From contig CAZDXQ010000016.1 of the NCBI GenBank assembly GCA_964509545.1, positions 509 through 64,508 on the forward strand: a stretch of 64,000 nt of DNA, written 5' to 3'. Positions 1-64,000 of this stretch are shown piece after piece. Under the pieces are notes generated by a model. That model saw nothing but the letters and a program-made list of their open reading frames with translations, was not told where the DNA came from and searched no databases. The DNA comes from an uncultured Burkholderiaceae bacterium. GTDB taxonomy: Bacteria > Pseudomonadota > Gammaproteobacteria > Burkholderiales > Burkholderiaceae_F. How positions within the stretch are numbered: the stretch's first letter is position 1; each line of letters begins with the position of its first letter. A program made the translations under genes and the position numbers.

Positions 1-954
1 CGCGCCCGTCTCCTTCAGCTTGGCCTTGATCAGCGAGTGACCAGTGCGCCACATCGTCGGCCGGCCGCCATGCGCCGCGATCTCGCGCGCCAGGTGTCGT
101 GAGCACTTCACATCGAAGATGATCTCGGCGCCCGGGTTCTTTTCGAGCACGCCGCGGGCGAACAGCATCATCTGCCGGTCAGGGTAGATGATGTTGCCGT
201 CCTTGGTCACCACGCCGAGACGGTCACCGTCGCCGTCGAAAGCCAGGCCGATCTCGGCATCGGTCTCGCGCAGGCAGCGGATCAGATCCTGCAGGTTCTC
301 CGGGTGCGCGGGGTCGGGATGATGGTTGGGGAAGCTGCCGTCGACTTCGCAGAACAGTTCGATCACATCGCAGCCGAGCATGCGGTACAGCGCCGGCGCG
401 AAGGCGCCGGCGACACCGTTGCCGCAGTCCACGGCGATCTTCAGCCGCCGCGCCAGCTTCACATCGGCGCCGATGCGCTGCAAATACGCTTCGCGGACGT
501 CGGCGCTGCGCAGCGTGCCGTGCCGGTCGGCACGAGGCAGCGTGTCGCCGTCGATGCGCCGCTTCAGCCTCTGGATCGATTCGCCGTAAAGCGTTGCGCC
601 GCCGAGCACCATCTTCAGGCCGTTGTACTCCGGCGGGTTGTGGCTGCCGGTGATCTCCACGCCGGATCCGGTGCCCAGCAGATGGGTCGAGAAATACAGC
701 AACGGTGTGGCCACCATGCCGACGTCGACCACGCCGGTGCCTGTCGAGCGGATGCCCTCGACCAGTGCGTCGCGCAGTTTCGGCCCCGACAGGCGGCCAT
801 CGCGGCCGACCACGATCTCGCGCACGCCCAGCGCCAGCGCCTCGGCCCCGAGCGCGGCGCCGATGAGCCGAACCGCTTCGGAGGTCAGCGTGCGATCGAC
901 GATGCCGCGGATGTCGTAGGCCTTGAACAGGGAAGCGTCGATGACGGCGTTCAT
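1..954 (-). CDS. phosphomannomutase/phosphoglucomutase (alpha-D-phosphohexomutase). N-terminal ~318 codons only; the 3' end lies beyond the window start
   Basis: Own translation of the minus strand from ATG (952-954): MNAVIDASLFKAYDIRGIVDRTL. It contains VEITGSHNPPEYNGLKM (TGSHNP phosphoserine loop) and LAFDGDGDRLGVV (metal-binding DGDGDR). Absent from the ORF track because it is open at the window edge. Confidence 0.9.
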   Translation of the reverse strand, partial: MNAVIDASLFKAYDIRGIVDRTLTSEAVRLIGAALGAEALALGVREIVVGRDGRLSGPKLRDALVEGIRSTGTGVVDVGMVATPLLYFSTHLLGTGSGVEITGSHNPPEYNGLKMVLGGATLYGESIQRLKRRIDGDTLPRADRHGTLRSADVREAYLQRIGADVKLARRLKIAVDCGNGVAGAFAPALYRMLGCDVIELFCEVDGSFPNHHPDPAHPENLQDLIRCLRETDAEIGLAFDGDGDRLGVVTKDGNIIYPDRQMMLFARGVLEKNPGAEIIFDVKCSRHLAREIAAHGGRPTMWRTGHSLIKAKLKETGA

Positions 955-1144
955 GGTCGGGAAGGCGAGAGGGCTGGCGATCGGTCACGGCTGCAACGTG
1001 CAGACGCTTCACCGCCAGCCGTATTACGACGATTGTACGGTGGCCATCGGGTGTTGCCGCGAGGACCATCGGCGATAATCGCGCGGCCGCCTCCGTCGAG
1101 GCCGCGGCGCGGCAACGCCGAAAACAATTCCCGAGGGAAAGCAC

Positions 1145-2572
1145 ATGCTTGCGGTGATTCTGTCCGGCGGCTCGGGCACCCGGCTCTGGCCGGTGTCGCG
1201 CGAGGCGTTGCCCAAGCCGTTCATGCGGCTGGGCAACGGCGCCTCGCTGCTGCAGAGAACGGTTGCGCGCGCCGTCGCTGCCGGCTGCCGCGACTGCCTG
1301 GTCGTCACCAATCGCGAGTACGCCTTCCGCACCGGCGAGGAAGTCGAGGCGATGCGCGGCAATGCGCCGCGTTCGACGCAACTGCTGCTCGAGCCGATCG
1401 GACGCAACACGGCGCCTGCCATCGCCGCCGCGGCGCTGTGGGCTGCCACCAACGGCCAGGCCGACGAACCGCTGCTGGTGCTGCCGGCCGACCATCTGAT
1501 CCAGGACGAAACGCGCTTCGCCATGCTGGCGGCGCAGGCGCGCGAACTGGCGCTGGCCGGCCGAATCGTGCTGTTCGGCATCCGGCCGACGATGCCGGAG
1601 ACCGGCTTCGGTTACCTGGAGTGCGGCGCGGCCGATGCCGATGGCGCCGCGCCAGTCATGCGCTTCGTCGAGAAGCCTGACGTCGCCAAGGCCACCGAAT
1701 ACCTCGCCTCCGGCCGCTTCCTCTGGAACAGCGGCATGTTCTGCTTTACGCCGGCGACGATCATCGGCGCGCTCGGCAACCTGGCCGGCGACGTGCTGGC
1801 CGCAGCCCGCGACGCGCTGGCGTCGGCCAAGGCCGATGCCAAGTTTCCGCAGCGGCTGGAGCTCGACCGCGCCGCCTTCGAGCAGGCGCCGAACATCTCG
1901 ATCGACTACGCCGTGATCGAGCGGGCGGAGAACGTCGTCGCGCTGCCCGGCGACTTCGGCTGGAGCGACATCGGCTCATGGAAGGCCGTGGCGCAGGAAC
2001 TGCCGGCCGATGCCGCCGGCAACACTGTCAGCGGCGAAGTCATGCTCGCCGACTGCAGCAACACCCACGTGCAGAGCGAAGACCGGCTGGTGGCGGCGGT
2101 CGGCCTGCGCGACGTGGTGATCGTCGATACCGCCGACGCGCTGCTGGTGTGCGACCGCAATTCGACGCAGAAGGTCAAGGACGTCGTCGTCGAACTGAAG
2201 CGCCGCGACCACGAGGCGCACCGGCTGCACCGCACGGTGGCGCGCCCCTGGGGCACCTACACGACGCTGCAGGAAGGACCGCGCTTCAAGATCAAGCGCA
2301 TCGAAGTCAAGCCCGGCGCCTCGCTGTCGCTGCAGATGCACCACCATCGAAGCGAGCACTGGGTGGTCGTCAGCGGCACCGCACGGGTATCGGTCGGCGG
2401 CAAGGAGGTGCTGCTGGCGCCCAATGAATCGACCTACGTCCCGGTCGGCAGCCAGCACCGGCTCGAAAACCCGGGCCGAATGCCGCTGACGCTGATCGAG
2501 GTGCAGTGCGGCGACTACGTCGGCGAAGACGACATCGTGCGCTTCGACGACAAGTACGGGCGCACCGGCTGA
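1145..2572 (+). CDS. manC: mannose-1-phosphate guanylyltransferase / mannose-6-phosphate isomerase (GDP-mannose synthesis)
   Basis: 475-aa ORF. N-terminal nucleotidyltransferase loop MLAVILSGGSGTRLWPVSR. C-terminal cupin/PMI part QMHHHRSEHWVVVSGTA...YVPVGSQHRLENPG. Divergent from the PMM/PGM gene. Confidence 0.93.
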   Translation: MLAVILSGGSGTRLWPVSREALPKPFMRLGNGASLLQRTVARAVAAGCRDCLVVTNREYAFRTGEEVEAMRGNAPRSTQLLLEPIGRNTAPAIAAAALWAATNGQADEPLLVLPADHLIQDETRFAMLAAQARELALAGRIVLFGIRPTMPETGFGYLECGAADADGAAPVMRFVEKPDVAKATEYLASGRFLWNSGMFCFTPATIIGALGNLAGDVLAAARDALASAKADAKFPQRLELDRAAFEQAPNISIDYAVIERAENVVALPGDFGWSDIGSWKAVAQELPADAAGNTVSGEVMLADCSNTHVQSEDRLVAAVGLRDVVIVDTADALLVCDRNSTQKVKDVVVELKRRDHEAHRLHRTVARPWGTYTTLQEGPRFKIKRIEVKPGASLSLQMHHHRSEHWVVVSGTARVSVGGKEVLLAPNESTYVPVGSQHRLENPGRMPLTLIEVQCGDYVGEDDIVRFDDKYGRTG

Positions 2573-2577
2573 GCCAC

Positions 2578-4080
2578 ATGGACATCACCTCGACCGGAGC
2601 CTGGCAGGCGCTGCAGCGGCATCGCGACGCGCTGTCGGCCTTCCGCCTGGATGCAGCGCTGCGCGACGATCCGGGCCGCGCGCGCACGTGGCGCTACGAC
2701 GCGGCCGGTGTCGAAGTCGACCTGTCGCGCAACCTCGCCACTGCGGACACCTGGCCGCTGCTACGCGCACTCGCCGATGCGGCCGAACTGCCCCGCTGGC
2801 GCGAGCAACTGTTTTCGGGTCGCCCGATCAACAACACCGAGCACCGCCCCGCCTGGCACACGGCGCTGCGTACAGCCGTCGCCGATGGCGCGGTGGCGCG
2901 GCAGGTCGACGAGGATCGCCGGCGCATGCTCGATCTTGCGGAGCGGCTGCGCGCCGGCGCGGTGCGGGGCGCCACGGGCGAGCCGATCGACACCGTGATC
3001 TGCATCGGCATCGGCGGCTCCGACCTCGGCCCGCGGCTGGTGACGACCGCGCTCGGCGAGGCGTCCGGGCCGATCCGGCTGCACTTCGTCAGCAACATCG
3101 ATCCGGTCGAGCTCGACCTTGCCCTGGCGCAGGCCAGGCCGGAGTCGACGCTCTTCGTCGCCATTTCCAAGAGCTTCACGACGCTGGAGACGCTGGAGAA
3201 CACGCGCGCCGCCCTCGCCTGGATGAAATCCAGGGCGCCTGGGCTCGACCTCCGGCGGCACCTGGCCGCGATCACCAGTCAGAGCGAGCGGGCGCAGGCC
3301 TTCGGCGCCGACGCCGGGCAGATCTTCAACTTTGCCGACTGGGTCGGCGGCCGCTATTCGGTGTGGTCGGCCTGCGGCCTGCCCATCGCCATCGCCCACG
3401 GTGCCGCGGCGTTCAATGACCTGCTGCGAGGCGCCTCGGCACTGGACCGGCATTTCGCCGACGCTCCGGCCGAGCGCAACGTGCCGCTGCTGCTCGGTCT
3501 GCTGGGCGCCTGGTACGTGAACTTCTGGGGCTGCCGCACGCGCGCGGTGATGCCCTATGCGCAGCGGCTGCGCCACCTGCCGGCCTACCTGCAGCAGCTC
3601 GAGATGGAAAGCAACGGCAAGCGCGTCGATCGCGACGGCACGCCGCTGGGATACGACACCTCGCCGGTGGTCTGGGGCGAAGCGGGCACCACGGCACAGC
3701 ACAGCGTGTTCCAGTTCCTGCACCAGGGCACCTTTTTCTCGCCCGTCGATTTCGTCACCTGCGCGGCCTTCGAGAGCTCGGCCGAGAAGCGCGAGCGCCT
3801 GCTGTACGCCAATGCCCTGGCGCAGGCCGACGCGCTGGCACTGGGCGAGGCGGCCCTGAAATCTGCGAACGGCCAGAAGCCCGCTTACGCGATCGTGCCC
3901 GGCAACCGGCCGAGCACGTTCATCACCTTGCCGCGCATCGACGCCCACGCGATCGGCGCGCTGCTGGCGATGTACGAGCACCGCACGTTCGTGCAGGGCG
4001 TGCTCTGGCAGATCAACAGCTTCGATCAATGGGGCGTGGAGATCGGCAAGCAGTTGCTCAAGCAACGGCTGGCCGACTGA
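2578..4080 (+). CDS. pgi: glucose-6-phosphate isomerase
   Basis: ORF 2506..4080. Start moved to ATG 2578 (codon 25, [12 protein letters not shown]), 6 nt after the manC stop. PGI motifs [30 protein letters not shown]. Confidence 0.93.
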
Positions 4081-4106
4081 CGCAGGGCGCGAGGAAGGAC
4101 ACGAGG

Positions 4107-4949
4107 ATGAGCGTGAAGCGAGTGCGCAAGGCAGTGTTCCCGGCGGCCGGCTTCGGCACGCGCTTCCTGCCGGCCACCAAGGCCATGCCGAAGGAGATGA
4201 TGCCGGTGGTGGACAAGCCGCTGATCCAGTACGCGGTCGAGGAGGCGGCCGAGGCGGGCATCGAGCAGATGATCATCATCACCGGCCGCAACAAGCGCGC
4301 GATCGAGGACCACTTCGACCGCGTGCCGGAGCTGGAGCAGGAACTGCTCGCCAAGGGCAAGCGCGATCTATACGAGGCGCTGCACTCGGCGACGCCGAAC
4401 GGCGTCAGCTTCGTCTTCATCCGCCAGCCCGAGCAGCTCGGCCTGGGCCACGCGGTGCTGTGCGCGCAGCCTGTGGTCGGCGACGAACCCTTCGCCGTGA
4501 TCCTTGCCGACGACCTGATCGATGCGCAGCCGGGCGTGACCCGCCAGCTCGTGGGCGCGTACGAGAAGCACCGCGCCTCGGTCCTTGCCGTGCAGGACGT
4601 GCCGCTGGCCGAGACCTCGCGCTACGGCATCGTTGCCGCCACGCCGCTGGATGGCGCCACGGAGCGCGTGACCGGCATGGTCGAGAAGCCGAAGCCGAGC
4701 GAAGCGCCGTCGACGCTCGCGGTCGTCGGCCGCTACGTGCTGCGCCCAGAGATCTTCGACGAACTCGCGACCACCGAGCGCGGCAGCGGCGGCGAGATCC
4801 AGCTCACCGACGCCATCGCCCGCCGCATCCGTCACGGCGAGGTGCTCGCGCACCGCTTCAGCGGCACCCGCTTCGACTGCGGCAACAAGGACGGCTTCCT
4901 CGCCGCGAACATCGCCTTTGCGCGCAAGCAGGGTCTGCTGCGGGAGTAA
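4107..4949 (+). CDS. galU: UTP--glucose-1-phosphate uridylyltransferase
   Basis: ORF 4029..4949. Start at ATG 4107 ([42 protein letters not shown]). Later VEKPKP motif. Typical GalU length (~280 aa). Confidence 0.93.
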
Positions 4950-5184
4950 CTCGGGTCCGGAACACGCCGTCCCGTTCTCGCCTAATCGCGCGATCGCGGT
5001 AACCGACCGACGCTGCAGTTCCAGCGGCTCAGCGCGCCGATTCGTCCGTGCGCATGAAACGCGCGCGTGTGATTATTCAGCTCGCACGGGTTGATAGAAT
5101 CTGCTGCAATTGCACACGGGCTCGGGAACAAAGAGCCTCGGCGGGCCACTTCGGGCCGCGCCGCTCGACAAGGCAAGTACCCTG

Positions 5185-6462
5185 ATGACTGAATCTGCGC
5201 GGAATGCCGCTTCCGATGTACGGCTCATCGCGTTTTACCTCCCGCAGTTCCACCCGACGCCCGAGAACGACCGCTGGTGGGGCAAAGGCTTCACCGAGTG
5301 GACGAACGTCACCAAGGCGAGGCCGCTGTACGAAGGGCACTACCAGCCGCACCTGCCGACGGACTTGGGCTTCTACGACCTGCGCGTCCGTGAGACCCGC
5401 CACGAGCAGATCGAACTGGCGAAGCAGTATGGCATCGACGGCTTCTGCTTTCACTACTACTGGTTCTCCGGAACACGGCTGCTGTACAAGCCGCTCGACG
5501 ACATGCTCGCCGATCCGGAGAGCGACATGCCCTTCGCGCTGTGCTGGGCCAATGAAACCTGGACGCGTCGCTGGGATGCGGCAGAGCACGACATCCTCAT
5601 CGAGCAGAAGTATCTGTCGGGCGATGACCTGAAGTTCATTCAGAGCGTCGAACCCTTCCTGCGCGATCGGCGTTACATCCGTATCGGCGGCAGGCCCTTG
5701 CTCGTCGTCTATCGCCCGCAGGCGATTCCAGACCCGGCCGGATGGGCCGAAACGTGGCGCAAGCACTGCCGCGAGGCCGGCATCGGCGAGATCCATATCT
5801 GCGGCGCGCTGACCCACGGCAACAAGTCGGTCATGCGCTACGGCTACGACAGCGCCGTCGAGTATCCGCCGCATCACGCCTGGGCGCCGAGCAAGAACCT
5901 GCAGCTCGACTTCGACGAGCCTTTTTCCGGCAACACGCTGGACTATCCCGAGGTCGCCGACGCCTACCTCACGCACAAGTTTCCTGACGAGGTCGTCTTC
6001 CGCAGCGTCGTCCCATCGTGGGACAACACCGCGCGCACCAACTCCCGAGCGACGGTCTTTCTGAACGGCACTCCCGGCAACTACGAGGTCTGGCTGGCGC
6101 GCGCCGTCGATCGCACATTGCGCGAGCGGCCGCACGGCGAGCGGCTGGTCTTCATCAATGCCTGGAATGAGTGGGCCGAGGGCTGCCATCTCGAACCGGA
6201 TCGCAAGTTCGGCCGCGGCTTCCTCGAAGCCACGCTGCGCGTCAAGCAGGGCACGTCGGTCAGAAAGGACTTTCCTGATCGCCTGGTTCGTCAACCACGG
6301 CAGGAAGTTCGGCGCCGGCAGAGCCGCGGGCTCGTCGAAACGATGCGCTACCACGCCCTGCTGCGAATCGGACCCATGCGTGTCTGGTTCAACAAGCATC
6401 CGTGGCTCAGAGCGCTTGCCCTGAAGCTGATCCGCCTGACGCGATTCAGCCGGCAGTTCTGA
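5185..6462 (+). CDS. WbsX-like glycosyltransferase / GH99-like domain protein (polysaccharide biosynthesis)
   Basis: ORF 5110..6462. Start at ATG 5185. Hallmark N-terminus IAFYLPQFHPTPENDRWWGKGFTEWTNVTKARPLYEGHYQPHLP, as I remember it for the WbsX family. Confidence 0.72.
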   Translation: MTESARNAASDVRLIAFYLPQFHPTPENDRWWGKGFTEWTNVTKARPLYEGHYQPHLPTDLGFYDLRVRETRHEQIELAKQYGIDGFCFHYYWFSGTRLLYKPLDDMLADPESDMPFALCWANETWTRRWDAAEHDILIEQKYLSGDDLKFIQSVEPFLRDRRYIRIGGRPLLVVYRPQAIPDPAGWAETWRKHCREAGIGEIHICGALTHGNKSVMRYGYDSAVEYPPHHAWAPSKNLQLDFDEPFSGNTLDYPEVADAYLTHKFPDEVVFRSVVPSWDNTARTNSRATVFLNGTPGNYEVWLARAVDRTLRERPHGERLVFINAWNEWAEGCHLEPDRKFGRGFLEATLRVKQGTSVRKDFPDRLVRQPRQEVRRRQSRGLVETMRYHALLRIGPMRVWFNKHPWLRALALKLIRLTRFSRQF

Positions 6463-6635
6463 ACTCCGCGCTGAGCAAGCGCGTCCGTGCGCCACTGATT
6501 GCGTTGGCTGGATAGCCGTGCCGGCCTGATCGCCCGCCGCCGCGCGGCGCCTTCGAACGGACCGCCAGCGTTCGGCGTCCGGGATCTTCGAGCGAACTGC
6601 CGGTGGAACTCCGTCGAATGAGCACGGCGAGGTGA

Positions 6636-7376
6636 CTACAGCCGTGTCCTGACGAACAGCCGCTCCGGCACATGCTTTATCACGAGCATGATCCAGCGCC
6701 AGAACCATGGCGTGTACACCGCACCAAAGCCGCCTTCGAGCGCCCGGTCGATGTCGGCCGCAACCCTCTCCGGCGTCGCCCATAGCGGTCCCTTGGCAAA
6801 CGACGCCGTCATCGGCGTGTCAACGAAGCCCGGGAGGATCGTCACCACGCGCACGCCCTTGCGTGCGAGTCGGTGCCGCAAACCGCTGGCGAAATTGGTC
6901 ACCGCAGCTTTGGCCGCCCCGTAGACGTAATTGCTGGCGCGACCGCGATCGCCGGCCGGCGAAGAGATCACCCCGATTGCGCCGGTGCCCTGGCGTTCAA
7001 ACCGGTTGGCCAGGTCAGTGAGCAACGCCAGTACCGACCGCGCATTCGTGTCAAACGATGCCAGCGCCGCCGCCGCACTCCGCTCGCACTCGTCCTGCTC
7101 AGGCAGCACGCCATGCGCGATCAGCACATGGTCGAAGGCCCCGAAGCGTTGCCACGCCGCATCGAGACAGGCGGCATGCCGGGCAATGTCGTTGGCATCG
7201 AGGACCCACGTCTCGACCTCGGCGGCGCCGCGCACGCGCAGGTCGGCCGCCAACGCCTCGAGCGCTCCTGCGCGCCGACCGACGAGACCGATGCGCGCGG
7301 CGCGCTCCGCATAGCGGCGTGCCACTGCCGTGGCGATCATCGAAGTCGCGCCAACAATTAGCAGTCGTTCGTTCAT
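6636..7376 (-). CDS. short-chain dehydrogenase, DprE2-like (polyprenylphospho-2-keto-pentofuranose 2-reductase)
   Basis: SDR Rossmann N-terminus MNERLLIVGATSMIATAVARRY, then YGAAKAAV (YxxxK). Sits 4 nt downstream of the DprE1-like gene, as dprE1-dprE2 are arranged in mycobacteria. Confidence 0.72.
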   Translation of the reverse strand: MNERLLIVGATSMIATAVARRYAERAARIGLVGRRAGALEALAADLRVRGAAEVETWVLDANDIARHAACLDAAWQRFGAFDHVLIAHGVLPEQDECERSAAAALASFDTNARSVLALLTDLANRFERQGTGAIGVISSPAGDRGRASNYVYGAAKAAVTNFASGLRHRLARKGVRVVTILPGFVDTPMTASFAKGPLWATPERVAADIDRALEGGFGAVYTPWFWRWIMLVIKHVPERLFVRTRL

Positions 7377-7380
7377 CACC

Positions 7381-8691
7381 TCAGGAACCGAGAAGGCGGC
7401 GCGACATCGCCGATGACAGGCCCGGATCGCGATAGCGCAGGAACTCTGGCAGCCGCGGATAACCGCATTCCAGCAGTTCGCGCGGCATGCAGGCGTCCTT
7501 GGCCGGATACAGGCGCCCGCCGGCGTCGCGCACGATGACGTTCAGGCGATCGAACAGCCTCAGCGTCCGCTCACCGCCGTTGGGAAAATCCAGCGCCAAC
7601 GTGGTTCCAGGCATCGGGAAGCTCAACATGCCCGGCGCCGGTCGGTCGCCAAAGGTCTTCAGCACGGCGAGGAACGAACCCAGCCCCGATGCCGCGATCT
7701 CGCGCAACATGCTGCGCGTGGCGTCGAGCGCCACCGCCGCGGGCACGACGCTCTGAAACTGGTAGAAGCCGCGCGGCCCGTACATGCGGTTCCACTCCAG
7801 CAGGTTATCGAGCGGGAAGAAGAACGGCACAAAGTGCTGCTCGCCGCGGCCGCGCTTGAGCTTCTGCGTCGCGTAGTACATGCGATTGAAGATGCGCAGC
7901 GACAGGCCGTTGACCAGCGACACCGGCGGTGTCAGCGGAAAGGTCCGCAGTCGCCGAGGCTGGACGTGATCGCGTCGCGCCGAATGATTGCCCTGGAAGA
8001 ACACGCCCCGTCCGCGTCCCCCGCTCAGGCAGTCGATCCACGACACCGTGTACTCGTAACCGGACCTCGCCGCGACCGAGAGTTCGAAGAACTGTTCGAG
8101 CGAGTCGAACGGGATTGTCTCCGCATCGAGCCACGGCCCTTCGACCCGCCTGAGCCGCAGCCGCGCGCGCGTGATGATCCCGGTCAGGCCCAACCCGCCG
8201 ACGGTAGCCTCGAACCATTCACGGTTCTCCCGCGGCGAGCAGCTCATCATGCTGCCGTCGGTGCGAAGCAGATCGAAGTCCAGCACGTGTTCGCCGAAAC
8301 TGCCGGCCACGTGATGCGCTTTGCCGTGCACGTCGTTGGCGATCGCACCGCCGACGGTGATGAACTGCGTGCCCGGCACCACCGGCGGGAACCATCCGCG
8401 CGGCAGCGCCAAGTCGATGATTTCCTTCAGCAGTACCCCGGCCTCGCAATCGACGACCCCGGCCTCGGCATCGAAGGCGATGAATCGGTCCAGCCCCCGC
8501 GCCTTCCACAGAGTGCCGCCCGGGTTCAGGCAGACATCACCGTAACTGCGGCCGTTGCCGAACACGATCCCCGGAAGCGCCGAGGCGCGAACCACCTCGG
8601 CCACCCGATGGCGGTCGTGCAGGGCCACCACGCGATGCCCGTCGCGCGCCAGCCGTCCCCACGAGACCACCGGCTGCAGCGCGTCGTTCAC
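7381..8691 (-). CDS. FAD-linked oxidase, DprE1-like (polyprenylphosphoryl-beta-D-ribose 2'-oxidase)
   Basis: ORF 7381..8703. GTG at 8691 gives a GTGA overlap with the upstream stop. Motifs GNGRSYGD, PGTQFITVGGAIANDVHGKAHHVAGSFGEHV and TVGGLGLTGII match my memory of DprE1 (Rv3790). Confidence 0.82.
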   Translation of the reverse strand: MNDALQPVVSWGRLARDGHRVVALHDRHRVAEVVRASALPGIVFGNGRSYGDVCLNPGGTLWKARGLDRFIAFDAEAGVVDCEAGVLLKEIIDLALPRGWFPPVVPGTQFITVGGAIANDVHGKAHHVAGSFGEHVLDFDLLRTDGSMMSCSPRENREWFEATVGGLGLTGIITRARLRLRRVEGPWLDAETIPFDSLEQFFELSVAARSGYEYTVSWIDCLSGGRGRGVFFQGNHSARRDHVQPRRLRTFPLTPPVSLVNGLSLRIFNRMYYATQKLKRGRGEQHFVPFFFPLDNLLEWNRMYGPRGFYQFQSVVPAAVALDATRSMLREIAASGLGSFLAVLKTFGDRPAPGMLSFPMPGTTLALDFPNGGERTLRLFDRLNVIVRDAGGRLYPAKDACMPRELLECGYPRLPEFLRYRDPGLSSAMSRRLLGS

Positions 8692-10124
8692 GCTGCCGCC
8701 CACATCACTGCAAGAAACAGGACGCCGGCCAGGATGCTGATCCAGTCCTTCAGGGCAAACAACACCGGATCATCGTGCATCAGGCCCCTGTGTGTCTTGA
8801 TCCAGATGCGCGTGATCCAGTACAGCAGAATCGGCACCGTCAGCCACATCACTTCCGGCTGGCGGTACAGCAACACCACCGACTCGCCATTGATGTACAG
8901 CGCCAGCACCAGCACGGCCGCGAAGCCCGAGACAATACCGACCGTCTGGATCAGTGGCAGATCGTCGGTCCTATAGCCCCGCCCCCTGGCCTCATCCCTT
9001 CCGGACGCGAGCATCACCTGCAGTTCGGAATAGCGCTTGACGAAAGCGAGACTCAGGAAGAGAAACAGCGAGAACGCCAGCAGCCAGAACGACGGCGCCA
9101 GGGCGACCGCGGCGCCGCCGGCAATGATCCGCAGCGTGTACAGCGCCGCCAGCGACAGCGCATCGACGATCTCTTTGCGCTTGAGCCAGAACGTGTAGAC
9201 GAGCGTGACGGCGAAGTAGACGAGCAGCCAGACCAGGAACGCCGTCGCGACCCACCATGCCGTTGCCAGCGACGCCACCAGCAGCACCGCCGCCACGGCT
9301 ACTCCCGCCAGCGGCGACAGCAAGCCGCGGGCGAACGGTCGCAGCCGCTTGCGCGGATGATGGCGATCGCTTTCAAGGTCGATCAGGTCGTTGACGATGT
9401 AGACGGACGAAGCGCAGAAGCCGAAGGCAAAGAAGGCAACGATCGCCTTAGCCAGCAGCGGCGGCTCGAAGATCTGGTGCGCGCCGAGCAGCGGCAGGAA
9501 CAGCAGCAGATTCTTCAGCCACTGGTGCAGGCGCAGCGCCTTGATCCACGCGCGCAGTCCGGCCCGCGGTCCGCCGAACTCCCGTTCGACCTCGGTTCGC
9601 TCGGCAGCGGCCCGCCGCACGCTGGCCGGCGCGGAGACGACGATCGCCCTTCGCGCGCGTTCCCACACCGGCAGGTCGTCGTGCGAATTGCCAGCGTAAT
9701 CGAAGCCTCGCTCGCCGAACTTCTCCACCAGCAGCGCCGCCTTGCGGTGCGCCGAACGGTTGACCTCGCCATCGCTGGCGATCACTTCGTCGAACAGCCC
9801 AAGGTGTGCCGACACGGCGCGCGCCACCTTCTCATCGGCAGCAGTGGCCAGCACGAGGCGTCGCCCGCGCTCGCGTTCGGCTTCAAGCCATGCCACAAGT
9901 TCGTCGTGAAACGGCATGCCGTCCACGTCCAGATCCACGCGCCGCGCGATCTCGCGCTTCAATCGCGCCTTGCCGCCGGCCAGCCACAGCGGCAGGCTGA
10001 ACGCACGATGCGGGCTCGCGCGCAGCAGCAGCAGCGTGGACTCATGCAGGCTGTCGGTGACCAACAGCGTGCCGTCGAGGTCGACGACAAGCGGCACGTC
10101 AGCGGCGGTGTGGCGATCGTTCAT
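8688..10124 (-). CDS. fusion protein: N-terminal HAD-IB phosphatase domain + UbiA-family polyprenyl-phosphate 5-phosphoribosyltransferase (Rv3806c-like)
   Basis: Start at codon 260 of ORF 8688..10901 (ATG 10124, ATGA overlap with the upstream gene). HAD motif I VVDLDGTLL. UbiA part LRLHQWLKNLLLFLPLLGAHQ and NDLIDLESDRHHPRKRLRPFARG (NDxxDxxxD...RP.A.G). Multiple TM helices. Confidence 0.83.
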   Translation of the reverse strand: MNDRHTAADVPLVVDLDGTLLVTDSLHESTLLLLRASPHRAFSLPLWLAGGKARLKREIARRVDLDVDGMPFHDELVAWLEAERERGRRLVLATAADEKVARAVSAHLGLFDEVIASDGEVNRSAHRKAALLVEKFGERGFDYAGNSHDDLPVWERARRAIVVSAPASVRRAAAERTEVEREFGGPRAGLRAWIKALRLHQWLKNLLLFLPLLGAHQIFEPPLLAKAIVAFFAFGFCASSVYIVNDLIDLESDRHHPRKRLRPFARGLLSPLAGVAVAAVLLVASLATAWWVATAFLVWLLVYFAVTLVYTFWLKRKEIVDALSLAALYTLRIIAGGAAVALAPSFWLLAFSLFLFLSLAFVKRYSELQVMLASGRDEARGRGYRTDDLPLIQTVGIVSGFAAVLVLALYINGESVVLLYRQPEVMWLTVPILLYWITRIWIKTHRGLMHDDPVLFALKDWISILAGVLFLAVMWAAA

Positions 10125-11119
10125 CGGGCTCTGATCTCGCTGGCGGCCGCTGCGCCGCCGCGAACGAAGGAGAGCAGGCAAAGGATGCCAAGCAGCATGG
10201 CGAACCACAGCGTCGACAATCGGATCGCAATCGCGGCGGCAACCGCATCGGCCAGCGGCACCCCGACCTGAGATAACTGGTAGACGAGGGCGGCCTCCGT
10301 GGCGCCCAGTCCTCCTGGAATCATGCTCGCCGCGCCCAGCAGCATTGCCGTAGCGAAGATCATCACGCCACGCGCGGCATCCAGGTCGGCGCCGAGGGCC
10401 TGCACGTAGGCTGCAAACACCAGCGCCTGCAGGCCATAAGCGATCACCGCGCAGGCCGAAAAGGCCACGCACGAGCGTACCGACCAGACAGCCGCCCAGC
10501 TGGCTGCCGGCCGCAACGCCGCCGCGACGAACGCTTGCAGTCGCGATGTCGACGCACCGAACAGCCGCGGCAGCCGCGCAAGCCAGCCGCGCCGAACAGC
10601 CCAGGCCACCGCCACGCTGAGCGAGAAAAGCGCAACACAGATCGCTTCGAGGACAGTTGCTCGTTGCCCGGCAACTGCCGCGGCCAACGCTCCCAGCGCC
10701 GCCATTCCGATCACGTCCGCGCCGCGGTCGGCAAGAAATGCTCCCAGGCTTCCCGACAACGGCACGCCTCGCGCGAGAAGCAGCGCGGAGCGCAGCGTCT
10801 CGCCCACCTTGGCGGGTGATGAAGTCAGCGCCAGGCCCGCCAGATACACGCGCAGATTGAACAGCGGCGAGACGCGGGCGCCAAGGCGCCGAATAATCCA
10901 ATGCCAGCGCGCAAAGCGGACAAGGTAGGCGACCGAGGCCATCGCGGTACCGCCGATCACGATCGGCCAGCCGAACCGCGCCATCGCTGCACGACTTTCA
11001 CCGGCACCGGACGCGACAACGGCTGACAGATACAACGCCGCACCGATGCCGACAAAAAGCACGAGCGCGCGGATCCAGGGCCCGCGAATGACGATCGGCT
11101 CGGACACTGCGGCGCTCAC
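10121..11119 (-). CDS. flippase-like / lysylphosphatidylglycerol-synthase-TM-region (UPF0104) family integral membrane protein
   Basis: GTG 11119 (codon 101 of ORF 10121..11419) forms a GTGA overlap with the GtrA stop. About 8 hydrophobic helices. Family call is from general resemblance only. Confidence 0.55.
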   Translation of the reverse strand: MSAAVSEPIVIRGPWIRALVLFVGIGAALYLSAVVASGAGESRAAMARFGWPIVIGGTAMASVAYLVRFARWHWIIRRLGARVSPLFNLRVYLAGLALTSSPAKVGETLRSALLLARGVPLSGSLGAFLADRGADVIGMAALGALAAAVAGQRATVLEAICVALFSLSVAVAWAVRRGWLARLPRLFGASTSRLQAFVAAALRPAASWAAVWSVRSCVAFSACAVIAYGLQALVFAAYVQALGADLDAARGVMIFATAMLLGAASMIPGGLGATEAALVYQLSQVGVPLADAVAAAIAIRLSTLWFAMLLGILCLLSFVRGGAAAASEIRAR

Positions 11120-11544
11120 CGGAACGTGGCCTTCTTGTGGCCGAAATAGCTGGTGATAACCGGCACCGCCACGCCTACCGCATGCGCGATCGCCTCCACA
11201 TGCTCGGTGACGCCAACGGCCGGCAGCAACCAGCGCGCCAACACAAGACTCACCACCAGTGTCTGCAGCACCGCCAGCAGGTTGACCAGCGCGAACTTTC
11301 CGACCTGCGGCGCCAACGCCTTGCCGCCGCCGCCGAACACATATTGGCGCATCAGCACGAATGCCACCGCCATGCCGACGAGGTAGGCGCAGACAATCGC
11401 CATCGGATAGCTGAACCAAAGGCTGAAGCCAAAGCGCGAGCCGTAGTTCGCCGCGGCCGCGATGCCGCCAGCGACGACGAACAGGCCGAAGCGCCTTGCT
11501 TCTGCTCGCCCGTCCGCGCCCGTCGACTGCAGATCAGCGCCCAT
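11116..11544 (-). CDS. GtrA-family small membrane protein (polyprenyl-phosphate-sugar translocation family; cf. Rv3789)
   Basis: 142 aa from ATG 11544. Four hydrophobic segments ([20 protein letters not shown]..., C-terminal [10 protein letters not shown]), typical GtrA size and topology. Confidence 0.68.
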
Positions 11545-12862
11545 CGGCCATCGCCATCGAGGCGAGCTGCGAACCGATGCGCATGCTTTCGGAAATCGAG
11601 CGGTCCTCCGGGTAGTAGTGCGAGGTGTCGGCCATGAACAAGCCGCGGACCTTGCTCTGCATTGGTGGCAGCGCCGCGTAGAACCCCGGCGAACAGACCG
11701 TCTGCGCAAACTCGTAGCGCGAAGCCGTCGCCGCGAGCAGATCCTTCGCCGGATCGAAGTCAGGACGGATCAGTCTCATGTAACTGAGCGTTTCGTCGAT
11801 GAAGACCTGAAAGTCGCGACGATATTTGGGGTGGCTCTGCGGCATGTAGTAGGGCGCGTACACGATGGCGCTGCCGTCGAGCGGATTGAGATTCGAGTAT
11901 TCGATCAGGCCGGGGATCTCGATGCGCCTGTCGTTGATGTTCATCCAGAAGTTGCGCGTGAACGGCCGGCGCAGCTTCAGAAGAACGCAGACGACGCCGA
12001 CGTTCCTGATCGCGCCGATCTTCGCCTTCTCGTCGGCCGGTACGCCTGGCATCACGCGGACGAGATAGGGCAGCGGAATCGTCGAGATGACCCGGTCGAA
12101 CGGGACCTCGCTGCCGTTGACCCTGACGCCGGCGACGCGACCGTACGCCCCGTCCTGCGCGATTCGGACTTCCTCGACTGCCGCCCTCAGTTCGATAGCG
12201 CCGCCGAGCTCGCGGATTCGCGCGGCCACGGCATCGAGCAGGACCTCCGAGCCGCCGACCAGGTAACCCAGTTCCTCCTCGAAGATGCTTCTGCGCGACA
12301 GTGCGACCCGCTTGATGCGCGTGCCGAGCCAGGCGGCGGAAAGCTGATCCTGCAGTTCGTAGAACTTGTAGTGGAACAGGCTGCGCCACAGCACGTCGTA
12401 GGCGCGTGGCCCGATCCAGCGCTGCAGCCATTCGGTCGATGAAATCGCGTCGTACGTGCGCCAGTCGTCGATGCTCTTGGCGCGCATCACGTGCAGCCCG
12501 TAGCGGAACTTGTCGACCAGCCCGAGCGCCGGGAACTTCAGCAGCGCCAGCGGATGCCCCCAGTCGTACAGGCGGCCGTCAAAAAAGAACCCCATTTTCG
12601 TCCGCACCCAGCGCAAACGATCCTCGAGGCCAAGCTCGCGCAGATAGCCGAAGGTGGTCCGGTCCGGGCGGCAGATGAAGTGGTAGTAGCGTTCGATGCG
12701 CGTGCCGGCAAAGTCGAGCGCCGCCGACATGCCGCCGATGCGATCGTCGCGCTCAAGAACCGTGACCGCGTGTCCGCGCTTGGCCAGTTCGTACGCCGCC
12801 GCGAGACCCATCGGCCCGGCGCCGATGACCGCGACCCTCCGACGCTGCTCCCGTTCACTCAT
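11534..12862 (-). CDS. NAD(P)/FAD-dependent oxidoreductase (amine-oxidase / phytoene-desaturase-like fold), substrate unknown
   Basis: Start ATG 12862 ([44 protein letters not shown], a dinucleotide-binding GxGxxG-x17-E motif). 442 aa. Confidence 0.7.
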
Positions 12863-12896
12863 CGTTGCGCGCGTTTCACCGTTGTTGGCTCGCCAC

Positions 12897-13841
12897 TCAG
12901 TCTGTGCGCTCGACCGTGTAGCGCGAATAGACCGGATGGCAGAACGTCTCGCGAATGCCTTCAACAAACGGCGTCGGCTTGAAGCCGAACGTCTTTTCGA
13001 TATCGACGCCGGAGAAATCGTCGCCGGCTGTCAGCGCCTTCAGCTGGCTCGAAGTGAACGGCGGCCTGTCGCTGAACAACGCGTAAAGCTTCAGCAACGC
13101 ATCGAACAGACCGTAGGGAATGCGAACGATCGGCGTCTTCAGCCCTTTGGCGTCGCGGATGGCGCGGATGATGTCGATGTAGTCGATGCGCTCGTTGCCG
13201 ACCAGGTCGTAGATCTGGCCCACCGGCCGGTTCTCGATGCACCAGATGATGGCCCGGCAGAAATCGCGTTCGTACAGCGGCTGGCGCATGTAACGGCCGT
13301 GACCCGGGATCGGAAAGACGGGAACCCTTTCCATGAAACGCGCAAGCCAGCCGAAGTGCTTGGGATCGAACCAGCCGTACATCAGCGTCGGCCGCAGCAC
13401 GCAGCCGGGCAGGCCGCTTTCCAGGAACATTTTCTCCTGGGCCTTCTTGGTGTTGGTGTAGTCGTCTTCGGCAACGGAGTTGACCACCGAACTGCTCACA
13501 AGGACGGTAAACGGCACCCTGGCGCGGCGGATCGCCTCGAACACGAGTTCCGATGCAACGAGGTTGTTGCGCTCAAAGGGCGCGGAGGTCTTGCCGGTGA
13601 TCTGTGCGTGCAGCACGACCGCCGTATCGGCGCCTTCGAAGTCGCGTTGCCAGTCGCCGGGTTCGGCGAGGTCGGCCTCGATGACCCGAGTACCCCCGTT
13701 CAAGCTCCCGAGCAGTTCAAGGTTACGAGATTGCTTGTCAATAGCGAGAATTTCGGCATAACCCTTCTCGCGCAACAGCACTACGAGGTTCTGACCAACC
13801 AATCCGGCGGCGCCGGTAATGACGGTTTTTCGACCCGGCAT
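12897..13841 (-). CDS. NAD-dependent epimerase/dehydratase family protein (extended SDR)
   Basis: Start ATG 13841 ([23 protein letters not shown] = GxxGxxG). 314 aa. Confidence 0.78.
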
Positions 13842-14211
13842 CGCGGACGCCTCTTCAGTGAAGCTCAAGCTTCGCCTCAACCACTAACTAGGCGAATGCG
13901 CCGCTCGGGGTGGCGCCCCGCCGCCGAGCGGAAGTGTCTGTCAAGATCATTGCCGAAAGCGATTGGGACAATAATGACGGCGGTTCCCGACAGATGGCTG
14001 CCTCGATTCGCTGGCGAGCATCTTCGAATCGACCTCTTGCCGGCCAAGATCGCGTGGATCATCGGACGTGCGACTTCGTCCACGACTCGCCAGTGAGGAA
14101 CTTAACCGATCCGATCCCGGCTCCCTCGTCGCCATCTCCCTCGGTTATCGATGGTGCCACTTCGTTCATCGGCATAGCATGAAACAACTCACCACTTTCA
14201 CTTCCTTCACT

Positions 14212-15891
14212 TCACCGCCTCGTTACCCCCGATCTCTCAAAACGGAGGCTTCCGAGAACCCACGACAGTTCCCGCTCGTCCGCGCCATCCTTGGCGCGGA
14301 CCGGAGCAAGCACCGTGATCGACCTTGCGCCTCGGGGAAACGCGACACGCTCCGAAAAATCGCCCGCGCGCTTAACCTCAAAAGCACCTGCCAGGGCACC
14401 GTCACTGAATACCTGCACGACGAACATGCCGTCAGGATAAGACGTCAGATTCGGCAACCATCCACTCACTACGACTTCGTCCACCTCAGCATTTGGGACA
14501 CGCAGCCCGAGCCGCGGTCGAATCCACGTCTGCATCTCCTCCTTGTAGTAACCACTAGCGCCCGATTCGTCGATCGAATCGTGCGTTACCACGCTTGGCG
14601 AGTTCTCTTTACAGAAGAGCACCTGGAGATTCTTGACCGCGTGCGGCGATAGACGGACTTTCATGTTGTGCACTGGATGCACAGCACCGTCAGTGCACAA
14701 CCATGATTGGGCCTCCTTCATGCTCAACTGTCGGATCGCAGACACGCGCCACTCTGTCCGGAGCGAGTTCACATAGCCAGCTGCGACCGCTAAGCCAAGA
14801 ATTCCGAGAATTACTGGCCTCTGATAGCGATTCAGCAGAAGCACAGTTCCGACTGCACCCGGCACTAGTAGAGGCACGTAACGAGGCGCCTCGGGTTGAA
14901 AGATTCCGGCCGAGACCCGCGAATACGTCACTCCAAGAATCAGGCAGGCGGTTAGCCCGATACAAAGCAATTCGAACATGGTTGCGGGCCACTCCCTGAG
15001 CGCCCTGAACGTGCAGCTAGCGGTAACTATGGCGACCGCGCCTCCTGCAAGCACTGAAAATATCGGCCATCGACCAACATCGAAAAAAGCATGGGCAATC
15101 ATTCGCAGCGCATGCTCTGTGGCCAACGGAAGCACGAGTTCGCCCGTGCCGACACCGCTGCGCGGCGCGAGCAGTTGCGAAATGCCAAATACCGCCAACC
15201 CGACGCATACGCCAAGGATTACTACCGGCGAATACTGCCGCCCCTTCGTCAGCATCATGAGCGCGCCGCCCGTCAGCACAAGGCTGAAAATGCCAGCGCC
15301 ATTGGATAACGTCGCCAGGAGAGCACATGCCATCGCCCAGGCCACGTGCTTTGGCTTTCCTTCGACAGCGAATCGGCGCGCCGCCGCAAATGCAGCCAGG
15401 CTTGCCGCGAGGAACGCAGCGAAGGCGAGCTGCATCGACCAGTACAAGTTCTCCCACTGCCGAGTGGTCAAGACGAGCAACGCAATTGCTCCGCCAGCGA
15501 ACAGTCCTGCCCAGAGGTCGCCGAAGTCGACACGGCCGAGGACCAATGCAAGTGCCACAAGAAGTAGCGGAACCTGCGCGTAGGACATCCACACCCACGG
15601 AAGATCCAGCTTCACCGTCCCTGCGATGAGCAGTTTCAGGAGAATGTAGGGATGGCCATTGTGCGCGGCCAGAATCTCACTGAAGGATGGAAACTCATTT
15701 CGCGCAAGAGCATCGAACAGGGCGTCGAAGGTCAGTTCGTCCTGAAACGGTGTACCGAAGCCGGCTCGCGAAATCAGCAAGAGCAGGATCAGAGACAGTG
15801 CCATTGAGCCCCCGAGCGCCACGATTCGTAGGGTCACGGGCGTCTTCGCAAGAAGTTCAGCGCGCGCGGACATCAACTTTTCCAGGGGCAC
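14212..15891 (-). CDS. polytopic membrane protein, GT-C-like glycosyltransferase candidate with a ~170-aa C-terminal soluble domain
   Basis: 559-aa ORF (GTG 15891; alternative ATG 15873). At least 10 hydrophobic helices. Acidic QDELTFD motif right after the first helix, where GT-C enzymes carry their D/E motif. No family recognised with certainty. Lower-GC sequence. Confidence 0.5.
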   Translation of the reverse strand: MPLEKLMSARAELLAKTPVTLRIVALGGSMALSLILLLLISRAGFGTPFQDELTFDALFDALARNEFPSFSEILAAHNGHPYILLKLLIAGTVKLDLPWVWMSYAQVPLLLVALALVLGRVDFGDLWAGLFAGGAIALLVLTTRQWENLYWSMQLAFAAFLAASLAAFAAARRFAVEGKPKHVAWAMACALLATLSNGAGIFSLVLTGGALMMLTKGRQYSPVVILGVCVGLAVFGISQLLAPRSGVGTGELVLPLATEHALRMIAHAFFDVGRWPIFSVLAGGAVAIVTASCTFRALREWPATMFELLCIGLTACLILGVTYSRVSAGIFQPEAPRYVPLLVPGAVGTVLLLNRYQRPVILGILGLAVAAGYVNSLRTEWRVSAIRQLSMKEAQSWLCTDGAVHPVHNMKVRLSPHAVKNLQVLFCKENSPSVVTHDSIDESGASGYYKEEMQTWIRPRLGLRVPNAEVDEVVVSGWLPNLTSYPDGMFVVQVFSDGALAGAFEVKRAGDFSERVAFPRGARSITVLAPVRAKDGADERELSWVLGSLRFERSGVTRR

Positions 15892-16011
15892 GGCCGATGG
15901 CCGAGCCGCCGCTGCTTGCAGCGCCGATCGGGACTAAGTACAGACATGCAGGCATCCATGCTTTCGGCGCGGCCAGCTTGAGTAAAGAGCGCGCATCGTC
16001 CTTTGCCGAAA

Positions 16012-16027
16012 ACCCGCGATCGCGGGT
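16012..16027 (-). terminator. possible rho-independent terminator after the methyltransferase gene
   Basis: Perfect palindrome ACCCGCGATCGCGGGT, 23 nt past the stop at 16050. On the minus strand it is followed by TTTCGG. The short U-tract makes it only moderate. Confidence 0.4.
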
Positions 16028-16049
16028 CGCCGTTCACCGCCTCGAAATG

Positions 16050-16838
16050 CTAGACGGCCGACTTTTCTGCGATGACGAATTGCGCCCAGGACGTCCAGGA
16101 CCAGTATGCGAATTGCACCGCGTACTCGTCCTCCTTGTTATCGCGAAAGTGTGCAAGCAGCTCCTCTTCCAGGAACGGATTGCGGACGACGCCTTGCTGT
16201 TCAACAGTCAGGCCGAGCTCCCCAAGCCAGCGGACGACGTCTTCACGCGGTGGGATCCGCAGATGCGTCGAATCGTCAAAGAAGGAAGAGATGATCAGGC
16301 GCACTCCCGCTCGCTCGAGCGTCTCACGACTCGGCAAAGATTGCGATAAGGGAGTTGGCCACTCGACATATAGACGCCCTCCATCCTTCAGCCGGCTGGC
16401 GGCCCACTCCACAAAACCCTGCGGTTCATGGATATGTTCGATGAAGTGTGACGACATGATTGCAGCAAACATCATCCCATCGAAGCCGGGCCGAGACTCC
16501 TCCCAATTGCCGAGCTCGAAGCGCGCGTATCGGTCAAAGTGCGCTCCCTTTTCAAGGGACACCGCATAGAGTTCCAGATCACTCCTTTGCGGCGCGGGCC
16601 AGGTCTTGATCATCGCCAGTGATCCATCGCCGGCGCCCATGTCCAACACCTGGGCATGTCTGGGCAGACTCTTGAGAAACAGCGTGCGCGGATGGGACGA
16701 ATGCATGAATTCGACGGCACTCGTCTTGCTCATCACTGGCCGCCGGTCACGGAAGAACCAGTCAGCGACTTCCCTGACAGTGATGCTCGTCACTTCGTTC
16801 ATATCCCAACCCGATCCGTTGTCTTCTTGCTTTCGCAT
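16050..16838 (-). CDS. class I SAM-dependent methyltransferase
   Basis: 262-aa ORF. Motif I VLDMGAGDGSL. Lower-GC sequence. Confidence 0.75.
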   Translation of the reverse strand: MRKQEDNGSGWDMNEVTSITVREVADWFFRDRRPVMSKTSAVEFMHSSHPRTLFLKSLPRHAQVLDMGAGDGSLAMIKTWPAPQRSDLELYAVSLEKGAHFDRYARFELGNWEESRPGFDGMMFAAIMSSHFIEHIHEPQGFVEWAASRLKDGGRLYVEWPTPLSQSLPSRETLERAGVRLIISSFFDDSTHLRIPPREDVVRWLGELGLTVEQQGVVRNPFLEEELLAHFRDNKEDEYAVQFAYWSWTSWAQFVIAEKSAV

Positions 16839-17138
16839 TTCCGGCGCCTACGCTGGCGCAGTCGCCAATCTGATGCTTGACCGTCCACGCATCGAATTCT
16901 GTTGGCAAGTGTCTCTATCCACATTCAGCACAAACATTTCGGCATGCAGCCGTCAGTCACGCGAGCGAACCGTCGAGCTACCGCCCTACCGTACTCACGT
17001 GCGAAACGCCGTCGATGCCAACCTCATCGCGTCAATGCACAAAGCGGCGTTGAGTTGCTCATTGGGAACCCTGTTCTCTTCGGAACCAAGGCCAGTCGAA
17101 AAAATTTGCCGACTGCCACCTGTGCTCGCACCCCGCCG

Positions 17139-18164
17139 TCAAGCTTTCGCCCTCGCTCGACGCTCACCAGTTTCAGCCAAGAAGTGCGCCGCCTGAATAA
17201 GGCGATCCGCGGTGATCGAGCTGTTGTCTGCATGCTTGCTGTAAGAACAGTAGTCAGGCGATGTCGACGTGACCTTGGCGAGTAGGCCGAAGCCGTCAAT
17301 CTCCGCCGCCGATGTCGGCGCAAAGAAAGCTACCGACTTCACACCCTGGGCAATGCCTAGATGCATGGCGAGACTATCGCTTGTGATCAACAAATCGAGG
17401 CGCCCGATCAATGCGGCCATCCGCAAGACGGAATCATTGGTGTTCGGCACCAGAAGCGGCAGTCGCGAACGCGTCGCCGCGATTTCCAAATTGCGGTCGC
17501 GGTCGTTGCCGGCGCCGAAGAGCACTACGGCACATCCTTGGCCAAACGGTCCATGACCGGCCAGCAATGCGTCGATAAGCCTGATCAGTTCCGGCAGGCG
17601 CAACTCCTTCGACGGCCAGCGCCCACCGGCGAAGGGATTGATCCCAATGAGTGACTGATACGGTCGGAACGAAGTGGCCGCCCACTCGTTCAGGTGCGGA
17701 TTGCCGTAGAAGACTGGCTCTACGCTCGCTACCCCAAAGAGATCGCAATGGATCTCGGCGTGCCCTCTCGTGTTGAGCTTCTTGAGTTCATCCGCACGAG
17801 CCTTGCCAAATCGCGACAGCAGGCCCATATCGAACCAGCCCGCAGCATCGTCCGTGTAGGTCGGCCGCCCATTCCGCAACAGCGCGCCGGTTATCTCGCT
17901 CGTCTTTAGCTGTGCGACGTCGTCGAGGACATCCAACTCGTCGTCAAGCGAAAAGATGCGGTCGAACGAAAAAACACGCGCCTCGGCAAACGACGTCCAG
18001 ATGTCATCGATCCACGGATTGAAGCGCAGAAGCGGCACCGATTCCGGTGCTGTCAGCCAAGACAATCGCAGGCCTTCGCCAAATCTCCTGCGCAGCGCTC
18101 TGGCGAAGTAGGATGTCCGCACGACGTCGCCGAGCGCTCCGTGCTTGACGATCAGAATCCTCAC
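17139..18164 (-). CDS. glycosyltransferase family 9 (heptosyltransferase-like)
   Basis: 341 aa. N-terminus MRILIVKHGALGDVVRTSYFARAL is typical of GT9. GTG start overlaps the upstream stop (GTGA). Confidence 0.75.
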   Translation of the reverse strand: MRILIVKHGALGDVVRTSYFARALRRRFGEGLRLSWLTAPESVPLLRFNPWIDDIWTSFAEARVFSFDRIFSLDDELDVLDDVAQLKTSEITGALLRNGRPTYTDDAAGWFDMGLLSRFGKARADELKKLNTRGHAEIHCDLFGVASVEPVFYGNPHLNEWAATSFRPYQSLIGINPFAGGRWPSKELRLPELIRLIDALLAGHGPFGQGCAVVLFGAGNDRDRNLEIAATRSRLPLLVPNTNDSVLRMAALIGRLDLLITSDSLAMHLGIAQGVKSVAFFAPTSAAEIDGFGLLAKVTSTSPDYCSYSKHADNSSITADRLIQAAHFLAETGERRARAKA

Positions 18165-21100
18165 AGCGTCGCCACCTCCGCGCCAGTCTCGATCCTTGTC
18201 GTTGCCGCCGTCCGAACCGCTGGCAGCATGTCCTGCATCAGGCAGCGACGCATTGCCGCCAGAGAGAAATTCTCCTGGGCGAACTCAGTCTGCCGCCGCC
18301 GCTGCGCTCTCCACGCATCGTCGTCGGAAAGCAGCCGCAGCACCGCGGCCGCGAACCTTTCGGCGTCGTCATGCACCGGTATCGTTCCGGACAATTGCTC
18401 CATACCCTGCGCGCCGATAGACGTGGTGACCACCGGCACGCCGAAACGCATCGCCTCGACAACCTTTCCCTTCATTCCTGCGCCGTAGCGAAGCGGCGCG
18501 ACGACGACACGAGCGCGGGCATAGTGCCCGGCCAGTTGCTCATCGGTGACATAGCCTGACACGAGGACATTCTCATCTGCCGCCAGCGCCTTCACGTTCT
18601 CAGTCGGATTGGAACCGACGAGCCAAAGGCGCACAGAAGGATCCTCGGCCCGAATCAGCGGCCATGCGTTCTCGGTGAACCAGACCGCCGCATCTTCGTT
18701 CGGTGGATGGCCAAAGCCGGCGACGAAGAGCAGATCCCGCCGCGACGCAAGATTGGTCTCCTCAACTGGCGCGAAGTCTCGGAAGCCGAACACCGGAATC
18801 GTTCTGACGACCTTATCCGGCCGGAGCCCGCGCACGTAGGACGACTCGCCGTCGGCCGGATAGTAGATCACGTCGGCCAAGGACCAGAGTCGGCGCTCAA
18901 GTTCCTCCATCCGTGCCGCCTCGGCATCGGCTACCTTCGAAATACCGACGACCTTCGCCTGTTCTCGAATCCGAAGATGGTGGATGTCGTGCCCGTAGTA
19001 AAAGATCTTGGCATTGCTGTTGGCCCGAAGAGCATCGATGAAGTTCGCTGCGACGTAAGGCCTGCTCAGCAGCGCGTAATCGATGTATTGGCCGTGCTCT
19101 GCAATCCATGTATCGAATGCGTTCGAGTATTCCGTCCCGTAGAAGACCTCCACGCCCATCGCTTGCAGAGCGCCCGCGTACTGGGGATCACGCCAAAGGT
19201 TCTCCGGCCAAAACTTGACCTGGTAGCCCATTTCGACCAACAGCTCGATCCACTGGTACATCGTTCTCGAGCCTGCGTCGCGATCCGGTTGTGGCACATA
19301 GTGGTCGACCACAAGAACGCATCGCTTGTTGCGCGACCGCTCGCGAGCAAGAAACACGTGCTCGGCATTCGGGAAATGGAAGACCTTCAGCGTCTCCTGC
19401 CAGCGCCGCAGGAACTTCTTCTGGTTCTCGACCTGGTAGGCCTTGATGCCTGTCGTCTCGTCCGTACCGTGACTGACGCCCTCGAAGTGAATCACGACTG
19501 ATCGCGGCTGGTAGACGACCTTCAGGCCGCGCTCGCGGATTCGAAACGCCAGGTCCGTGTCCTCGCAATACGCCGGAACGTATAACTCATCGAAACCGCC
19601 AAGGTCGCGGAGCAGACTCGTGCGGACAAGAATCGATGCCGCCGAGCAATAGTCGGTCTCGCGCGCAAAGTTGAACATCGAACGCTCCGGGTCCTGAAGT
19701 CGGCCGAAGTTCCAGGCCGATGCATCGGCCCAGACGATCCCACCCGCCTCCTGGAGCCGACCATCCGGAAAGACCAGCTTCGATCCCGCCAGTCCGCAGT
19801 CCGGCCACCGCTCGAACGTCCCGACCAGCGCATCGAGCCAGCCCGCCGTGACTTCGGTGTCGTTGTTGAGGAAGTGGACAAACTCACCCGAGGCAAGCTG
19901 AACGGCACGATTGCAGGAACGCAGAAATCCCAGATTTTTCGCGTTGACCTCGTAGCGCAGGCCGGGGACGCCGGCCAGCCGGCCTATCTCGGCGTCTCCC
20001 GATGCGTCCTCCACGACGATGATCTCGACGGCCACGCTCGGCATATTGCGGGCAATCGATCTGAGGCAGGTCAGCGTTACGGCGAGCTTCCCATACGTGG
20101 GAATGATGATGGTCACTCGGGGCCTTTCGGCCACCGGAAACGCCAGTTCAGCCAGAACTCTGTCGACCTCGCCGGCTTCTTCGATCATTTCTGCCAGCGG
20201 CGCCTGCTGGCGATACTGCTGCGCAAGCTTCCACTGCTCGTAGCCGACCAGACCGGAAAACAGCGGCCCGCCGACGCGATAGGCGAGGCGTGCCATTTGC
20301 TGCTTGCGCCGATGGGACAGAGGCAGCTTCAGGTACACCTTCAACGCAATGCGCTGCACCTCGGGCCGCAGCCCGCCCATGACGAGGCGCCACTCGCCTC
20401 GCAGAAGCCGTCCGGCAACACGAAGCGGCCGAGTCAGCCGCCACGACCGCGACCATATGATCCTGTGCAACTCCGCTTCTCGTTCCGCGAGTCGCTGCTG
20501 TGTCTGCAGCAACGATCGCTCGACACGCACCCTCTCGTCAGCCTTCACCGCTGCGTCACGTTGCGCTGCCTCGAGACCTCGTCTTGTTTCCTCGAGGTTC
20601 TTCCTCGTTTCCTCGAGCATCGCGGCCGCGGCCCGGCACTCGGCCTGCGTTGCCTCGATTGTCGCTCGAGCTTGCGACAGTTCCCTCTCCAGGCTCCTTG
20701 CCCAGGTTGCGGCTTCGTCTTGATCGGAGATTGCCTTTGCCAGTTTTTCGCGGGTCTGCATCAACTCGACGTCAAGCGCCTTGGCCCACCCAACCGTCGT
20801 TACATGTCGCTTGACCGGATCATCGACCTCGGAGAGCGCGAACGAAGGCTGAAGTTCCGGAAGCAACGAGTCTTGCGCTGCGCACACCGCGACGAAGTAG
20901 ACGGCGCCACCGAGAAGCGCCGTTCGCGGCGCCCACGAATCGCCGCGATCCGCAAACGCGCTGTACTGCGGCGCATGCTGGCCATCCGGCAAGAGCGCCG
21001 AACCCGTCACCATGCGCTGCGTCACATAACGGATTGCCGGGAAACTTCTGCGCAGCAGGCGATCGAGTTCGTCGAAGTCGAGCTCCCGAACATGAAATTC

Positions 21101-21556
21101 GTTGGCCGCTTCGCGCATCTGTCCGTAAACGGGACGGTTTGGCGACGAGAGCACAAGCAAGCCTTCGGGAGCGAGTACGCGACGAATCTCCGCCAGCATC
21201 ACGTCCTGCTCCCGCAGGTGCTCGATCGTTTCGAACGACACGACCCGCTCGACACTGCCGCTCGCCAGCGGGATCGCGCATGCGCTTCCCCACGCAAAGC
21301 GCAGATTCTGCTGTCGCGAGTAGCGCTCCGTCGCGTGCGCTACGGCCGCGGCGTCGATGTCGACCCCGACAACATGGCGCGCCTCCTGCGCAAGCATGAA
21401 TGACCCATACCCCTCGCCACAGGCAATGTCGAGCACGGACTTGCCATGGCAAAGCGGTGTCGCCCAGGCATAGCGGTGCAGGTGCTCAAGACGGATTTCT
21501 CCTCCGAGCTCGGGCACGTAGCGCTCGCCGGTGAACTGCATGCCGGCGCTACCCAT
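18161..21556 (-). CDS. multidomain O-polysaccharide assembly protein: SAM methyltransferase + coiled coil + GT2 + GT4/GT1
   Basis: 1131 aa. MT domain is about aa 1-230 (20867-21556, VLDIACGEGYGSFMLA). Heptad-rich Ala/Glu/Arg/Gln segment is about aa 262-366 (20459-20773). GT2 is about aa 480-720 (19397-20119; IIIPTYGK..., VEDASGD, NNDTEV). GT4-like domain is about aa 745-1105 (18242-19324; VAPLRYGAGMKGKVVEAMRFGVPVV). Confidence 0.8.
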   Translation of the reverse strand: MGSAGMQFTGERYVPELGGEIRLEHLHRYAWATPLCHGKSVLDIACGEGYGSFMLAQEARHVVGVDIDAAAVAHATERYSRQQNLRFAWGSACAIPLASGSVERVVSFETIEHLREQDVMLAEIRRVLAPEGLLVLSSPNRPVYGQMREAANEFHVRELDFDELDRLLRRSFPAIRYVTQRMVTGSALLPDGQHAPQYSAFADRGDSWAPRTALLGGAVYFVAVCAAQDSLLPELQPSFALSEVDDPVKRHVTTVGWAKALDVELMQTREKLAKAISDQDEAATWARSLERELSQARATIEATQAECRAAAAMLEETRKNLEETRRGLEAAQRDAAVKADERVRVERSLLQTQQRLAEREAELHRIIWSRSWRLTRPLRVAGRLLRGEWRLVMGGLRPEVQRIALKVYLKLPLSHRRKQQMARLAYRVGGPLFSGLVGYEQWKLAQQYRQQAPLAEMIEEAGEVDRVLAELAFPVAERPRVTIIIPTYGKLAVTLTCLRSIARNMPSVAVEIIVVEDASGDAEIGRLAGVPGLRYEVNAKNLGFLRSCNRAVQLASGEFVHFLNNDTEVTAGWLDALVGTFERWPDCGLAGSKLVFPDGRLQEAGGIVWADASAWNFGRLQDPERSMFNFARETDYCSAASILVRTSLLRDLGGFDELYVPAYCEDTDLAFRIRERGLKVVYQPRSVVIHFEGVSHGTDETTGIKAYQVENQKKFLRRWQETLKVFHFPNAEHVFLARERSRNKRCVLVVDHYVPQPDRDAGSRTMYQWIELLVEMGYQVKFWPENLWRDPQYAGALQAMGVEVFYGTEYSNAFDTWIAEHGQYIDYALLSRPYVAANFIDALRANSNAKIFYYGHDIHHLRIREQAKVVGISKVADAEAARMEELERRLWSLADVIYYPADGESSYVRGLRPDKVVRTIPVFGFRDFAPVEETNLASRRDLLFVAGFGHPPNEDAAVWFTENAWPLIRAEDPSVRLWLVGSNPTENVKALAADENVLVSGYVTDEQLAGHYARARVVVAPLRYGAGMKGKVVEAMRFGVPVVTTSIGAQGMEQLSGTIPVHDDAERFAAAVLRLLSDDDAWRAQRRRQTEFAQENFSLAAMRRCLMQDMLPAVRTAATTRIETGAEVATL

Positions 21557-22934
21557 TGGCGAGTCCCACGCTGATGTCCAGCATCGGGATACCTATTAGG
21601 CCATGCCGCAGCGTCGCGTCGTTCGAGCGGAATGACAACGCATCATGAATCCAATGCTGCTGAGTATGGTCGTTCTGGGAACCACTCGCTACGGCAACAT
21701 CGACCGTGTATTCGCCTGAAGGCATCAACGGCATGCGGAAGCGGAAACGCGCGACCATACGCTCCCCGGCAGAGGCGCGCGGCGGGCTGCCCAGATACAT
21801 GAGATACGAGTTGTCTCCGAAAAGGCGCTGGCCCAGCCTGTCCTTGACGTAAAAGCCAAAGATGACGTCCTGCACATCCGCGAAAGCGCGCGCCGAGATC
21901 TCGAGTACAACGACCTCCCCTTCGAGCACATGCGCCGACGGGTCACCCGTATCGGCCCGAAGGCGCACATCGTCTATTTCGATCTTTCGCTCGCCAAATG
22001 CTGCGGCGACACGCTCCGGATCGAACTCGAAGACGGGCATCGCCGTGCGGCCTGGAAATCCGACAATGGCTTGCGACCGTACGTCGACCTCGGTCGCGAG
22101 TGAGGGGCACGCCCTGCCACCACGCGAGTTGGTCGCACTCACGGTGACGCGCGCACCCGCGGCGGCCCGGTCTTGTGCGTGTTGCTCCGCCAGATAGCTC
22201 TCCACGACCTGTTTCGACGGTCCGTCCATCATCACCCGCCCCTGCTCGAGCCAGATTGCACGAGAGCAGAGATTGATCACCGCGGACAGGTCGTGACTGA
22301 CGAAAAGCAGCGTGCCGCGGCTCTGGAAATCACGAAGATAACGAGCGCATTTCTGCGAGAAGCGCACATCCCCAACCGACAGCGCCTCATCGATCACCAG
22401 GACGTCCGCGTCGACATGGGCGGCGACAGCAAAGGCCAGGCGGACGTACATGCCGCTCGAATACGTCTTTACCGGCTGTTTGATGAAGTCACCGAGATCC
22501 GAGAACGCCACGATTGAATCAAAGCGCCGCGCCAGCTCCTGCTCCGCGATGCCGTAGAGCAGCCCGCTCAGGCGGATGTTTTCCTCGCCCGTGAACTCGG
22601 GGTTGAAGCCCGCGCCGAGCTCGAGCAACGCTGCAACCCTGCCGTGCCGCGAAACGCTGCCCGTCGTGGGCGTCAAGGTGCCACAGATCAGCTGCAGGAG
22701 CGTTGACTTGCCCGAGCCGTTCCGGCCGATGATCCCGAGTGTTTCCCCTTCCGCGACATCAAAGGAGATGGGATGCAGGGCCCAGAACTCTCTCGCATAC
22801 TGCCCCGGCGCGAATCCACAGAAGCGGCGAAGCCTCCCAAGGACCATTTTGCGCAGCCGATCGACCGGCCGGGCGTAGACGTCGTAACGCTTTGAGAGAT
22901 CGTCGGCGCGAATCGCGACCGGCCTAGAGGACAT
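21549..22934 (-). CDS. wzt: O-antigen/polysaccharide ABC transporter ATP-binding protein with C-terminal extension (Wzt-type)
   Basis: Start ATG 22934. Walker A GRNGSGKST, signature YSSGMYVRLAFA, Walker B VLVIDEAL. About 200 extra C-terminal residues (21552-22172), beta-rich, as in Wzt carbohydrate-binding domains. Confidence 0.88.
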   Translation of the reverse strand: MSSRPVAIRADDLSKRYDVYARPVDRLRKMVLGRLRRFCGFAPGQYAREFWALHPISFDVAEGETLGIIGRNGSGKSTLLQLICGTLTPTTGSVSRHGRVAALLELGAGFNPEFTGEENIRLSGLLYGIAEQELARRFDSIVAFSDLGDFIKQPVKTYSSGMYVRLAFAVAAHVDADVLVIDEALSVGDVRFSQKCARYLRDFQSRGTLLFVSHDLSAVINLCSRAIWLEQGRVMMDGPSKQVVESYLAEQHAQDRAAAGARVTVSATNSRGGRACPSLATEVDVRSQAIVGFPGRTAMPVFEFDPERVAAAFGERKIEIDDVRLRADTGDPSAHVLEGEVVVLEISARAFADVQDVIFGFYVKDRLGQRLFGDNSYLMYLGSPPRASAGERMVARFRFRMPLMPSGEYTVDVAVASGSQNDHTQQHWIHDALSFRSNDATLRHGLIGIPMLDISVGLANG

Positions 22935-23745
22935 CGGCAAACCCTGGTCGCGTGCGCTGGAACCACCAGAAGGCAAACCAGGCAAACACGGACGCACCAA
23001 CTGTGTAAAGACCCAACCCGATCCAGTCGGGCCAGCGGCCCCAAATCAATGCTTCGCGCGACTGCTCGATGATGAACGTCAGCGGGTTCAACAGCAGCAG
23101 CTTGCGGTATGGCTCCGCGAGCATCGTTGCCGGATAGAAAACGGGCGCCAGAAACATCAGCGCCATCGTCAGGATGCCGACAGCCTGCTGCAGATCGCGA
23201 ATGAAGACGCCCAGCGACGCCAGCAGCCAGACAACGCCGACGACCGCGGGAATGAACGACAGCAGGACGAAGGGAAAGGCGACGACAGTAACGGGCAGCG
23301 GCCCGCGAACCAGCAGCAGCGCGAGCAACAAGGCCAGCGTCGAGACAAGAGCATGAAAGAGCGCCGTTCCGACGACAACCCACGACAGGGTCTCTAGCGG
23401 AAACACGACTTTCTTCACGTAATTGGGATTGCTGACAACGAGCTGAGGCGCCCGATTGGCACATTCGGCAAAGAAGCCGTGGATGATCATGCCCACGAAC
23501 AGAATGACTGCAAACTCGGCCTGCCCTTCGTTCGGAAGACCCCAGCGCGCCTTGAACACGTGGCCAAAGACGAATGTATAGACCAGCAAGAGCAGCAATG
23601 GGTTGAAGAAAGACCAGAAGACGCCCAGCATCGCTCCGCGGTACCGGCCAATCACTTCGCGCCTGGTCATTTGCCGCACCAGGGCGAAGTGACGAGCCAG
23701 CGCCGCCCAAGGCGAAAGGATCCAGAGCCGGTATTCCGCGCTCAC
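22924..23745 (-). CDS. wzm: O-antigen/polysaccharide ABC transporter permease (ABC-2 type)
   Basis: GTG 23745 (GTGA overlap with the rfbD stop). VRQMTRREVIGRYRGAMLGVFWSFFNPLLLLLVY is the typical Wzm N-terminus. Six hydrophobic helices. Confidence 0.85.
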   Translation of the reverse strand: MSAEYRLWILSPWAALARHFALVRQMTRREVIGRYRGAMLGVFWSFFNPLLLLLVYTFVFGHVFKARWGLPNEGQAEFAVILFVGMIIHGFFAECANRAPQLVVSNPNYVKKVVFPLETLSWVVVGTALFHALVSTLALLLALLLVRGPLPVTVVAFPFVLLSFIPAVVGVVWLLASLGVFIRDLQQAVGILTMALMFLAPVFYPATMLAEPYRKLLLLNPLTFIIEQSREALIWGRWPDWIGLGLYTVGASVFAWFAFWWFQRTRPGFADVL

Positions 23746-24638
23746 GGCTGCCAGTCTTCGAGGCACAGGTTCAGCGCCTGCTCCCAATGCGGCATGCGGA
23801 TTCCCCAGATTTCTCCGACCCGCGAGTTGTCGAGCAATGAGTACATCGGCCGCTGCGCGGGTGTCGAGTACTCCGTGGTCGCGATCGGCACAAGCCGCTT
23901 CAGGCGGCGCTGGGAGTCCGCAACCCCGTCGAAAACCCTCTTCGCGAACTCGTACCAAGTCGTTGCGCCGGACGCCGTCAGATGGAAAATGCCGCCTCGC
24001 TCCTCGAAGATTCGGCGCACGGAGCCGGCGTCACGCCCGGCACGCGCCAGGATCTGAGCCGTCGCTTCGGCAACGGAACGTGCCCAGGTCGGAGCGCCAA
24101 GCTGATCGTTCACTACCTTGATTTCCTCGCGCTCACGCGCCAGGCGCAGCATGGTGCGGACGAAATTCTGGCCGCGGTTGGCGTAAACCCAACTTGTTCT
24201 GAGAATGATCGCCGGCGCGCCGCTGCCGAGGATCGCCGTTTCGCCGGCCGCCTTGCTGCGCCCGTAGGCCGACAACGGGCCAGTGCGTTCGGATTCGCGC
24301 CAGGGCTTCGTCGCCCGTCCGTCGAAAACGTAATCTGTCGAATAGTGCAGCAAGGCCGCGCCGTTCGACCGTGCCCACCGAGCCATGGCCGCCGGCGCCT
24401 CAGCGTTGATCCGGAAAGCGAGGTCTTCTTGCGACTCAGCCAGGTCCACCGCAGTAAATGCTGCAGAATTAACGATGACCTGCGGCCGAACCGCATCGAG
24501 GAGCGAAGTCACGTTCTCCGCTTCACTCAGATCACAGTCCGGCTGGTCCAAGGCCACAACTTCACCGAGCGTTTGCAGGGTCCGCGCCAGTTCGTAACCC
24601 ACCTGACCGTTCCGTCCTGTCAGAAGAAGACGAATCAA
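23742..24638 (-). CDS. rfbD: dTDP-4-dehydrorhamnose reductase
   Basis: 298 aa. LLTGRNGQVGYEL, YSTDYVFDG, YGRSKAAGE motifs. TTG start overlapping the rfbC stop. Confidence 0.9.
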   Translation of the reverse strand: MIRLLLTGRNGQVGYELARTLQTLGEVVALDQPDCDLSEAENVTSLLDAVRPQVIVNSAAFTAVDLAESQEDLAFRINAEAPAAMARWARSNGAALLHYSTDYVFDGRATKPWRESERTGPLSAYGRSKAAGETAILGSGAPAIILRTSWVYANRGQNFVRTMLRLAREREEIKVVNDQLGAPTWARSVAEATAQILARAGRDAGSVRRIFEERGGIFHLTASGATTWYEFAKRVFDGVADSQRRLKRLVPIATTEYSTPAQRPMYSLLDNSRVGEIWGIRMPHWEQALNLCLEDWQP

Positions 24639-25183
24639 GGAAACACCTCGGCCCGATCCAGGTACGGGGCGGAGAGGTCCTTGCCCGCCAGCAACGGCCC
24701 ATCGTCGATCCGGCCCCAGTCGACAGCGAGCTGCGGGTCGTTCCAGCGCACACTCCGGTCGAATTCTTCCATCCAGTAGTCGGTAGTCTTGTACAGAAAA
24801 TCTGCGAATGCGCTACGCACCAGGAATGCGTGCCCGAACCCAGGCGGAACCCACAGCTGAAGCTTGTTCTCCGCGCTCAGTTCGACGCCCACCCACCTAC
24901 CGAAATTCGGCGACGAGCGTCGCAGATCGACCGCCACGTCGAACACCGCACCGCTGACCACCCGCACCAGTTTCCCCTGCGGCCTGACCAGCTGATAGTG
25001 GATGCCGCGCAGCACGTTCTTCGCCGAGCGCGAGTGATTGTCCTGCACGAACGTCACGTTGAGCCCGGTCGCCTCGCGAAAGACCCTCGCGTTCCAGCTT
25101 TCCATGAAGAAGCCGCGCTCGTCGCCGAAAACCTTCGGCTCGAGGATCAGCACTTCTGGTAATGCGGTGGCAGTGACCTTCAT
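24635..25183 (-). CDS. rfbC: dTDP-4-dehydrorhamnose 3,5-epimerase
   Basis: ORF 24635..25192; ATG 25183 preferred (MKVTATALPEVLILEPKVFGDERGFF...RGIHYQ). Confidence 0.92.
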   Translation of the reverse strand: MKVTATALPEVLILEPKVFGDERGFFMESWNARVFREATGLNVTFVQDNHSRSAKNVLRGIHYQLVRPQGKLVRVVSGAVFDVAVDLRRSSPNFGRWVGVELSAENKLQLWVPPGFGHAFLVRSAFADFLYKTTDYWMEEFDRSVRWNDPQLAVDWGRIDDGPLLAGKDLSAPYLDRAEVFP

Positions 25184-25188
25184 CCCAT

Positions 25189-26082
25189 TCAAGCCGTTGG
25201 CGGGACGATTCGTTCGGTCAGCATGGCGCGCAGGTATCTGCCGTACTCGTTCTTCGTCAGCGGCGCGGCCAGCCGTTCGACTTGCGCGGCATCGATCCAG
25301 CCCAGCCGGTACGCGATCTCCTCCGGGCAGGCGATCTTCAGGCCCTGCCGCTTTTCGATCGTCTCGATGAAGTGCGCCGCCTCGAGCAGCGATTCGTGCG
25401 TTCCGGTGTCCAGCCAGGCCGAGCCGCGCCCCATTACCTCGACGGTCAGTGCCTTAGCCTGCAGGTAAAGCCGGTTGACGTCGGTGATCTCGAGTTCGCC
25501 GCGCGCCGAGGGTCTGATCGAGGCGGCGATGTCGAGCACCCGGTTGTCGTAGAAATAAAGGCCCGTGACCGCATAGTTCGAGCGCGGCTGCTTCGGCTTT
25601 TCTTCGATGCTCATCGCATGGCCGCGAGCATCGAATTCGATGACGCCGTAGCGCTCGGGGTCGTTGACGTGATAGGCGAACACGGTGGCGCCATTGGGCC
25701 GGGCATTGGCGCGCACCAGCGAAGGCGCAAGGTCGTGGCCGTAGAAGATGTTGTCGCCGAGGATCAGCGCTGCCGGATCGCGGCCGACGAACTCGCGGCC
25801 GATGATGAACGCCTGCGCCAGCCCGTCTGGCGACGGCTGCACTGCGTAGTCGATGCGGATACCCCACTGGCTGCCGTCGCCGAGCAGTTCGCGGAAGCGC
25901 GGCGTGTCGGCCGGCGTGGAGATCAGCAGCACCTCCCGGATGCCGGCCAACATCAGCGTGGTCAGCGGGTAGTACACCATCGGCTTGTCGTACACCGGCA
26001 GCAGCTGCTTGGAGACGACTTGCGTTACCGGATACAGCCGCGTGCCCGAGCCGCCGGCGAGGATGATGCCCTTGCGGTTCAT
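25189..26082 (-). CDS. rfbA: glucose-1-phosphate thymidylyltransferase
   Basis: 297 aa. [20 protein letters not shown]...[16 protein letters not shown]. Confidence 0.95.
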
Positions 26083-27158
26083 GCGTTCTCCGCGGCGCCC
26101 GTCCTAGCGCCGTAGTTGGCGTTCATCCACTCGCGGTAGCGCCCGTCACGCACGCGGTCGACCCAGTCCATGTGCTCGAGGTACCACCGCACCGTGGCGC
26201 GGATGCCCTCGCCGAACGAATGCTGCGGCGCCCATCCCAGCTCGGCCTCGATCTTGCCCGGATCGATGGCATAGCGGCGATCGTGGCCCGGTCGGTCGGT
26301 GACGAAACGAACCTGCTCGCTGTAGCGTCCGGCGCCCTTGGGCCGCATTTCATCGAGGATGGCGCAAACGGTGTTGACGACGTCGATGTTGCGGATTTCG
26401 TTCTTGCCGCCGATGTTGTAGGTCTCGCCGGGGCGGCCGCCGCGCAGTACCCGGCGGACCGCAGCGCAGTGGTCGGTGACGTAGAGCCAGTCGCGCACGT
26501 TGCGCCCGTCGCCGTACACCGGCAATTCCTTGCCGTCGAGGGCATTGAGGATCATCAGCGGAATCAGTTTCTCCGGAAACTGGAACGGCCCGTAGTTATT
26601 GCTGCAGTTGGTCGTCAGCGTCGGCAAAGCGTAGGTGTGGTGATAGGCCCGCACCAGGTGATCCGAGGCGGCTTTGGAGGCCGCGTACGGGCTGTTCGGC
26701 GCGTAAGGCGTGGCTTCGCTGAAGGCCGGATCGTTCTCGTCAAGCGAGCCATAAACCTCGTCGGTGGAGACATGCAGGAAACGAAAGCCGTCGCGCTCGC
26801 TGCCGGTCAATTCGGCCCAGTAGGCGCGCACGGCTTCCAGCAGTTCGAAGGTGCCGTTGATGTTCGTCCGCACGAACTCGCCCGGCCCGTGGATCGAGCG
26901 GTCGACATGGCTCTCGGCGGCGAAATGCAACACGGCGCGCGGCCGATGCCGCCCAAGCAGTTCCGCGACGGCCTGCCGGTCGCAGATGTCGACCTGCACC
27001 AGGGCGAAGGCAGCGTTGCCCTGAACCGCCTTCAGGTTGTCCAGGTTGCCGGCGTAGGTGAGCTTGTCGATGACAAGCACCGGCTCGCCCTCCAAGCGCA
27101 ACCACTCGTGGACGAAATTGGCTCCGATGAAGCCGGCACCACCGGTGATGAAGATCAT
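26079..27158 (-). CDS. rfbB: dTDP-glucose 4,6-dehydratase
   Basis: Start at codon 30 of ORF 26079..27245 ([16 protein letters not shown]). YAASKAASD (YxxxK). ATGA overlap with rfbA. Confidence 0.95.
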
Positions 27159-27386
27159 GACGACGAGGAAAGAAGCTGACGCCGACGAGCGCGCAGCAAG
27201 AATTCCGCGCCGCCTTTGTCGGAGTGCAGCAATCGCCCGGCTCAACCGGCCAGAGCAGAAGGGCGAAGTTTAGCCAATCGAAGGCAAGACCTTTTTCTGT
27301 CTGTGCCGGCCGCATTAACCGATAGCCGTGGCGCGGGCTGGGTAGCCTCAGCGGCGCATGGCCGATGCGTGCGATCATTGCCACGC

Positions 27387-27434
27387 CGGTGCGAGCCGCC
27401 CCGTCCGAGAAATCGGGCGGGGCGGCTCGCACCG
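27387..27434. repeat. 48-nt hairpin/inverted repeat (22-bp stem with one G-T pair, GAAA loop) in the rfbB / GT2 divergent intergenic region
   Basis: Pairing checked base by base: 27387-27408 pairs with 27413-27434. The only non-Watson-Crick pair is T27404-G27417. The loop is GAAA (27409-27412). Confidence 0.9.
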
Positions 27435-27454
27435 CACGGCCCGACAGTTGCGCA

Positions 27455-28288
27455 ATGTCCTCGTCGTTCCTCCGCAGCGTCACGCTTTCCGTCATCAGCC
27501 ACGAGCAGCACTCGATGGTCGATGTGTTGCTGGCCACGCTTGCCGGAATCGCCGCGCCTGAACTGGCGAGGATCGTCATCACCCAGAATCTGCCGGAGCG
27601 CTCGACGAGCGCAAGCGGTCTGGACCTGCCTCCGGTGCAAGTGATTCGCAATCCGCGGCCCCGCGGATTCGGCGCCAACCATAATTCGGTATTCGGGCAC
27701 GTCGATACCGAGTTCTTCGCCATCGTCAACCCTGATATCTCGCTCACGCACAACCCGTTTCCTGCGTTGCTCGAGGCCCTGCGCGCCGGCGCCGGTGTCG
27801 CTGCGCCAACCGTGCTTGAACCCGATGGCACGGTGGCCGATTCCGCGCGAGCGCTGCTGACACCGTGGGAGCTTCTCGCTCGTCGACTACCGGGTTATCG
27901 CCCGCCGGCGACGCCGGCGTGGTTCGCCGGCATGTTCGTTGTCTTTCGCACGGACGCGTTTGCCAAGGTGGGCGGATTCGACGAGCGATACTTCATGTAC
28001 TGCGAAGACTTCGACATCTGTGCCCGACTGCGCCTTGCCGGCTGGCCGCTGGCGTTGGTCCGAGACGCTTCCGTCGTGCACGCCGCGCAGCAGCTCAGCC
28101 ACCGATCGCTTCGGCACCTGAGGTGGCATATCGGCAGCCTGATGCGCACCTGGGCGTCGCCGACGATCTGGCACTACAGGACGCTGCTCGGGCGGGACGC
28201 CGCCGCGACCGCGGAGGGCACGGCCGGCAAGGCAGATGACCGTCCCGTGCCCGCAAACGTGGCGACGGCGCAGGGCCGGCGCCCATAA
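27455..28288 (+). CDS. glycosyltransferase family 2
   Basis: ORF 27365..28288. Start placed at ATG 27455 so that the hairpin stays non-coding (VTLSVISHEQHSMV...NPRPRGFGANHN...FRTDAFAKVGGFDERYFMYCEDFDICARL). No obvious SD, so the start is uncertain. Confidence 0.72.
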   Translation: MSSSFLRSVTLSVISHEQHSMVDVLLATLAGIAAPELARIVITQNLPERSTSASGLDLPPVQVIRNPRPRGFGANHNSVFGHVDTEFFAIVNPDISLTHNPFPALLEALRAGAGVAAPTVLEPDGTVADSARALLTPWELLARRLPGYRPPATPAWFAGMFVVFRTDAFAKVGGFDERYFMYCEDFDICARLRLAGWPLALVRDASVVHAAQQLSHRSLRHLRWHIGSLMRTWASPTIWHYRTLLGRDAAATAEGTAGKADDRPVPANVATAQGRRP

Positions 28289-28345
28289 GTGAGGCAGCAG
28301 CGAGGGATCGCGCGCTTGCCCGCTGGCCGGCCGCTCAGCCGCAGC

Positions 28346-28365
28346 GGCGAGCGGGCCCGCTCGCC
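28346..28365. repeat. perfect 20-nt palindrome GGCGAGCGGGCCCGCTCGCC, 58 nt after the GT2 stop; possible terminator/operator
   Basis: Seen directly. Coordinates cross-checked against the codons of antisense ORF 28174..28395. No T-tract follows. Confidence 0.4.
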
Positions 28366-28445
28366 GGGCGGCGCGGCACACACTGATAGATTCACCGGCC
28401 AACGGCAGCGGGATCAGCAGAAAATGACGTCAGGCAGCACGGAAC

Positions 28446-29375
28446 ATGGTTGCCAGGAATGAACTGAACCGCGCCCGCGTGCTGGTGGTCGGCGACGCGA
28501 TGCTCGACCGCTACTGGTTTAGCGAGGTCGAGCGCATTTCGCCCGAAGCGCCAGTGCCCGTGGCGCGCGTGCGCTCGGTCGAAGAGCGCCTCGGCGGCGC
28601 GGCCAACGTGGCGCGCAACGTCGCCTCGCTCGGCGCGGTCGCCGGGTTGCTCACGGTGGTCGGCCGCGACGAAGCCGGCGCGACGATCGCGCGCTTGCTC
28701 GCGGCCAGCGCCATCCGTGGCCACCTGCATGCCGACGAAGGCCTGGCCACGACGGTGAAGGTGCGCGTGATCGCCCGCCAGCAGCAGATCGTGCGCGTCG
28801 ACTTCGAGACGGCGCCGCAGGCCGAGGTTCTGGCGGCGCATCTGGACGAGTACGCGCGGCTGCTGCCCGACTGCGACGTGGTGCTGCTTTCCGACTACGG
28901 CAAGGGCGGGCTGACGCACATCGTGCGCATGATCGAACTGGCCCGCGCCGCGGGCCGCCCGGTGCTGGTCGATCCCAAGGGCGACGACTACTCGCGCTAT
29001 GCCGGCGCCACGCTGGTCACGCCGAACCGCGCCGAACTGCGTGAGGTGGTCGGCCGCTGGCGCGACGAAGCGGACCTCGAGGTCCGCGCGCAGCGGCTGC
29101 GCCGAGAGCTGGGCATGCAGGCGCTGCTGCTGACGCGCAGCGAGGAAGGCATGACCCTTTACACCGACGAGCCCACCTGGAGCATCCCGGCGCAGGCGCG
29201 CGAGGTGTTCGATGTCAGCGGCGCCGGCGACACGGTCATCGCCGTGTTGGCGGCGATGCTGGCCGCCGGGCGGCCGCTGCGCGAGGCGGTCGCCACGGCC
29301 AACCGCGCCGGCGGCATCGTCGTCGGCAAGCTCGGCACGGCCACCGTGTCGTACGAGGAGCTTTTCGCCGTCTGA
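28446..29375 (+). CDS. hldA: D-glycero-beta-D-manno-heptose-7-phosphate kinase (RfaE domain I type, stand-alone)
   Basis: 309 aa. RVLVVGDAMLDRYWFSEVERISPEAPVPV, and C-terminal DVSGAGDTVIA (pfkB ribokinase signature). Confidence 0.85.
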   Translation: MVARNELNRARVLVVGDAMLDRYWFSEVERISPEAPVPVARVRSVEERLGGAANVARNVASLGAVAGLLTVVGRDEAGATIARLLAASAIRGHLHADEGLATTVKVRVIARQQQIVRVDFETAPQAEVLAAHLDEYARLLPDCDVVLLSDYGKGGLTHIVRMIELARAAGRPVLVDPKGDDYSRYAGATLVTPNRAELREVVGRWRDEADLEVRAQRLRRELGMQALLLTRSEEGMTLYTDEPTWSIPAQAREVFDVSGAGDTVIAVLAAMLAAGRPLREAVATANRAGGIVVGKLGTATVSYEELFAV

Positions 29376-29429
29376 CGGCCACGGAACGTCCGGTTGGCAT
29401 CTTGATGTCAGACCGTCACATCTTGCTGA

Positions 29430-29664
29430 ATGCGCACCACGGTCAGGCTTGATGGACATCTGTTGGCCTTGGCCAAGCGTCGCGCGGTCGAAATGGGGCG
29501 CACGCTGACCTGTGCTGCAAGAAGCCCTGCGCGGGTCCCTGCAGCGGCAGGCCGGCAGGTCGAAACGGACGCCGCTCAAGCTCACGACGGTCGAGGGCGC
29601 CGGCCTACGCGCCGGCGTCGATCTCGACGACACGGCCGCGCTGCTGGAGACGATGGAGTTGTAA
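29430..29664 (+). pseudogene. vapB-type antitoxin, disrupted by a frameshift
   Basis: Frame 1 reads MRTTVRLDGHLLALAKRRAVEMGRTLT up to 29510. The family-typical continuation VLQEALRGSLQRQAGRSKRTPLKLTTVEGAGLRAGVDLDDTAALLETMEL* runs from 29512 to the stop at 29662-29664 in the +1 frame. One extra nt near 29511. Confidence 0.7.
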
Positions 29665-30090
29665 GTGGTGCCGGCGGACGTCAACGTCCTCGTCTACGCC
29701 CACCGCGAAGACACCGAGCATCATTCGCCCTGCCGGCGCTGGCTGGAGGCAACGATCAACGGCGATGAGCGCTACGGGGTGTGGGAACTCGTCCTGAGCG
29801 GCTTGGTTCGCGTTGCGACGCACCCGAAGGTCTTCGCCTCGCCCAGTTCGATGAGGCAGGCGCTCGAGTTCACCGAGCAGGTGCCAGAGCAGCCAAACGC
29901 CATGCTGATCGAACCAGGCGAGCGCCATTGGTCGATCTTCCGCCGCCTGTGCGTCTAAGCCAAGGCAAAGGGAAACCTGATCCCCGACGCGTATTTCGCT
30001 GCTTTGGCCATCGAGGGCGGCTGCGCGTGGATCACCACTGACCGCGACTACAGCCGCTTTCCGGGCTTGCGCTGGAAGAGCCCGCTCCAG
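29665..30090 (+). pseudogene. vapC-type PIN-domain toxin with an in-frame TAA at codon 98
   Basis: MVPADVNVLVYAHRED...WELVLSGLVRVATHP...HWSIFRRLCV then TAA (29956-29958). The same frame continues [44 protein letters not shown], which is the C-terminal half of this VapC family. Confidence 0.75.
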
Positions 30091-30366
30091 GTTCACGAAC
30101 CTTGCCGTCGATCGTTCGCCGGCAGCGCCGCGTTTGCGCCAGCGTCGGCTTCATGCGCGACACGTGTGTCGCGCGGTGTCTCGGTCCCGATGGACTCGCC
30201 GATCCGTCCCCCCTGTCGAACCTGCATGGCAGGAGGCTCGGGTGGTCCGCTCCTGGCGGAAGATCGGAGCCGCGAACGTACAATGACCTTTGGCCGCCGG
30301 CTGGCGATCGAGCAGGTCCCCGCCCCACATCACGCCAAGCCCCCGATTCAAGCAGAGTCCACGTCA

Positions 30367-31356
30367 ATGAGCATCATCGTCACCGGCGCCGCCGGCTTCA
30401 TCGGCGCCAATCTGGTCAGGGCGCTGAATGACCGCGGCGAGACCGACATCCTCGCCGTCGACAACCTGACCCGCGCCGACAAGTTCCGCAACCTCGCCGA
30501 CTGCGAGATTGCGGATTACCTGGACAAGGCCGAGTTCCGCGCGCTGCTCGGCCGCGGCGCGATCGGCCGGACGGACGCCGTGTTCCACCAGGGCGCCTGC
30601 TCCGACACGATGGAGAGCGACGGCCGCTACATGCTCGACAACAACTACCGCTATTCGCTGGAGTTGCTCGACTGGTGCCAGCAGCGGAAAGTCCCTTACA
30701 TCTACGCGTCGTCGGCTTCGGTCTATGGACTGGGGCCGGTATTCGCCGAGGGCCGGGCGCACGAGAAGCCGCTGAACGTCTACGGCTACTCGAAGTTCCT
30801 GTTCGACCAGATCGTGCGCCGGCGGCTCAGCGCGCTGGTCGCGCCGGTGGTGGGGCTGCGCTATTTCAACGTCTATGGGCCGCGCGAAGCGCACAAGGGG
30901 CGGATGGCTTCGGTGGCCTGGCACCACTTCAGCCAGTACCGCGCCGAATCCCGGGTCAGGCTCTTCGAGGGCAGCCACGGCTACGCCGACGGCGAGCAGC
31001 GGCGCGACTTCATCCATGTCGACGACGCGGTGGCGGTGAACCTGTTCTTTTATGAGAAACCGGCGTCGGGCCTCTATAACGTCGGCACCGGCCGGGCGCA
31101 GGCGTTCAACGACGTGGCGCTCACCGTCGTGAACTCGCTGCGCCGGCACGCCGGCGAGTTGCCCCTGCCGTTGGCCGACGCGGTGGCACAGAAGCGCATC
31201 GAATACGTGCCCTTTCCCGAGGCGCTGCGTGGCAAGTATCAGGCCTTCACGCAGGCCGACTTGACGCAGCTGCGCGCCGCGGGTTTCGCCCGGCCAATGG
31301 CGACCGTCGAACAGGGCGTGGCAGCCTATGTCGACTGGCTGCTGAAGCAGGGCTGA
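30367..31356 (+). CDS. hldD: ADP-L-glycero-D-manno-heptose 6-epimerase
   Basis: Start at codon 122 of ORF 30004..31356 ([24 protein letters not shown]). YGYSKFLFD (YxxxK). Confidence 0.9.
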
Positions 31357-31958
31357 TGACGACGCAGGCCGGCCTTCGCCGCGCTGCCTTCATCGATCGC
31401 GACGGCGTGATCAACATCGATCACGGCTATGTCTTCCGCCGCGAGGACTTCCAGTTCGTGCCGGGCGTGCTTGCCGCCTGTGCGCAACTGCGCCGCCTGG
31501 GCTACGCGCTGGTGGTGGTGACCAACCAGTCCGGAATCGGCCGCGGCCTGTACAGCGAAGCCGATTACCAGCGGCTGACCGAGTGGATGCGCAGCGAATT
31601 CGCCAAGGCCGGTGCGCCACTGGCCGGCGTTTATCACTGCCCGCATCATCCGCAGGCCGCGCTGCCCGAGTATCGCCTTGCCTGCGGCTGCCGCAAGCCC
31701 GCGCCGGGCATGCTGTTGGCCGCGGCGCAGGATCTTGCGCTCGACCTCGCGCAGTCGGTGCTTTTCGGCGACAAGGACTCCGACATCGAGGCGGCGGCGG
31801 CAGCCGGCGTGCGTCGGCGCGTGCTGCTGGGCACCGACGGACTGAGGTTGCCGCCTGCCGATCTGGCGCCGCAGGCCAGCGCCCGTTTTGCGTCGCTTGC
31901 CGACGCCGTGCGCGGGCCGTGGCTGGACGCGGCGCTCACGGCGAATGCGCATGCCTGA
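31356..31958 (+). CDS. gmhB: D-glycero-beta-D-manno-heptose 1,7-bisphosphate 7-phosphatase
   Basis: AFIDRDGVIN (HAD DxD), VVVTNQSGIGRG, YHCPHHP...CGCRKPAPGM (Zn-binding Cys cluster of GmhB). Confidence 0.9.
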   Translation: MTTQAGLRRAAFIDRDGVINIDHGYVFRREDFQFVPGVLAACAQLRRLGYALVVVTNQSGIGRGLYSEADYQRLTEWMRSEFAKAGAPLAGVYHCPHHPQAALPEYRLACGCRKPAPGMLLAAAQDLALDLAQSVLFGDKDSDIEAAAAAGVRRRVLLGTDGLRLPPADLAPQASARFASLADAVRGPWLDAALTANAHA

Positions 31959-32436
31959 GGCGCCGCGGTTCGAAGCGAAGATCGCCGCGCGCGCGGACCT
32001 GGCCCGCCGCGTGCAGTGGCTGCCGCGGCCGATCGTGCTGACCAATGGCGTCTTCGATCTGCTGCACCGAGGTCACGTCACCTACCTTTCCCGTGCCCGC
32101 GAACTGGGCGCGAGCCTCGTCGTGGCGGTGAACTCGGATGCCTCGGTGCGGCGGCTCGGCAAGGGCGGCGACCGGCCGATCAATACCGAAGCGGACCGCG
32201 CCGCGGTGCTCGCCGCGCTGGAAAGCGTGTCCCTGGTCACGATATTCGATGAAACGGTGCCGTTGCCGGTGGTGCAGATCGTCCGGCCCGATGTCTACGT
32301 CAAGGGCGGCGATTACGACATGGCAACCATCGCGGAGGCGCAGCTGGCACGCGCCTGGGGCGCGAAGACGGTGGCGATCGCCTTCGAGTTCGAGCGCTCC
32401 ACTTCCGCCCTCCTGGCCAGGGTACGTGGTGGCTGA
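31951..32436 (+). CDS. hldC: D-glycero-beta-D-manno-heptose 1-phosphate adenylyltransferase (RfaE domain II type, stand-alone)
   Basis: ATG 31951 (codon 22 of ORF 31888) overlaps the gmhB end. VLTNGVFDLLHRGHVTYL is the cytidylyltransferase HxGH motif. Confidence 0.85.
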   Translation: MPEAPRFEAKIAARADLARRVQWLPRPIVLTNGVFDLLHRGHVTYLSRARELGASLVVAVNSDASVRRLGKGGDRPINTEADRAAVLAALESVSLVTIFDETVPLPVVQIVRPDVYVKGGDYDMATIAEAQLARAWGAKTVAIAFEFERSTSALLARVRGG

Positions 32437-32650
32437 GTCGCGGCTGCCGGCGCCGACCGGTTGAAGGGCCGGGTGTGGCCGGCTCGTTACAATGCCGCCG
32501 GGCGCCTAAGGACTTCGCCTGCGCAGATTCGCCCCGCCAGCCGCGTCCGATTTCGCCGGTTCGCTCCTGCATCTACTGGCTTGCAGGCACTGGCGCCTCA
32601 AAGGGTGCTCATGCGCCCGGTTTTCCGCTTTCGGCCGGCTCGCCTCGATC

Positions 32651-33775
32651 TTGACCACGTCGCTTCAAGCCCTGCTCGCCTGCGCGCTGACCGCGGCCCT
32701 GATCCTCGCGCTGCGTGTTCCCGCAGAAAGAATCGGCCTGGTCGACCATCCGGGCGGCCGCAAGCGACACGACGACGTTGTGCCCTTGACCGGCGGCCTG
32801 GCGCTGACCCTCGGCTTCTACTTCGCGCTGGCGACCGCATTTCCGGCACTGGAGGAGCTGCGCGTGCTTCTGGTGGCGATCGCGGTGCTTGCCGCGGTCG
32901 GCGTCGCCGACGATCTGGCCGAGGTTCGGCCGCGCACCAAGCTGCTCGTGCAACTGGTCGCTGCCGCGCTGATGGCCTTCTGGGGCGAGCACCTGCTGCT
33001 GCATCTCGGTGACCTCGTCGGCCGCGGCCGGCTGAACCTCGGCCTGCTTGCGGTGCCGCTGACCGTCTTTGCCACGGTGGCCGTTGTCAACGGCATCAAC
33101 ATGCTCGACGGCATCGACGGCCTCGCGGGAGGACTGGTCGCGGTGATGCTCGGCTACTTCGCGCTGTTTGCCTTCGTCCTCGGGGAGGCCGGCGCTATGA
33201 AAGTCATCGTCGTGCTGCTTGGCGCGGTGATCGGATTTCTGCTGTTCAACGCGCCGCATCCGTGGCCGGGCGGACGGATCTTCATGGGCGACACGGGCAG
33301 CCTCGTGCTGGGCTTCGCGGTGGCCTGGTTCACCATCGACCTGACACAGCGCCCCGCCCCGGCGGTCCCTCCGGTGGTGATGCTGTGGGTGGTCGGCGTG
33401 GTGCTGTTCGACCTGTTCACCGTCACTGTCCGGCGTGCGCTCCAGGGCCGCAATCCGACAGCGCCTGACCGCCTGCACATTCACCATCTGCTGCTTCGCT
33501 CCGGCTTTAGTCCGGTGGCAGCCTTGCTGCTGCTGCTGGCAGCCAATGCCGCACTGGGCGCCATCGGCACGGTCGGCTGGCTGGCCGGCCTGTCGGAGGC
33601 CGCGCTGTTCGCGGGCTTCCTGGCCACCGGCGGGCTTTACTTCGCTGTCCTGCTCGACCCGACGCGCCTGCTCAGACGACGCCGTCGCCGCGCGCAGGCC
33701 CAGGCGGCGCCGGAGGAGGAAACACGACCGGTGGAGATCCAGACGCGGACCTTCAGCACCGACCGTGACAAGTGA
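32651..33775 (+). CDS. WecA/MraY-family polyprenyl-phosphate HexNAc-1-phosphate transferase (initiating transferase)
   Basis: 374 aa, TTG start. PGGRKRHDDVVPLTGG, NGINMLDGIDGLAGG, FMGDTGSLVLG motifs. About 10-11 TM helices. Confidence 0.82.
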   Translation: MTTSLQALLACALTAALILALRVPAERIGLVDHPGGRKRHDDVVPLTGGLALTLGFYFALATAFPALEELRVLLVAIAVLAAVGVADDLAEVRPRTKLLVQLVAAALMAFWGEHLLLHLGDLVGRGRLNLGLLAVPLTVFATVAVVNGINMLDGIDGLAGGLVAVMLGYFALFAFVLGEAGAMKVIVVLLGAVIGFLLFNAPHPWPGGRIFMGDTGSLVLGFAVAWFTIDLTQRPAPAVPPVVMLWVVGVVLFDLFTVTVRRALQGRNPTAPDRLHIHHLLLRSGFSPVAALLLLLAANAALGAIGTVGWLAGLSEAALFAGFLATGGLYFAVLLDPTRLLRRRRRRAQAQAAPEEETRPVEIQTRTFSTDRDK

Positions 33776-34595
33776 TCAACTCTGGATCATCGGCGACGTG
33801 CAGGGCTGCCTCGGCAGCCTGAACGCATTGCTATCGCAGCTGCCATCGGATTCCCGCCTGCTGTTCGTCGGCGACCTGGTCAACCGGGGCGCGCAGTCGC
33901 TCGCGTCGCTGCGCTTCGTCAGGGCGCTGGGTAATCGCGCCATTGCCCTGCTCGGCAACCACGATCTGCACCTGCTTGCGGTTGCCGCCGGCATCCGGCC
34001 GCAGCACGACGACGATACGCTGTCCGACATCCTTGCCGCGCCGGACCGCGAGGAACTGCTCGACTGGCTGCGCGCGCGCCCGCTGGCCGTGCACGAGGCG
34101 GGCGCCCTGTTCGTGCACGCCGGCGTGCTGCCGCAGTGGTCGGTCGACAAAACCCTCGCGCTCGCCGCTGAAGCCGAGGCGCGGCTGCGCGCGCCGGATC
34201 ACCGCTCGTTTCTCGCCGCGATGTACGGCAACCGGCCGGCGCGGTGGGAAGACGACCTCGCGGGCGCCGACCGTATACGTTGCGTGATCAACGCGCTGAC
34301 CAGGCTGCGCTTTGTCGCAGCCGACGGGACGATGGATTTCGCCATCAAGCAAGGGCTTCACGCCGCAGCACCGGGGTTCGTGCCCTGGTTCGACCATCCG
34401 GCGCGCGCCACGCGTGCGACGCCGGTCGTCTTCGGCCACTGGTCGACGCTCGGCCTGATGCTGCGCGACGATGCGGTCTGCCTCGACAGCGGCTGCGTCT
34501 GGGGCGGAGCGCTTACGGCGCTGGCCTGGCCGAGCCGGCGCCTGCTTCAGGTGCCGTGTCCGCCTTATCGACGGCCCGGTCCGGCGCCGGAATGA
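33765..34595 (+). CDS. apaH: bis(5'-nucleosyl)-tetraphosphatase (symmetrical)
   Basis: GTG 33765 (codon 111 of ORF 33435). LWIIGDVQGC, FVGDLVNRG, GNHDLHLL metallophosphatase motifs. Confidence 0.9.
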   Translation: MTSDQLWIIGDVQGCLGSLNALLSQLPSDSRLLFVGDLVNRGAQSLASLRFVRALGNRAIALLGNHDLHLLAVAAGIRPQHDDDTLSDILAAPDREELLDWLRARPLAVHEAGALFVHAGVLPQWSVDKTLALAAEAEARLRAPDHRSFLAAMYGNRPARWEDDLAGADRIRCVINALTRLRFVAADGTMDFAIKQGLHAAAPGFVPWFDHPARATRATPVVFGHWSTLGLMLRDDAVCLDSGCVWGGALTALAWPSRRLLQVPCPPYRRPGPAPE

Positions 34596-35388
34596 AGCGG
34601 CGCCCGGTCGGTGCCGGGACCTTCAGGTGCGCAGCAATCCGCTGCGCGACCTGTTGTGCGACATGGTGCCGATTGCTGTCGCCGGTGGTCGGCACCACAT
34701 CGAGAAACGCGACTTCGACCTGCAGCCGGCGCGCCGTGACGATCTTCCACAACGAAGTCAGCAGTCCCATGTCGCCGACGAACGCGGCCGCGGTCGACGG
34801 TTTCCCGCTTTCCGTGTAGCGCAACGCCACCGGCCAGCAGTCGCAGCCGATCTCGACCGCCGGGGCGACGAGGTTCGAATGAAACGGCAGCAGCGCGCGG
34901 CCGTCGGTCGTCGTGCCCTCGGGAAACACCGCAACCGTCTCGCCCTGCTGCAGGCGGTCGCGAACGCGGTGGTTCATCGATGCGACCGCATGGCGCCGGC
35001 CGCGCTCGATGTAGAGCGTGCCGACCAGCGTGACCAGACGGCCGAGCAGCGGCCAGCGGCGGATCTCGGACTTGGCCACAAAACGGCTCGGCAGGGCCGC
35101 GTGCATCGCGAACACATCGATCCAAGAGATGTGGTTGGCCAGAAGCATGCGGCCGAAGCGGCCGGCTTCGACACCCGTTGCGGCGAGCGCAGGCGGCAGA
35201 GGACGCCCCGACAGGCGCAGTCGCGCGCCGCAGATCGCCAGCAGCAGCCGCGACCAGCCGCGGATGATGCGGTTGCGCCGCGCTTGGACCAGCCACGGGA
35301 AGATCGCCGCGGCGATCGCAACGCCCGCCAGCACATGCACGAGCAGTAATCCAATACGCAGGGGCGCCAGCATCACTTTCATCGGCAA
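34513..35388 (-). CDS. 1-acyl-sn-glycerol-3-phosphate (lysophospholipid) acyltransferase
   Basis: LLANHISWIDVF (HxxxxD), VAVFPEGTTTDG. N-terminal TM helix. Confidence 0.8.
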   Translation of the reverse strand: MPMKVMLAPLRIGLLLVHVLAGVAIAAAIFPWLVQARRNRIIRGWSRLLLAICGARLRLSGRPLPPALAATGVEAGRFGRMLLANHISWIDVFAMHAALPSRFVAKSEIRRWPLLGRLVTLVGTLYIERGRRHAVASMNHRVRDRLQQGETVAVFPEGTTTDGRALLPFHSNLVAPAVEIGCDCWPVALRYTESGKPSTAAAFVGDMGLLTSLWKIVTARRLQVEVAFLDVVPTTGDSNRHHVAQQVAQRIAAHLKVPAPTGRRFIPAPDRAVDKADTAPEAGAGSARPAP

Positions 35389-35476
35389 CGGCGCCCGATC
35401 CGGTTGTCTCGGAACAGTCGATCGATGCCGCGCACGATATCGCCGGTGGACACGGCGATGGCCGCGGAATTCGCGC

Positions 35477-36772
35477 TCAAGCGAAATTCGACTCTGACCC
35501 CGATTTCCGGTCGAAGCGAACCTCGCCGCCGACCAGCGTCATCATGGCGCGCCCGGTCAGTTCGAAACCGGCGAAGGGCGTGTTGGCGCCGCGGCTGACG
35601 AGTTCGCTGCGGGTTGCGGTCCAGTGCGCCTGCGGGTCGAATATGACGATGTCGGCCTTGGCGCCGACGGCGAGCCGGCCGGTGGGTTCGCGCAGGATCT
35701 GCGCCGGCGCGCTCGTCACCTTGGCCAGTGCCGACGTCGCCGGCACCTTCGCCGCCTCGGCCCACTTCAGGACCAGGGGCAGCAGCGTCTCCAGCGCCGT
35801 GGCACCGGGCGTAGCCTCGCCGAACGGCAGCAGCTTGTCGTCCTCGGCCACCGGCGCATGATCGGAGCAGATCGCGTCGATCGTGCCGTCGGCAAGCCCG
35901 GCGACGATGGCATCGCGGTCGCGCTGCGTGCGCAGCGGCGGATCGAGGCGAAAGTTGGGATCGAAATAGCCGATGTCGACGTCGGTCAGGTGCACGTGGT
36001 GGATGCTGACATCGGCGCTGACCTGCAGTCCTTCGCTTCGCGCGCGGCGCACCAGTTCGACGCCGCCGGCGCTCGACAGCCGGGCCAGATGGATCCTTGC
36101 GCCGCTGTCGCGCTGCAGTTCGAAGATCGTCTGCAGCGCGACAGTCTCGGCCAGCGCAGGCACCGCCGGCAGGCCGAGCCGGCCGGCCACCGCACCGGCG
36201 CCGGCGACCCCGTCGCCGGCCAGCGTGTCCTCGACCGGGCGCAGCCACACCGGCAGGTCGAACGTCTTCGCATAGCGCAGGATCTGCAGCAGCACGCCGT
36301 TGTCGCGCGGCAGGCTGCCGGTCTGCATGAACGCGACGCAACCGGCCTCGGCGAGGGTCTCGATCTCGGCCAGCACTTCGCCCGTCAGCCCGGCGCTCAA
36401 CGCACCGAGCGGATACAGCCGCGCCCCTGCCGCCTCGCGCGAACGCTGGCGAAGCATGCGGACCAGGCCCGGCTCGTCCAGTGGCGGGTCGGTGTCCGGC
36501 GGACAGACGACGCCGGTGACGCCGCCGGCCAGCGCAGCGCGCATTTCGCGCTTCAGCGCCCCTTCGGCGCCCGGCTCGCGCATCCGTGCGCACAGATCGA
36601 CGAGCCCCGGCGCGACGACGAGTCCGCGCGCGTCGATCTCGCGTTCGGCGCCGAATCCGTCCGGCCGCCGTCCGACCGCGACGATGCGGCCGTCGGCGAT
36701 GAACAGGTCGGTGATCGCGTCGTGGTTCGACGCCGGATCGATCAGGCGCCCGTGGCGGATGGCGAGCTTCAT
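35477..36772 (-). CDS. dihydroorotase-like protein, probably non-catalytic (PyrC' ATCase partner)
   Basis: 431 aa amidohydrolase fold. The HxH metal motif position reads [10 protein letters not shown] (36581-36598) instead of D-x-H-x-H-x-R-E-P-G. Overlaps pyrB by 4 nt. Confidence 0.82.
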
Positions 36773-37743
36773 TGCATCCTCTGCGACGACGCGGCGATCG
36801 AAAGCACGGCCATGCGCACCGCGATGCCGAAGGTCACCTGCGGCAGGATGACGCTCTGCGTTCCGTCGGCGACACTCGAGTCGATTTCAACGCCGCGGTT
36901 CATCGGGCCCGGATGCATGACGATGGCGTCGGGCCTGGCCAGCCGCAGCCGCTCCTGCGTCAGCCCGTAGTTGCGGAAATACTCCTGCGCCGAAGGCAGC
37001 AGCGCGCCGCGCATGCGCTCGTTCTGCAGGCGCAGCATGATGATCACGTCGGCGTCGCGGATGCCCTCGTCGAGCCGCGTGCACACGCGCACGCCCATCT
37101 GCTCGAGCCCGTCGGGCAGCAGCGTCAAGGGGCCCACCGCGCGCACCTCGGGCACGCCGAGGGTGGTCAGCGCATGGATGTCGGAGCGCGCCACGCGCGA
37201 GTGCAGGATGTCGCCGACGATCGCCACAGTCAGCCTGCTGAAATCGCGCTTGTAATGGCGGATCGTGTACATGTCGAGCAGGCCCTGCGTCGGGTGCGCG
37301 TGGCGCCCGTCGCCGGCGTTGATCACGTGCACGTGCGGCGCCACATGGCGTGCGATCAGGTAGGGCGCGCCGCCGGCGGCATGGCGGACGACGAACATGT
37401 CGGCCTGCATCGCCGTCAGGTTGTTGATCGTGTCGAGCAGCGATTCGCCCTTGGCCGTGCTCGAGCGCGTGATGTCGAGGTTGAAGACGTCGGCCGACAG
37501 GCGGCGCGCGGCGATCTCGAAGGTGGTGCGCGTACGCGTGCTGTTCTCGAAGAACAGGTTGAACACCGAACGGCCGCGCAGCAGCGGCACGTTCTTCACC
37601 TCGCGCTCGGCGATGTTGATGAATCCGTCGGCGGTGGCGAGGATGCGCTCGATGATGGCCCGCGGCAGGCCTTCGATCGACAGCAGATGGTGCAGTTCGC
37701 CGTTGCGGTTCAGCTGCGGATTGCGGCCGAATTCAGGCTTCAC
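36769..37743 (-). CDS. pyrB: aspartate carbamoyltransferase catalytic subunit
   Basis: [29 protein letters not shown] motifs. Confidence 0.95.
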
Positions 37744-38251
37744 GGCGCTGCTCCAGCGTCAGGTGCAGACGGCCGTCGTCGTCGCGCGACAGCACGACGC
37801 TGATCTGCGGCGGCACCTCGATGACCCGGCCGACCACAGTCGGCGCAATCGGCAGTTCGCGGCCGCCGCGGTCGATCAGCACGACCAGATCGATGCGCGC
37901 CGGCCGGCCGTAGTCGAAAAGTTCGTTCATCGCCGCGCGTACGGTGCGGCCGGTATAAAGGACATCGTCGACGAGCACGATGTCGGCGCCCTCGACGTCG
38001 AAGGCGATCGCTGACGGCTTGACGCTCGGGTTCAGCCCCGAGCGCGAGAAGTCGTCGCGATAGAACGAGATGTCGAGGATGCCGACCTCGTAGGGGACGT
38101 GCAGATCCTCCTTCAGCCGCCGCGCCAGCCAGACGCCGCCCGTGTGCACGCCGACCAGCCGCACGTCGCGGCCCGCCACCGCCTCCCGCAGCCGGGCAAC
38201 GAGGCTGCGATAGATGGCTTCGGCGTCGAGTTCAATCATTGGCAGCCTCAT
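37733..38251 (-). CDS. pyrR: PyrR: pyrimidine regulatory protein / uracil phosphoribosyltransferase
   Basis: 172 aa. PRPP-binding [16 protein letters not shown]. Confidence 0.9.
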
Positions 38252-38669
38252 CGAACCACTGCTGCAGGATCACGGCGGCCGCCTCGTCGTCCCGACCCTC
38301 GCGGGTCACGACGGACGAATAGCGCTCATCGACGCGCGCCACCGGCAGGCGAAAGCGCCCCTCGAGCTGGCGGGCAAAGCGCTCGCATCGGGCCGTCAGT
38401 TCGTGCGCCGCGCCGTCGGGGTGACGGGCGATGCCGACCACCAGTTGCGTCGGCTGCCAGGCCGCGATCAGTTCGGCGATGCGGCGCCAGCGCGCGTCGC
38501 CGGCATCGTCGACCAGAGCCAGCGGCCGCGCCCGGCACGTAATGCCGTTTCCCACCGCCACGCCGATGCGCCGCGTGCCGAAGTCGAAACCGAGCACGAC
38601 CTCTTCTTTCAGCAACGGCGAATGAGCAATGCGGGCAGCACGATGCGGCAGCGATGAGGCCTCAGGCAT
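38232..38669 (-). CDS. ruvX: Holliday junction resolvase-like RuvX/YqgF
   Basis: VLGFDFGTRRIGVAVGN N-terminal RNase H-like motif. 145 aa. Confidence 0.85.
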   Translation of the reverse strand: MPEASSLPHRAARIAHSPLLKEEVVLGFDFGTRRIGVAVGNGITCRARPLALVDDAGDARWRRIAELIAAWQPTQLVVGIARHPDGAAHELTARCERFARQLEGRFRLPVARVDERYSSVVTREGRDDEAAAVILQQWFDEAAND

Positions 38670-39213
38670 GTCCGGCCTGCGCCGACAGCTGGCCGGCGTC
38701 GATGCCCAGCAGACGCAGCGCGGCGGCCTGCCGCGCCTCGGCCGGTGTGTCGAAGATGATGGCGGACTGAGCGTCGACGGTCAGCCAGGCGTTGGCCGAG
38801 ACCTCCGATTCGAGCTGGCCCGCGCCCCAGCCGGAATATCCCAGCGTGACCAGTATCTTCCGCGGGCCAACGCCGCCGGCGACCGCCTCCAGCACGTCCT
38901 TCGAGGTCGTCAGCGCGATGTCGTCGGCCACCGGCAGCGACGAGCTGTATTGCCCCGCCGGCACATGCAGCACGAATCCGCGCTCGGTCTGCACCGGGCC
39001 GCCGAAATACACCGGCGCATCCTTCCACGGCGCAATTTCCAGTTTCAGGTCGATCTTGTCGAACAGGCTTTCCAGCGTCAGCTCGGTCGGCCGGTTGATC
39101 ACCAGGCCGAGGGCGCCCTTGTCCGTGTGTTCGCAGACATAGACGACCGAGCCGGCAAAGTTCGGATCCGCCATCGCCGGCATCGCGATCAGGAACTTGT
39201 GCGTCAGGTCCAT
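38662..39213 (-). CDS. YqgE/AlgH family protein
   Basis: FLIAMPAMADPNFAGSVVYVCEHTDKGALGLVINRP is the family signature. Confidence 0.85.
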   Translation of the reverse strand: MDLTHKFLIAMPAMADPNFAGSVVYVCEHTDKGALGLVINRPTELTLESLFDKIDLKLEIAPWKDAPVYFGGPVQTERGFVLHVPAGQYSSSLPVADDIALTTSKDVLEAVAGGVGPRKILVTLGYSGWGAGQLESEVSANAWLTVDAQSAIIFDTPAEARQAAALRLLGIDAGQLSAQAGHA

Positions 39214-39338
39214 GGGTTCGCGCCGTTGCTCACGACTGTCGAGGTCGCCGTCTGGCGGCGACCCAATGTTCCCCGAGACGGTCGGTCAGGTCTTCTGCGC
39301 ATTGTAAGCTCGCCGGCCGCACCGAGAATGCAGCCCAG

Positions 39339-40775
39339 ATGGACTCGGCCCTGATGTGGTTCCGCCGCGACCTGCGGCTCGCCGACAACGCGGCGCTTTA
39401 TCACGCGCTGAAAAGCGCAAGGCGCGTCTACACCGCGTTCGTCTTCGACCGCGCCATTGTCGATGAGTTGCTGGCCGAGGGTCTGCGCGCCGACCGGCGC
39501 GTCGACTTCATCCGCCGCTGCCTGCAGGAACTCGACGCCGGCCTGCGCCAGCACGGCGGCGGACTGATCGTCCGCCACGGCGTCGCCGCCGACGAAATTC
39601 CCCGCCTGGCGGAGCAGTTGCAGGTCGACGCAGTCTTCGCCAATCACGACTACGAGCCGTACGCGATCGAACGCGACGCGAAGGTCGCCGCGACGCTCGG
39701 TGCCAGCGGCCGCCGCTGGCACAGCTTCAAGGACCAGGTGATCTTCGAGCGCGACGAGGTGCTGACCGGTGCCGGCCGGCCCTTTTCCGTGTTTACCCCG
39801 TATAGGAACGCGTGGCTGAAGGCACTGACACCGTTTCACCTGCGTGCCTATCCGGTGGAGAAGTACGCCCCGGCGCTGGCGCCGCCGCCATTCGCAACAA
39901 GGCTGCCTGCGCTCGAGGAGATCGGCTTCGAGACCACCGATCTGGAAGCGCTTAAGGTGCCGACCGGCAGCCGCGGCGGCCGCGGGCTCTTCGACGACTT
40001 CCGCTCCCGCATCGACCGCTACAAGGACGCGCGCGACTACCCGGCCGTGCGCGGGCCGTCCTATCTGTCGGTGCACCTGCGCTTCGGCACGCTGTCGATC
40101 CGCGAACTGGTCAGCTTTGCCTACGACCGCGCGCGCGCATCGGCGGGCGCAGCAACCTGGCTGGCGGAGCTGATCTGGCGCGAGTTCTACCAGCAGATCC
40201 TCTACCACCACCCGCAGGTCGCCACGCAAAGCTTCAGGCCTGAATACGACCGGATCCGCTGGGACAATGATCGCGACCGCTTCGCGGCCTGGTGCGAGGG
40301 CCGTACCGGCTATCCGCTGGTCGACGCGGCGATGGCACAGATCAACCGCACCGGCTACATGCACAACCGCCTGCGCATGGTCAGCGCCAGTTTCCTGACC
40401 AAGGACCTCGGCATCGACTGGCGCTGGGGAGAACGCTATTTCGCGCGCCGGCTGATCGACTTCGATCTGGCCGCCAACAATGGCGGCTGGCAGTGGGCCG
40501 CCTCCAGCGGCTGCGATGCCCAGCCGTATTTCCGCATGTTCAATCCGGTCGCGCAGAGCGAGAAGTTCGACCCCGAGGGCAAGTTCATCCGGCGCTACCT
40601 GCCGCAACTGGCGAATCTTTCTGCCGGGGAAATCCACGCGCCGTGGCGGCTTTCGCCCGAGCGGCAGCGCGAGGCGGGCTGCGTGATCGGCCGCGATTAC
40701 CCGCATCCGGTCGTCGACCATGCCGAGGCACGGGCCCGGACGCTGGCCCGCTATTCGATCGTCAAGCAGCGCTGA
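39339..40775 (+). CDS. phrB: deoxyribodipyrimidine photolyase (CPD class I / cryptochrome-photolyase family)
   Basis: MWFRRDLRLADNAAL, TGYPLVDAAMAQINRTGYMHNRLRMVSASFL, NNGGWQWAASSG. Confidence 0.9.
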   Translation: MDSALMWFRRDLRLADNAALYHALKSARRVYTAFVFDRAIVDELLAEGLRADRRVDFIRRCLQELDAGLRQHGGGLIVRHGVAADEIPRLAEQLQVDAVFANHDYEPYAIERDAKVAATLGASGRRWHSFKDQVIFERDEVLTGAGRPFSVFTPYRNAWLKALTPFHLRAYPVEKYAPALAPPPFATRLPALEEIGFETTDLEALKVPTGSRGGRGLFDDFRSRIDRYKDARDYPAVRGPSYLSVHLRFGTLSIRELVSFAYDRARASAGAATWLAELIWREFYQQILYHHPQVATQSFRPEYDRIRWDNDRDRFAAWCEGRTGYPLVDAAMAQINRTGYMHNRLRMVSASFLTKDLGIDWRWGERYFARRLIDFDLAANNGGWQWAASSGCDAQPYFRMFNPVAQSEKFDPEGKFIRRYLPQLANLSAGEIHAPWRLSPERQREAGCVIGRDYPHPVVDHAEARARTLARYSIVKQR

Positions 40776-40785
40776 ACCGGCGCAG

Positions 40786-42024
40786 TCACAGCCGCGCCGC
40801 CGGGGTCTCGCCGGAACTGCGCGTGGCGTAGGCGAAGGCCATCGCGCCAACCGCCGCCACGACGATCAGCACGAGCGTGGCGGGGTCATAGCCACCGAGC
40901 ACCGACCACAGCACGGCGGCGAAGATCGGGCCGACAGCGCGCGCCAGCAGCCCCGGCGTGGCCAGCGCACCGGCGATCGCGCCGTAATGCGCGCGACCGT
41001 ACATCTGCACCGGCAGCGCTCCGCGGATCACCGTCATCGCCCCGTTGCCGGCGCCAAACAGCACTGCGAACAGCGCCAGCGCGGGCGCGCTCGTGCCGGC
41101 CCACAACAGCGCCAGCAGCGACAACGGCATCGCGACCGCCGCGATGCGACCGACCTGGCCGATGGTCAGCCAGCGGCTGGCACCGAATTCGACGACGCGG
41201 CCGGCGACTTGCATCGGCCCGACCAGTGCGCCAATGCCGGCGGCGGCCGCCGGCGACATGCCGCGCGCCAGCAGCAGCGCGATCAGGTGCGCGGCAACGG
41301 CCGAGACGACGACGTAGTGCGCGAGGAACGCGAGCGTCAGTGCGCGGAAGCGGCGGTCGGCCCAAAGCCGCAGCTGCGATCCGCCGGCCTTCGCCTGCAG
41401 GCCCGTGGTGATCGCACCGCTCGTGCGCGGCAGCAGGGCATAGTGCAGCGGCACGCAGACGAGCAGATTGATCGCCGCCAGCCACAGCACCGCGTCGCGC
41501 CAGCCGAAACGCTCGATCAAGATCGTGGTCAACGGCCAGAACACCGTGCTGGCGAAGCCGCCAAACAGGGTCAGCACGGTCAGCGCGCGCCTGTAGTTGA
41601 GCCGGTAGGCCTGCGCGATAACGACGAACGCCGGCTCGTACAGCGTCGCCGCCATCGTCACGCCGAGCCCGACCCAGACGGCGTATAGCGCCGGCAGCGA
41701 CTGCACCTGCGACAACGCCGCCAGAAGCATCGCTGCCGCCGCCGAGCCGAGCGCCATCACGCCACGGCCGCCGAACCGGTCGATGGTCCTGCCGACCCCT
41801 GTCGCGCAAAGGCCGGAGATCAGCAGCGCCGCCGAAAAAGCGCCGGCAATCTCGCTTTTTCCCGCGCCCAGATCGCGCTGCAATGGTTCGAGCAGCAGCG
41901 CAAAGGCGTAATAGATCGAGCCCCAGGAGATGATCTGCGTGATGCCCAGGGCGACCAGCATCTGCCACGAAGCCCCAGCGGCCTTCTCGTCCGCCGCCGC
42001 CGGGACCGTCATCGCGGCCTCCAC
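40786..42024 (-). CDS. MFS transporter
   Basis: 412 aa, about 12 hydrophobic helices. GRTIDRFGGRG loop 2-3 motif. Confidence 0.8.
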   Translation of the reverse strand: MEAAMTVPAAADEKAAGASWQMLVALGITQIISWGSIYYAFALLLEPLQRDLGAGKSEIAGAFSAALLISGLCATGVGRTIDRFGGRGVMALGSAAAAMLLAALSQVQSLPALYAVWVGLGVTMAATLYEPAFVVIAQAYRLNYRRALTVLTLFGGFASTVFWPLTTILIERFGWRDAVLWLAAINLLVCVPLHYALLPRTSGAITTGLQAKAGGSQLRLWADRRFRALTLAFLAHYVVVSAVAAHLIALLLARGMSPAAAAGIGALVGPMQVAGRVVEFGASRWLTIGQVGRIAAVAMPLSLLALLWAGTSAPALALFAVLFGAGNGAMTVIRGALPVQMYGRAHYGAIAGALATPGLLARAVGPIFAAVLWSVLGGYDPATLVLIVVAAVGAMAFAYATRSSGETPAARL

Positions 42025-42185
42025 TCCGAGCGCGACGGCGTGCTCACTGCGCGCCGGCGTTGAGGTGAGTCAACGCGTCCGCCGGCGCCGACAGGCACGC
42101 GCCGCCGATGTTGATTTCGCTCAGCCAGCGTCCGGATCTGCCGTGCATCCTGCGCTCGTTTTGGTCTCGCTTCGAGGAGCCAAAG

Positions 42186-42761
42186 ATGAATATGGAACGT
42201 CGCCGCGTGCTCAAGGCAGGCGCCGTCGGCGCCGCGCTTGGCCTGATCGCCCCGATCGGCCGGGCGCAATCGCCGTCGCAGATCGACGCCAAGGCCATGT
42301 TCGAGCGGCTGGGCAAGGAAGGCAAGGGTTTCGACATGCTGCGCTCGCTCGGCCCACGAGAGCCGGTCTATGTCGTCTTCGATCCGCAGTGCCGGTTCTG
42401 CGTCAGGCTGTGCGAGGCGGCCAGGCCCATCGCACAGCGGATCCGCTTCGTCTGGGTGCCGGTGGCACTGGTCAACGGCAAGAGCGAACCTCAGGCAGCG
42501 GCCATCCTGTCGGCGGCCGACCCTGCGGCGGCGATGCAGGCACACGAGCGCAGCTTCGCCTCCGGAGGCTCGGCCGCCGGCGCGATGAAGATCGACGCTT
42601 CGACGCGCGGCGCGGTGCAGGCGAACTCGCGGATCTTTCGCCGCGCCGGCGGCGCGACCGTGCCGACCACGGTCTTCCGCCACCGTGGCACGGGCCAGTA
42701 TTCGGTGATCGCCGGCGCCCTCGACAGTGGCGCGCTGAAGCAGGCGTTGGGGATTGCCTGA
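42186..42761 (+). CDS. periplasmic thioredoxin-fold protein, DsbG/DsbC-like
   Basis: ATG 42186 (MNMERRRVLKAGAVGAALGLIAPIGRAQS, Tat/Sec-like signal). CxxC = VVFDPQCRFC. C-terminal TVPTTVF cis-Pro loop. Confidence 0.6.
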   Translation: MNMERRRVLKAGAVGAALGLIAPIGRAQSPSQIDAKAMFERLGKEGKGFDMLRSLGPREPVYVVFDPQCRFCVRLCEAARPIAQRIRFVWVPVALVNGKSEPQAAAILSAADPAAAMQAHERSFASGGSAAGAMKIDASTRGAVQANSRIFRRAGGATVPTTVFRHRGTGQYSVIAGALDSGALKQALGIA

Positions 42762-42831
42762 ACGCACGGCCGGCAAAGTCGAAGGCTTGGCCGGGCCCCC
42801 CGCGGGCCGGAGCCGCAAGGGATCAAGAACG

Positions 42832-42857
42832 ACACGGCCCGCTTATGCGGGCCGTGT
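42832..42857 (-). terminator. stem-loop between convergent dsbG-like and groEL genes, probable groESL terminator
   Basis: ACACGGCCCGC-TTAT-GCGGGCCGTGT (11-bp stem). On the minus strand it is followed by CGTTCTTGATCC. Confidence 0.55.
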
Positions 42858-42944
42858 AGATCGCGGGCTGGAGCAGCGCTGACGGGATGCCGCCGCGTGC
42901 CTTGACGGGCCGCAGTTAATTCGGCCTGCCGCGGGAGGTCGCGG

Positions 42945-44609
<1,665 letters not shown>

Positions 44610-44668
44610 TCAGAAAGTTGAAAAAGTGGCCGGGCCGCTCGGCGGACCGGCCTTATCCGGGTTGGACG

Positions 44669-44956
44669 TTATGCAATCACGCCCATGAGGTCCTCTTCAC
44701 GCATGACGAGCAGTTCCTCGCCCTCGACCTTCACCGTCTGGCCGGCGTACTTGCCGAACAGCACACGGTCGCCCACCTTGACGTCGAGCGCGATCAGCTT
44801 GCCGTTCTCGTCGCGCTTGCCGGGGCCGACTGCAACGATCTCGCCCTGATCCGGCTTCTCCGCCGCCGTGTCGGGAATCACGATGCCCGACGCCGTCTTG
44901 CGCTCCTGATCCAGACGTTTGACGATCACACGATCGTGCAACGGACGAATTTTCAT
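44669..44956 (-). CDS. groS: co-chaperonin GroES
   Basis: 95 aa. [29 protein letters not shown]. Confidence 0.98.
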
Positions 44957-45077
44957 AAAGTCTCCTGATTTGCCTGCAAAATCCTGAAAGTTCAGGGTCC
45001 AAAATTGAAGTGAACACTAACAAACAAGTCCGACTGTCGCGCCGGAACGCCGATTGACGGGGCGCGCGCACTCATTG

Positions 45078-45104
45078 CTAGCACTCCCCATTGGCGAGTG
45101 CTAA
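45078..45104 (-). promoter_or_regulatory. CIRCE operator (HrcA binding site) upstream of groES
   Basis: CTAGCACTC-N9-GAGTGCTAA on the plus strand equals TTAGCACTC-GCCAATGGG-GAGTGCTAG in the groES orientation. Consensus is TTAGCACTC-N9-GAGTGCTAA (17/18 arm positions). Lies 122 nt upstream of the groES ATG. Confidence 0.85.
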
Positions 45105-45132
45105 TGATAAGGACAGGATGTCGCGACTTCAA
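45104..45132 (-). promoter_or_regulatory. sigma70-like promoter for groESL abutting CIRCE
   Basis: In the groES orientation: TTGAAG (45132-45127), 17 nt, TATCAT (45109-45104), immediately followed by CIRCE. Confidence 0.5.
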
Positions 45133-45531
45133 GCGGGCCAGCGGATTGAAGTTATCCCCAAGCCTGATTGTTCCCCGCAACGGCAACTCAACAGCGGCAA
45201 CTCGACAGACAGGCCAACGAGCGCATCGCCGAACGAAAAAGGGCTCGCGCGATCGATGCCGCCGACGGTGCTCCCGCCAGCGCCCGGGGTCGTTCGCGCC
45301 GACATCGATATCCAGGTCTATCCCTCGGCCTCGCGGCAACCGGTTCTCGGGTGCAGCGCCCGACCGCCGCGCCCGGATGCTTGATCGCCCGGTGCTCATC
45401 GTGAGGGACTAATCCGCGCAGGGGGCTATCGGCGGCGGCGCGACTACGGCACTCTTCGAGCGATCGGCTGGAAGAGCCGCAAGTCGCGCAGCGCCACAGC
45501 GCGCCGCCGGCACAGTGAGAGACGCAACGTC

Positions 45532-46197
45532 GTGGGCCTGTTTGACAGCAAGAGAGACGCCAAGCTCACCAAGACCCGGCGCACCGGATTTATCCATTCG
45601 GTGCTCAGCTTTACGCGGTTGGAGATCCCCACCCTCGAGGTCTATGAAACAGCGGTGGCCTTCGGCCCGGATACCGACCCGATCACGGCTCACCGCGAAC
45701 TCGCAGACGTCTTCGGCCAGAAGGCCGGTGAAGGCGAATTCCTGTTCCGAGCCGACAGCACGATCGCCGGCCGCTACTGGGTGCAGTCGATCGTTCCGTG
45801 GACACGCTGGCCGGAAACCGCGGTCAGCGCGCTGGAGCCGAAGCGGGTCGTGATCCAGCTCGCCGAAGGGCTGATGTACCGCTTCACGCTGCAGGTGTGC
45901 GCCGGACAGGTGAAGATGGTCGACGGCGAGAAGAAGATCGAGCCCTACCGCAATCCGCAGGACGTCGAGGCGTGGCTTCGCGCAAGCGCGGCGGGTTACG
46001 GCTTCACGCCGCTGATGCTCGACGTGTCGATGCAGACGCTGCGCTTTGCCCATCGCGGCCAGAAGATCAAGATCGAATACGCGCAGATCGAAGGCGCGCT
46101 CGAGGTCGCCGAACCCGAGCAGTTCAAGCGCCGGATCCGGCAGGGCTTTGGCCACCACCGCCGCGCCGGCCTCGGACTGATCCAGCTGACCGCCTGA
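45532..46197 (+). CDS. solitary CasE (Cas6e/Cse3)-like RAMP protein
   Basis: 221-aa ORF (GTG start, uncertain) with strong third-position G+C. Colinear with CasE as I remember it. AHRELADVF aligns with the catalytic-His region. EFLFRADS...YWVQSIVPW aligns with (D/R)FLFRxE...VLVQS..P. YRFTLQV aligns with FRLRANP. AWLRASAAGYGF aligns with AWLxRK...GF. KIEYAQIEGALEVAEPEQFKRRIRQGFGHHRRAGLGLIQL aligns with vxFeGxLxVxDPxxfxxxxxxGiGxxKAFGCGLLSL. Confidence 0.6.
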   Translation: MGLFDSKRDAKLTKTRRTGFIHSVLSFTRLEIPTLEVYETAVAFGPDTDPITAHRELADVFGQKAGEGEFLFRADSTIAGRYWVQSIVPWTRWPETAVSALEPKRVVIQLAEGLMYRFTLQVCAGQVKMVDGEKKIEPYRNPQDVEAWLRASAAGYGFTPLMLDVSMQTLRFAHRGQKIKIEYAQIEGALEVAEPEQFKRRIRQGFGHHRRAGLGLIQLTA

Positions 46198-46363
46198 GCG
46201 CGCCGGTCCCGGCGCAAACCCTTCAAGGGACAAAGGGTAGGTTTCCCAGCGAGCCCCTGCTGCCTAAGGCCGGTTGGCGCCCGCGCCGCGACCGCCGATG
46301 CGTGGTCGGGCGGGCTTGTGCGGCGCCGAGTCGCCCCGACATACGGCCGCAGGAGGTTACCCA

Positions 46364-47224
46364 ATGCTGGATACCACGCAGCAAAACTTCGCCCGCGACG
46401 TCGTCGAGGCTTCGCGCGACGCGCCGGTGCTGGTCGATTTCTGGGCCCCTTGGTGCGGGCCATGCCGGATGCTATCGCCGCTGCTGGCGGCCATCGAAAC
46501 GGAATTCAGCGGACGACTGAAGGTCGTCAAGCTGAACGTCGATGAAAACCCGGAAATTGCCACCCGCTTCGCTGTGCGCAGCATTCCGTACGTCGTTGCC
46601 TTCGTCGACGGTCAGCCTGTCGATTCGTTCGTCGGCGTGCTGCCGGCAGCAGACCTACGCAAGTTTGTCGGCCGCCTTCTGCCCGATCCGGCCGAAATCG
46701 AGCGGCGCAAGGCGCAGAACCTGCTCGATCAGGGCGACCGTTCCGGTGCGGCCCGCGCGCTGCGCGCCGCCCTCGCACTCGATCCCGACCGCGATTCCAC
46801 CCGCCTCGATCTCGCTGCGCTGCTGCTGCAGCACTCGACCGATGCCGGACGGCTCGACGAGGCTGCCTCTGCGCTGGCGGGCGTATCGGCGCCGGGCAAG
46901 CTCGAACCGCGATGGCTCGCCCTCGACACGCAGTTGCACAGCCAGCGCCGGGCCGCCGAACTGCCGGGCGCAGACGCGCTGAAGGCCCGTATCGAGGCCG
47001 ATCCGGCCGACCTGCAGGCGAGGCTCGACCTGGCCAACGTGCACCTGGCGCGGCGCGAGTTCGAGCCGGCGTTGGAGCAGTTGCTCGCGATCGTGCAACG
47101 CGACCGCGGCTTCGGTGACGACATCGGCCGGCGCACCATGCTTTCGGTGTTCGATCTAGCGGCCGATCAGCCGCAACTGGTTTCTTCCTTCCGGCGCCGC
47201 CTGTCCGCGCTGCTGAATCGCTGA
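46364..47224 (+). CDS. thioredoxin-domain + TPR co-chaperone (YbbN/CnoX-like)
   Basis: ATG 46364 preceded by AGGAGG. VLVDFWAPWCGPCRMLSP (WCGPC). The C-terminal half is TPR-like. Confidence 0.85.
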   Translation: MLDTTQQNFARDVVEASRDAPVLVDFWAPWCGPCRMLSPLLAAIETEFSGRLKVVKLNVDENPEIATRFAVRSIPYVVAFVDGQPVDSFVGVLPAADLRKFVGRLLPDPAEIERRKAQNLLDQGDRSGAARALRAALALDPDRDSTRLDLAALLLQHSTDAGRLDEAASALAGVSAPGKLEPRWLALDTQLHSQRRAAELPGADALKARIEADPADLQARLDLANVHLARREFEPALEQLLAIVQRDRGFGDDIGRRTMLSVFDLAADQPQLVSSFRRRLSALLNR

Positions 47225-47313
47225 TTGACGCGAGCGGGCCGACGCACGCTGACGGCCGGGCGCGCGTCGGTCCGCGGTTCCTGCTTCAAGGACGAGCAGG
47301 CTCGCTCTAAGCT

Positions 47314-48795
47314 TTGCCCATGCCTAACGCGAGTTCACTGGCCGGCGACGCGTCGGCGCGTCAGTGCTGGTCACTGTCGCGCTGGCTCGGCGCGTCGCTG
47401 CTGCTGGCGGCGGCCGCGCTTGACGCCCCGTCGATGGCCCAGGATCCGGCGAATCTTCAGCCGGTGCCCGAGGAAGTGACGGCAGCGCTGCGCAGCGCGC
47501 AGATTCCCGCTTCGGCGTCGGCCGTCGTCGTGCTGCCGCTTGCGCCAGGGGGCGTGACGATCGCAGTCAACGATGCCCGGCCGATGAATCCGGCGTCGAC
47601 GATGAAGCTGGTCACGACCTACGTGGCGCTGAACCTCCTCGGCCCCGCCTACACCTGGCGTACAGAGGCCTTCGTCACGGGCGCCTTGCGCCGCGACGTG
47701 CTCGAAGGTGATCTGGTGATCCGCGGCAGCGGCGACCCGAAACTCGTGATCGAAAACCTGTGGCTGATGATCCATCGCATCCGCAGCTACGGCATTCGCG
47801 AGATCCGCGGCGACGTCGTGCTCGATCGCTCGGCCTTCGCGCCGCTGGCGCACGATCCCGGCGAGTTCGATGGCGAACGGCTGCGCCCCTATAACGCCGG
47901 CCCCGACGCGCTGCTGCTGAACTTCAAGGCGGTCACGCTCGGCTTCGTGCCCGATCCGGAAACTCGCACCGCCCGCGTCGTGGCCACGCCCCTGCTCGCG
48001 GGCATGAAGCTGCCGCCCAATATCCGCGCCACGGACGGCCCCTGCGGCGACTGGCGCGCCCGGCTGCAGGCCGACTTCGCCGATCCGATGGCGCCGGTGT
48101 TCCGCGGTGCCTATCCGCTCGCCTGCGGCGAGCGCAACTGGCCGCTTTCAGTTCTCGATCACAACAGCTATTTCGCCGCAGCGTTCGCCGGGCTGTGGCG
48201 CAACGCGGGCGGAACATGGCGCGGCAAGCTGCGCGGCGGCAGCGTGCCCTACGACGCGCGGCGCATCGCGCTGCACGAATCGCCGCCGCTTGCCGAAGTG
48301 ATCCGTGACGTCAACAAGTTCAGCAACAACGTCATGGCGCGGCAGATCTTCCTGACGCTGGGCGGCGAGGCCGGCCGCCAGCCAGCCAGCGCGGCGCGGG
48401 CCGAGGCAGCGATCCGCGGTTGGCTGGACAGCCGCGGCCTGGCCATGCCGGAACTGGTGCTGGAAAACGGCGCCGGGCTGTCGCGCATCGAACGCATCTC
48501 GGCCGGCAGCCTGGCGCGCCTGCTGCAGCAGGCCTTCGCCAGTCCGCTGATGCCCGAACTGATGGCCTCGCTGCCGCTGGTTGGAGTCGACGGCACCATG
48601 CGCAAACGCAACGGCGCCGCCAACGCTGCGCACATCAAGACCGGGCTGCTCGCCGACGTGCGGGCCGTCGCCGGCTACGTGCACGCCGCCAGCGGCCGAC
48701 GCTACGCGGTGGTGGCGATCATCAACCACGCCAACGCCCGCGACGGCCAGGCCGCGCACGATGCGCTGCTGCAGTGGGTGTACCTGAACGGCTGA
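47314..48795 (+). CDS. dacB: D-alanyl-D-alanine carboxypeptidase/endopeptidase (PBP4)
   Basis: 493 aa. Signal peptide, NPASTMKLVT (SxxK), FSNN (SxN), HIKTG (KTG). Confidence 0.87.
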   Translation: MPMPNASSLAGDASARQCWSLSRWLGASLLLAAAALDAPSMAQDPANLQPVPEEVTAALRSAQIPASASAVVVLPLAPGGVTIAVNDARPMNPASTMKLVTTYVALNLLGPAYTWRTEAFVTGALRRDVLEGDLVIRGSGDPKLVIENLWLMIHRIRSYGIREIRGDVVLDRSAFAPLAHDPGEFDGERLRPYNAGPDALLLNFKAVTLGFVPDPETRTARVVATPLLAGMKLPPNIRATDGPCGDWRARLQADFADPMAPVFRGAYPLACGERNWPLSVLDHNSYFAAAFAGLWRNAGGTWRGKLRGGSVPYDARRIALHESPPLAEVIRDVNKFSNNVMARQIFLTLGGEAGRQPASAARAEAAIRGWLDSRGLAMPELVLENGAGLSRIERISAGSLARLLQQAFASPLMPELMASLPLVGVDGTMRKRNGAANAAHIKTGLLADVRAVAGYVHAASGRRYAVVAIINHANARDGQAAHDALLQWVYLNG

Positions 48796-48862
48796 TCCGC
48801 CGAACGTGCGGCGGCGTTCGGCCGCGCCTGCGCGGGCCGGACGTGCCGCGCTTGGCCGGCGC

Positions 48863-49474
48863 TCAGTCCGCGTACTTGATCGTGCATCCGTAGGCCGGCG
48901 TCGACGCGACCGATACCGGCCGGCCTGCGCGCAGGTCGGCAAAGGCGCGCATGACGAAGTTGGTCGCGGTCTTGACGTCGGCCGGATTGGTGCTGCGCTT
49001 GTCGTCGATCGCCCCCGCATAGACGAGCACTCCCTGCGGGTCGATGACGTACATGTGCGGCGTCACCTTCGCACCGTACGCGCGACCCACCGTGCCGTCG
49101 GCATCGAGGGCGGCCATCGACGGCACAGCGCCCTGCTGCGTAAGCCATGCCTTCTGCTCGGCCGGCTTCAGGTGTTCAGCGTGCGCGGCGTGGGTCGAAT
49201 TGATCGTCAGCCAAACCACGCCCTCGCCGGTGAACCGCTTCTGCAGTTGCTGCATGTTGCCGCTGCCGTAATGCTTCTGCACGAAGGGGCAGGAGGGGTT
49301 GGTCCATTCGAGCACGGCAAACTTGCCGCGCAGATCGGCCAGCGCGACCTTGCGCCCATCGAGATCGGTCAGGCTGAAGGCTGGGGCCGGCTGGCCCGGG
49401 TTGGCCTGCGCGGTGGCCACGCGCAGAGGCGCGGCAGCCAGCGCCGCCACGGACAGGAAGGTACGTCGCCGCAT
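48863..49474 (-). CDS. periplasmic redoxin/thioredoxin-fold protein (TlpA-like)
   Basis: 203 aa from MRRRTFLSVAALAAAPLRVATAQA (signal). Thioredoxin-like fold with NPSCPF motif. Inner part of the longer track ORF 48863..50293. Confidence 0.72.
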   Translation of the reverse strand: MRRRTFLSVAALAAAPLRVATAQANPGQPAPAFSLTDLDGRKVALADLRGKFAVLEWTNPSCPFVQKHYGSGNMQQLQKRFTGEGVVWLTINSTHAAHAEHLKPAEQKAWLTQQGAVPSMAALDADGTVGRAYGAKVTPHMYVIDPQGVLVYAGAIDDKRSTNPADVKTATNFVMRAFADLRAGRPVSVASTPAYGCTIKYAD

Positions 49475-49503
49475 CTTGGTCTCCTCGTTCGTATCGGTTG
49501 CGA

Positions 49504-51654
49504 TCACAGACGAGCAAGCGCCTCGAGAACGACGCGCTCGCTGAGCAATTCGGGCAGCACCTGGGTCGCGCCATTGCGGCCATAAAGCACGTACAGCGGC
49601 ACGCCGTTGCGGTTGAAGCGGGCCAGTTCGCGCGTGATTTCGTCGTCGCGATTCGTCCAGTCGGCGCGCAGCAGTGCCACGCCGCGCTGCGCAAACGCCT
49701 CGCGCACCGAATCGCGGCCAAGCACCAGCCGCTTGTTCGCCTGGCAGGTCACGCACCAGGCCGCCGTGAAGTCGACGAACACCGGCTTGCCGGAGGCGAT
49801 CTGCGCCTGCTGCGCCGCTCGGCTCCAGGCTTGCCAGTCGTTCGCTTCGCCGACGCGGACGACGTCCCTCGCGGCCGGCGCGGCGCCGGAGCCGGTGGCG
49901 CCAAAGACCGCGTACGCCGCCAGCGGTGCGGCGGCCAGCGCCACCCAGCGCCAGCGCCTGGCGCCGGACTGCGACAGACCGGTCGCCCACGCCGCCAGCG
50001 CGGCGAGCACCAGCCCGCCGAGCACCAGCGCCACTGCATCGACATCGACCTGCTGCGACAGCACCCAGAGCAGCCAGACGCATGTCGCGAACATCGGGAA
50101 CGCCATGGCCTGCTTGAAGCGCAGCATCCACGCACCGGGCCGCGGCAGCCGCTTCAGCAGCGCCGGCATCCAGGTCAGGGCAACGTACGGCGTGGCCATG
50201 CCGATACCGAGCAGCGCGAACACCAGCAGCGCCACCGGCGCCGGCTGCGTGATGGCATAGCCAAGCGCCGCGCCCATGAACGGGGCCGTGCACGGTGCCG
50301 CCACGACGACGGCAAGCACGCCGGTGGCGAAGCTGCCGCTCAGCCGGTCGCCCTGCAGCCGCTGCGCGGCACCGCTCGACGCCAACGCGCCGCCGAAGCT
50401 GAATTCAAAGACGCCCAGCAGGTTCAGGCCGATCAGGAAGAACAGCAGCGTCAGCGCAGCCACCACCCATGGCGTCTGCAACTGGAATCCCCAGCCCAGT
50501 TGCTCGCCGGCGGCGCGCAGCGCCAGCAGCAGCGCCGCCAGCAGCACGAAACACAGCAGCACGCCCGCCGCGAAAGCGCTGCCGTGGGCACGCAGCGAGG
50601 CGTGCGGCAGGTGCGCCGCGTCTTCGGCGCGCTGGTGCTGAATCAGGCTGAGCAGCTTCAGCGAGAGCACCGGAAAAACGCAAGGCATCAGGTTCAGGAT
50701 CAGGCCGCCGATGAACGCGCCGGCCAGCGCGACCCACAGTGTGGTCGTCACCACACCACTCGCCGCACCGGCACCGATGGATGCCGCCGCGACCGCAGCC
50801 TCGGCCGGCGCGACCTGCGCCACCGTGCCCGCCTGCAGCGGCAGATCGATCACGCCGGCCCACCCACCCCGGTCGGCGGCTACCGGCCCGCCGTCGGCGA
50901 CCAGCACGCCCTTCAGCCGCTTGAACTGAGCCGCGACCGGACGCGCTGCCGTCAGGTACAGAGCGCTGCCGTCCGCCTCGACGCGCATCGTCTGCGCCGC
51001 GGCCGGCTCGATGCGTGACTCTTCGAGCGGAAAAAACTCAAGCCGTTGCACCGGAGCGGCGGGCCTGAAGGCAACGCGGATGCGGTCGTCCTCGATCGTC
51101 GCCACAGCCGCCTCGAGTTCCACCGGGGCGGGAATCTGCCCGCGCGTGGCCGCGAACAGCGGCGCGTGGCGCGACGGCGCGGCTTCGGCGCGCACCGGCA
51201 GCGACAGCTGCAGATCGGCGCCGCCGGGAATACAGACGTCCTTGCAGATCAGCCAATCGGCGCGCAGCCTCAGCTCAATGTTCTGGTCCAGCGACAACCC
51301 GGCCGGCACCTCGACTTGCACCGGCAGCAGCACCTCGTTCTCGTAGCCGAAATTCATCAGCGGCCCGACAGGGAGCCGCCTGGGAACCGGCCACTCGATG
51401 GGTCCGGCGGCGAAGCCCTCGGGCAGGTCCCATTTCAGTGTCGTCGGCAGGCCGGAATCGCCCGGGACCTGCCAGTAGGTGTGCCAGTGCGGGTCGTGCT
51501 TCAGACGCAGACCGGCCGCCAGTGGCCGTCCCGGAACGGCCGCGTCGGTCGCCACCACCAGTTCGGCTTCGGCGTTGTCGACGCGGACGGGCTGGGCGCC
51601 GGCGGCAGCGGCGAAGAAACCTGCCACCAGCAGGATGCGGGCAAGAAAACTCAT
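49504..51654 (-). CDS. DsbD-family protein-disulfide reductase (N-terminal periplasmic domain + membrane core + C-terminal thioredoxin domain)
   Basis: 716 aa. DWLICKDVCIPG in the N-domain, membrane core with NLMPCVFPVLSLK and APCTAPFMG, C-terminal FVDFTAAWCVTCQANK. Confidence 0.85.
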   Translation of the reverse strand: MSFLARILLVAGFFAAAAGAQPVRVDNAEAELVVATDAAVPGRPLAAGLRLKHDPHWHTYWQVPGDSGLPTTLKWDLPEGFAAGPIEWPVPRRLPVGPLMNFGYENEVLLPVQVEVPAGLSLDQNIELRLRADWLICKDVCIPGGADLQLSLPVRAEAAPSRHAPLFAATRGQIPAPVELEAAVATIEDDRIRVAFRPAAPVQRLEFFPLEESRIEPAAAQTMRVEADGSALYLTAARPVAAQFKRLKGVLVADGGPVAADRGGWAGVIDLPLQAGTVAQVAPAEAAVAAASIGAGAASGVVTTTLWVALAGAFIGGLILNLMPCVFPVLSLKLLSLIQHQRAEDAAHLPHASLRAHGSAFAAGVLLCFVLLAALLLALRAAGEQLGWGFQLQTPWVVAALTLLFFLIGLNLLGVFEFSFGGALASSGAAQRLQGDRLSGSFATGVLAVVVAAPCTAPFMGAALGYAITQPAPVALLVFALLGIGMATPYVALTWMPALLKRLPRPGAWMLRFKQAMAFPMFATCVWLLWVLSQQVDVDAVALVLGGLVLAALAAWATGLSQSGARRWRWVALAAAPLAAYAVFGATGSGAAPAARDVVRVGEANDWQAWSRAAQQAQIASGKPVFVDFTAAWCVTCQANKRLVLGRDSVREAFAQRGVALLRADWTNRDDEITRELARFNRNGVPLYVLYGRNGATQVLPELLSERVVLEALARL

Positions 51655-51689
51655 CGTGCGTTCGTCAGCGGCCAGGCCGCCGAGTTCCG

Positions 51690-52982
51690 TTAACGCAGTG
51701 ACTTGAAGGCCTGTCGCGCCGCCGCCACAGTCTCGGCGATCACGCCATCATCGTGCGCGGAAGAGACGAATCCAGCTTCGAAGGCCGACGGCGCCAGATA
51801 GACGCCACGATCGAGCATGGCGTGGAAGAACGCGTTGAAGCAGCTCCTGTCCGCGGTCGTGACCTCGGCGTAGCTGCTCGGCACCCGGTCGGAAAAGTAA
51901 AGGCCGAACATGCCTCCGACGCGATCGGCGCAGAAGGTGACGCCCGCTTCCCGCGCCGCGGCGAGCAGGCCGTCGACCAGCGCCTGCGTACCGGCGCCGA
52001 GCCGCTCGTAGAACCCGGGCGCCTGGATCAGCTTCAGCGTGGCCAGGCCGCAGGCCACCGCCACCGGGTTTCCGGACAGCGTGCCGGCCTGGTAGACGGC
52101 ACCCAGCGGCGCCAGGTGCTTCATCACCTCATTCGGGCCGCCAAAAGCCGCCACGGGCATGCCGCCGCCGATGACCTTGCCGAGAACGGTGATGTCCGGG
52201 CTGATGCCGTACAGCGATTGCGCGCCGCCGAGGGCCACACGGAAGCCGGTCATCACCTCGTCGAACACGAGCAGCGCGCCGTGCCTGGTGCAAAGCCGGC
52301 GCATCGTGTGCAGGAATTCCGGCGAGGCGCGAACGAGGTTCATGTTGCCGGCCACGGGTTCGACGATCACGCAGGCAAGATCGTCGCCGTGCTGGCGGAA
52401 GGCATCTTCCAGCTGCTGGCCGTCGTTGTAGTCGAGCACCAGCGTGTGCTGGGTGATTTCGGCCGGCACGCCGGCCGAGCTCGGATTGCCGAAGGTGAGC
52501 AGACCGGAGCCGGCCTTGACCAGCAGGCTGTCGGCGTGGCCGTGATAGCAACCCTCGAACTTGATGATCTTCCGCCGTCCCCTGCCGCCGCCGGCGGCGC
52601 CCCGCGCCAGCCGGATCGCACTCATCGCCGCCTCGGTGCCGGACGAGACGAGCCGCACCTGCTGCATCGACGGCACCAGGCGGACCAGTTCCTCGGCCAT
52701 CTCGACCTCGGCCTCCGTCGGCGCGCCGAACGAAAGCCCGCGCGCCGCGGCCTCCTGCACCGCCCGAACAACGTCCGGGTGCGAGTGGCCGACGATCATC
52801 GGCCCCCAGGAGCCGATGTAGTCGATGTAGCGGCGGCCATCGGCATCCCAGAAGTGTGCACCCTGCGCGCGGACGATGAATCGCGGGGTTCCGCCGACCG
52901 AGCGGAATGCCCGGACCGGCGAGTTCACGCCGCCGGGTATGGTCTGCTGGGCGCGGCTGAAGAGTTCTTCGTTACGATCCAC
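51690..52982 (-). CDS. hemL: glutamate-1-semialdehyde 2,1-aminomutase
   Basis: ORF 51690..53129. GTG at 52982 (or 52991) gives [26 protein letters not shown], the normal HemL N-terminus. PLP-lysine region present (GKVIGGGMP). Confidence 0.93.
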
Positions 52983-53325
52983 GGCGTCCACCGAAGCGGA
53001 TAAAAGCGCCAGTTTACGCAGCAGTACTGCGCCGGCAGCCTGCAGCTGGCAGGCAGGCGCTGGGCTGGCCCGGCGGCTCGCGCCATTGCCGATCGCGGCG
53101 TCCGGCTGGCCCGGTCGCAGGCCGGACAAAGATCCCGAAGGCAGGAGCCGCCGTCGCCTCGCCAGGTGGCATCGCCACGCGCGCCGGGACTTGACGAGGG
53201 GACTTGAGATTGGTTCTAGACCGTAAGCATGAACTTACAGCCCCTCGCCCGACGAAGAGGCCGGGCTATGATCGCTCGGCAGGTATGTGAGTCAACACGA
53301 ACACAGTGCAAGACGCGACCGGGAA

Positions 53326-53508
53326 ATGGCCACTGAGGCAGGCAAGCGCGCATGGATGTGTCTGATCTGCGGCTGGATTTACGACGAGGCCGCCGGCTTG
53401 CCCGACGAGGGCATCGCTGCAGGCACGCCGTGGGAGCAGATTCCGCCCAACTGGACCTGCCCCGAGTGCGGTGCGCGCAAGGAGGACTTCGAGATGGTCG
53501 AGATCTGA
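53326..53508 (+). CDS. rubredoxin
   Basis: 60 aa from ATG 53326. Two CxxC knuckles: WMCLICGWIYDE ... WTCPECGARKEDFE. Confidence 0.9.
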   Translation: MATEAGKRAWMCLICGWIYDEAAGLPDEGIAAGTPWEQIPPNWTCPECGARKEDFEMVEI

Positions 53509-53601
53509 GCCGAGCCGTAGCGGCCGGCGCCGATTGACCGGATCGAAGCCCACACCCGAGCCCCTCCCGTCGAACACTTTTTCGCAGCCCGGAGTCTTCG
53601 C

Positions 53602-54012
53602 ATGGCGGCACAGGATTTCACCCGGATTCGCGGCACGCGCGTGATGGTGATCGACGATTCGAACACCATCCGGCGCAGCGCCGAGATCTTCCTGAAGCAG
53701 GCCGGCTGCGAAGTGATCCTCGCCAACGACGGCTTCGAGGCGCTGGCCAAGATCAATGACCACCAGCCCGCCATCATCTTCTGCGACATCCTGATGCCGC
53801 GGCTCGACGGCTACCAGACCTGCGCCCTAATCAAGCGCAGTCCGCGCTTTTCCAGGACACCGGTGGTCATGCTCTCCTCGAAGGACGGACTGTTCGATCG
53901 CGCCCGCGGCCGGATGGTCGGCTCCAGCGAATACCTGACCAAGCCGTTCACCAAGGACAGCCTGCTCGCCGCCGTCCTGCACCACTCGGCGAAATCGACC
54001 GCACTGACCTGA
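53602..54012 (+). CDS. pilG: CheY-like response regulator PilG (type IV pilus chemosensory system)
   Basis: 136 aa. VMVIDDSNTIRR, ...IIFCDILMPRLDGY..., LSSKDG..., YLTKPF. First gene of the pilG-H-I-J-chpA order. Confidence 0.85.
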   Translation: MAAQDFTRIRGTRVMVIDDSNTIRRSAEIFLKQAGCEVILANDGFEALAKINDHQPAIIFCDILMPRLDGYQTCALIKRSPRFSRTPVVMLSSKDGLFDRARGRMVGSSEYLTKPFTKDSLLAAVLHHSAKSTALT

Positions 54013-54033
54013 AGCCTGAAGCGGGAGCCCATC

Positions 54034-54399
54034 ATGCCGATCAAGAAAGTCCTCGTTGTCGACGACTCGCCCACCGAGCGCTACTTCCTGACCGAACTGC
54101 TGACGAAGAACGGCTTTCACGTTTCGGCGGCCGAGAACGCGGAGGAAGCGCTGCTCAAGCTGAAGGCAGCCTCGCCCGACCTGATCCTAATGGACGTGGT
54201 GATGCCGGGGCAGAACGGCTTCCAGCTGACCCGGCAGATCGCCCGTGATCCGGCCACGCAGCACATCCCGATCATCATGTGCACGAGCAAGAACCAGCAG
54301 ACCGACCGCATCTGGGGCCTGCGCCAGGGCGCTCGCGACTACGTGACCAAACCGGTCAAGGCCGAAGAGCTGCTGGGCAAGATTGCCGCGATAGGGTGA
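54034..54399 (+). CDS. pilH: CheY-like response regulator PilH
   Basis: 121 aa. VLVVDDSPTERY, LILMDVVMPGQNGF, YVTKPV. Confidence 0.85.
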   Translation: MPIKKVLVVDDSPTERYFLTELLTKNGFHVSAAENAEEALLKLKAASPDLILMDVVMPGQNGFQLTRQIARDPATQHIPIIMCTSKNQQTDRIWGLRQGARDYVTKPVKAEELLGKIAAIG

Positions 54400-54413
54400 A
54401 CGTGAACGCGCCG

Positions 54414-54935
54414 ATGGAACACCCCAAGCACCTGGCCAGCCTGCGCGATTTCTCGGCCCAGCTGGCGCAGCGACTGAGCGAAGCGCCCGAGCGCGAAGTG
54501 CCGCAAGCGCGCCTTGGCGTGCGCGTGGGCAGCCAGAGTTACCTGGTCGAAATGACAACCGTCGGCGAGATCGTGCCGCTGGCGCAGATCGCGCGCGTGC
54601 CGTGGACGCGACCGTGGTTCCGCGGCCTCGCCAACGTGCGCGGCCGTCTGGTCGGCGTCTATGACCTGCCGCAGCTGGCCGGTGCCGAACCGCTGAGCGC
54701 CGAACAGGGCCTGCAGCTGCTGGTCTTCGGCGACTCGCTGAAGGTCAACGCGGCGCTGCTGATCACGCGCGCCTTCGGGCTGCGCAATGCAAAGAGTCTC
54801 GACGCGCTGCCGGCGGCGGCCGAGACGCAGCCTTGGGAAGGCGGGCGCTTCCGTGATGCCGACGGCACGACGTTGACGGAACTGGACCTGGCGCGACTGG
54901 CTGCCGACGAGCGTTTCGCTTCGATCGGCGTCTAG
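54414..54935 (+). CDS. pilI: CheW-like coupling protein PilI
   Basis: In-frame starts at GTG 54396, GTG 54402 and ATG 54414 in ORF 54279..54935. CheW-like core YLVEMTTVGEIVPLAQIARVPWTRPWFRGLANVRGRLVGVYDL. Confidence 0.8.
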   Translation: MEHPKHLASLRDFSAQLAQRLSEAPEREVPQARLGVRVGSQSYLVEMTTVGEIVPLAQIARVPWTRPWFRGLANVRGRLVGVYDLPQLAGAEPLSAEQGLQLLVFGDSLKVNAALLITRAFGLRNAKSLDALPAAAETQPWEGGRFRDADGTTLTELDLARLAADERFASIGV

Positions 54936-54999
54936 GCGGACGCGCACGGCGACCGAATGCAGGCGCCGTCCGGCGCGACCGGACGGTCAGGACGAGGGG

Positions 55000-57243
55000 A
55001 TGGCAAAAGACATGGGAACGATGAGCGGAAAAGAGGTCGGGGACGCGCCCGCCGACGGGCCGATCACGGTGCAGCCGTTCCGTTACACCGAGGTCGCTTC
55101 GGCCGAGGGCAGCGCGCACGCCGAGCCGGCGATCCCGCCGGCGCCGCTGACGCAGCGCATCGATCGCGCGCAACTGCGCGACGTCCTGCGCAGCGGATCG
55201 TGGGCCTCGCGCCTGATGGACAAGGTGCAGCGCTGGGACATGCCGGGGCTCGGCGGGCGGCCGATCGCGCAGCAGTTGCAGGTCCTGCTGATCCTGCTCG
55301 GCCTGTTCGCGTCGCTCACCGTCGCGGTGCTGGTCCTCGACCAGCGCGCGGCAGGGCAGCAGTCGGAACTGGCCGATCACTTCGGCGCGGCGCTGATGCA
55401 CAGCCAGCGCCTGGCGCGGGCCAGCAGCGGCGCCACCGAGGGCAACGCGGCAGCGCTGGCCGAAGTGAAAGACAGTCGCGACCAGATCGGCGAGATCCTG
55501 GCCGCGCTCGGCCGCAATGCCTCGGGACCGGTGGCAGCGGAGCTGACGCGCTTCGCCGACACGTGGAAACCGCTCGAAGCCGCGGCGTCGAAGATCGTTT
55601 CCCAGGAAAAGGCGCTGCTCGCCTACGGTGTCCTGCTGACGGCGATCAACGACTCGGCGCCGAAGCTGACCGCGCTGGCCGACGAGATCGCGGCGCTGAA
55701 GCTGCAACAGAATGCACCGGCCAGAGAGATCGCGCTGGCCGGCCAGCTGGCGGCTGCCGCCCAGCGCGTGGCGCGCCATGCCAACAACCTGCCTGCCGGC
55801 CGCGGCGATGGCGCCGAGGCGGCAAAGACCTTGGCGCGTGACCTCGGTCTGGTGCGCGATGTTACGCAGTCGCTGCTTGCCAGCTCCGATGGCGAGGTTC
55901 GCAACCGGCTGCAGCAGATCGTCAGATTCAACAATGACCTTCAAGCCGCGGCGGGAGCCGCAGTGCCCGCGACGAACGCCGTGGTCGAGGCCGCCGCCGC
56001 GCGCAACCTGCTGCTGTCCAGCGCCGAGCCGGTGCGACAGAAACTGGCCTCGATCCAGACGCTGTTCAGCCAGGAACGCGGCGTACGCACCGTGAACCTG
56101 GTGGCGAGTGTGCTCTTCGGGTTACTGACGCTGGCGACGGTGCTGGCGCTGATGCAGGTGCTGCTGCGTGACAGCCGACGCCGCGCGCAGGAGGCCGACA
56201 CGCAGCGGCTGGAAGCGCAGCGACTCGAACAGACGGCAAAGCGCGCCAACGAACAGAACCAGGCGGCGATCCTGCGCCTGATGAACGAGCTGCAGGAGGT
56301 CGCCGACGGCAACCTGACGGTGCAGGCCACCGTGACCGAGGACATCACCGGCGCCATCGCCGACTCGGTCAACTACACGGTCGAGGAGCTGCGCGGGCTG
56401 GTCGGCCGCATCAACGACACCGCCGAGCAGGTCAACAGCGCCTCGACCGAGGCTCGTGACATCGCCACGCGACTGATGACTTCGTCTGAGGCGCAGGCGC
56501 GCGATATCCGCGACACCGGCCAGAACGTGCTGCAGATGACCTCCAAGATCGGCGACGTGTCCCGCGCCGCCGGCGAGTCGGCAAAGGTGGCGCGCGTGTC
56601 TCTGGAGGCGGCCGAGCGGGGCCAGCGCGCGGTGTACAACCAGATCGCCGGCATGAACGAGATCCGCGAGCAGATCCAGGAGACGGCCAAGCGGATCAAG
56701 CGCCTCGGCGAAAGCTCGCAGGAGATCGGCGAGATCGTCGAACTGATCTCCGACATCACCGAGCAGACCAACGTGCTGGCGCTGAACGCGGCCATCCAGG
56801 CGGCTTCCGCCGGCGAGGCAGGGCGCGGCTTCTCGGTGGTGGCCGAGGAAGTGCAGCGGCTGGCTGATCGCTCCGCCGAGGCGGCCAAGCAGATCGCAGC
56901 GCTGGTCAAGACGATCCAGACCGACACGCAGGACGCGGTGGCGGCGATGGAGAAAAGCACCCAGGGCGTGGTCGAGGGCACCAAGCTGTCGGACGCCGCC
57001 GGCACCGCGCTGGCCGACATCGGCCGGGTGTCGCGCCAGCTGGCGGAACTCATCGAGCGCATTGCCGGCAGCACGCAGGAGCAGGCCAGTTCCGCCGACG
57101 GCGTGGCCAACGCCATCGAGCGCATCCTCGGCGTCAACGAACAGACGACCGAAGGCACGCGCCGCGCCGCGCAGTCGATCGGCCAGCTGGCCGGACTGGC
57201 GCGCGAGCTGAAGGAATCGGTGGCGCGCTTCCGCGTCTCCTAG
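55000..57243 (+). CDS. pilJ: methyl-accepting chemotaxis protein PilJ
   Basis: 747 aa. Two TM segments flank a large periplasmic domain. Highly conserved MCP signalling hairpin EIVELISDITEQTNVLALNAAIQAASAGEAGRGFSVVAEEVQRLADRS. Confidence 0.87.
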   Translation: MAKDMGTMSGKEVGDAPADGPITVQPFRYTEVASAEGSAHAEPAIPPAPLTQRIDRAQLRDVLRSGSWASRLMDKVQRWDMPGLGGRPIAQQLQVLLILLGLFASLTVAVLVLDQRAAGQQSELADHFGAALMHSQRLARASSGATEGNAAALAEVKDSRDQIGEILAALGRNASGPVAAELTRFADTWKPLEAAASKIVSQEKALLAYGVLLTAINDSAPKLTALADEIAALKLQQNAPAREIALAGQLAAAAQRVARHANNLPAGRGDGAEAAKTLARDLGLVRDVTQSLLASSDGEVRNRLQQIVRFNNDLQAAAGAAVPATNAVVEAAAARNLLLSSAEPVRQKLASIQTLFSQERGVRTVNLVASVLFGLLTLATVLALMQVLLRDSRRRAQEADTQRLEAQRLEQTAKRANEQNQAAILRLMNELQEVADGNLTVQATVTEDITGAIADSVNYTVEELRGLVGRINDTAEQVNSASTEARDIATRLMTSSEAQARDIRDTGQNVLQMTSKIGDVSRAAGESAKVARVSLEAAERGQRAVYNQIAGMNEIREQIQETAKRIKRLGESSQEIGEIVELISDITEQTNVLALNAAIQAASAGEAGRGFSVVAEEVQRLADRSAEAAKQIAALVKTIQTDTQDAVAAMEKSTQGVVEGTKLSDAAGTALADIGRVSRQLAELIERIAGSTQEQASSADGVANAIERILGVNEQTTEGTRRAAQSIGQLAGLARELKESVARFRVS

Positions 57244-57261
57244 ACGCCGCCGGGGATACGC

Positions 57262-60200
57262 ATGGGCGAAGTGAAGAAGCCGCAGCAGCTGATCGAGCCG
57301 GTATCCGACGTCGCACCGTTGGCCTGGCTCACCGGCGAGATCCGCACGGCCACCGAGGCGGCCGTCGCCGGTCTGCGCGAGTTCCTCGCAGCCAAGAGCA
57401 ATCTCGAGGCGCTGCGCGGCGCGCGCAGCCAGGTCCACCTGGCCAACGGCGCATTGCGGATGCTCGATCTGCGTGGCGCGTCGCTGCTGCTGGAGTCGAT
57501 CGAGCAACTGCTCAAGCAGTGGGAAAGCGCACCGGGCGACTGCGTCCCGACCGCTGTGCAGAAGGTCGACGCTGCGCTGCAGGCGCTGGTCGCCTATCTC
57601 GAAGGGCTGCGCGCAGGCCGAGCCGACCAGCCGATCAGGCTGTTTCCCCACTACCGTGACATCCTGCAACTGGCCGGCGCCGCGCGCGTGCACCCCGCCG
57701 ACCTGATGTTCCCCGATCTGACGCGGCGGCCCGCATTTCACGCCATCGGCGTGCGGCCGCTGACCGCCGACCAGCTGCGCGTGCGCCGCGCCCGCTTCGA
57801 GGGCGCGCTGCTGAATTTCCTGCGCGACCCCTCCAACCGCGCGGCCAAGAACGACATGCGCGACGCGCTGTCCGATCTGGAGCGGTTGCCGCAGCGCGGA
57901 CTCGCGCGCAGCTTCTGGTGGGTGGTGCGCGGCCTGCTCGATGCGCTCGAGGCCGACGCGATCGCGGTCGATGTCGATCTGAAGCGGGTCCTGGCGCGGG
58001 TCAACCTGCAGCTGCGCCGGCTGATCGAAGGCGGCGGCGCAGTCGCCGAGCGCCTGCTGGTCGACGCGCTTTACTACATCGGCCGCGCCGATCCGCGTGT
58101 TGCCCGCGTCGCCGAAGCGCGCCAGCTTTACGACCTCGATGCGCTGCTTCCGGCCGATTATGAGCGGGCGAAGCTGACCCTGCCCGACGCCGACCAGCTG
58201 CGCGTTCTGCGCGAGTCGCTGGCCGAGGCCAAGTCAGCCTGGGGCGAGGCCGCCGGCGGCGGCAACGTCGCGGCCTTCCTGCAGCACATCGACGCGGCGC
58301 GCCGCGCTGCCGCGGCCATCGAGGTCGAGCCGGTCGTGCTGCTGCTGTCCGATATCGAGGCGGTCGCCGGCGAGTTCTCCGCGGTGCCGATCTCGGCGCG
58401 CGAGTCGCTGGCCATCGAGGTCGCCACGGCGCTGCTGCTCGTCGACCTCGGCGTCGACGAAATCCCCAACCTCGACGACCGCTTCGACGGCCGCGCCCGC
58501 TCGATGGTCGAAAGGCTGCAGGCCGCCCGTCGCGGCGAAGCGCCGCCGACGGTCGAACCGTGGCTGTCGGAGCTGGCACGCAAGGCGCAGGACCGCCTGA
58601 CGATGCAGACCGTCATCGCCGAGATGAAGGGGCTGCTGCGCGAGATCGAGCAGCGGCTGGACCGGTTCTTCCGCGAACCGGCAGAACGCAGCGAACTGCC
58701 CGCGCTCGACGGCATGATCGACCAGATGGCCAGCGTGCTGGCCCTGCTCGGCTACGACGACGTCGTCGCGGCGCTGGCCGACGCGCGCGCCAGCGTGCGC
58801 CGCTATGCCGATGCGGCAACGCCGGCGGACGAGGCCGACTTTGCGCGTCTGGCCGGCAACCTCGGTGCAGCGGGCTTTTTCATCGACACGCTGCAACAGG
58901 ACGACGACCGGCCGCGCAGCCGCTTCCGCTGGGATCCGGCAGCCGCGGTGTTCAGCGCCGACATAGCGGCGGCACGGCAGGACGAAGTCGAGGAGGACGA
59001 GGACGAATACGGACTGCATGCCTACGCCGTCGAGCACGGCGGCGCGCCGGAGAACGTCGAGACGGCGGCGCGGCAGCATCTCGAGCAGGCGCGCGAACTG
59101 GCCGGCCACCTCGCTGCGGCGCCGAACGACGCAGCCGCCGCCCGCCAGCTGCAGGAAGTCACGCAGCGGCTGGTCAACGATGCCGACCTGCTCGACGACG
59201 CCGGACTCAGGACACGCGCGCGCGAAGCCAGCGAGACGGCCAAGAAGCTGATCGCACACCCCGATGCGGTGCTGGCGGGTCTGCTGGCACAGGCGCTGAC
59301 GCCCAAGGCGGCCGAAGCGGCGCCGCCGGCGGCGGCACCGCTGCCGCAGACACAGGACGCGGCCGACCAGGAACTGATGTCGATCTTCGTCGAGGAAGCC
59401 GAGGAGGTCCTGACCGGAATCGACGAGCAGCTCGATGCGCTGCGCATGGCGCGCAACGACATGGCGCGCCTGACGACCGTGCGCCGCGCATTCCACACGC
59501 TCAAGGGCTCGAGCCGCATGGTCGGGCTCGCCCAGTTCGGTGAAGGCGCCTGGGCAGTGGAGCAGTGTTTCAACGCCTGGCTGTCGCAGGAACGCCCGGC
59601 CAGCGAGGATTTGATCGCCCTGGCGGCGGCGGCGCGAACGGTGATGGGCGGCTGGGTCCGTCGCATCCGAGTCAATCCGGCCACGGCCATCGATCCGCAG
59701 CCGCTGGTCACTGCGGCGCATCGTGTCCGCGACGGGCAGCCGTTCGCGATCGAGCCGACGGTGTTGCAACAGGCGGAAGAAGAGGTGGCGCCGCTCGCCC
59801 CGATCGAGATCCCCGAAGCCTTCGCGCCGATCATCGAGCCGGCCGCCGAGCCGCTTGCGCCGGTCGTCACTGCCGAACCGGCAGCACCCGAGTTGCCCGC
59901 CGTCGCCGCAGCAGACGAAGAGGCGGCCGCCGCAGCGAGCGAAGCACCGGCGCCTGCCGAGGAAGGCGAAGCCATGCGCCGGATCGGCCCGGTGGTGATC
60001 AGCCACGGCCTGTACAGCGTATTCCTCAGCGAGGCCGACGACAGCGTACGGGCGCTGGCGCAGGACATCGCCGAGTGGCGCTTCGAGCCGAGCCGCCAGG
60101 TCTCGTCGACGGCGATGCGCAGCGCGCATTCGCTGGCAGGCATCACCGCGACCGTCGGCCTGCAGCCTGTCTGGTCGCTCGCCGATCCGCTCGACGACTT

Positions 60201-63012
60201 GCTGCACGAGATGAGCCGGCTCGAGCACGCGACGCACGCCGTGCTCACCGCGGCGCAGTTCGACTCGCTCGAGCGCGTGATCGAACGCATCCGCGGCATG
60301 CTGCATCAGTTCGCGGCCGGCATCTATCCGGCGGAGGCGCCGGCGGAACTGTCGGCGATCCACGACCTGGTCGCCTATGTCCGGGCGTTCCGCGCGCTGG
60401 CCGCCGAACAGGGCGCCGAGCCGGTCGCGGCGACAGCGCAGCAAGCCGCTGCCCCGGCGCAAGAGGTGGCCGAGGAGGCGCCTGCCGCAGCCCAGGCGCC
60501 GGTGGCCGAGTCGCCGGCCGTTGCCGTCCCGGCACAGACGCCAGCGGCACCGGCGGTGGCCGCGCCGCGGGCGGAACCGGCGGTGGCCATTTCCGTCGCC
60601 GACGACATCGACGCCGACCTGCTGCCCGTCTTCCTCGCCGAGGCCAACGATCTGCTCCCCGCCGTGGGCAGCCAGTTGCGCAGCCTTGCCGAGCATCCCG
60701 CCGACCGCGCGCCGCTGCGCGAACTGATGCGGTTGCTGCACACGATCAAGGGCAGCGCCCGCATGTCCGGTGCGATGCGGCTCGGCGAGCTCGTGCACGA
60801 CATGGAAGCGCGCATCGAGACGGCGATGGGATTGAGCGAACCGCCGCGGACTCTGACCGACGATCTGCTGGCGCGCTATGACCTGGCAATGACGCTTTTC
60901 GAAGGCCTGCAGCGCGGCGAGTCGGTCGAACTGCCGTCGGCACCGGCGGTACAGGCGGCTGCGCCGGTCGAGCCGCGCGAAGCGGCGCCAGCAGCGCCGG
61001 TTGCCGAACCGCTTCCGGCGGCAAAGCCCCGCGTCGCTGCGCGTGTCGCGAAGCCCCTCCGCGTCGCCGGCGCACCGCCGAAGCCAGCGGCTGCGGTGCC
61101 CGCGACAGGCGAAACGGCGATGGCCGAGCCGGTGTCGGCCGCGGCCGAAACGGCCGCGTCTTACGTCCGCGTCCGTGCCGACGTGCTCGACAAGCTGGTC
61201 GACCAGGCCGGCGAGGTTCTGATCGCCCGCTCGCGCGTGGAGAACCACACGACGACGCTGAAGGCGTCGCTCGCGGACCTGAACGAAAACATTCAGCGCC
61301 TGCGCACGCAGATGCGCGAACTGGAGATCCAGGCCGAAGCGCAGATCCAGGCGCGCTCGGAAAAGCTGTCGCGCGACACGGTGGCGTTCGATCCGCTCGA
61401 GTTCGACCGCTTTACGCGCCTGCAGGAACTCACGCGGATGATCGCCGAGTCGATCGAGGACGTGGCGACGATCCAGGGCACGATGCTCAAGGGGCTGCAG
61501 ACAACCGAGGGCGATCTTTCGGCGCAGTACCGGCTGACGCGCGAACTGCAGCAGCAGCTGATGCGCGTGCGGCTCGTTCCCTTCTCCAGCATTTCGGAGC
61601 GGCTGTACCGCGTCGCCCGCCAGGCCGGCAAGGAAACCGGCAAGCGCGTGAACGTCGACATCCGTGGCGGTCGCACCGAACTGGACCGCGTCGTTCTGGA
61701 GCGCATGGCCGGGCCGTTCGAGCACATGATTCGCAACGCGATCGTGCACGGGCTGGAATCGCCTGAAGCGCGGCGCGGCGCGGGCAAACCCGAGACCGGC
61801 GAACTGCGGCTCGAGGTACGGCAGGAGAGCAACGAAATCGTCATCGTCGTCGCCGACGACGGGGCCGGCCTCGATCTGGAACGCATCCGCGCCCGCGCCC
61901 GCGCCAACGGGCTGCTGCGCGCCGACCAGCATCCGAGCGATCGCGAGCTGATGGACCTGATCTTCGCGCCCGGCTTCTCCACGGCCTCCGAGGTGACCGA
62001 ACTGGCCGGTCGCGGCGTCGGCCTCGACGTCGTGCGCTCCGAACTGTCCGGCTTCGGCGGCCGCATCGCCATTGCCTCCGAAGCCGGGCGCGGCACCCGC
62101 TTCACGCTCAATCTGCCGCTGACACTGGCGGTGACGCAGGTCGTGCTGGCCACGGTCGGCGGCCGACGCTACGCGATTCCGGCCGGCATGGTCGAGCAGG
62201 TCAAGCGGATGCAGCCCGAAGACGTCGCCGAGGCCATCGCCGAAGGCGTCATCAACCTGCCCACGGCCGGCGAGGTGGCACTGCGCACGATGGCGCAGCT
62301 TCTGGGCGAGGACATGACGCTTCACCAGGGCCGGCAGGTGCCGGTGGTGCTGCTGCGCTCGGGCGACGATCGCATGGCGGTGGTCGCCGACGAGGTCTCG
62401 TCGAACCAGGAAGTGGTGGTCAAGAACGTTGGCCTGCAGGTGTCGCGGCTTGCCGGCATCCTCGGCGCGACCATCCTCGGCAACGGCGAGATCGTGCTGA
62501 TCATCAATCCGGTGCAGCTGATCGTCCGCGCACCGGAGCCGCCGCGACTGTCGCACACCAACACCACCGTGCCGCAGCCGGAAGCGCCGGCACCGGCCGC
62601 CGACATCACCGAGGTCGGCGTCACGCTGGCCGCGGCACCGCTGATCATGGTGGTCGACGACTCGCTGACCGTCCGCCGCGTGACGCAGCGGCTGCTGGAG
62701 CGCAGCGGCTACGAGGTGGTGCTGGCCAAGGACGGCGTCGATGCGCTGCGCCAGCTGCAGGACGTGCGGCCCGACGTGATGCTGGTCGACATCGAGATGC
62801 CGAGGATGGACGGCTTTGACCTGACGCGCAACGTGCGCGCCGGCGAACTGACCCGTTCGATCCCGATCATCATGATCACCTCGCGCACGGCGGACAAGCA
62901 CCGGCGCCTGGCGATGGAGATCGGCGTCAACGCCTACCTCGGCAAGCCTTACCAGGAAGATGAACTTCTCGGACTGATCCGCAGCTACGTGCAGGAGCGG
63001 ATGACTGCCTGA
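57262..63012 (+). CDS. chpA: ChpA/PilL-type hybrid CheA histidine kinase with multiple Hpt domains and a C-terminal receiver
   Basis: 1916 aa. Hpt boxes RRAFHTLKGSSRMVGL (His745, 59494-59496) and RLLHTIKGSARMSGA (His1160, 60739-60741). Variant RSAHSLAGITATVGL (His956, 60127-60129). Degenerate N-terminal Hpt-like QVHLANGALRMLDL. HATPase about 61579-62136 (DDGAGLD, GRGVGLDVV). CheW-like P5 about 62137-62526. Receiver about 62638-62997 (MVVDDS...MLVDIEMPRMDG...YLGKPY). Confidence 0.9.
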   Translation: MGEVKKPQQLIEPVSDVAPLAWLTGEIRTATEAAVAGLREFLAAKSNLEALRGARSQVHLANGALRMLDLRGASLLLESIEQLLKQWESAPGDCVPTAVQKVDAALQALVAYLEGLRAGRADQPIRLFPHYRDILQLAGAARVHPADLMFPDLTRRPAFHAIGVRPLTADQLRVRRARFEGALLNFLRDPSNRAAKNDMRDALSDLERLPQRGLARSFWWVVRGLLDALEADAIAVDVDLKRVLARVNLQLRRLIEGGGAVAERLLVDALYYIGRADPRVARVAEARQLYDLDALLPADYERAKLTLPDADQLRVLRESLAEAKSAWGEAAGGGNVAAFLQHIDAARRAAAAIEVEPVVLLLSDIEAVAGEFSAVPISARESLAIEVATALLLVDLGVDEIPNLDDRFDGRARSMVERLQAARRGEAPPTVEPWLSELARKAQDRLTMQTVIAEMKGLLREIEQRLDRFFREPAERSELPALDGMIDQMASVLALLGYDDVVAALADARASVRRYADAATPADEADFARLAGNLGAAGFFIDTLQQDDDRPRSRFRWDPAAAVFSADIAAARQDEVEEDEDEYGLHAYAVEHGGAPENVETAARQHLEQARELAGHLAAAPNDAAAARQLQEVTQRLVNDADLLDDAGLRTRAREASETAKKLIAHPDAVLAGLLAQALTPKAAEAAPPAAAPLPQTQDAADQELMSIFVEEAEEVLTGIDEQLDALRMARNDMARLTTVRRAFHTLKGSSRMVGLAQFGEGAWAVEQCFNAWLSQERPASEDLIALAAAARTVMGGWVRRIRVNPATAIDPQPLVTAAHRVRDGQPFAIEPTVLQQAEEEVAPLAPIEIPEAFAPIIEPAAEPLAPVVTAEPAAPELPAVAAADEEAAAAASEAPAPAEEGEAMRRIGPVVISHGLYSVFLSEADDSVRALAQDIAEWRFEPSRQVSSTAMRSAHSLAGITATVGLQPVWSLADPLDDLLHEMSRLEHATHAVLTAAQFDSLERVIERIRGMLHQFAAGIYPAEAPAELSAIHDLVAYVRAFRALAAEQGAEPVAATAQQAAAPAQEVAEEAPAAAQAPVAESPAVAVPAQTPAAPAVAAPRAEPAVAISVADDIDADLLPVFLAEANDLLPAVGSQLRSLAEHPADRAPLRELMRLLHTIKGSARMSGAMRLGELVHDMEARIETAMGLSEPPRTLTDDLLARYDLAMTLFEGLQRGESVELPSAPAVQAAAPVEPREAAPAAPVAEPLPAAKPRVAARVAKPLRVAGAPPKPAAAVPATGETAMAEPVSAAAETAASYVRVRADVLDKLVDQAGEVLIARSRVENHTTTLKASLADLNENIQRLRTQMRELEIQAEAQIQARSEKLSRDTVAFDPLEFDRFTRLQELTRMIAESIEDVATIQGTMLKGLQTTEGDLSAQYRLTRELQQQLMRVRLVPFSSISERLYRVARQAGKETGKRVNVDIRGGRTELDRVVLERMAGPFEHMIRNAIVHGLESPEARRGAGKPETGELRLEVRQESNEIVIVVADDGAGLDLERIRARARANGLLRADQHPSDRELMDLIFAPGFSTASEVTELAGRGVGLDVVRSELSGFGGRIAIASEAGRGTRFTLNLPLTLAVTQVVLATVGGRRYAIPAGMVEQVKRMQPEDVAEAIAEGVINLPTAGEVALRTMAQLLGEDMTLHQGRQVPVVLLRSGDDRMAVVADEVSSNQEVVVKNVGLQVSRLAGILGATILGNGEIVLIINPVQLIVRAPEPPRLSHTNTTVPQPEAPAPAADITEVGVTLAAAPLIMVVDDSLTVRRVTQRLLERSGYEVVLAKDGVDALRQLQDVRPDVMLVDIEMPRMDGFDLTRNVRAGELTRSIPIIMITSRTADKHRRLAMEIGVNAYLGKPYQEDELLGLIRSYVQERMTA

Positions 63013-63174
63013 GTGCAGCCGGCCTGGCTGCTGCGCCACGCCGGTCGGCAGCAGCCGCAAAGCATAGGCGAAGAGCGTTCGCGGCGCGTTGGGGGAATTC
63101 ACTTCCCGCGTTCCGGCCATTGGCGGCTGCCACCGTTACGGTTACCTTACCGTCATCGGCGAAAGCCGAGCCGA

Positions 63175-63229
63175 CCCCGCACTTGGTGCGGGGATAAAGG
63201 GCCAGCGAAGCGCTGGCCCTTTGCTTTTC
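63175..63229 (+). terminator. tandem stem-loops ending in a T-tract: probable terminator of the pil-chp operon
   Basis: Hairpin 1 is CCCCGCA-CTTGG-TGCGGGG (63175-63193). Hairpin 2 is AAAGGGCCAGCG-AAG-CGCTGGCCCTTT (63196-63222), followed by GCTTTTC. Confidence 0.65.
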
Positions 63230-63285
63230 CGGTCCGTCAATCGCGGCGCCTACAATGCGCGCCGCAGTCGACCTCGACCCGCTCC

Positions 63286-64000
63286 GTGAAATTCACTGAC
63301 AAGCTCGCCGCGCGCTGGCGCAGTGCGGACTCCCTGCTCTGCGTCGGCCTCGACCCGGATCCGACGCGCTTGCCTGCGCAACTGCGCCAGCGCGACGATG
63401 CGATCTTCGCCTTCTGCGCCGCGATCGCCGACGCCACGGCGCCTTTTGCGTGCGCCTTCAAGCCGCAGATCGCGTACTTCGCCAGCGCCGGCGCCGAAAC
63501 GCAGCTGGAAGACCTGATGACGCACCTGCGCCGGCGTCACCCGCAGATCCCGGTCGTGCTCGACGCCAAGCGCGGCGACATTGGCGCCACGGCGCAACAC
63601 TACGCGCGCGAGGTGTTCGAGCGTTACGGGGCCGACGCCGTGACGCTGTCGCCCTTCATGGGATTCGATTCGATAGAACCGTTCATGGCGCACGCCGATC
63701 GCGGCATCTTCGTGCTGTGCCGGACCAGCAATCCCGGTGGCGACGACCTGCAGATGCTCGAAGTCGGCGGCGGTCGACTGTACGAACACATTGCCCGGCT
63801 GGCCTCGACAGGGTGGAACCGCAGCGGCCAGCTTGGGCTCGTTGTCGGTGCTACTTACCCCGCCGAACTGGCGCGCGTGCGGGCGCTTGCCGGCGACGTG
63901 CCCTTGCTGGTGCCGGGCATCGGCGCACAGGGCGGCGACGTGCAGGCCTGCGTGCAGGCCGGGCAGACTGCAGCCGGCACCGGCATGCTGATCAATTCCT
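63286..64000 (+). CDS. pyrF: orotidine 5'-phosphate decarboxylase (type 2), 5' part; continues beyond the window end
   Basis: Own translation from GTG 63286: [26 protein letters not shown]...[10 protein letters not shown]...[14 protein letters not shown]...[11 protein letters not shown]. Open to the window end, hence not in the ORF track. Confidence 0.9.

Follow-up and report, generated by a model that had tools for sequence, protein, structure and literature searches.

A predicted methyltransferase, coiled-coil and glycosyltransferase fusion protein encoded in an rml-wzm-wzt operon

Operon structure and domain composition

The analyzed window, a DNA stretch of 64,000 nucleotides, contains on its reverse strand an operon with the gene order rmlBACD-wzm-wzt(Wzt_C)-fusion gene-GT9-like gene, in which stop and start codons overlap. 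The following genes and features were found at this locus:

23,742-27,158, reverse strand: rmlB-rmlA-rmlC-rmlD, dTDP-L-rhamnose synthesis (Pfam and gene calls, including rmlC, PF00908)
22,924-23,745, reverse strand: wzm, ABC-2 permease (Pfam ABC2_membrane; 273 aa in the JGI call)
[quoted passage not shown]
21,591-22,001, reverse strand: Wzt_C CBM, proposed reader of the methylated end (PF14524, aa 334-470 of the ORF)
18,161-21,556, reverse strand: the fusion gene, methyltransferase-coiled coil-cationic linker-GT2-GT4-like (ORF list, JGI gene call, Pfam, AF2)
20,822-21,556, reverse strand: class I SAM-dependent methyltransferase (MT) domain, proposed chain terminator, aa 1-245 (Pfam, AF2)
20,459-20,797, reverse strand: coiled-coil spacer of 16 continuous heptads, aa 254-366 (period 3.5, heptad layout, AF2 helices)
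20,123-20,458, reverse strand: post-coil block with the SRSWRLTRPLR motif, aa 367-478 (conservation, charge, amphipathicity)
19,337-20,122, reverse strand: GT2 glycosyltransferase module of GT-A fold, aa 479-740 (Pfam PF00535/PF13641, Foldseek)
18,161-19,336, reverse strand: GT4-like glycosyltransferase module of GT-B fold, aa 741-1131 (Pfam, Foldseek)
17,139-18,164, reverse strand: GT9-like glycosyltransferase (PF01075, E = 5e-8; GT9 structure PDB 3TOV, E = 9e-7)
16,050-16,838, reverse strand: stand-alone Methyltransf_23 methyltransferase (Pfam)

The original prediction of a single 1131-aa protein with the order MT, coil, GT2, GT4 was confirmed by the ORF list, by Pfam domain HMMs and by Foldseek folds. 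The ORF begins with ATG, and the same 1131-aa gene was called independently by JGI on the source metagenome contig. Because the homologues begin at MxFTGER, the real start may be M6 (ATG at 21,541), giving a protein of 1126 aa. The AF2 model has a mean pLDDT of 83.4.

Pfam Methyltransf_11/25/31 domains were found at aa 35-155 (E = 4e-20 for Methyltransf_11/25), and the Rossmann-type sheet of the AF2 model reaches aa 240 with a pLDDT of about 90. The VLDIACGEGYG motif noted earlier lies at aa 41-51. Residues invariant in the family include D43, G47, G49, G51, D66, E109, E112, and H113, together with G10-E11-R12, H25, and H27-R28-Y29 at the N-terminus. Judged by these motifs, the MT domain appears catalytically intact. 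Searching the PDB by sequence and by profile returned small-molecule and sugar O/N-methyltransferases as its relatives. Among homologues, the N-terminal module can be replaced by a sulfotransferase, a Methyltransf_24 domain, or an MT joined to an additional domain, with the coil-GT2-GT4 scaffold unchanged, as would be expected if the terminator is modular.

No Pfam match was found in aa 160-478. In the post-coil block, S369, S371, W372, T375, P377, and R379 are invariant or nearly so. This block has a net charge of +10, a muH of about 0.5, and a period of 3.6 rather than 3.5; no transmembrane segment was found in it. It occurs in 69 representative clusters at varying positions. These cationic amphipathic helices may serve as a hinge or anchor the protein peripherally to the membrane.

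Glycos_transf_2 was matched at aa 479-693 (E = 1.5e-15), and Foldseek returned GT-A matches for this module (E about 1e-13); invariant here are the D517 region, N564-N565-D566, and E665-D666-x-D668. Glyco_trans_1_4/Glycos_transf_1 was matched at aa 940-1091 (E = 4.7e-27), and the GT4-like module aligned structurally with MshA, PimA, PimB', and BshA (TMt 0.67-0.73). Its invariant residues are H950, K1029, K1031, and E1034.

Among the neighboring genes, rmlBACD are the likely donor supply, and the upstream genes wzm and wzt are translationally coupled. The JGI call for wzt is 461 aa (21,549-22,934), the junction sequence shows that its stop overlaps or abuts the start of the fusion gene, and the nearest solved structure is 8DKU, the A. 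aeolicus Wzt with CBM. On the other side, the start of the GT9-like gene overlaps the stop of the fusion gene (GTGA). The GT9-like enzyme is possibly an adaptor or a third polymerase glycosyltransferase; no homologue of it was found among the related loci L001-L034. The stand-alone Methyltransf_23 gene is located two genes downstream of the fusion gene.

The spacer and its length across homologues

The A/E/R/Q/L-rich heptad segment of the original prediction is present, and its coiled-coil propensity is borne out by calculation; its length, put at about 105 residues, was slightly underestimated, since the register runs through aa 254-366. The hydrophobicity spectrum of the spacer peaks exactly at period 3.5 (z = 5.8; none of 500 shuffles equaled it), and the same spectrum gave no such signal for the MT, GT2, or GT4 parts. 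One unbroken heptad register extends from aa 254 to 366, including residues 322-338. One core column reads A L L Q A L I C L L L A R L L L; in the second, T/A/L/V predominate. The P+G content is 0.9%, and the extended spacer would span about 165 Å. A search for a tandem repeat in the spacer DNA found none. The AF2 monomer has helices at aa 247-321, 324-332, and 339-368, with a pLDDT of 43-73 over aa 250-370 and a low-confidence kink at 322-338 that contains G327; structure prediction alone is thus compatible with a folded-back hairpin. A crude scan of a/d occupancy was unimpressive.

Among about 130 homologues, strong variation is confined to the spacer, which ranges from 31 to 710 aa, whereas the C-terminal part is constant (712-793 aa). 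The homologous spacers are also heptad-periodic (median z = 4.6). The distance corresponding to W257-W372 is congruent to 3 modulo 7 in 65 of 130 proteins and in 29 of 77 distinct lengths (p = 3e-7). This dominant class holds just about half of the homologues. For 40 comparisons between enzymes that share at least 80% identity over the catalytic part, the difference in coil length is a multiple of 7 in 21 (p = 1.5e-8) and a multiple of 28 in 13 (p = 7e-10). Coil length is thus quantized in heptads across homologues, often in units of 28 residues.

Relation to known systems

Fusions of this MT-coil-GT-GT design are already known, as WsaE (2008) and Klebsiella O7 ORF6 (2024), and have been validated experimentally; the protein analyzed here is a good ordinary example of that design and not a discovery. 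Both proteins were compared by description. WsaE, the S-layer glycan methyl-rhamnosyltransferase of Geobacillus stearothermophilus NRS 2004/3a (AAR99608), likewise combines in one chain an N-terminal O-methyltransferase, which caps the terminal rhamnose, with two rhamnosyltransferase domains. Its locus is similarly arranged (wzm-wzt-wsaE, overlapping stop and start codons, adjoining rml genes), and its cap, which consists of methyl only and which Wzt has been proposed to read, resembles the cap predicted here. WsaE-like genes in syntenic Xanthomonas lps loci were noted in 2007, and full-length Firmicutes homologues of the fusion protein are 34-35% identical to it. The WsaE product, however, is a protein-linked S-layer glycan of a Gram-positive bacterium, and wsaE is followed by WsaF, a GT4 β-1,2-rhamnosyltransferase, rather than by a GT9-like gene. 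The portions of the WsaE literature available to us describe no coiled-coil ruler.

ORF6 of the Klebsiella pneumoniae O7 rfb locus (PMC11231755) has the same layout of N-terminal MT, central coil, and two C-terminal glycosyltransferases, in a similar context of rml and wzm/wzt genes and a rhamnose-containing O-polysaccharide. This protein has been characterized experimentally, and its coil was interpreted as a molecular ruler (PMC11231755). It is longer (about 1414 aa), with two further elements between MT and coil, an Ig-like CBM and a cryptic kinase of about 223 aa; the protein analyzed here leaves no room for a kinase because its coil begins at aa 254, shortly after an MT fold that extends to about aa 240. 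In addition, ORF6 installs methyl-phosphate and both of its glycosyltransferase modules are GT2 (PMC11231755), as opposed to the proposed methyl cap and the GT2 plus GT4-like GT-B pair found here.

A WbbB-type all-in-one architecture had been proposed. Its terminator-coil-polymerase logic holds (distal MT, proximal glycosyltransferases, CBM-bearing Wzt), but homology to WbbB or WbdD does not: neither was retrieved in PDB sequence or profile searches, and the likeness is one of analogy. WsaE and ORF6, neither of them mentioned in the original prediction, are closer precedents. WbbB of Klebsiella O12 and Raoultella terrigena likewise has, in one polypeptide and in this order, a terminator, a coil, and two polymerase glycosyltransferases, along with a CBM-bearing Wzt, but its terminator is a β-Kdo glycosyltransferase and its glycosyltransferase families differ. 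WbdD (E. coli O9a/O8, K. pneumoniae O3/O5) and the E. coli O101 protein carry, as here, an N-terminal MT on a coil. In WbdD, a kinase can be present or absent beside the MT, a membrane-binding region follows the coil, and insertions and deletions showed that the trimeric coil of about 200 Å sets the modal length; methyl-only caps are known in O8/O5 and O101. The polymerase WbdA is a separate, recruited protein, whereas the polymerase is fused in the present case.

The Wzt_C module is treated in the literature as a hallmark of cap-dependent export, and its combination with a coiled-coil terminator is a recognized marker of the ruler/cap strategy. In a sample of about 18 loci, which lack phylogenetic independence, the Wzt CBM shows 51-56% identity in the 11 loci whose terminators are methyltransferases; where terminators differ, it is at most 29% identical or undetectable, at similar NBD divergence. 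At the level of sequence, the CBM thus co-varies with the terminator class. The CBM has diverged in two loci from Firmicutes whose MT is of the same type.

Proposed mechanism and alternative explanations

By analogy with these systems, the data support a fused terminator, ruler, and polymerase, and the enzyme probably makes a rhamnose-containing, methyl-capped surface polysaccharide of coil-measured length. We consider it likely that it is a trifunctional polymerase-terminator for an ABC-transporter-dependent O-polysaccharide, with a ruler coil, a methyl cap, and CBM-licensed export. [quoted passage not shown] A parallel homo-oligomeric coiled coil would hold the MT about 16 heptads (about 165 Å) away, so that the MT would O-methylate the non-reducing end only after the chain has grown to a length that reaches the MT. 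Terminal O-methylation would halt elongation and set the modal length, and the Wzt CBM would read the methylated end and license export by Wzm/Wzt.

An unlikely alternative is that the fused MT decorates internal or side-chain sugars or another substrate, that the coil oligomerizes or scaffolds, and that length is set by the stand-alone Methyltransf_23 enzyme or by transporter:polymerase stoichiometry, which governs chain length in K. pneumoniae O2a. The second methyltransferase gene within the operon might encode the true capping enzyme and is a candidate for this rival methylation, or for internal or side-chain methylation; yet none of the 34 related loci carries it, whereas fused MT and matching Wzt CBM co-occur. 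In vitro methylation by WsaE is independent of chain length, with an additional length determinant suggested, terminal modification in K. pneumoniae O1 diversifies structure without length control, and the nearest solved relatives of the MT are generic small-molecule methyltransferases. However, the O2a-type strategy has a Wzt without CBM, chemically different end-capping-type enzymes swap onto the same scaffold, and a mere oligomerization domain does not need a variable, heptad-quantized length. Considerably less probable still is that the segment forms a helical linker that is flexible or folded into a hairpin, with MT and glycosyltransferases close together and fused for co-expression or channeling. 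The low monomer pLDDT with its break around G327, the a/d scan, and an Ala/Thr-rich core position fit such a linker, but an obligate oligomeric coil is expected to give low monomer pLDDT, and the period of exactly 3.5 (not 3.6), the register continuous across the break, and natural length changes in whole heptads, from 31 to more than 500 residues, fit a disordered linker poorly.

The enzyme could also act as proposed in making a capsule-like polysaccharide, an exopolysaccharide, or a protein-linked glycan instead of LPS O-antigen, which we regard as improbable, though less so than the linker. The nearest functional precedent, WsaE, does build an S-layer glycoprotein glycan, homologues occur in Gram-positive Firmicutes, and neither an O-antigen ligase nor an initiating phosphoglycosyltransferase was found in the examined part of the window. 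An LPS product is favored by the LPS-core-type flanking genes (GT9-like; PfkB/HAD/epimerase of heptose type), by a host that is Gram-negative judging by its closest relatives, and by the synteny of the window with the lps locus of Xanthomonas, for which there is a genetic link to LPS. The gene order wzm-wzt(CBM)-homologue recurs in Dyella, Paraburkholderia, and Stenotrophomonas.

Domain anatomy and the coiled-coil spacer

The ORF at positions 18161-21556 of the window (minus strand) encodes a protein of 1131 aa, and gene calling on its source, a JGI metagenome contig of 79.6 kb, gave the same gene. The original prediction of a single protein combining a methyltransferase (MT), a coiled-coil spacer, and GT2 and GT4 glycosyltransferase domains was borne out by the ORF, Pfam, AlphaFold2, and Foldseek, and the Pfam domains were found in the order stated there. 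The enzyme modules of this protein, herein referred to as the target, are the following:

aa 1-245, MT module, with SAM-binding motifs intact and invariant in the family; Pfam assigns aa 35-155 to a class I SAM methyltransferase
aa 479-740, GT2 module; Pfam finds GT2 at aa 479-693
aa 741-1131, GT4-like GT-B module; Pfam finds Glycos_transf_1/Glyco_trans_1_4 at aa 940-1091

No Pfam domain was found at aa 160-478. The full-length AlphaFold2 model (monomer, 42 homologues as input, mean pLDDT 83.4) contains three confident globular domains, and aa 247-368 are helical almost throughout. In Foldseek searches, the central domain matched GT-A enzymes, and the C-terminal domain resembled the GT4 GT-B enzymes MshA, PimA, PimB', and BshA (TM-score 0.67-0.73, target-normalised). 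Catalytic motifs are invariant across the family in all three enzyme modules. This anatomy, like the comparative signatures of the family, was observed directly.

Because the homologues start with MxFTGER, the true start of the target may be M6, at position 21541. Whichever start codon holds, the end of wzt is tightly coupled to the start of the target, and the target stop codon overlaps the GTG start of the following gene.

The spacer is, judged by its sequence, a genuine coiled coil, and the predicted coiled-coil propensity was recovered by calculation. In a Fourier/shuffle test, the hydrophobicity spectrum of aa 258-365 peaks at exactly 3.5 residues (z-score 5.8), a peak reached by none of 500 composition-preserving shuffles. 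For the adjoining linker the peak lies at 3.6, and no 3.5 periodicity signal was found by this test in the MT, GT2, or GT4 domains. In an explicit register layout, the heptads are continuous over aa 254-366, giving 16 heptads. Set out seven residues to a row, aa 258-363 show A-L-L-Q-A-L-I-C-L-L-L-A-R-L-L-L in one column and mostly T/A/L/V in the second core column. These two analyses superseded a crude scan of hydrophobic occupancy at a/d positions, which gave values of 0.5-0.88 in 28-residue windows. A low-confidence kink at aa 322-338 of the AlphaFold2 monomer is regarded as a probable artefact of monomer modelling, since the heptad register runs through it. At 1.48 Å per residue the coil would span ~165 Å; a length of ~200 Å has been reported for the WbdD coil.

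The coil is followed by a cationic amphipathic block (aa 367-478, net charge +10) that contains no TM segment and opens with the invariant SRSWRLTRPLR motif. Family-wide, this motif (window 20426-20458; aa 367-377) is nearly invariant and is kept with different terminators. Candidate roles for it are a hinge, a membrane contact, or an oligomer cap.

Operon context and comparison with known systems

The target belongs to an operon with the gene order rmlB-rmlA-rmlC-rmlD-wzm-wzt-target-GT9-like-methyltransferase. The wzt gene lies directly upstream of the target and overlaps it, an arrangement kept in related loci. The C-terminus of Wzt is a Wzt_C carbohydrate-binding module (CBM; aa 334-470 of the ORF; Pfam: PF14524, E 2.5e-34). 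In Dyella, Paraburkholderia, and Stenotrophomonas, wzm and wzt always precede the full-length homologue, and the CBM of that Wzt has 51-56% identity to the one here. According to the literature, terminators with a coiled-coil ruler typically occur with a Wzt that recognises the terminal modification through its CBM. In PDB searches, Wzt matched only A. aeolicus Wzt and NBD structures.

The terminator-ruler-polymerase design of the target is not new; it already serves specialists as a marker of O-antigen assembly that depends on an ABC transporter and has a controlled chain length. Four features of the functional class of WbbB, O7 ORF6, and WsaE were found here: an N-terminal terminator-type domain distal to the coil, an extended coiled coil between terminator and polymerase, membrane-proximal polymerase GT modules in the same chain, and a Wzm/Wzt partner with a C-terminal CBM. 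By analogy, a cap at the non-reducing terminus of the glycan and a modal chain length that shifts with coil length would be predicted.

WsaE of Geobacillus stearothermophilus (AAR99608) is described as trifunctional: its N-terminal 2-O-methyltransferase caps the rhamnose at the chain end, and two rhamnosyltransferase domains follow. Its gene stands in the order wzm-wzt-wsaE, and the junctions overlap. By the published description of WsaE, the target is similar in its MT-GT-GT order, its length of ~1100 aa, and its wzm-wzt-gene overlaps near rml. Full-length homologues of the target were found in Firmicutes at 34-35% identity, and reports from 2007-2010 described homologues of WsaE in the Xanthomonas lps locus. 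The target is likely orthologous to WsaE, a protein known here by description only. WsaE has a WsaF-type GT4 β-1,2-rhamnosyltransferase as its partner, whereas the adjacent downstream gene of the target is GT9-like. This neighbor was rejected as a WsaF equivalent; it matched PF01075 and PDB 3TOV, and no WsaF match was found. Two genes on this side of the target are:

17139-18164, minus strand, GT9-like glycosyltransferase gene adjoining the target
16050-16838, minus strand, stand-alone Methyltransf_23 gene near the target

Counterparts of these two genes were found in none of the 34 related loci, and both are specific to the target locus.

ORF6 of Klebsiella pneumoniae O7, which has been dissected experimentally, consists of a methyltransferase(-kinase), a coiled coil, and two GT2 modules (PMC11231755). 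It differs from the target in its polymerase, which in the target is GT2 plus a GT4-like GT-B module. Between its MT and coil, O7 ORF6 also carries a kinase (~223 aa) and an Ig-like CBM, and its cap is methyl-phosphate. Both inserts are absent from the target, in which the short interval between the end of the MT fold at aa 240 and the start of the coil at aa 254 leaves no room for an extra domain. By analogy, an MT lacking the kinase and CBM would give a methyl-only cap. In WbbB, the terminator is an N-terminal β-Kdo transferase instead of a methyltransferase. WbdD is a stand-alone MT(-kinase) with a coil and a membrane anchor that recruits a separate polymerase, whereas the GT modules of the target are fused to its terminator. 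Stand-alone MT-coil terminators are routine, as in WbdD and the E. coli O101 MT.

The original prediction had placed the logic of WbbB and WbdD-WbdA in one chain, with a methyl cap replacing Kdo. As a functional analogy this stands, on the architecture, the coil, and the CBM-bearing Wzt. As homology it does not: PDB sequence and profile searches with the target retrieved no relative of WbbB, WbdD, or WsaF, and homology to WbbB or WbdD was therefore rejected.

The proposed mechanism follows the characterised systems. The post-coil cationic amphipathic block (aa 367-478) would hold both GT modules at the membrane, where the GT2 and GT4-like modules would polymerise the chain on a lipid-linked acceptor. 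The coil would keep the methyltransferase ~16 nm away; chains reaching it would be O-methylated, elongation would stop, and the Wzt CBM would bind the cap before export. We infer that the MT acts on the chain terminus. The characterised systems are likewise the source of the proposed cap, oligomeric state, membrane binding, donor sugars, and ruler effect of the target. Taken alone, the target is a well-formed and unsurprising case of this design. Its recognition allows confident annotation of a metagenomic O-antigen locus, with a predicted rhamnan-type backbone, methyl cap, and CBM-gated export.

The polysaccharide locus (window 12001-26000) has a G+C content of 0.59-0.64, vs. 0.68-0.70 in the flanks, as expected for horizontally exchanged O-antigen loci.

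Coil lengths and proposed terminators among the homologues

A word-indexed homologue search scored a set of candidates, of which 1380 matched at E<=1e-10; the top 120 matches have the Pfam domain set of the target. The homologues are 1039-1729 aa long, with nearly all of the variation in the spacer (31-710 residues, median 136); the distance from the post-coil motif to the C-terminus is 712-793 residues. Heptad periodicity was also found in the homologous spacers (median z 4.6).

The spacing of two invariant tryptophans, W257 (coil entry) and W372 (SRSW motif), was used as the measure of coil length. Of 130 proteins, 65 share the class of the target (3 mod 7), as do 29 of the 77 distinct lengths (p=3e-7). 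Roughly half of the family belongs to other classes, and its sequences are phylogenetically non-independent. With a cruder coil boundary, 30 of 73 distinct lengths fall into the favoured heptad class (p=2e-8), and under the same definition no heptad length bias was found in the parts flanking the coil.

Proteins at least 80% identical in the catalytic part gave 40 distinct length pairs: 21 of these differ in coil length by a multiple of 7 (p=1.5e-8), and 13 by a multiple of 28 (p=7e-10). Coils of 101 and 192 residues were found despite 96% catalytic-part identity (homologous proteins P0109 and P0116), and coils of 136 and 332 residues despite 91% identity (P0093 and P0035). These pairs, P0098/P0113, and others have 91-99% catalytic identity and coils up to 196 residues apart. 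Near-identical enzymes often differ by an exact multiple of 28 residues, and tandem repeats of 28 residues make up the long homologous coils; across the family, coils range from 31 to more than 500 residues. A faint 28/56 signal is left in the target coil. DNA tandem repeats were looked for in its coding region and none were found; thus, there is no evidence that this coil is slippage-prone at present.

A rigid, phase-preserving ruler would predict such a spacer, free in sequence and quick to change its length by whole heptads. The changes in coil length within the family are recent, and coil length, presumably together with chain length, appears to evolve fast and to be tunable through repeats.

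The N-terminal module is exchanged in other relatives, which retain the coil, the SRSW linker, GT2, and GT4. The replacements are a sulfotransferase (Pfam: PF13469), Methyltransf_24, or an MT followed by a region of ~350 aa. Among the related loci (L numbers), the sulfotransferase and extended-MT relatives are:

L007, 9146-12652 (Cellvibrio sp. OA-2007), sulfotransferase, PF13469
L024, 6848-11965 (alphaproteobacterial MAG), sulfotransferase, PF13469
L014, 8951-12694 (Lysobacteraceae), putative sulfotransferase, GMHRSGTS motif
L016, 9026-12763 (Lysobacteraceae), putative sulfotransferase, by likeness to L014 in length and layout only
L009, 7832-12529, and L012, 8198-12925 (Luteibacter), MT plus ~350-aa region before the coil, relatives of 1400-1575 aa
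L021 and L028 (Firmicutes), MT plus ~350-aa region before the coil, relatives of 1400-1575 aa

A sulfotransferase on the coil-GT2-GT4 scaffold suggests sulfate as a chain-terminating cap. No published precedent for a sulfotransferase or sulfate terminator of this kind was found in the literature searched. The ~350-aa region could, by analogy with K. pneumoniae O7 ORF6, be a cryptic kinase; comparison of the MT plus extra-domain N-termini (L009) with the PDB found no WbdD-like kinase and no detectable WbdD similarity.

The Wzt CBM varies with the terminator. CBMs are 52-56% identical to that of the target locus where the terminator is either type of MT without an extra domain, and <=29% identical or undetectable where it is a sulfotransferase or an MT with an extra domain; this comparison is a small sample of ~18 loci, and in two Firmicute loci the CBM is diverged despite the same MT type. 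In its ATPase domain, by contrast, Wzt has diverged to the same degree in the two groups (46-55% identity). This covariation ties the N-terminal module to the feature that the transporter reads.

The family offers a ready comparative test of the ruler model, with heptad-quantised natural variants, swapped terminators, and co-varying Wzt CBMs. The target gene itself is a modest finding; the family-wide quantised coils and the modular terminators, including the sulfotransferase version, are the more interesting by-products. If coil length sets chain length, the modal length of the O-antigen would be rapidly evolving, repeat-tunable, and readable from genomes, and if the family is a natural series of rulers with interchangeable terminators, sulfate would be a new chain-terminating cap. 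We put this combined reading forward tentatively, considering it a real possibility that falls somewhat short of an even chance.

Possible side-chain genes downstream of the operon

Downstream of the O-antigen operon, the minus-strand genes at window 7381-15873 are syntenic with the lps locus of Xac 306 and Xoo BXO8, and this Xanthomonas locus resembles them almost gene for gene. The region encodes:

7381-15873 (within), minus strand, 553-aa protein with at least 9 TM segments and a soluble C-terminal domain
7381-15873 (within), minus strand, NAD-epimerase; FAD amine-oxidase-like protein; GtrA
7381-15873 (within), minus strand, LPG_synthase_TM protein; HAD+UbiA prenyl-phosphoribosyltransferase-like protein
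7381-15873 (within), minus strand, FAD_binding_4 (DprE1-like) oxidase

By gene content, this set looks like a "three-component" periplasmic system for pentofuranose (arabinofuranose-type) side chains.

Follow-up and report, generated by a model that had tools for sequence, protein, structure and literature searches.

The casE-like gene lies at positions 45532..46197, on the forward strand, of the 64-kb stretch of DNA analysed in full here (the window; 66.7% GC), where the ORF list and its translation give an open reading frame with a GTG start and 221 codons followed by a stop. The GC content at its codon positions 1, 2 and 3 is 0.65, 0.44 and 0.85, respectively, a coding pattern for a window of this composition, and the coding-type third-position GC that an earlier note had ascribed to this 221-aa frame is thereby borne out. 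Its described placement between groES and a thioredoxin-TPR gene is equally accurate: groES (44669-44956) is located upstream on the opposite strand (-), while the downstream neighbour (46364..47224, +) carries, according to Pfam, a thioredoxin domain with a WCGPC motif and TPR_19/TPR_20 repeats, an architecture of the CnoX/YbbN type (hereafter Trx-TPR). The next gene downstream (47314..48795, +) encodes a Peptidase_S13 (DacB/PBP4-like) protein, as indicated by tblastn to the Pfam-annotated S13 proteins of syntenic loci, and Pfam applied to nine further window ORFs reveals an LPS/O-antigen cluster.

Across related genomes, the gene order reads pyrC-pyrB-pyrR-ruvX-DUF179 … groEL-groES, casE-like, (Trx-TPR), S13/dacB, aminotransferase, rubredoxin and pilGHIJ-chpA, and every locus of the clade that was found sits in this one housekeeping region, from pyrBC-ruvX to pil/chp. 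The Trx-TPR gene directly follows the casE-like gene in 33 of the 34 loci first retrieved (duplicates included), mostly after spacers of 53-100 nt, but is absent beside it in loci L028, L036, L039 and L040; in the latter two, which represent a divergent branch without an intervening Trx-TPR gene, the casE-like stop overlaps the S13/dacB start by 4 nt. Adjacency to groESL has likewise been lost in several loci. Strict functional coupling of the casE-like gene to either groESL or the Trx-TPR gene is ruled out, since each neighbour is missing in some loci. Of the link to the heat-shock operon and a redox chaperone raised in the earlier note, the adjacency to groES holds in the window, whereas adjacency to groESL or to the Trx-TPR gene is lost elsewhere; both associations are dispensable, and the neighbouring genes yield no coherent functional clue.

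The spacer preceding the casE-like gene measures 575 nt, of which approximately 180 nt comprise the groESL promoter, CIRCE operator and leader, and approximately 165 nt form an insertion found in the present window only. Thus, the non-coding spacer noticed previously is present, but it is longer than the 400 nt or so then assumed and includes the groESL control region. About 100-130 nt before the start, a conserved non-coding block (GAGGGACTAATCCGCGC…GGGCTATCGG; 45403..45432, +) is shared by the eight closest loci and is possibly a promoter or leader; GGACTA[AG] and GCTATC-like boxes are seen again in loci of greater divergence. Neither a sigma-70 nor a sigma-32 consensus could be recognized before the gene, and it is speculation that the recurring pattern GGGAT-N20-G[CT]TAT with the GCTATC box represents an alternative-sigma promoter. 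A small upstream ORF ending at GGAC-TAA was also considered, as TAA and TAG vary at this position, but it was rejected because conservation at the protein level is absent and the ORF is missing in relatives. RNAalifold applied to the 5' region of the eight closest loci gave a weak and unconvincing structure, for which the covariation term was unfavourable and compensatory pairs were scarce, and Rfam returned nothing at gathering scores in the window and only chance-level matches around the casE-like gene. Overall, Rfam, RNAalifold and a search with an I-E-like repeat pattern identified neither an RNA target nor a conserved hairpin for the encoded protein.

By profiles, fold and motifs, the 221-aa protein is a true Cas6e/CasE homologue. 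It matches PF08798 at 75.1 bits (cut-off 25; E 1.2e-20) and TIGR01907 (casE_Cse3) at 55.5 bits (cut-off 45.2), both above the curated thresholds, and is recognized by the PADLOC Cas6e model with an E-value of 1.3e-23, whereas the PADLOC models for type IV Cas6 give poor matches (E 7.7e-5 and 0.005). Comparison of the family profile with a canonical Cas6e profile by hhalign gives a probability of 99.85% and an E-value of 1.6e-30 over 189 aligned columns. The AF2 model is confident (pLDDT 89, pTM 0.80; two runs) and displays beta-alpha-beta units in two halves, that is, the tandem ferredoxin-like (RRM) domains of the RAMP fold. When this model was searched against the PDB with Foldseek, Cse3-RNA complexes ranked first (E 6e-14, TM 0.66-0.76, probability 1.0), followed by E. 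coli CasE, and generic Cas6 was a far weaker match. These profile and structure comparisons, which the earlier note had proposed as checks on a CasE-like identity recognized from the letters alone, all support that identity. The segment correspondences drawn there (the catalytic His, the FLFR block, the AWL helix and the EGxLEV…GxGxxxxxGxG tail) also hold in a joint alignment with T. thermophilus Cse3 and E. coli CasE, both sequences having been verified against the PDB.

The residues that define the Cas6 active site are strictly conserved. His54 (codon 45691..45693, +, the position given for the catalytic His in the earlier note) occupies the catalytic-His position of E. coli CasE (H20) and T. 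thermophilus Cse3 (H26) in the alignment and in hhalign, where it pairs with Cse3 H26; none of the 105 family sequences departs from it, nor does any canonical Cas6e in the joint alignment. The Cse3 numbering used here (Y23 and H26) refers to the PDB-verified sequence; at the position of Cse3 Y23, three residues ahead of the His, the casE-like clade has Ile, Val or Leu, and several canonical Cas6e proteins lack this Tyr as well. The glycine-rich loop, correctly placed from 46144 onwards in the earlier note, comprises G-F-G-H-H-R-R-A-G-L-G (residues 205-215; 46144..46176, +), with G205, G207, R210, G213, L214 and G215 invariant among the 105 family sequences and G205, G207, G213 and G215 unchanged as well when canonical Cas6e proteins are aligned jointly. 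It has been reported that H20 of CasE is indispensable for cleavage and that the RAMP glycine-rich loop follows the consensus GhGxxxxxGhG with at least one Lys or Arg (PMC5965381), a pattern that the present loop fits, basic residues included.

Other parts of the protein depart from canonical Cas6e. In the groove-binding hairpin, V-C-A-G (residues 122-125; 45895..45906, +) stands in place of the canonical R-A-N-P in the Cse3/CasE alignment, so that the R-x-R-A-N-P region reads YRFTLxVCAG in the clade, with G125 invariant and C123 nearly so in family alignments; the RANP part had already been described as non-conserved, and this proves correct. Some canonical Cas6e proteins likewise deviate at N-P, and RANP is hence a soft criterion for the family. 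The aligned 28-residue hairpin contains five basic and three acidic residues in the query versus nine basic residues in Cse3. At the N-terminus, a basic and variable tail (residues 1-18; 45532..45585, +; pLDDT < 50), which differs in length and sequence among homologues, precedes a family-specific motif, G-F-[IV]-H-S-V-L-S-F-T-R-L-E-I-P (residues 19-33; 45586..45630, +), with T28 and P33 unvarying and L30 almost so in family alignments. This motif is translated, since variation in the DNA alignment concentrates at third codon positions. Its modelled structure is of low confidence (residues 19-26, pLDDT < 50; residues 21-30, mean of about 50 in both runs), and in the second run, which used a broader alignment, residues 1-26 still remained below pLDDT 50. 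The two methods place strand beta1 differently: hhalign pairs SFTRLEIP with canonical beta1, and AF2 assigns residues 34-43 to it. The pI is 10.9 for residues 1-33 versus 6.9 for the core domain; since the core is near neutral and the hairpin short of basic residues, RNA binding could be weakened or lost.

By the distribution of scores in an exhaustive search of 1.84 billion representative proteins, the casE-like proteins are a small discrete clade, about 190 bits apart from canonical Cas6e-sized proteins: full-length members score 246-278 bits, versus at most 55 for the latter. Evolutionary intermediates were sought among mid-scoring proteins, but those inspected did not qualify: P0134, P0142 and P0147 are frameshifted fragments, and P0144 is a eukaryote-like FN3-repeat protein with a spurious match at the YRFTLxVCAG strand. 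Carriers comprise 26 species-level genomes, 24 of which are titled Burkholderiales, Burkholderiaceae or Betaproteobacteria, in addition to many metagenome contigs. No relative was found in the phage records searched, and the only plasmid match is an annotated canonical cas6e with 26% identity; a mobile-element origin was rejected on these results.

The gene has also been maintained. Its frame is intact and its length conserved in well over 100 distinct sequences, its dN/dS ratio against the six closest loci is 0.11-0.29, indicating purifying selection, and its protein has changed about as fast as the Trx-TPR, S13 and MFS proteins encoded nearby. These data bear on the suggestion that the gene has no function, being either what is left, in decay, of an I-E system since lost or a fragment duplicated recently. 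No other cas-family gene was found in the window, which would fit such an origin, but an intact, length-conserved frame under these dN/dS values, and many invariant positions that include ones absent from canonical Cas6e, render this suggestion extremely improbable. Conservation and synteny, proposed in the earlier note as a check, were assessed in 26 species-level genomes, where the gene is intact and syntenic, and together with the invariant family-specific motifs they lead us to reject the stranded remnant. A recent duplicate is contradicted by the sequences themselves: identity to canonical Cas6e does not exceed 27%, hence the gene is not a recent copy, and identities of 44-99% across the family rule out assembly duplicates of a single organism.

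No companion CRISPR-Cas components were detected. TRF, a direct-repeat search, a k-mer spacing scan and an I-E-repeat-like pattern revealed no repeat array in the 64-kb window, in line with the earlier note, and no CRISPR-like array occurred in the window plus 41 related loci (517 kb); nor did a lone I-E-like repeat hairpin match anywhere in the window with up to three mismatches. The claim that the window holds no other cas gene is likewise sustained: PADLOC found no cas match among 20 other window ORFs, there was none among the nine ORFs scanned with Pfam, and the remaining window genes were read from syntenic, Pfam-annotated loci. Within ±10 kb of the casE-like gene, no cas Pfam family was present in nine Pfam-annotated loci. 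The usual I-E setting, with a cse1-cse2-cas7-cas5-cas6e operon, cas3, cas1-cas2 and an array, was thus not encountered at the loci examined.

Accordingly, we regard as improbable the second reading offered in the earlier note, a paralogue that processes crRNA in trans for a CRISPR-Cas system encoded at another place in the genome, like the stand-alone Cas6 of many type III loci. Canonical I-E operons encode their own cas6e, and CRISPR-Cas systems are patchy and mobile, whereas the casE-like gene occupies one housekeeping locus in 26 species-level genomes, with neither an array nor a cas gene near it in the loci examined and with no intermediates bridging the bit-score gap to canonical Cas6e-sized proteins. 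In favour of this paralogue, all Cas6e catalytic hallmarks are retained, and Cas6 is known to be provided in trans in other cases (PMC12669027).

The reading we favour, and consider fairly probable, is that the protein is a domesticated (exapted) Cas6e descendant that binds and probably cuts a host RNA hairpin in a non-CRISPR role; recruitment of a Cas6e-derived protein to act on the cell's own RNA is probably what the locus records. Among the three possibilities raised initially, recruitment of a CasE-fold protein to a non-CRISPR role is the one best supported, by inference from the discrete clade, the single housekeeping locus and the purifying selection. Under this scenario, a cas6e gene would have been fixed once in the chromosome, between groESL and dacB, in the ancestor of a Burkholderiales sub-lineage and would have passed down vertically ever since, separated from Cascade, from the adaptation genes and from any CRISPR array. 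The protein itself retains the RAMP fold with its two RRMs, a His where the catalytic one is expected and the glycine-rich RNA-clamping loop. It has acquired the conserved N-terminal extension, whereas R-A-N-P and the basic nature of its groove-binding hairpin are gone, and it is under purifying selection. Its action is predicted to be Cas6-like, with one specific RNA stem-loop bound and probably cut alongside in a metal-independent, His-dependent manner, the presumed substrate being a transcript of the host and no longer a CRISPR repeat. On this view, an altered specificity or a newly acquired partner would account for the remodelled hairpin and the added N-terminus. Targets that may be conjectured are the mRNA of its own operon, casE-like–(cnoX-like)–dacB, and the CIRCE hairpin of the neighbouring groESL leader.

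A competing view, which we hold to be unlikely although clearly less so than a trans-acting paralogue, retains the Cas6e fold without cleavage, as an RNA-binding-only regulator or a protein-binding scaffold; for instance, the conserved and apparently flexible N-terminal motif could serve to bind another protein, be it the neighbouring Trx-TPR protein through its TPR domain or a chaperone. The near-neutral core and the disappearance of both the basic hairpin and RANP are consistent with this view, as is the largely low model confidence of the conserved N-terminal motif (pLDDT < 50 for residues 1-26), which would be expected of a segment folded by its partner, and a TPR-protein gene does adjoin the casE-like gene in most loci. 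However, that gene is absent beside the casE-like gene in at least four loci, and the invariance of His54 and of the glycine-rich loop with its Arg, among sequences of only 44-99% identity, would be difficult to account for if there were no RNA-directed active site.

The more ambitious form of the domestication reading is that this would be the first RAMP/Cas6e protein for which full domestication as a lineage-wide housekeeping RNA processor is demonstrated, that is, as a His-dependent, sequence- and structure-specific endoribonuclease acting on a host transcript, possibly its own casE-like–cnoX-like–dacB mRNA or a chaperone leader. We advance this proposal tentatively, at somewhat less than even confidence. 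If true, a former CRISPR enzyme would be tied to the control of proteostasis or cell-envelope genes, and the clade, long retained at a housekeeping locus under purifying selection, would be a clear-cut example from nature of how a CRISPR nuclease can become a host protein for RNA processing or regulation, its catalytic hallmarks preserved and its recognition hairpin remodelled. The clade offers a testable way into the fate of Cas proteins once their systems are lost, and it may bring to light a further level of post-transcriptional regulation among uncultured Burkholderiales of one lineage, as well as a compact hairpin-specific RNA-binding or RNA-cutting module of new specificity. Meanwhile, the automatic label "type I-E CRISPR-associated protein Cas6/Cse3/CasE" claims more than is known of these genes.

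Several known systems provide a context for this protein. RAMP proteins (Cas5, Cas6 and Cas7) are, to our knowledge, generally held to be confined to CRISPR-Cas systems, and known recruitments of Cas proteins have mostly involved whole effector modules (type IV systems and CRISPR-associated transposons) or non-RAMP proteins (Cas1 and Cas4); full-text searches of the literature retrieved no description of a solo Cas6e family or of a comparable lineage-wide solo RAMP. The nearest counterpart is Cas6e/CasE/Cse3, the crRNA endoribonuclease of type I-E Cascade (PDB 1WJ9, 2Y8W and 4DZD), with which the casE-like protein shares the RAMP fold, the helix 1 His, the FLFR, AWL and EGxLEV segments and the glycine loop. 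In contrast to Cas6e, it is encoded without cse1-cse2-cas7-cas5, cas1/2/3 or an array nearby at the loci examined, has about 33 additional residues, conserved in the family, at its N-terminus, shows an almost invariant VCAG for RANP within a far less basic hairpin and a near-neutral core, and forms a discrete clade that is vertically inherited in a housekeeping region. The stand-alone, trans-acting Cas6 proteins of type III and some type I systems are similar in being Cas6-family proteins encoded outside an effector operon. These enzymes remain in or near CRISPR-cas loci and process CRISPR repeats, whereas no CRISPR component was found in the window or the related loci examined. The Cas6-like proteins of type IV-A (Csf5 or Cas6e-like) are also Cas6e-related RAMPs, and type IV-A is a derived system without adaptation genes; type IV proteins are encoded together with csf1-3/dinG and are mostly plasmid-borne. 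The casE-like gene differs from them in its weak match to type IV Cas6 models relative to Cas6e, its chromosomal location and the absence of any plasmid member of the clade. A precedent comes from solo-Cas4, in which members of a Cas family are encoded and conserved away from CRISPR-cas loci (PMC5704561); its fold and chemistry differ from those of the casE-like protein.

The casE-like protein descends from Cas6e and has kept the fold, the catalytic-position His and the Gly-rich loop of that family. Its ORF (window 45532-46197, + strand) has a GTG start, encodes 221 aa and is flanked by groES (44669-44956, minus strand) on one side and by a gene with thioredoxin and TPR_19/TPR_20 domains (Trx-TPR; 46364-47224) on the other. 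Its GC content at codon positions 1, 2 and 3 (0.65/0.44/0.85, with a window GC of 66.7%) is a clear coding signature, and the coordinates, coding GC and neighbours described in the earlier note are all confirmed, as is its likeness to CasE/Cse3: the protein scores 75.1 bits against Pfam PF08798 (cut-off 25), 55.5 bits against TIGR01907 casE_Cse3 (cut-off 45.2) and E 1.3e-23 against the PADLOC Cas6e models. Strong divergence is indicated by a single-sequence PDB search, in which the match to Cse3 was only marginal (E 0.002), and public annotation uses either "type I-E CRISPR-associated protein Cas6/Cse3/CasE" or "hypothetical protein". AlphaFold2, run twice on different family alignments, arrived at one and the same confident model (pLDDT 89, pTM 0.80), with pLDDT below 50 confined to the first 17-26 residues. 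In Foldseek searches of the PDB, the best matches were T. thermophilus Cse3-RNA complexes (E 6e-14, TM 0.66-0.76), followed by E. coli CasE, both by itself and as part of Cascade, generic Cas6 enzymes being far weaker. Profile-profile comparison of 105 family members with 36 canonical Cas6e proteins gave 99.85% probability (E 1.6e-30, 189 columns). The sole invariant columns of the joint alignment, for which the Cse3 and CasE references were checked to be identical to the PDB chains, are His54, L71, W148, G188, G205, G207, G213 and G215. His54 pairs with Cse3 H26 and CasE H20, as the earlier reading of a catalytic-position His had proposed, and a review holds that canonical His to be essential for cleavage (PMC5965381); GFGHHRRAGLG matches GhGxxxxxGhG, the consensus of the RAMP Gly-rich loop (PMC5965381).

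The family forms a discrete clade. When 1.84 billion representative proteins were searched exhaustively with the family HMM, just 11 representatives had E < 1e-30; full-length members score 246-278 bits, and the next full-length Cas6e-sized proteins 55 or less. Mid-scoring hits inspected as possible intermediates proved to be frameshifted family copies or a spurious FN3-repeat protein. Very long repetitive proteins (hits P0132, P0137, P0138, P0144 and P0150) reached E 1e-9 to 1e-27 via 6-24 short stretches; P0144, the one inspected, owes its match to fibronectin-III-type repeats resembling the YRFTLxVCAG strand and was rejected, and such spurious matches are to be guarded against in HMM mining of this family. 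Of the 256 relatives from a word-indexed protein search, the best 120 have identities of 54-99% and lengths mostly of 221-233 aa; a second search, seeded with a divergent representative, added a further branch at 44-53% identity. No relative was found in phages, and the single plasmid match was a canonical cas6e at 26% identity on one plasmid.

With each species represented by one genome, a scan yielded 26 loci, 24 of them titled Burkholderiales, Burkholderiaceae or Betaproteobacteria, one in a bin labelled Caballeronia and one in a "Gemmatimonadota" bin. The contig of the last (JBLMYK010000197.1; L004/L022) shows full Burkholderiales synteny and a GroES 97% identical to that of the window, and since its GroEL is 93% identical it is probably misbinned rather than evidence of a second phylum carrying the gene. 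All loci occupy the same chromosomal region, comprising acyltransferase, pyrC, pyrB, pyrR, ruvX, DUF179, (photolyase, MFS) and, in opposite orientation, groEL-groES, followed by the casE-like gene, in most cases Trx-TPR, Peptidase_S13 (dacB-like), (redoxin, dsbD), aminotransferase, rubredoxin and a pilG/H/I/J-chpA cluster. Conserved synteny next to groES stands for the region but not for groESL itself, which is replaced by unrelated genes as upstream neighbour in at least five fetched loci; in the divergent branch at least one gene separates it from the casE-like gene, and L028, L036, L039 and L040 are without Trx-TPR, so neither flanking gene is obligatory. In L039 and L040, loci of the divergent branch, the casE-like stop and the dacB start overlap by 4 nt with no Trx-TPR gene between them (L039 10819-10822, L040 10654-10657; GTGA, TTGA), which suggests that the casE-like gene is co-transcribed with, and translationally coupled to, a gene for a cell-wall enzyme (dacB/PBP4-like).

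The gene is vertically inherited, lies within an operon with host genes and is under purifying selection, with dN/dS of 0.11-0.29 (Nei-Gojobori) against the six closest loci; synonymous sites are saturated in more distant pairs. Cross-locus identities are 54-86% for the casE-like protein, 55-80% for Trx-TPR, 58-83% for S13, 53-82% for MFS and 86-96% for GroEL. Because its dN/dS is low and its divergence resembles that of Trx-TPR, S13 and MFS, the gene evolves as an ordinary functional chromosomal gene. The suggestion that it is a stranded remnant of a lost I-E system is therefore contradicted and effectively excluded, and a recent duplicate fragment is ruled out on the same grounds.

CRISPR components are missing nearby, as the earlier note had observed. 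Among the genes annotated with Pfam in the ±10 kb around nine loci there is no cas family, PADLOC finds no match in 20 other window ORFs, and neither a repeat array nor an Rfam family is present in the 64-kb window. No CRISPR-like array was detected when k-mer spacing was scanned across the window and 41 loci (517 kb); the single hit comes from an FG-GAP gene encoding a 30-aa protein repeat. That the protein acts in trans for a distant CRISPR system is quite improbable, given that the family is a discrete clade, that the gene holds a fixed housekeeping position and that type I-E operons encode their own cas6e.

Upstream of the casE-like gene lies a conserved block, GAGGGACTAATCCGCGC…GGGCTATCGG (window 45403-45432), and the boxes GGACTA[AG], GGGAT-N20-G[CT]TAT and GCTATC recur in the window, L016-L034 and L039-L041, with related boxes even in distant loci. 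They fit no sigma-70, sigma-32 or sigma-54 consensus and may be either the promoter of an alternative sigma factor or an operator; no covarying RNA structure emerged in this 5' region. The groES–casE-like spacer also holds a ~165-nt insertion (about 45134-45300), absent from all close relatives, with a 14-nt tandem duplication (45178-45205) and overlapping small ORFs that are not conserved. The groESL promoter is sigma-70-like (TTGAAG-17-TATCAT, 45132-45104, minus strand) and adjoins a CIRCE inverted repeat, the HrcA operator (TAGCACTC-N9-GAGTGCTA, 45079-45103), both conserved in relatives with groESL upstream. Candidate targets of the casE-like protein are the mRNA of its own operon and, in the groESL leader, the CIRCE hairpin, neither specifically supported.

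The active site of E. coli CnoX is SxxC, whereas the Trx domain of the window Trx-TPR protein, which is CnoX/YbbN-like, carries the canonical WCGPC motif, so that the protein is probably redox-active, like Caulobacter CnoX. A sigma-32 (RpoH)-type motif, CTTGnn-N13-15-CCCCGAyaT, precedes its start (46313-46344) and accounts for the casE-like–Trx-TPR spacer. Since 22 of the 27 distinct spacers contain the motif, whose background rate is 0.086 per kb, the Trx-TPR gene probably has its own heat-shock promoter there; the distance from motif end to start codon is 18-22 nt in 20 of the 22 and about 35 nt in two. This agrees with the reported membership of Caulobacter CnoX in the RpoH regulon (PMC6282202).

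Elsewhere in the window, a lower-GC stretch (about 12900-24800; 0.585-0.63, most of the remaining 2-kb bins being near 0.68) contains an LPS/O-antigen-type cluster with an epimerase, methyltransferases, a heptosyltransferase-like GT9, a 1131-aa methyltransferase-GT2-GT1 fusion, a Wzt-type ABC ATPase and RmlD. A 559-aa ORF in this stretch (14215-15891, minus strand) is without a Pfam match. Between the MFS gene and groEL, a 217-aa ORF (42108-42761, + strand) has an N-terminus resembling a signal peptide as well as a C-R-F-C motif; it is probably an extra thiol-disulfide (Dsb-like) gene specific to the window, because in the related locus L001 these two genes are only about 200 nt apart. A short ORF (29665-29958, + strand; VVPADVNVLVYAHRED…) resembles a PIN/VapC-type toxin. 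PADLOC matched neither ORF.

The family has acquired a new conserved N-terminus and a remodelled hairpin. Relative to canonical Cas6e it is ~33 residues longer at the N-terminus, where a variable, basic tail precedes GF[IV]HSVLSFT[RK]LE[IL]P, a motif with invariant T28 and P33; that this motif is translated is shown by DNA variation at third codon positions. The alignment by hhalign equates canonical strand beta1 with SFTRLEIP, at odds with AlphaFold, which places beta1 at residues 34-43 and models the motif for the most part with low confidence. The groove-binding hairpin has 9 basic residues in Cse3 but 5 basic and 3 acidic ones here, and the core pI is 6.9, compared with 10.3 in Cse3 and 9.6 in CasE. 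Both the neutral core and the conserved N-terminal peptide, which is apparently flexible, favour the main rival, in which the fold has lost catalysis or RNA binding and now acts as a module that binds RNA only or binds protein; we regard this as unlikely, as the His and the Gly-rich loop are invariant. We lean instead towards a protein that would recognise one specific RNA stem-loop and probably cleave the bound host RNA by the metal-independent, His-dependent Cas6 mechanism.

No solo Cas6e lineage is described in the literature searched, including the 2011 RAMP classification, a 2022 exaptation essay, the 2025 classification update and an isolated-cas-gene study, making this a clean and, as far as that search reached, undescribed case. 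In structure the protein is a Cas6e, and in function it is probably detached from CRISPR. At 21-27% identity to canonical Cas6e, the family has an almost invariant V-C-A-G where the canonical proteins have R-A-N-P, bearing out the earlier remark that the RANP part is not conserved, and I, V or L in place of the canonical Tyr three residues before the His, a Tyr also absent from several canonical members.
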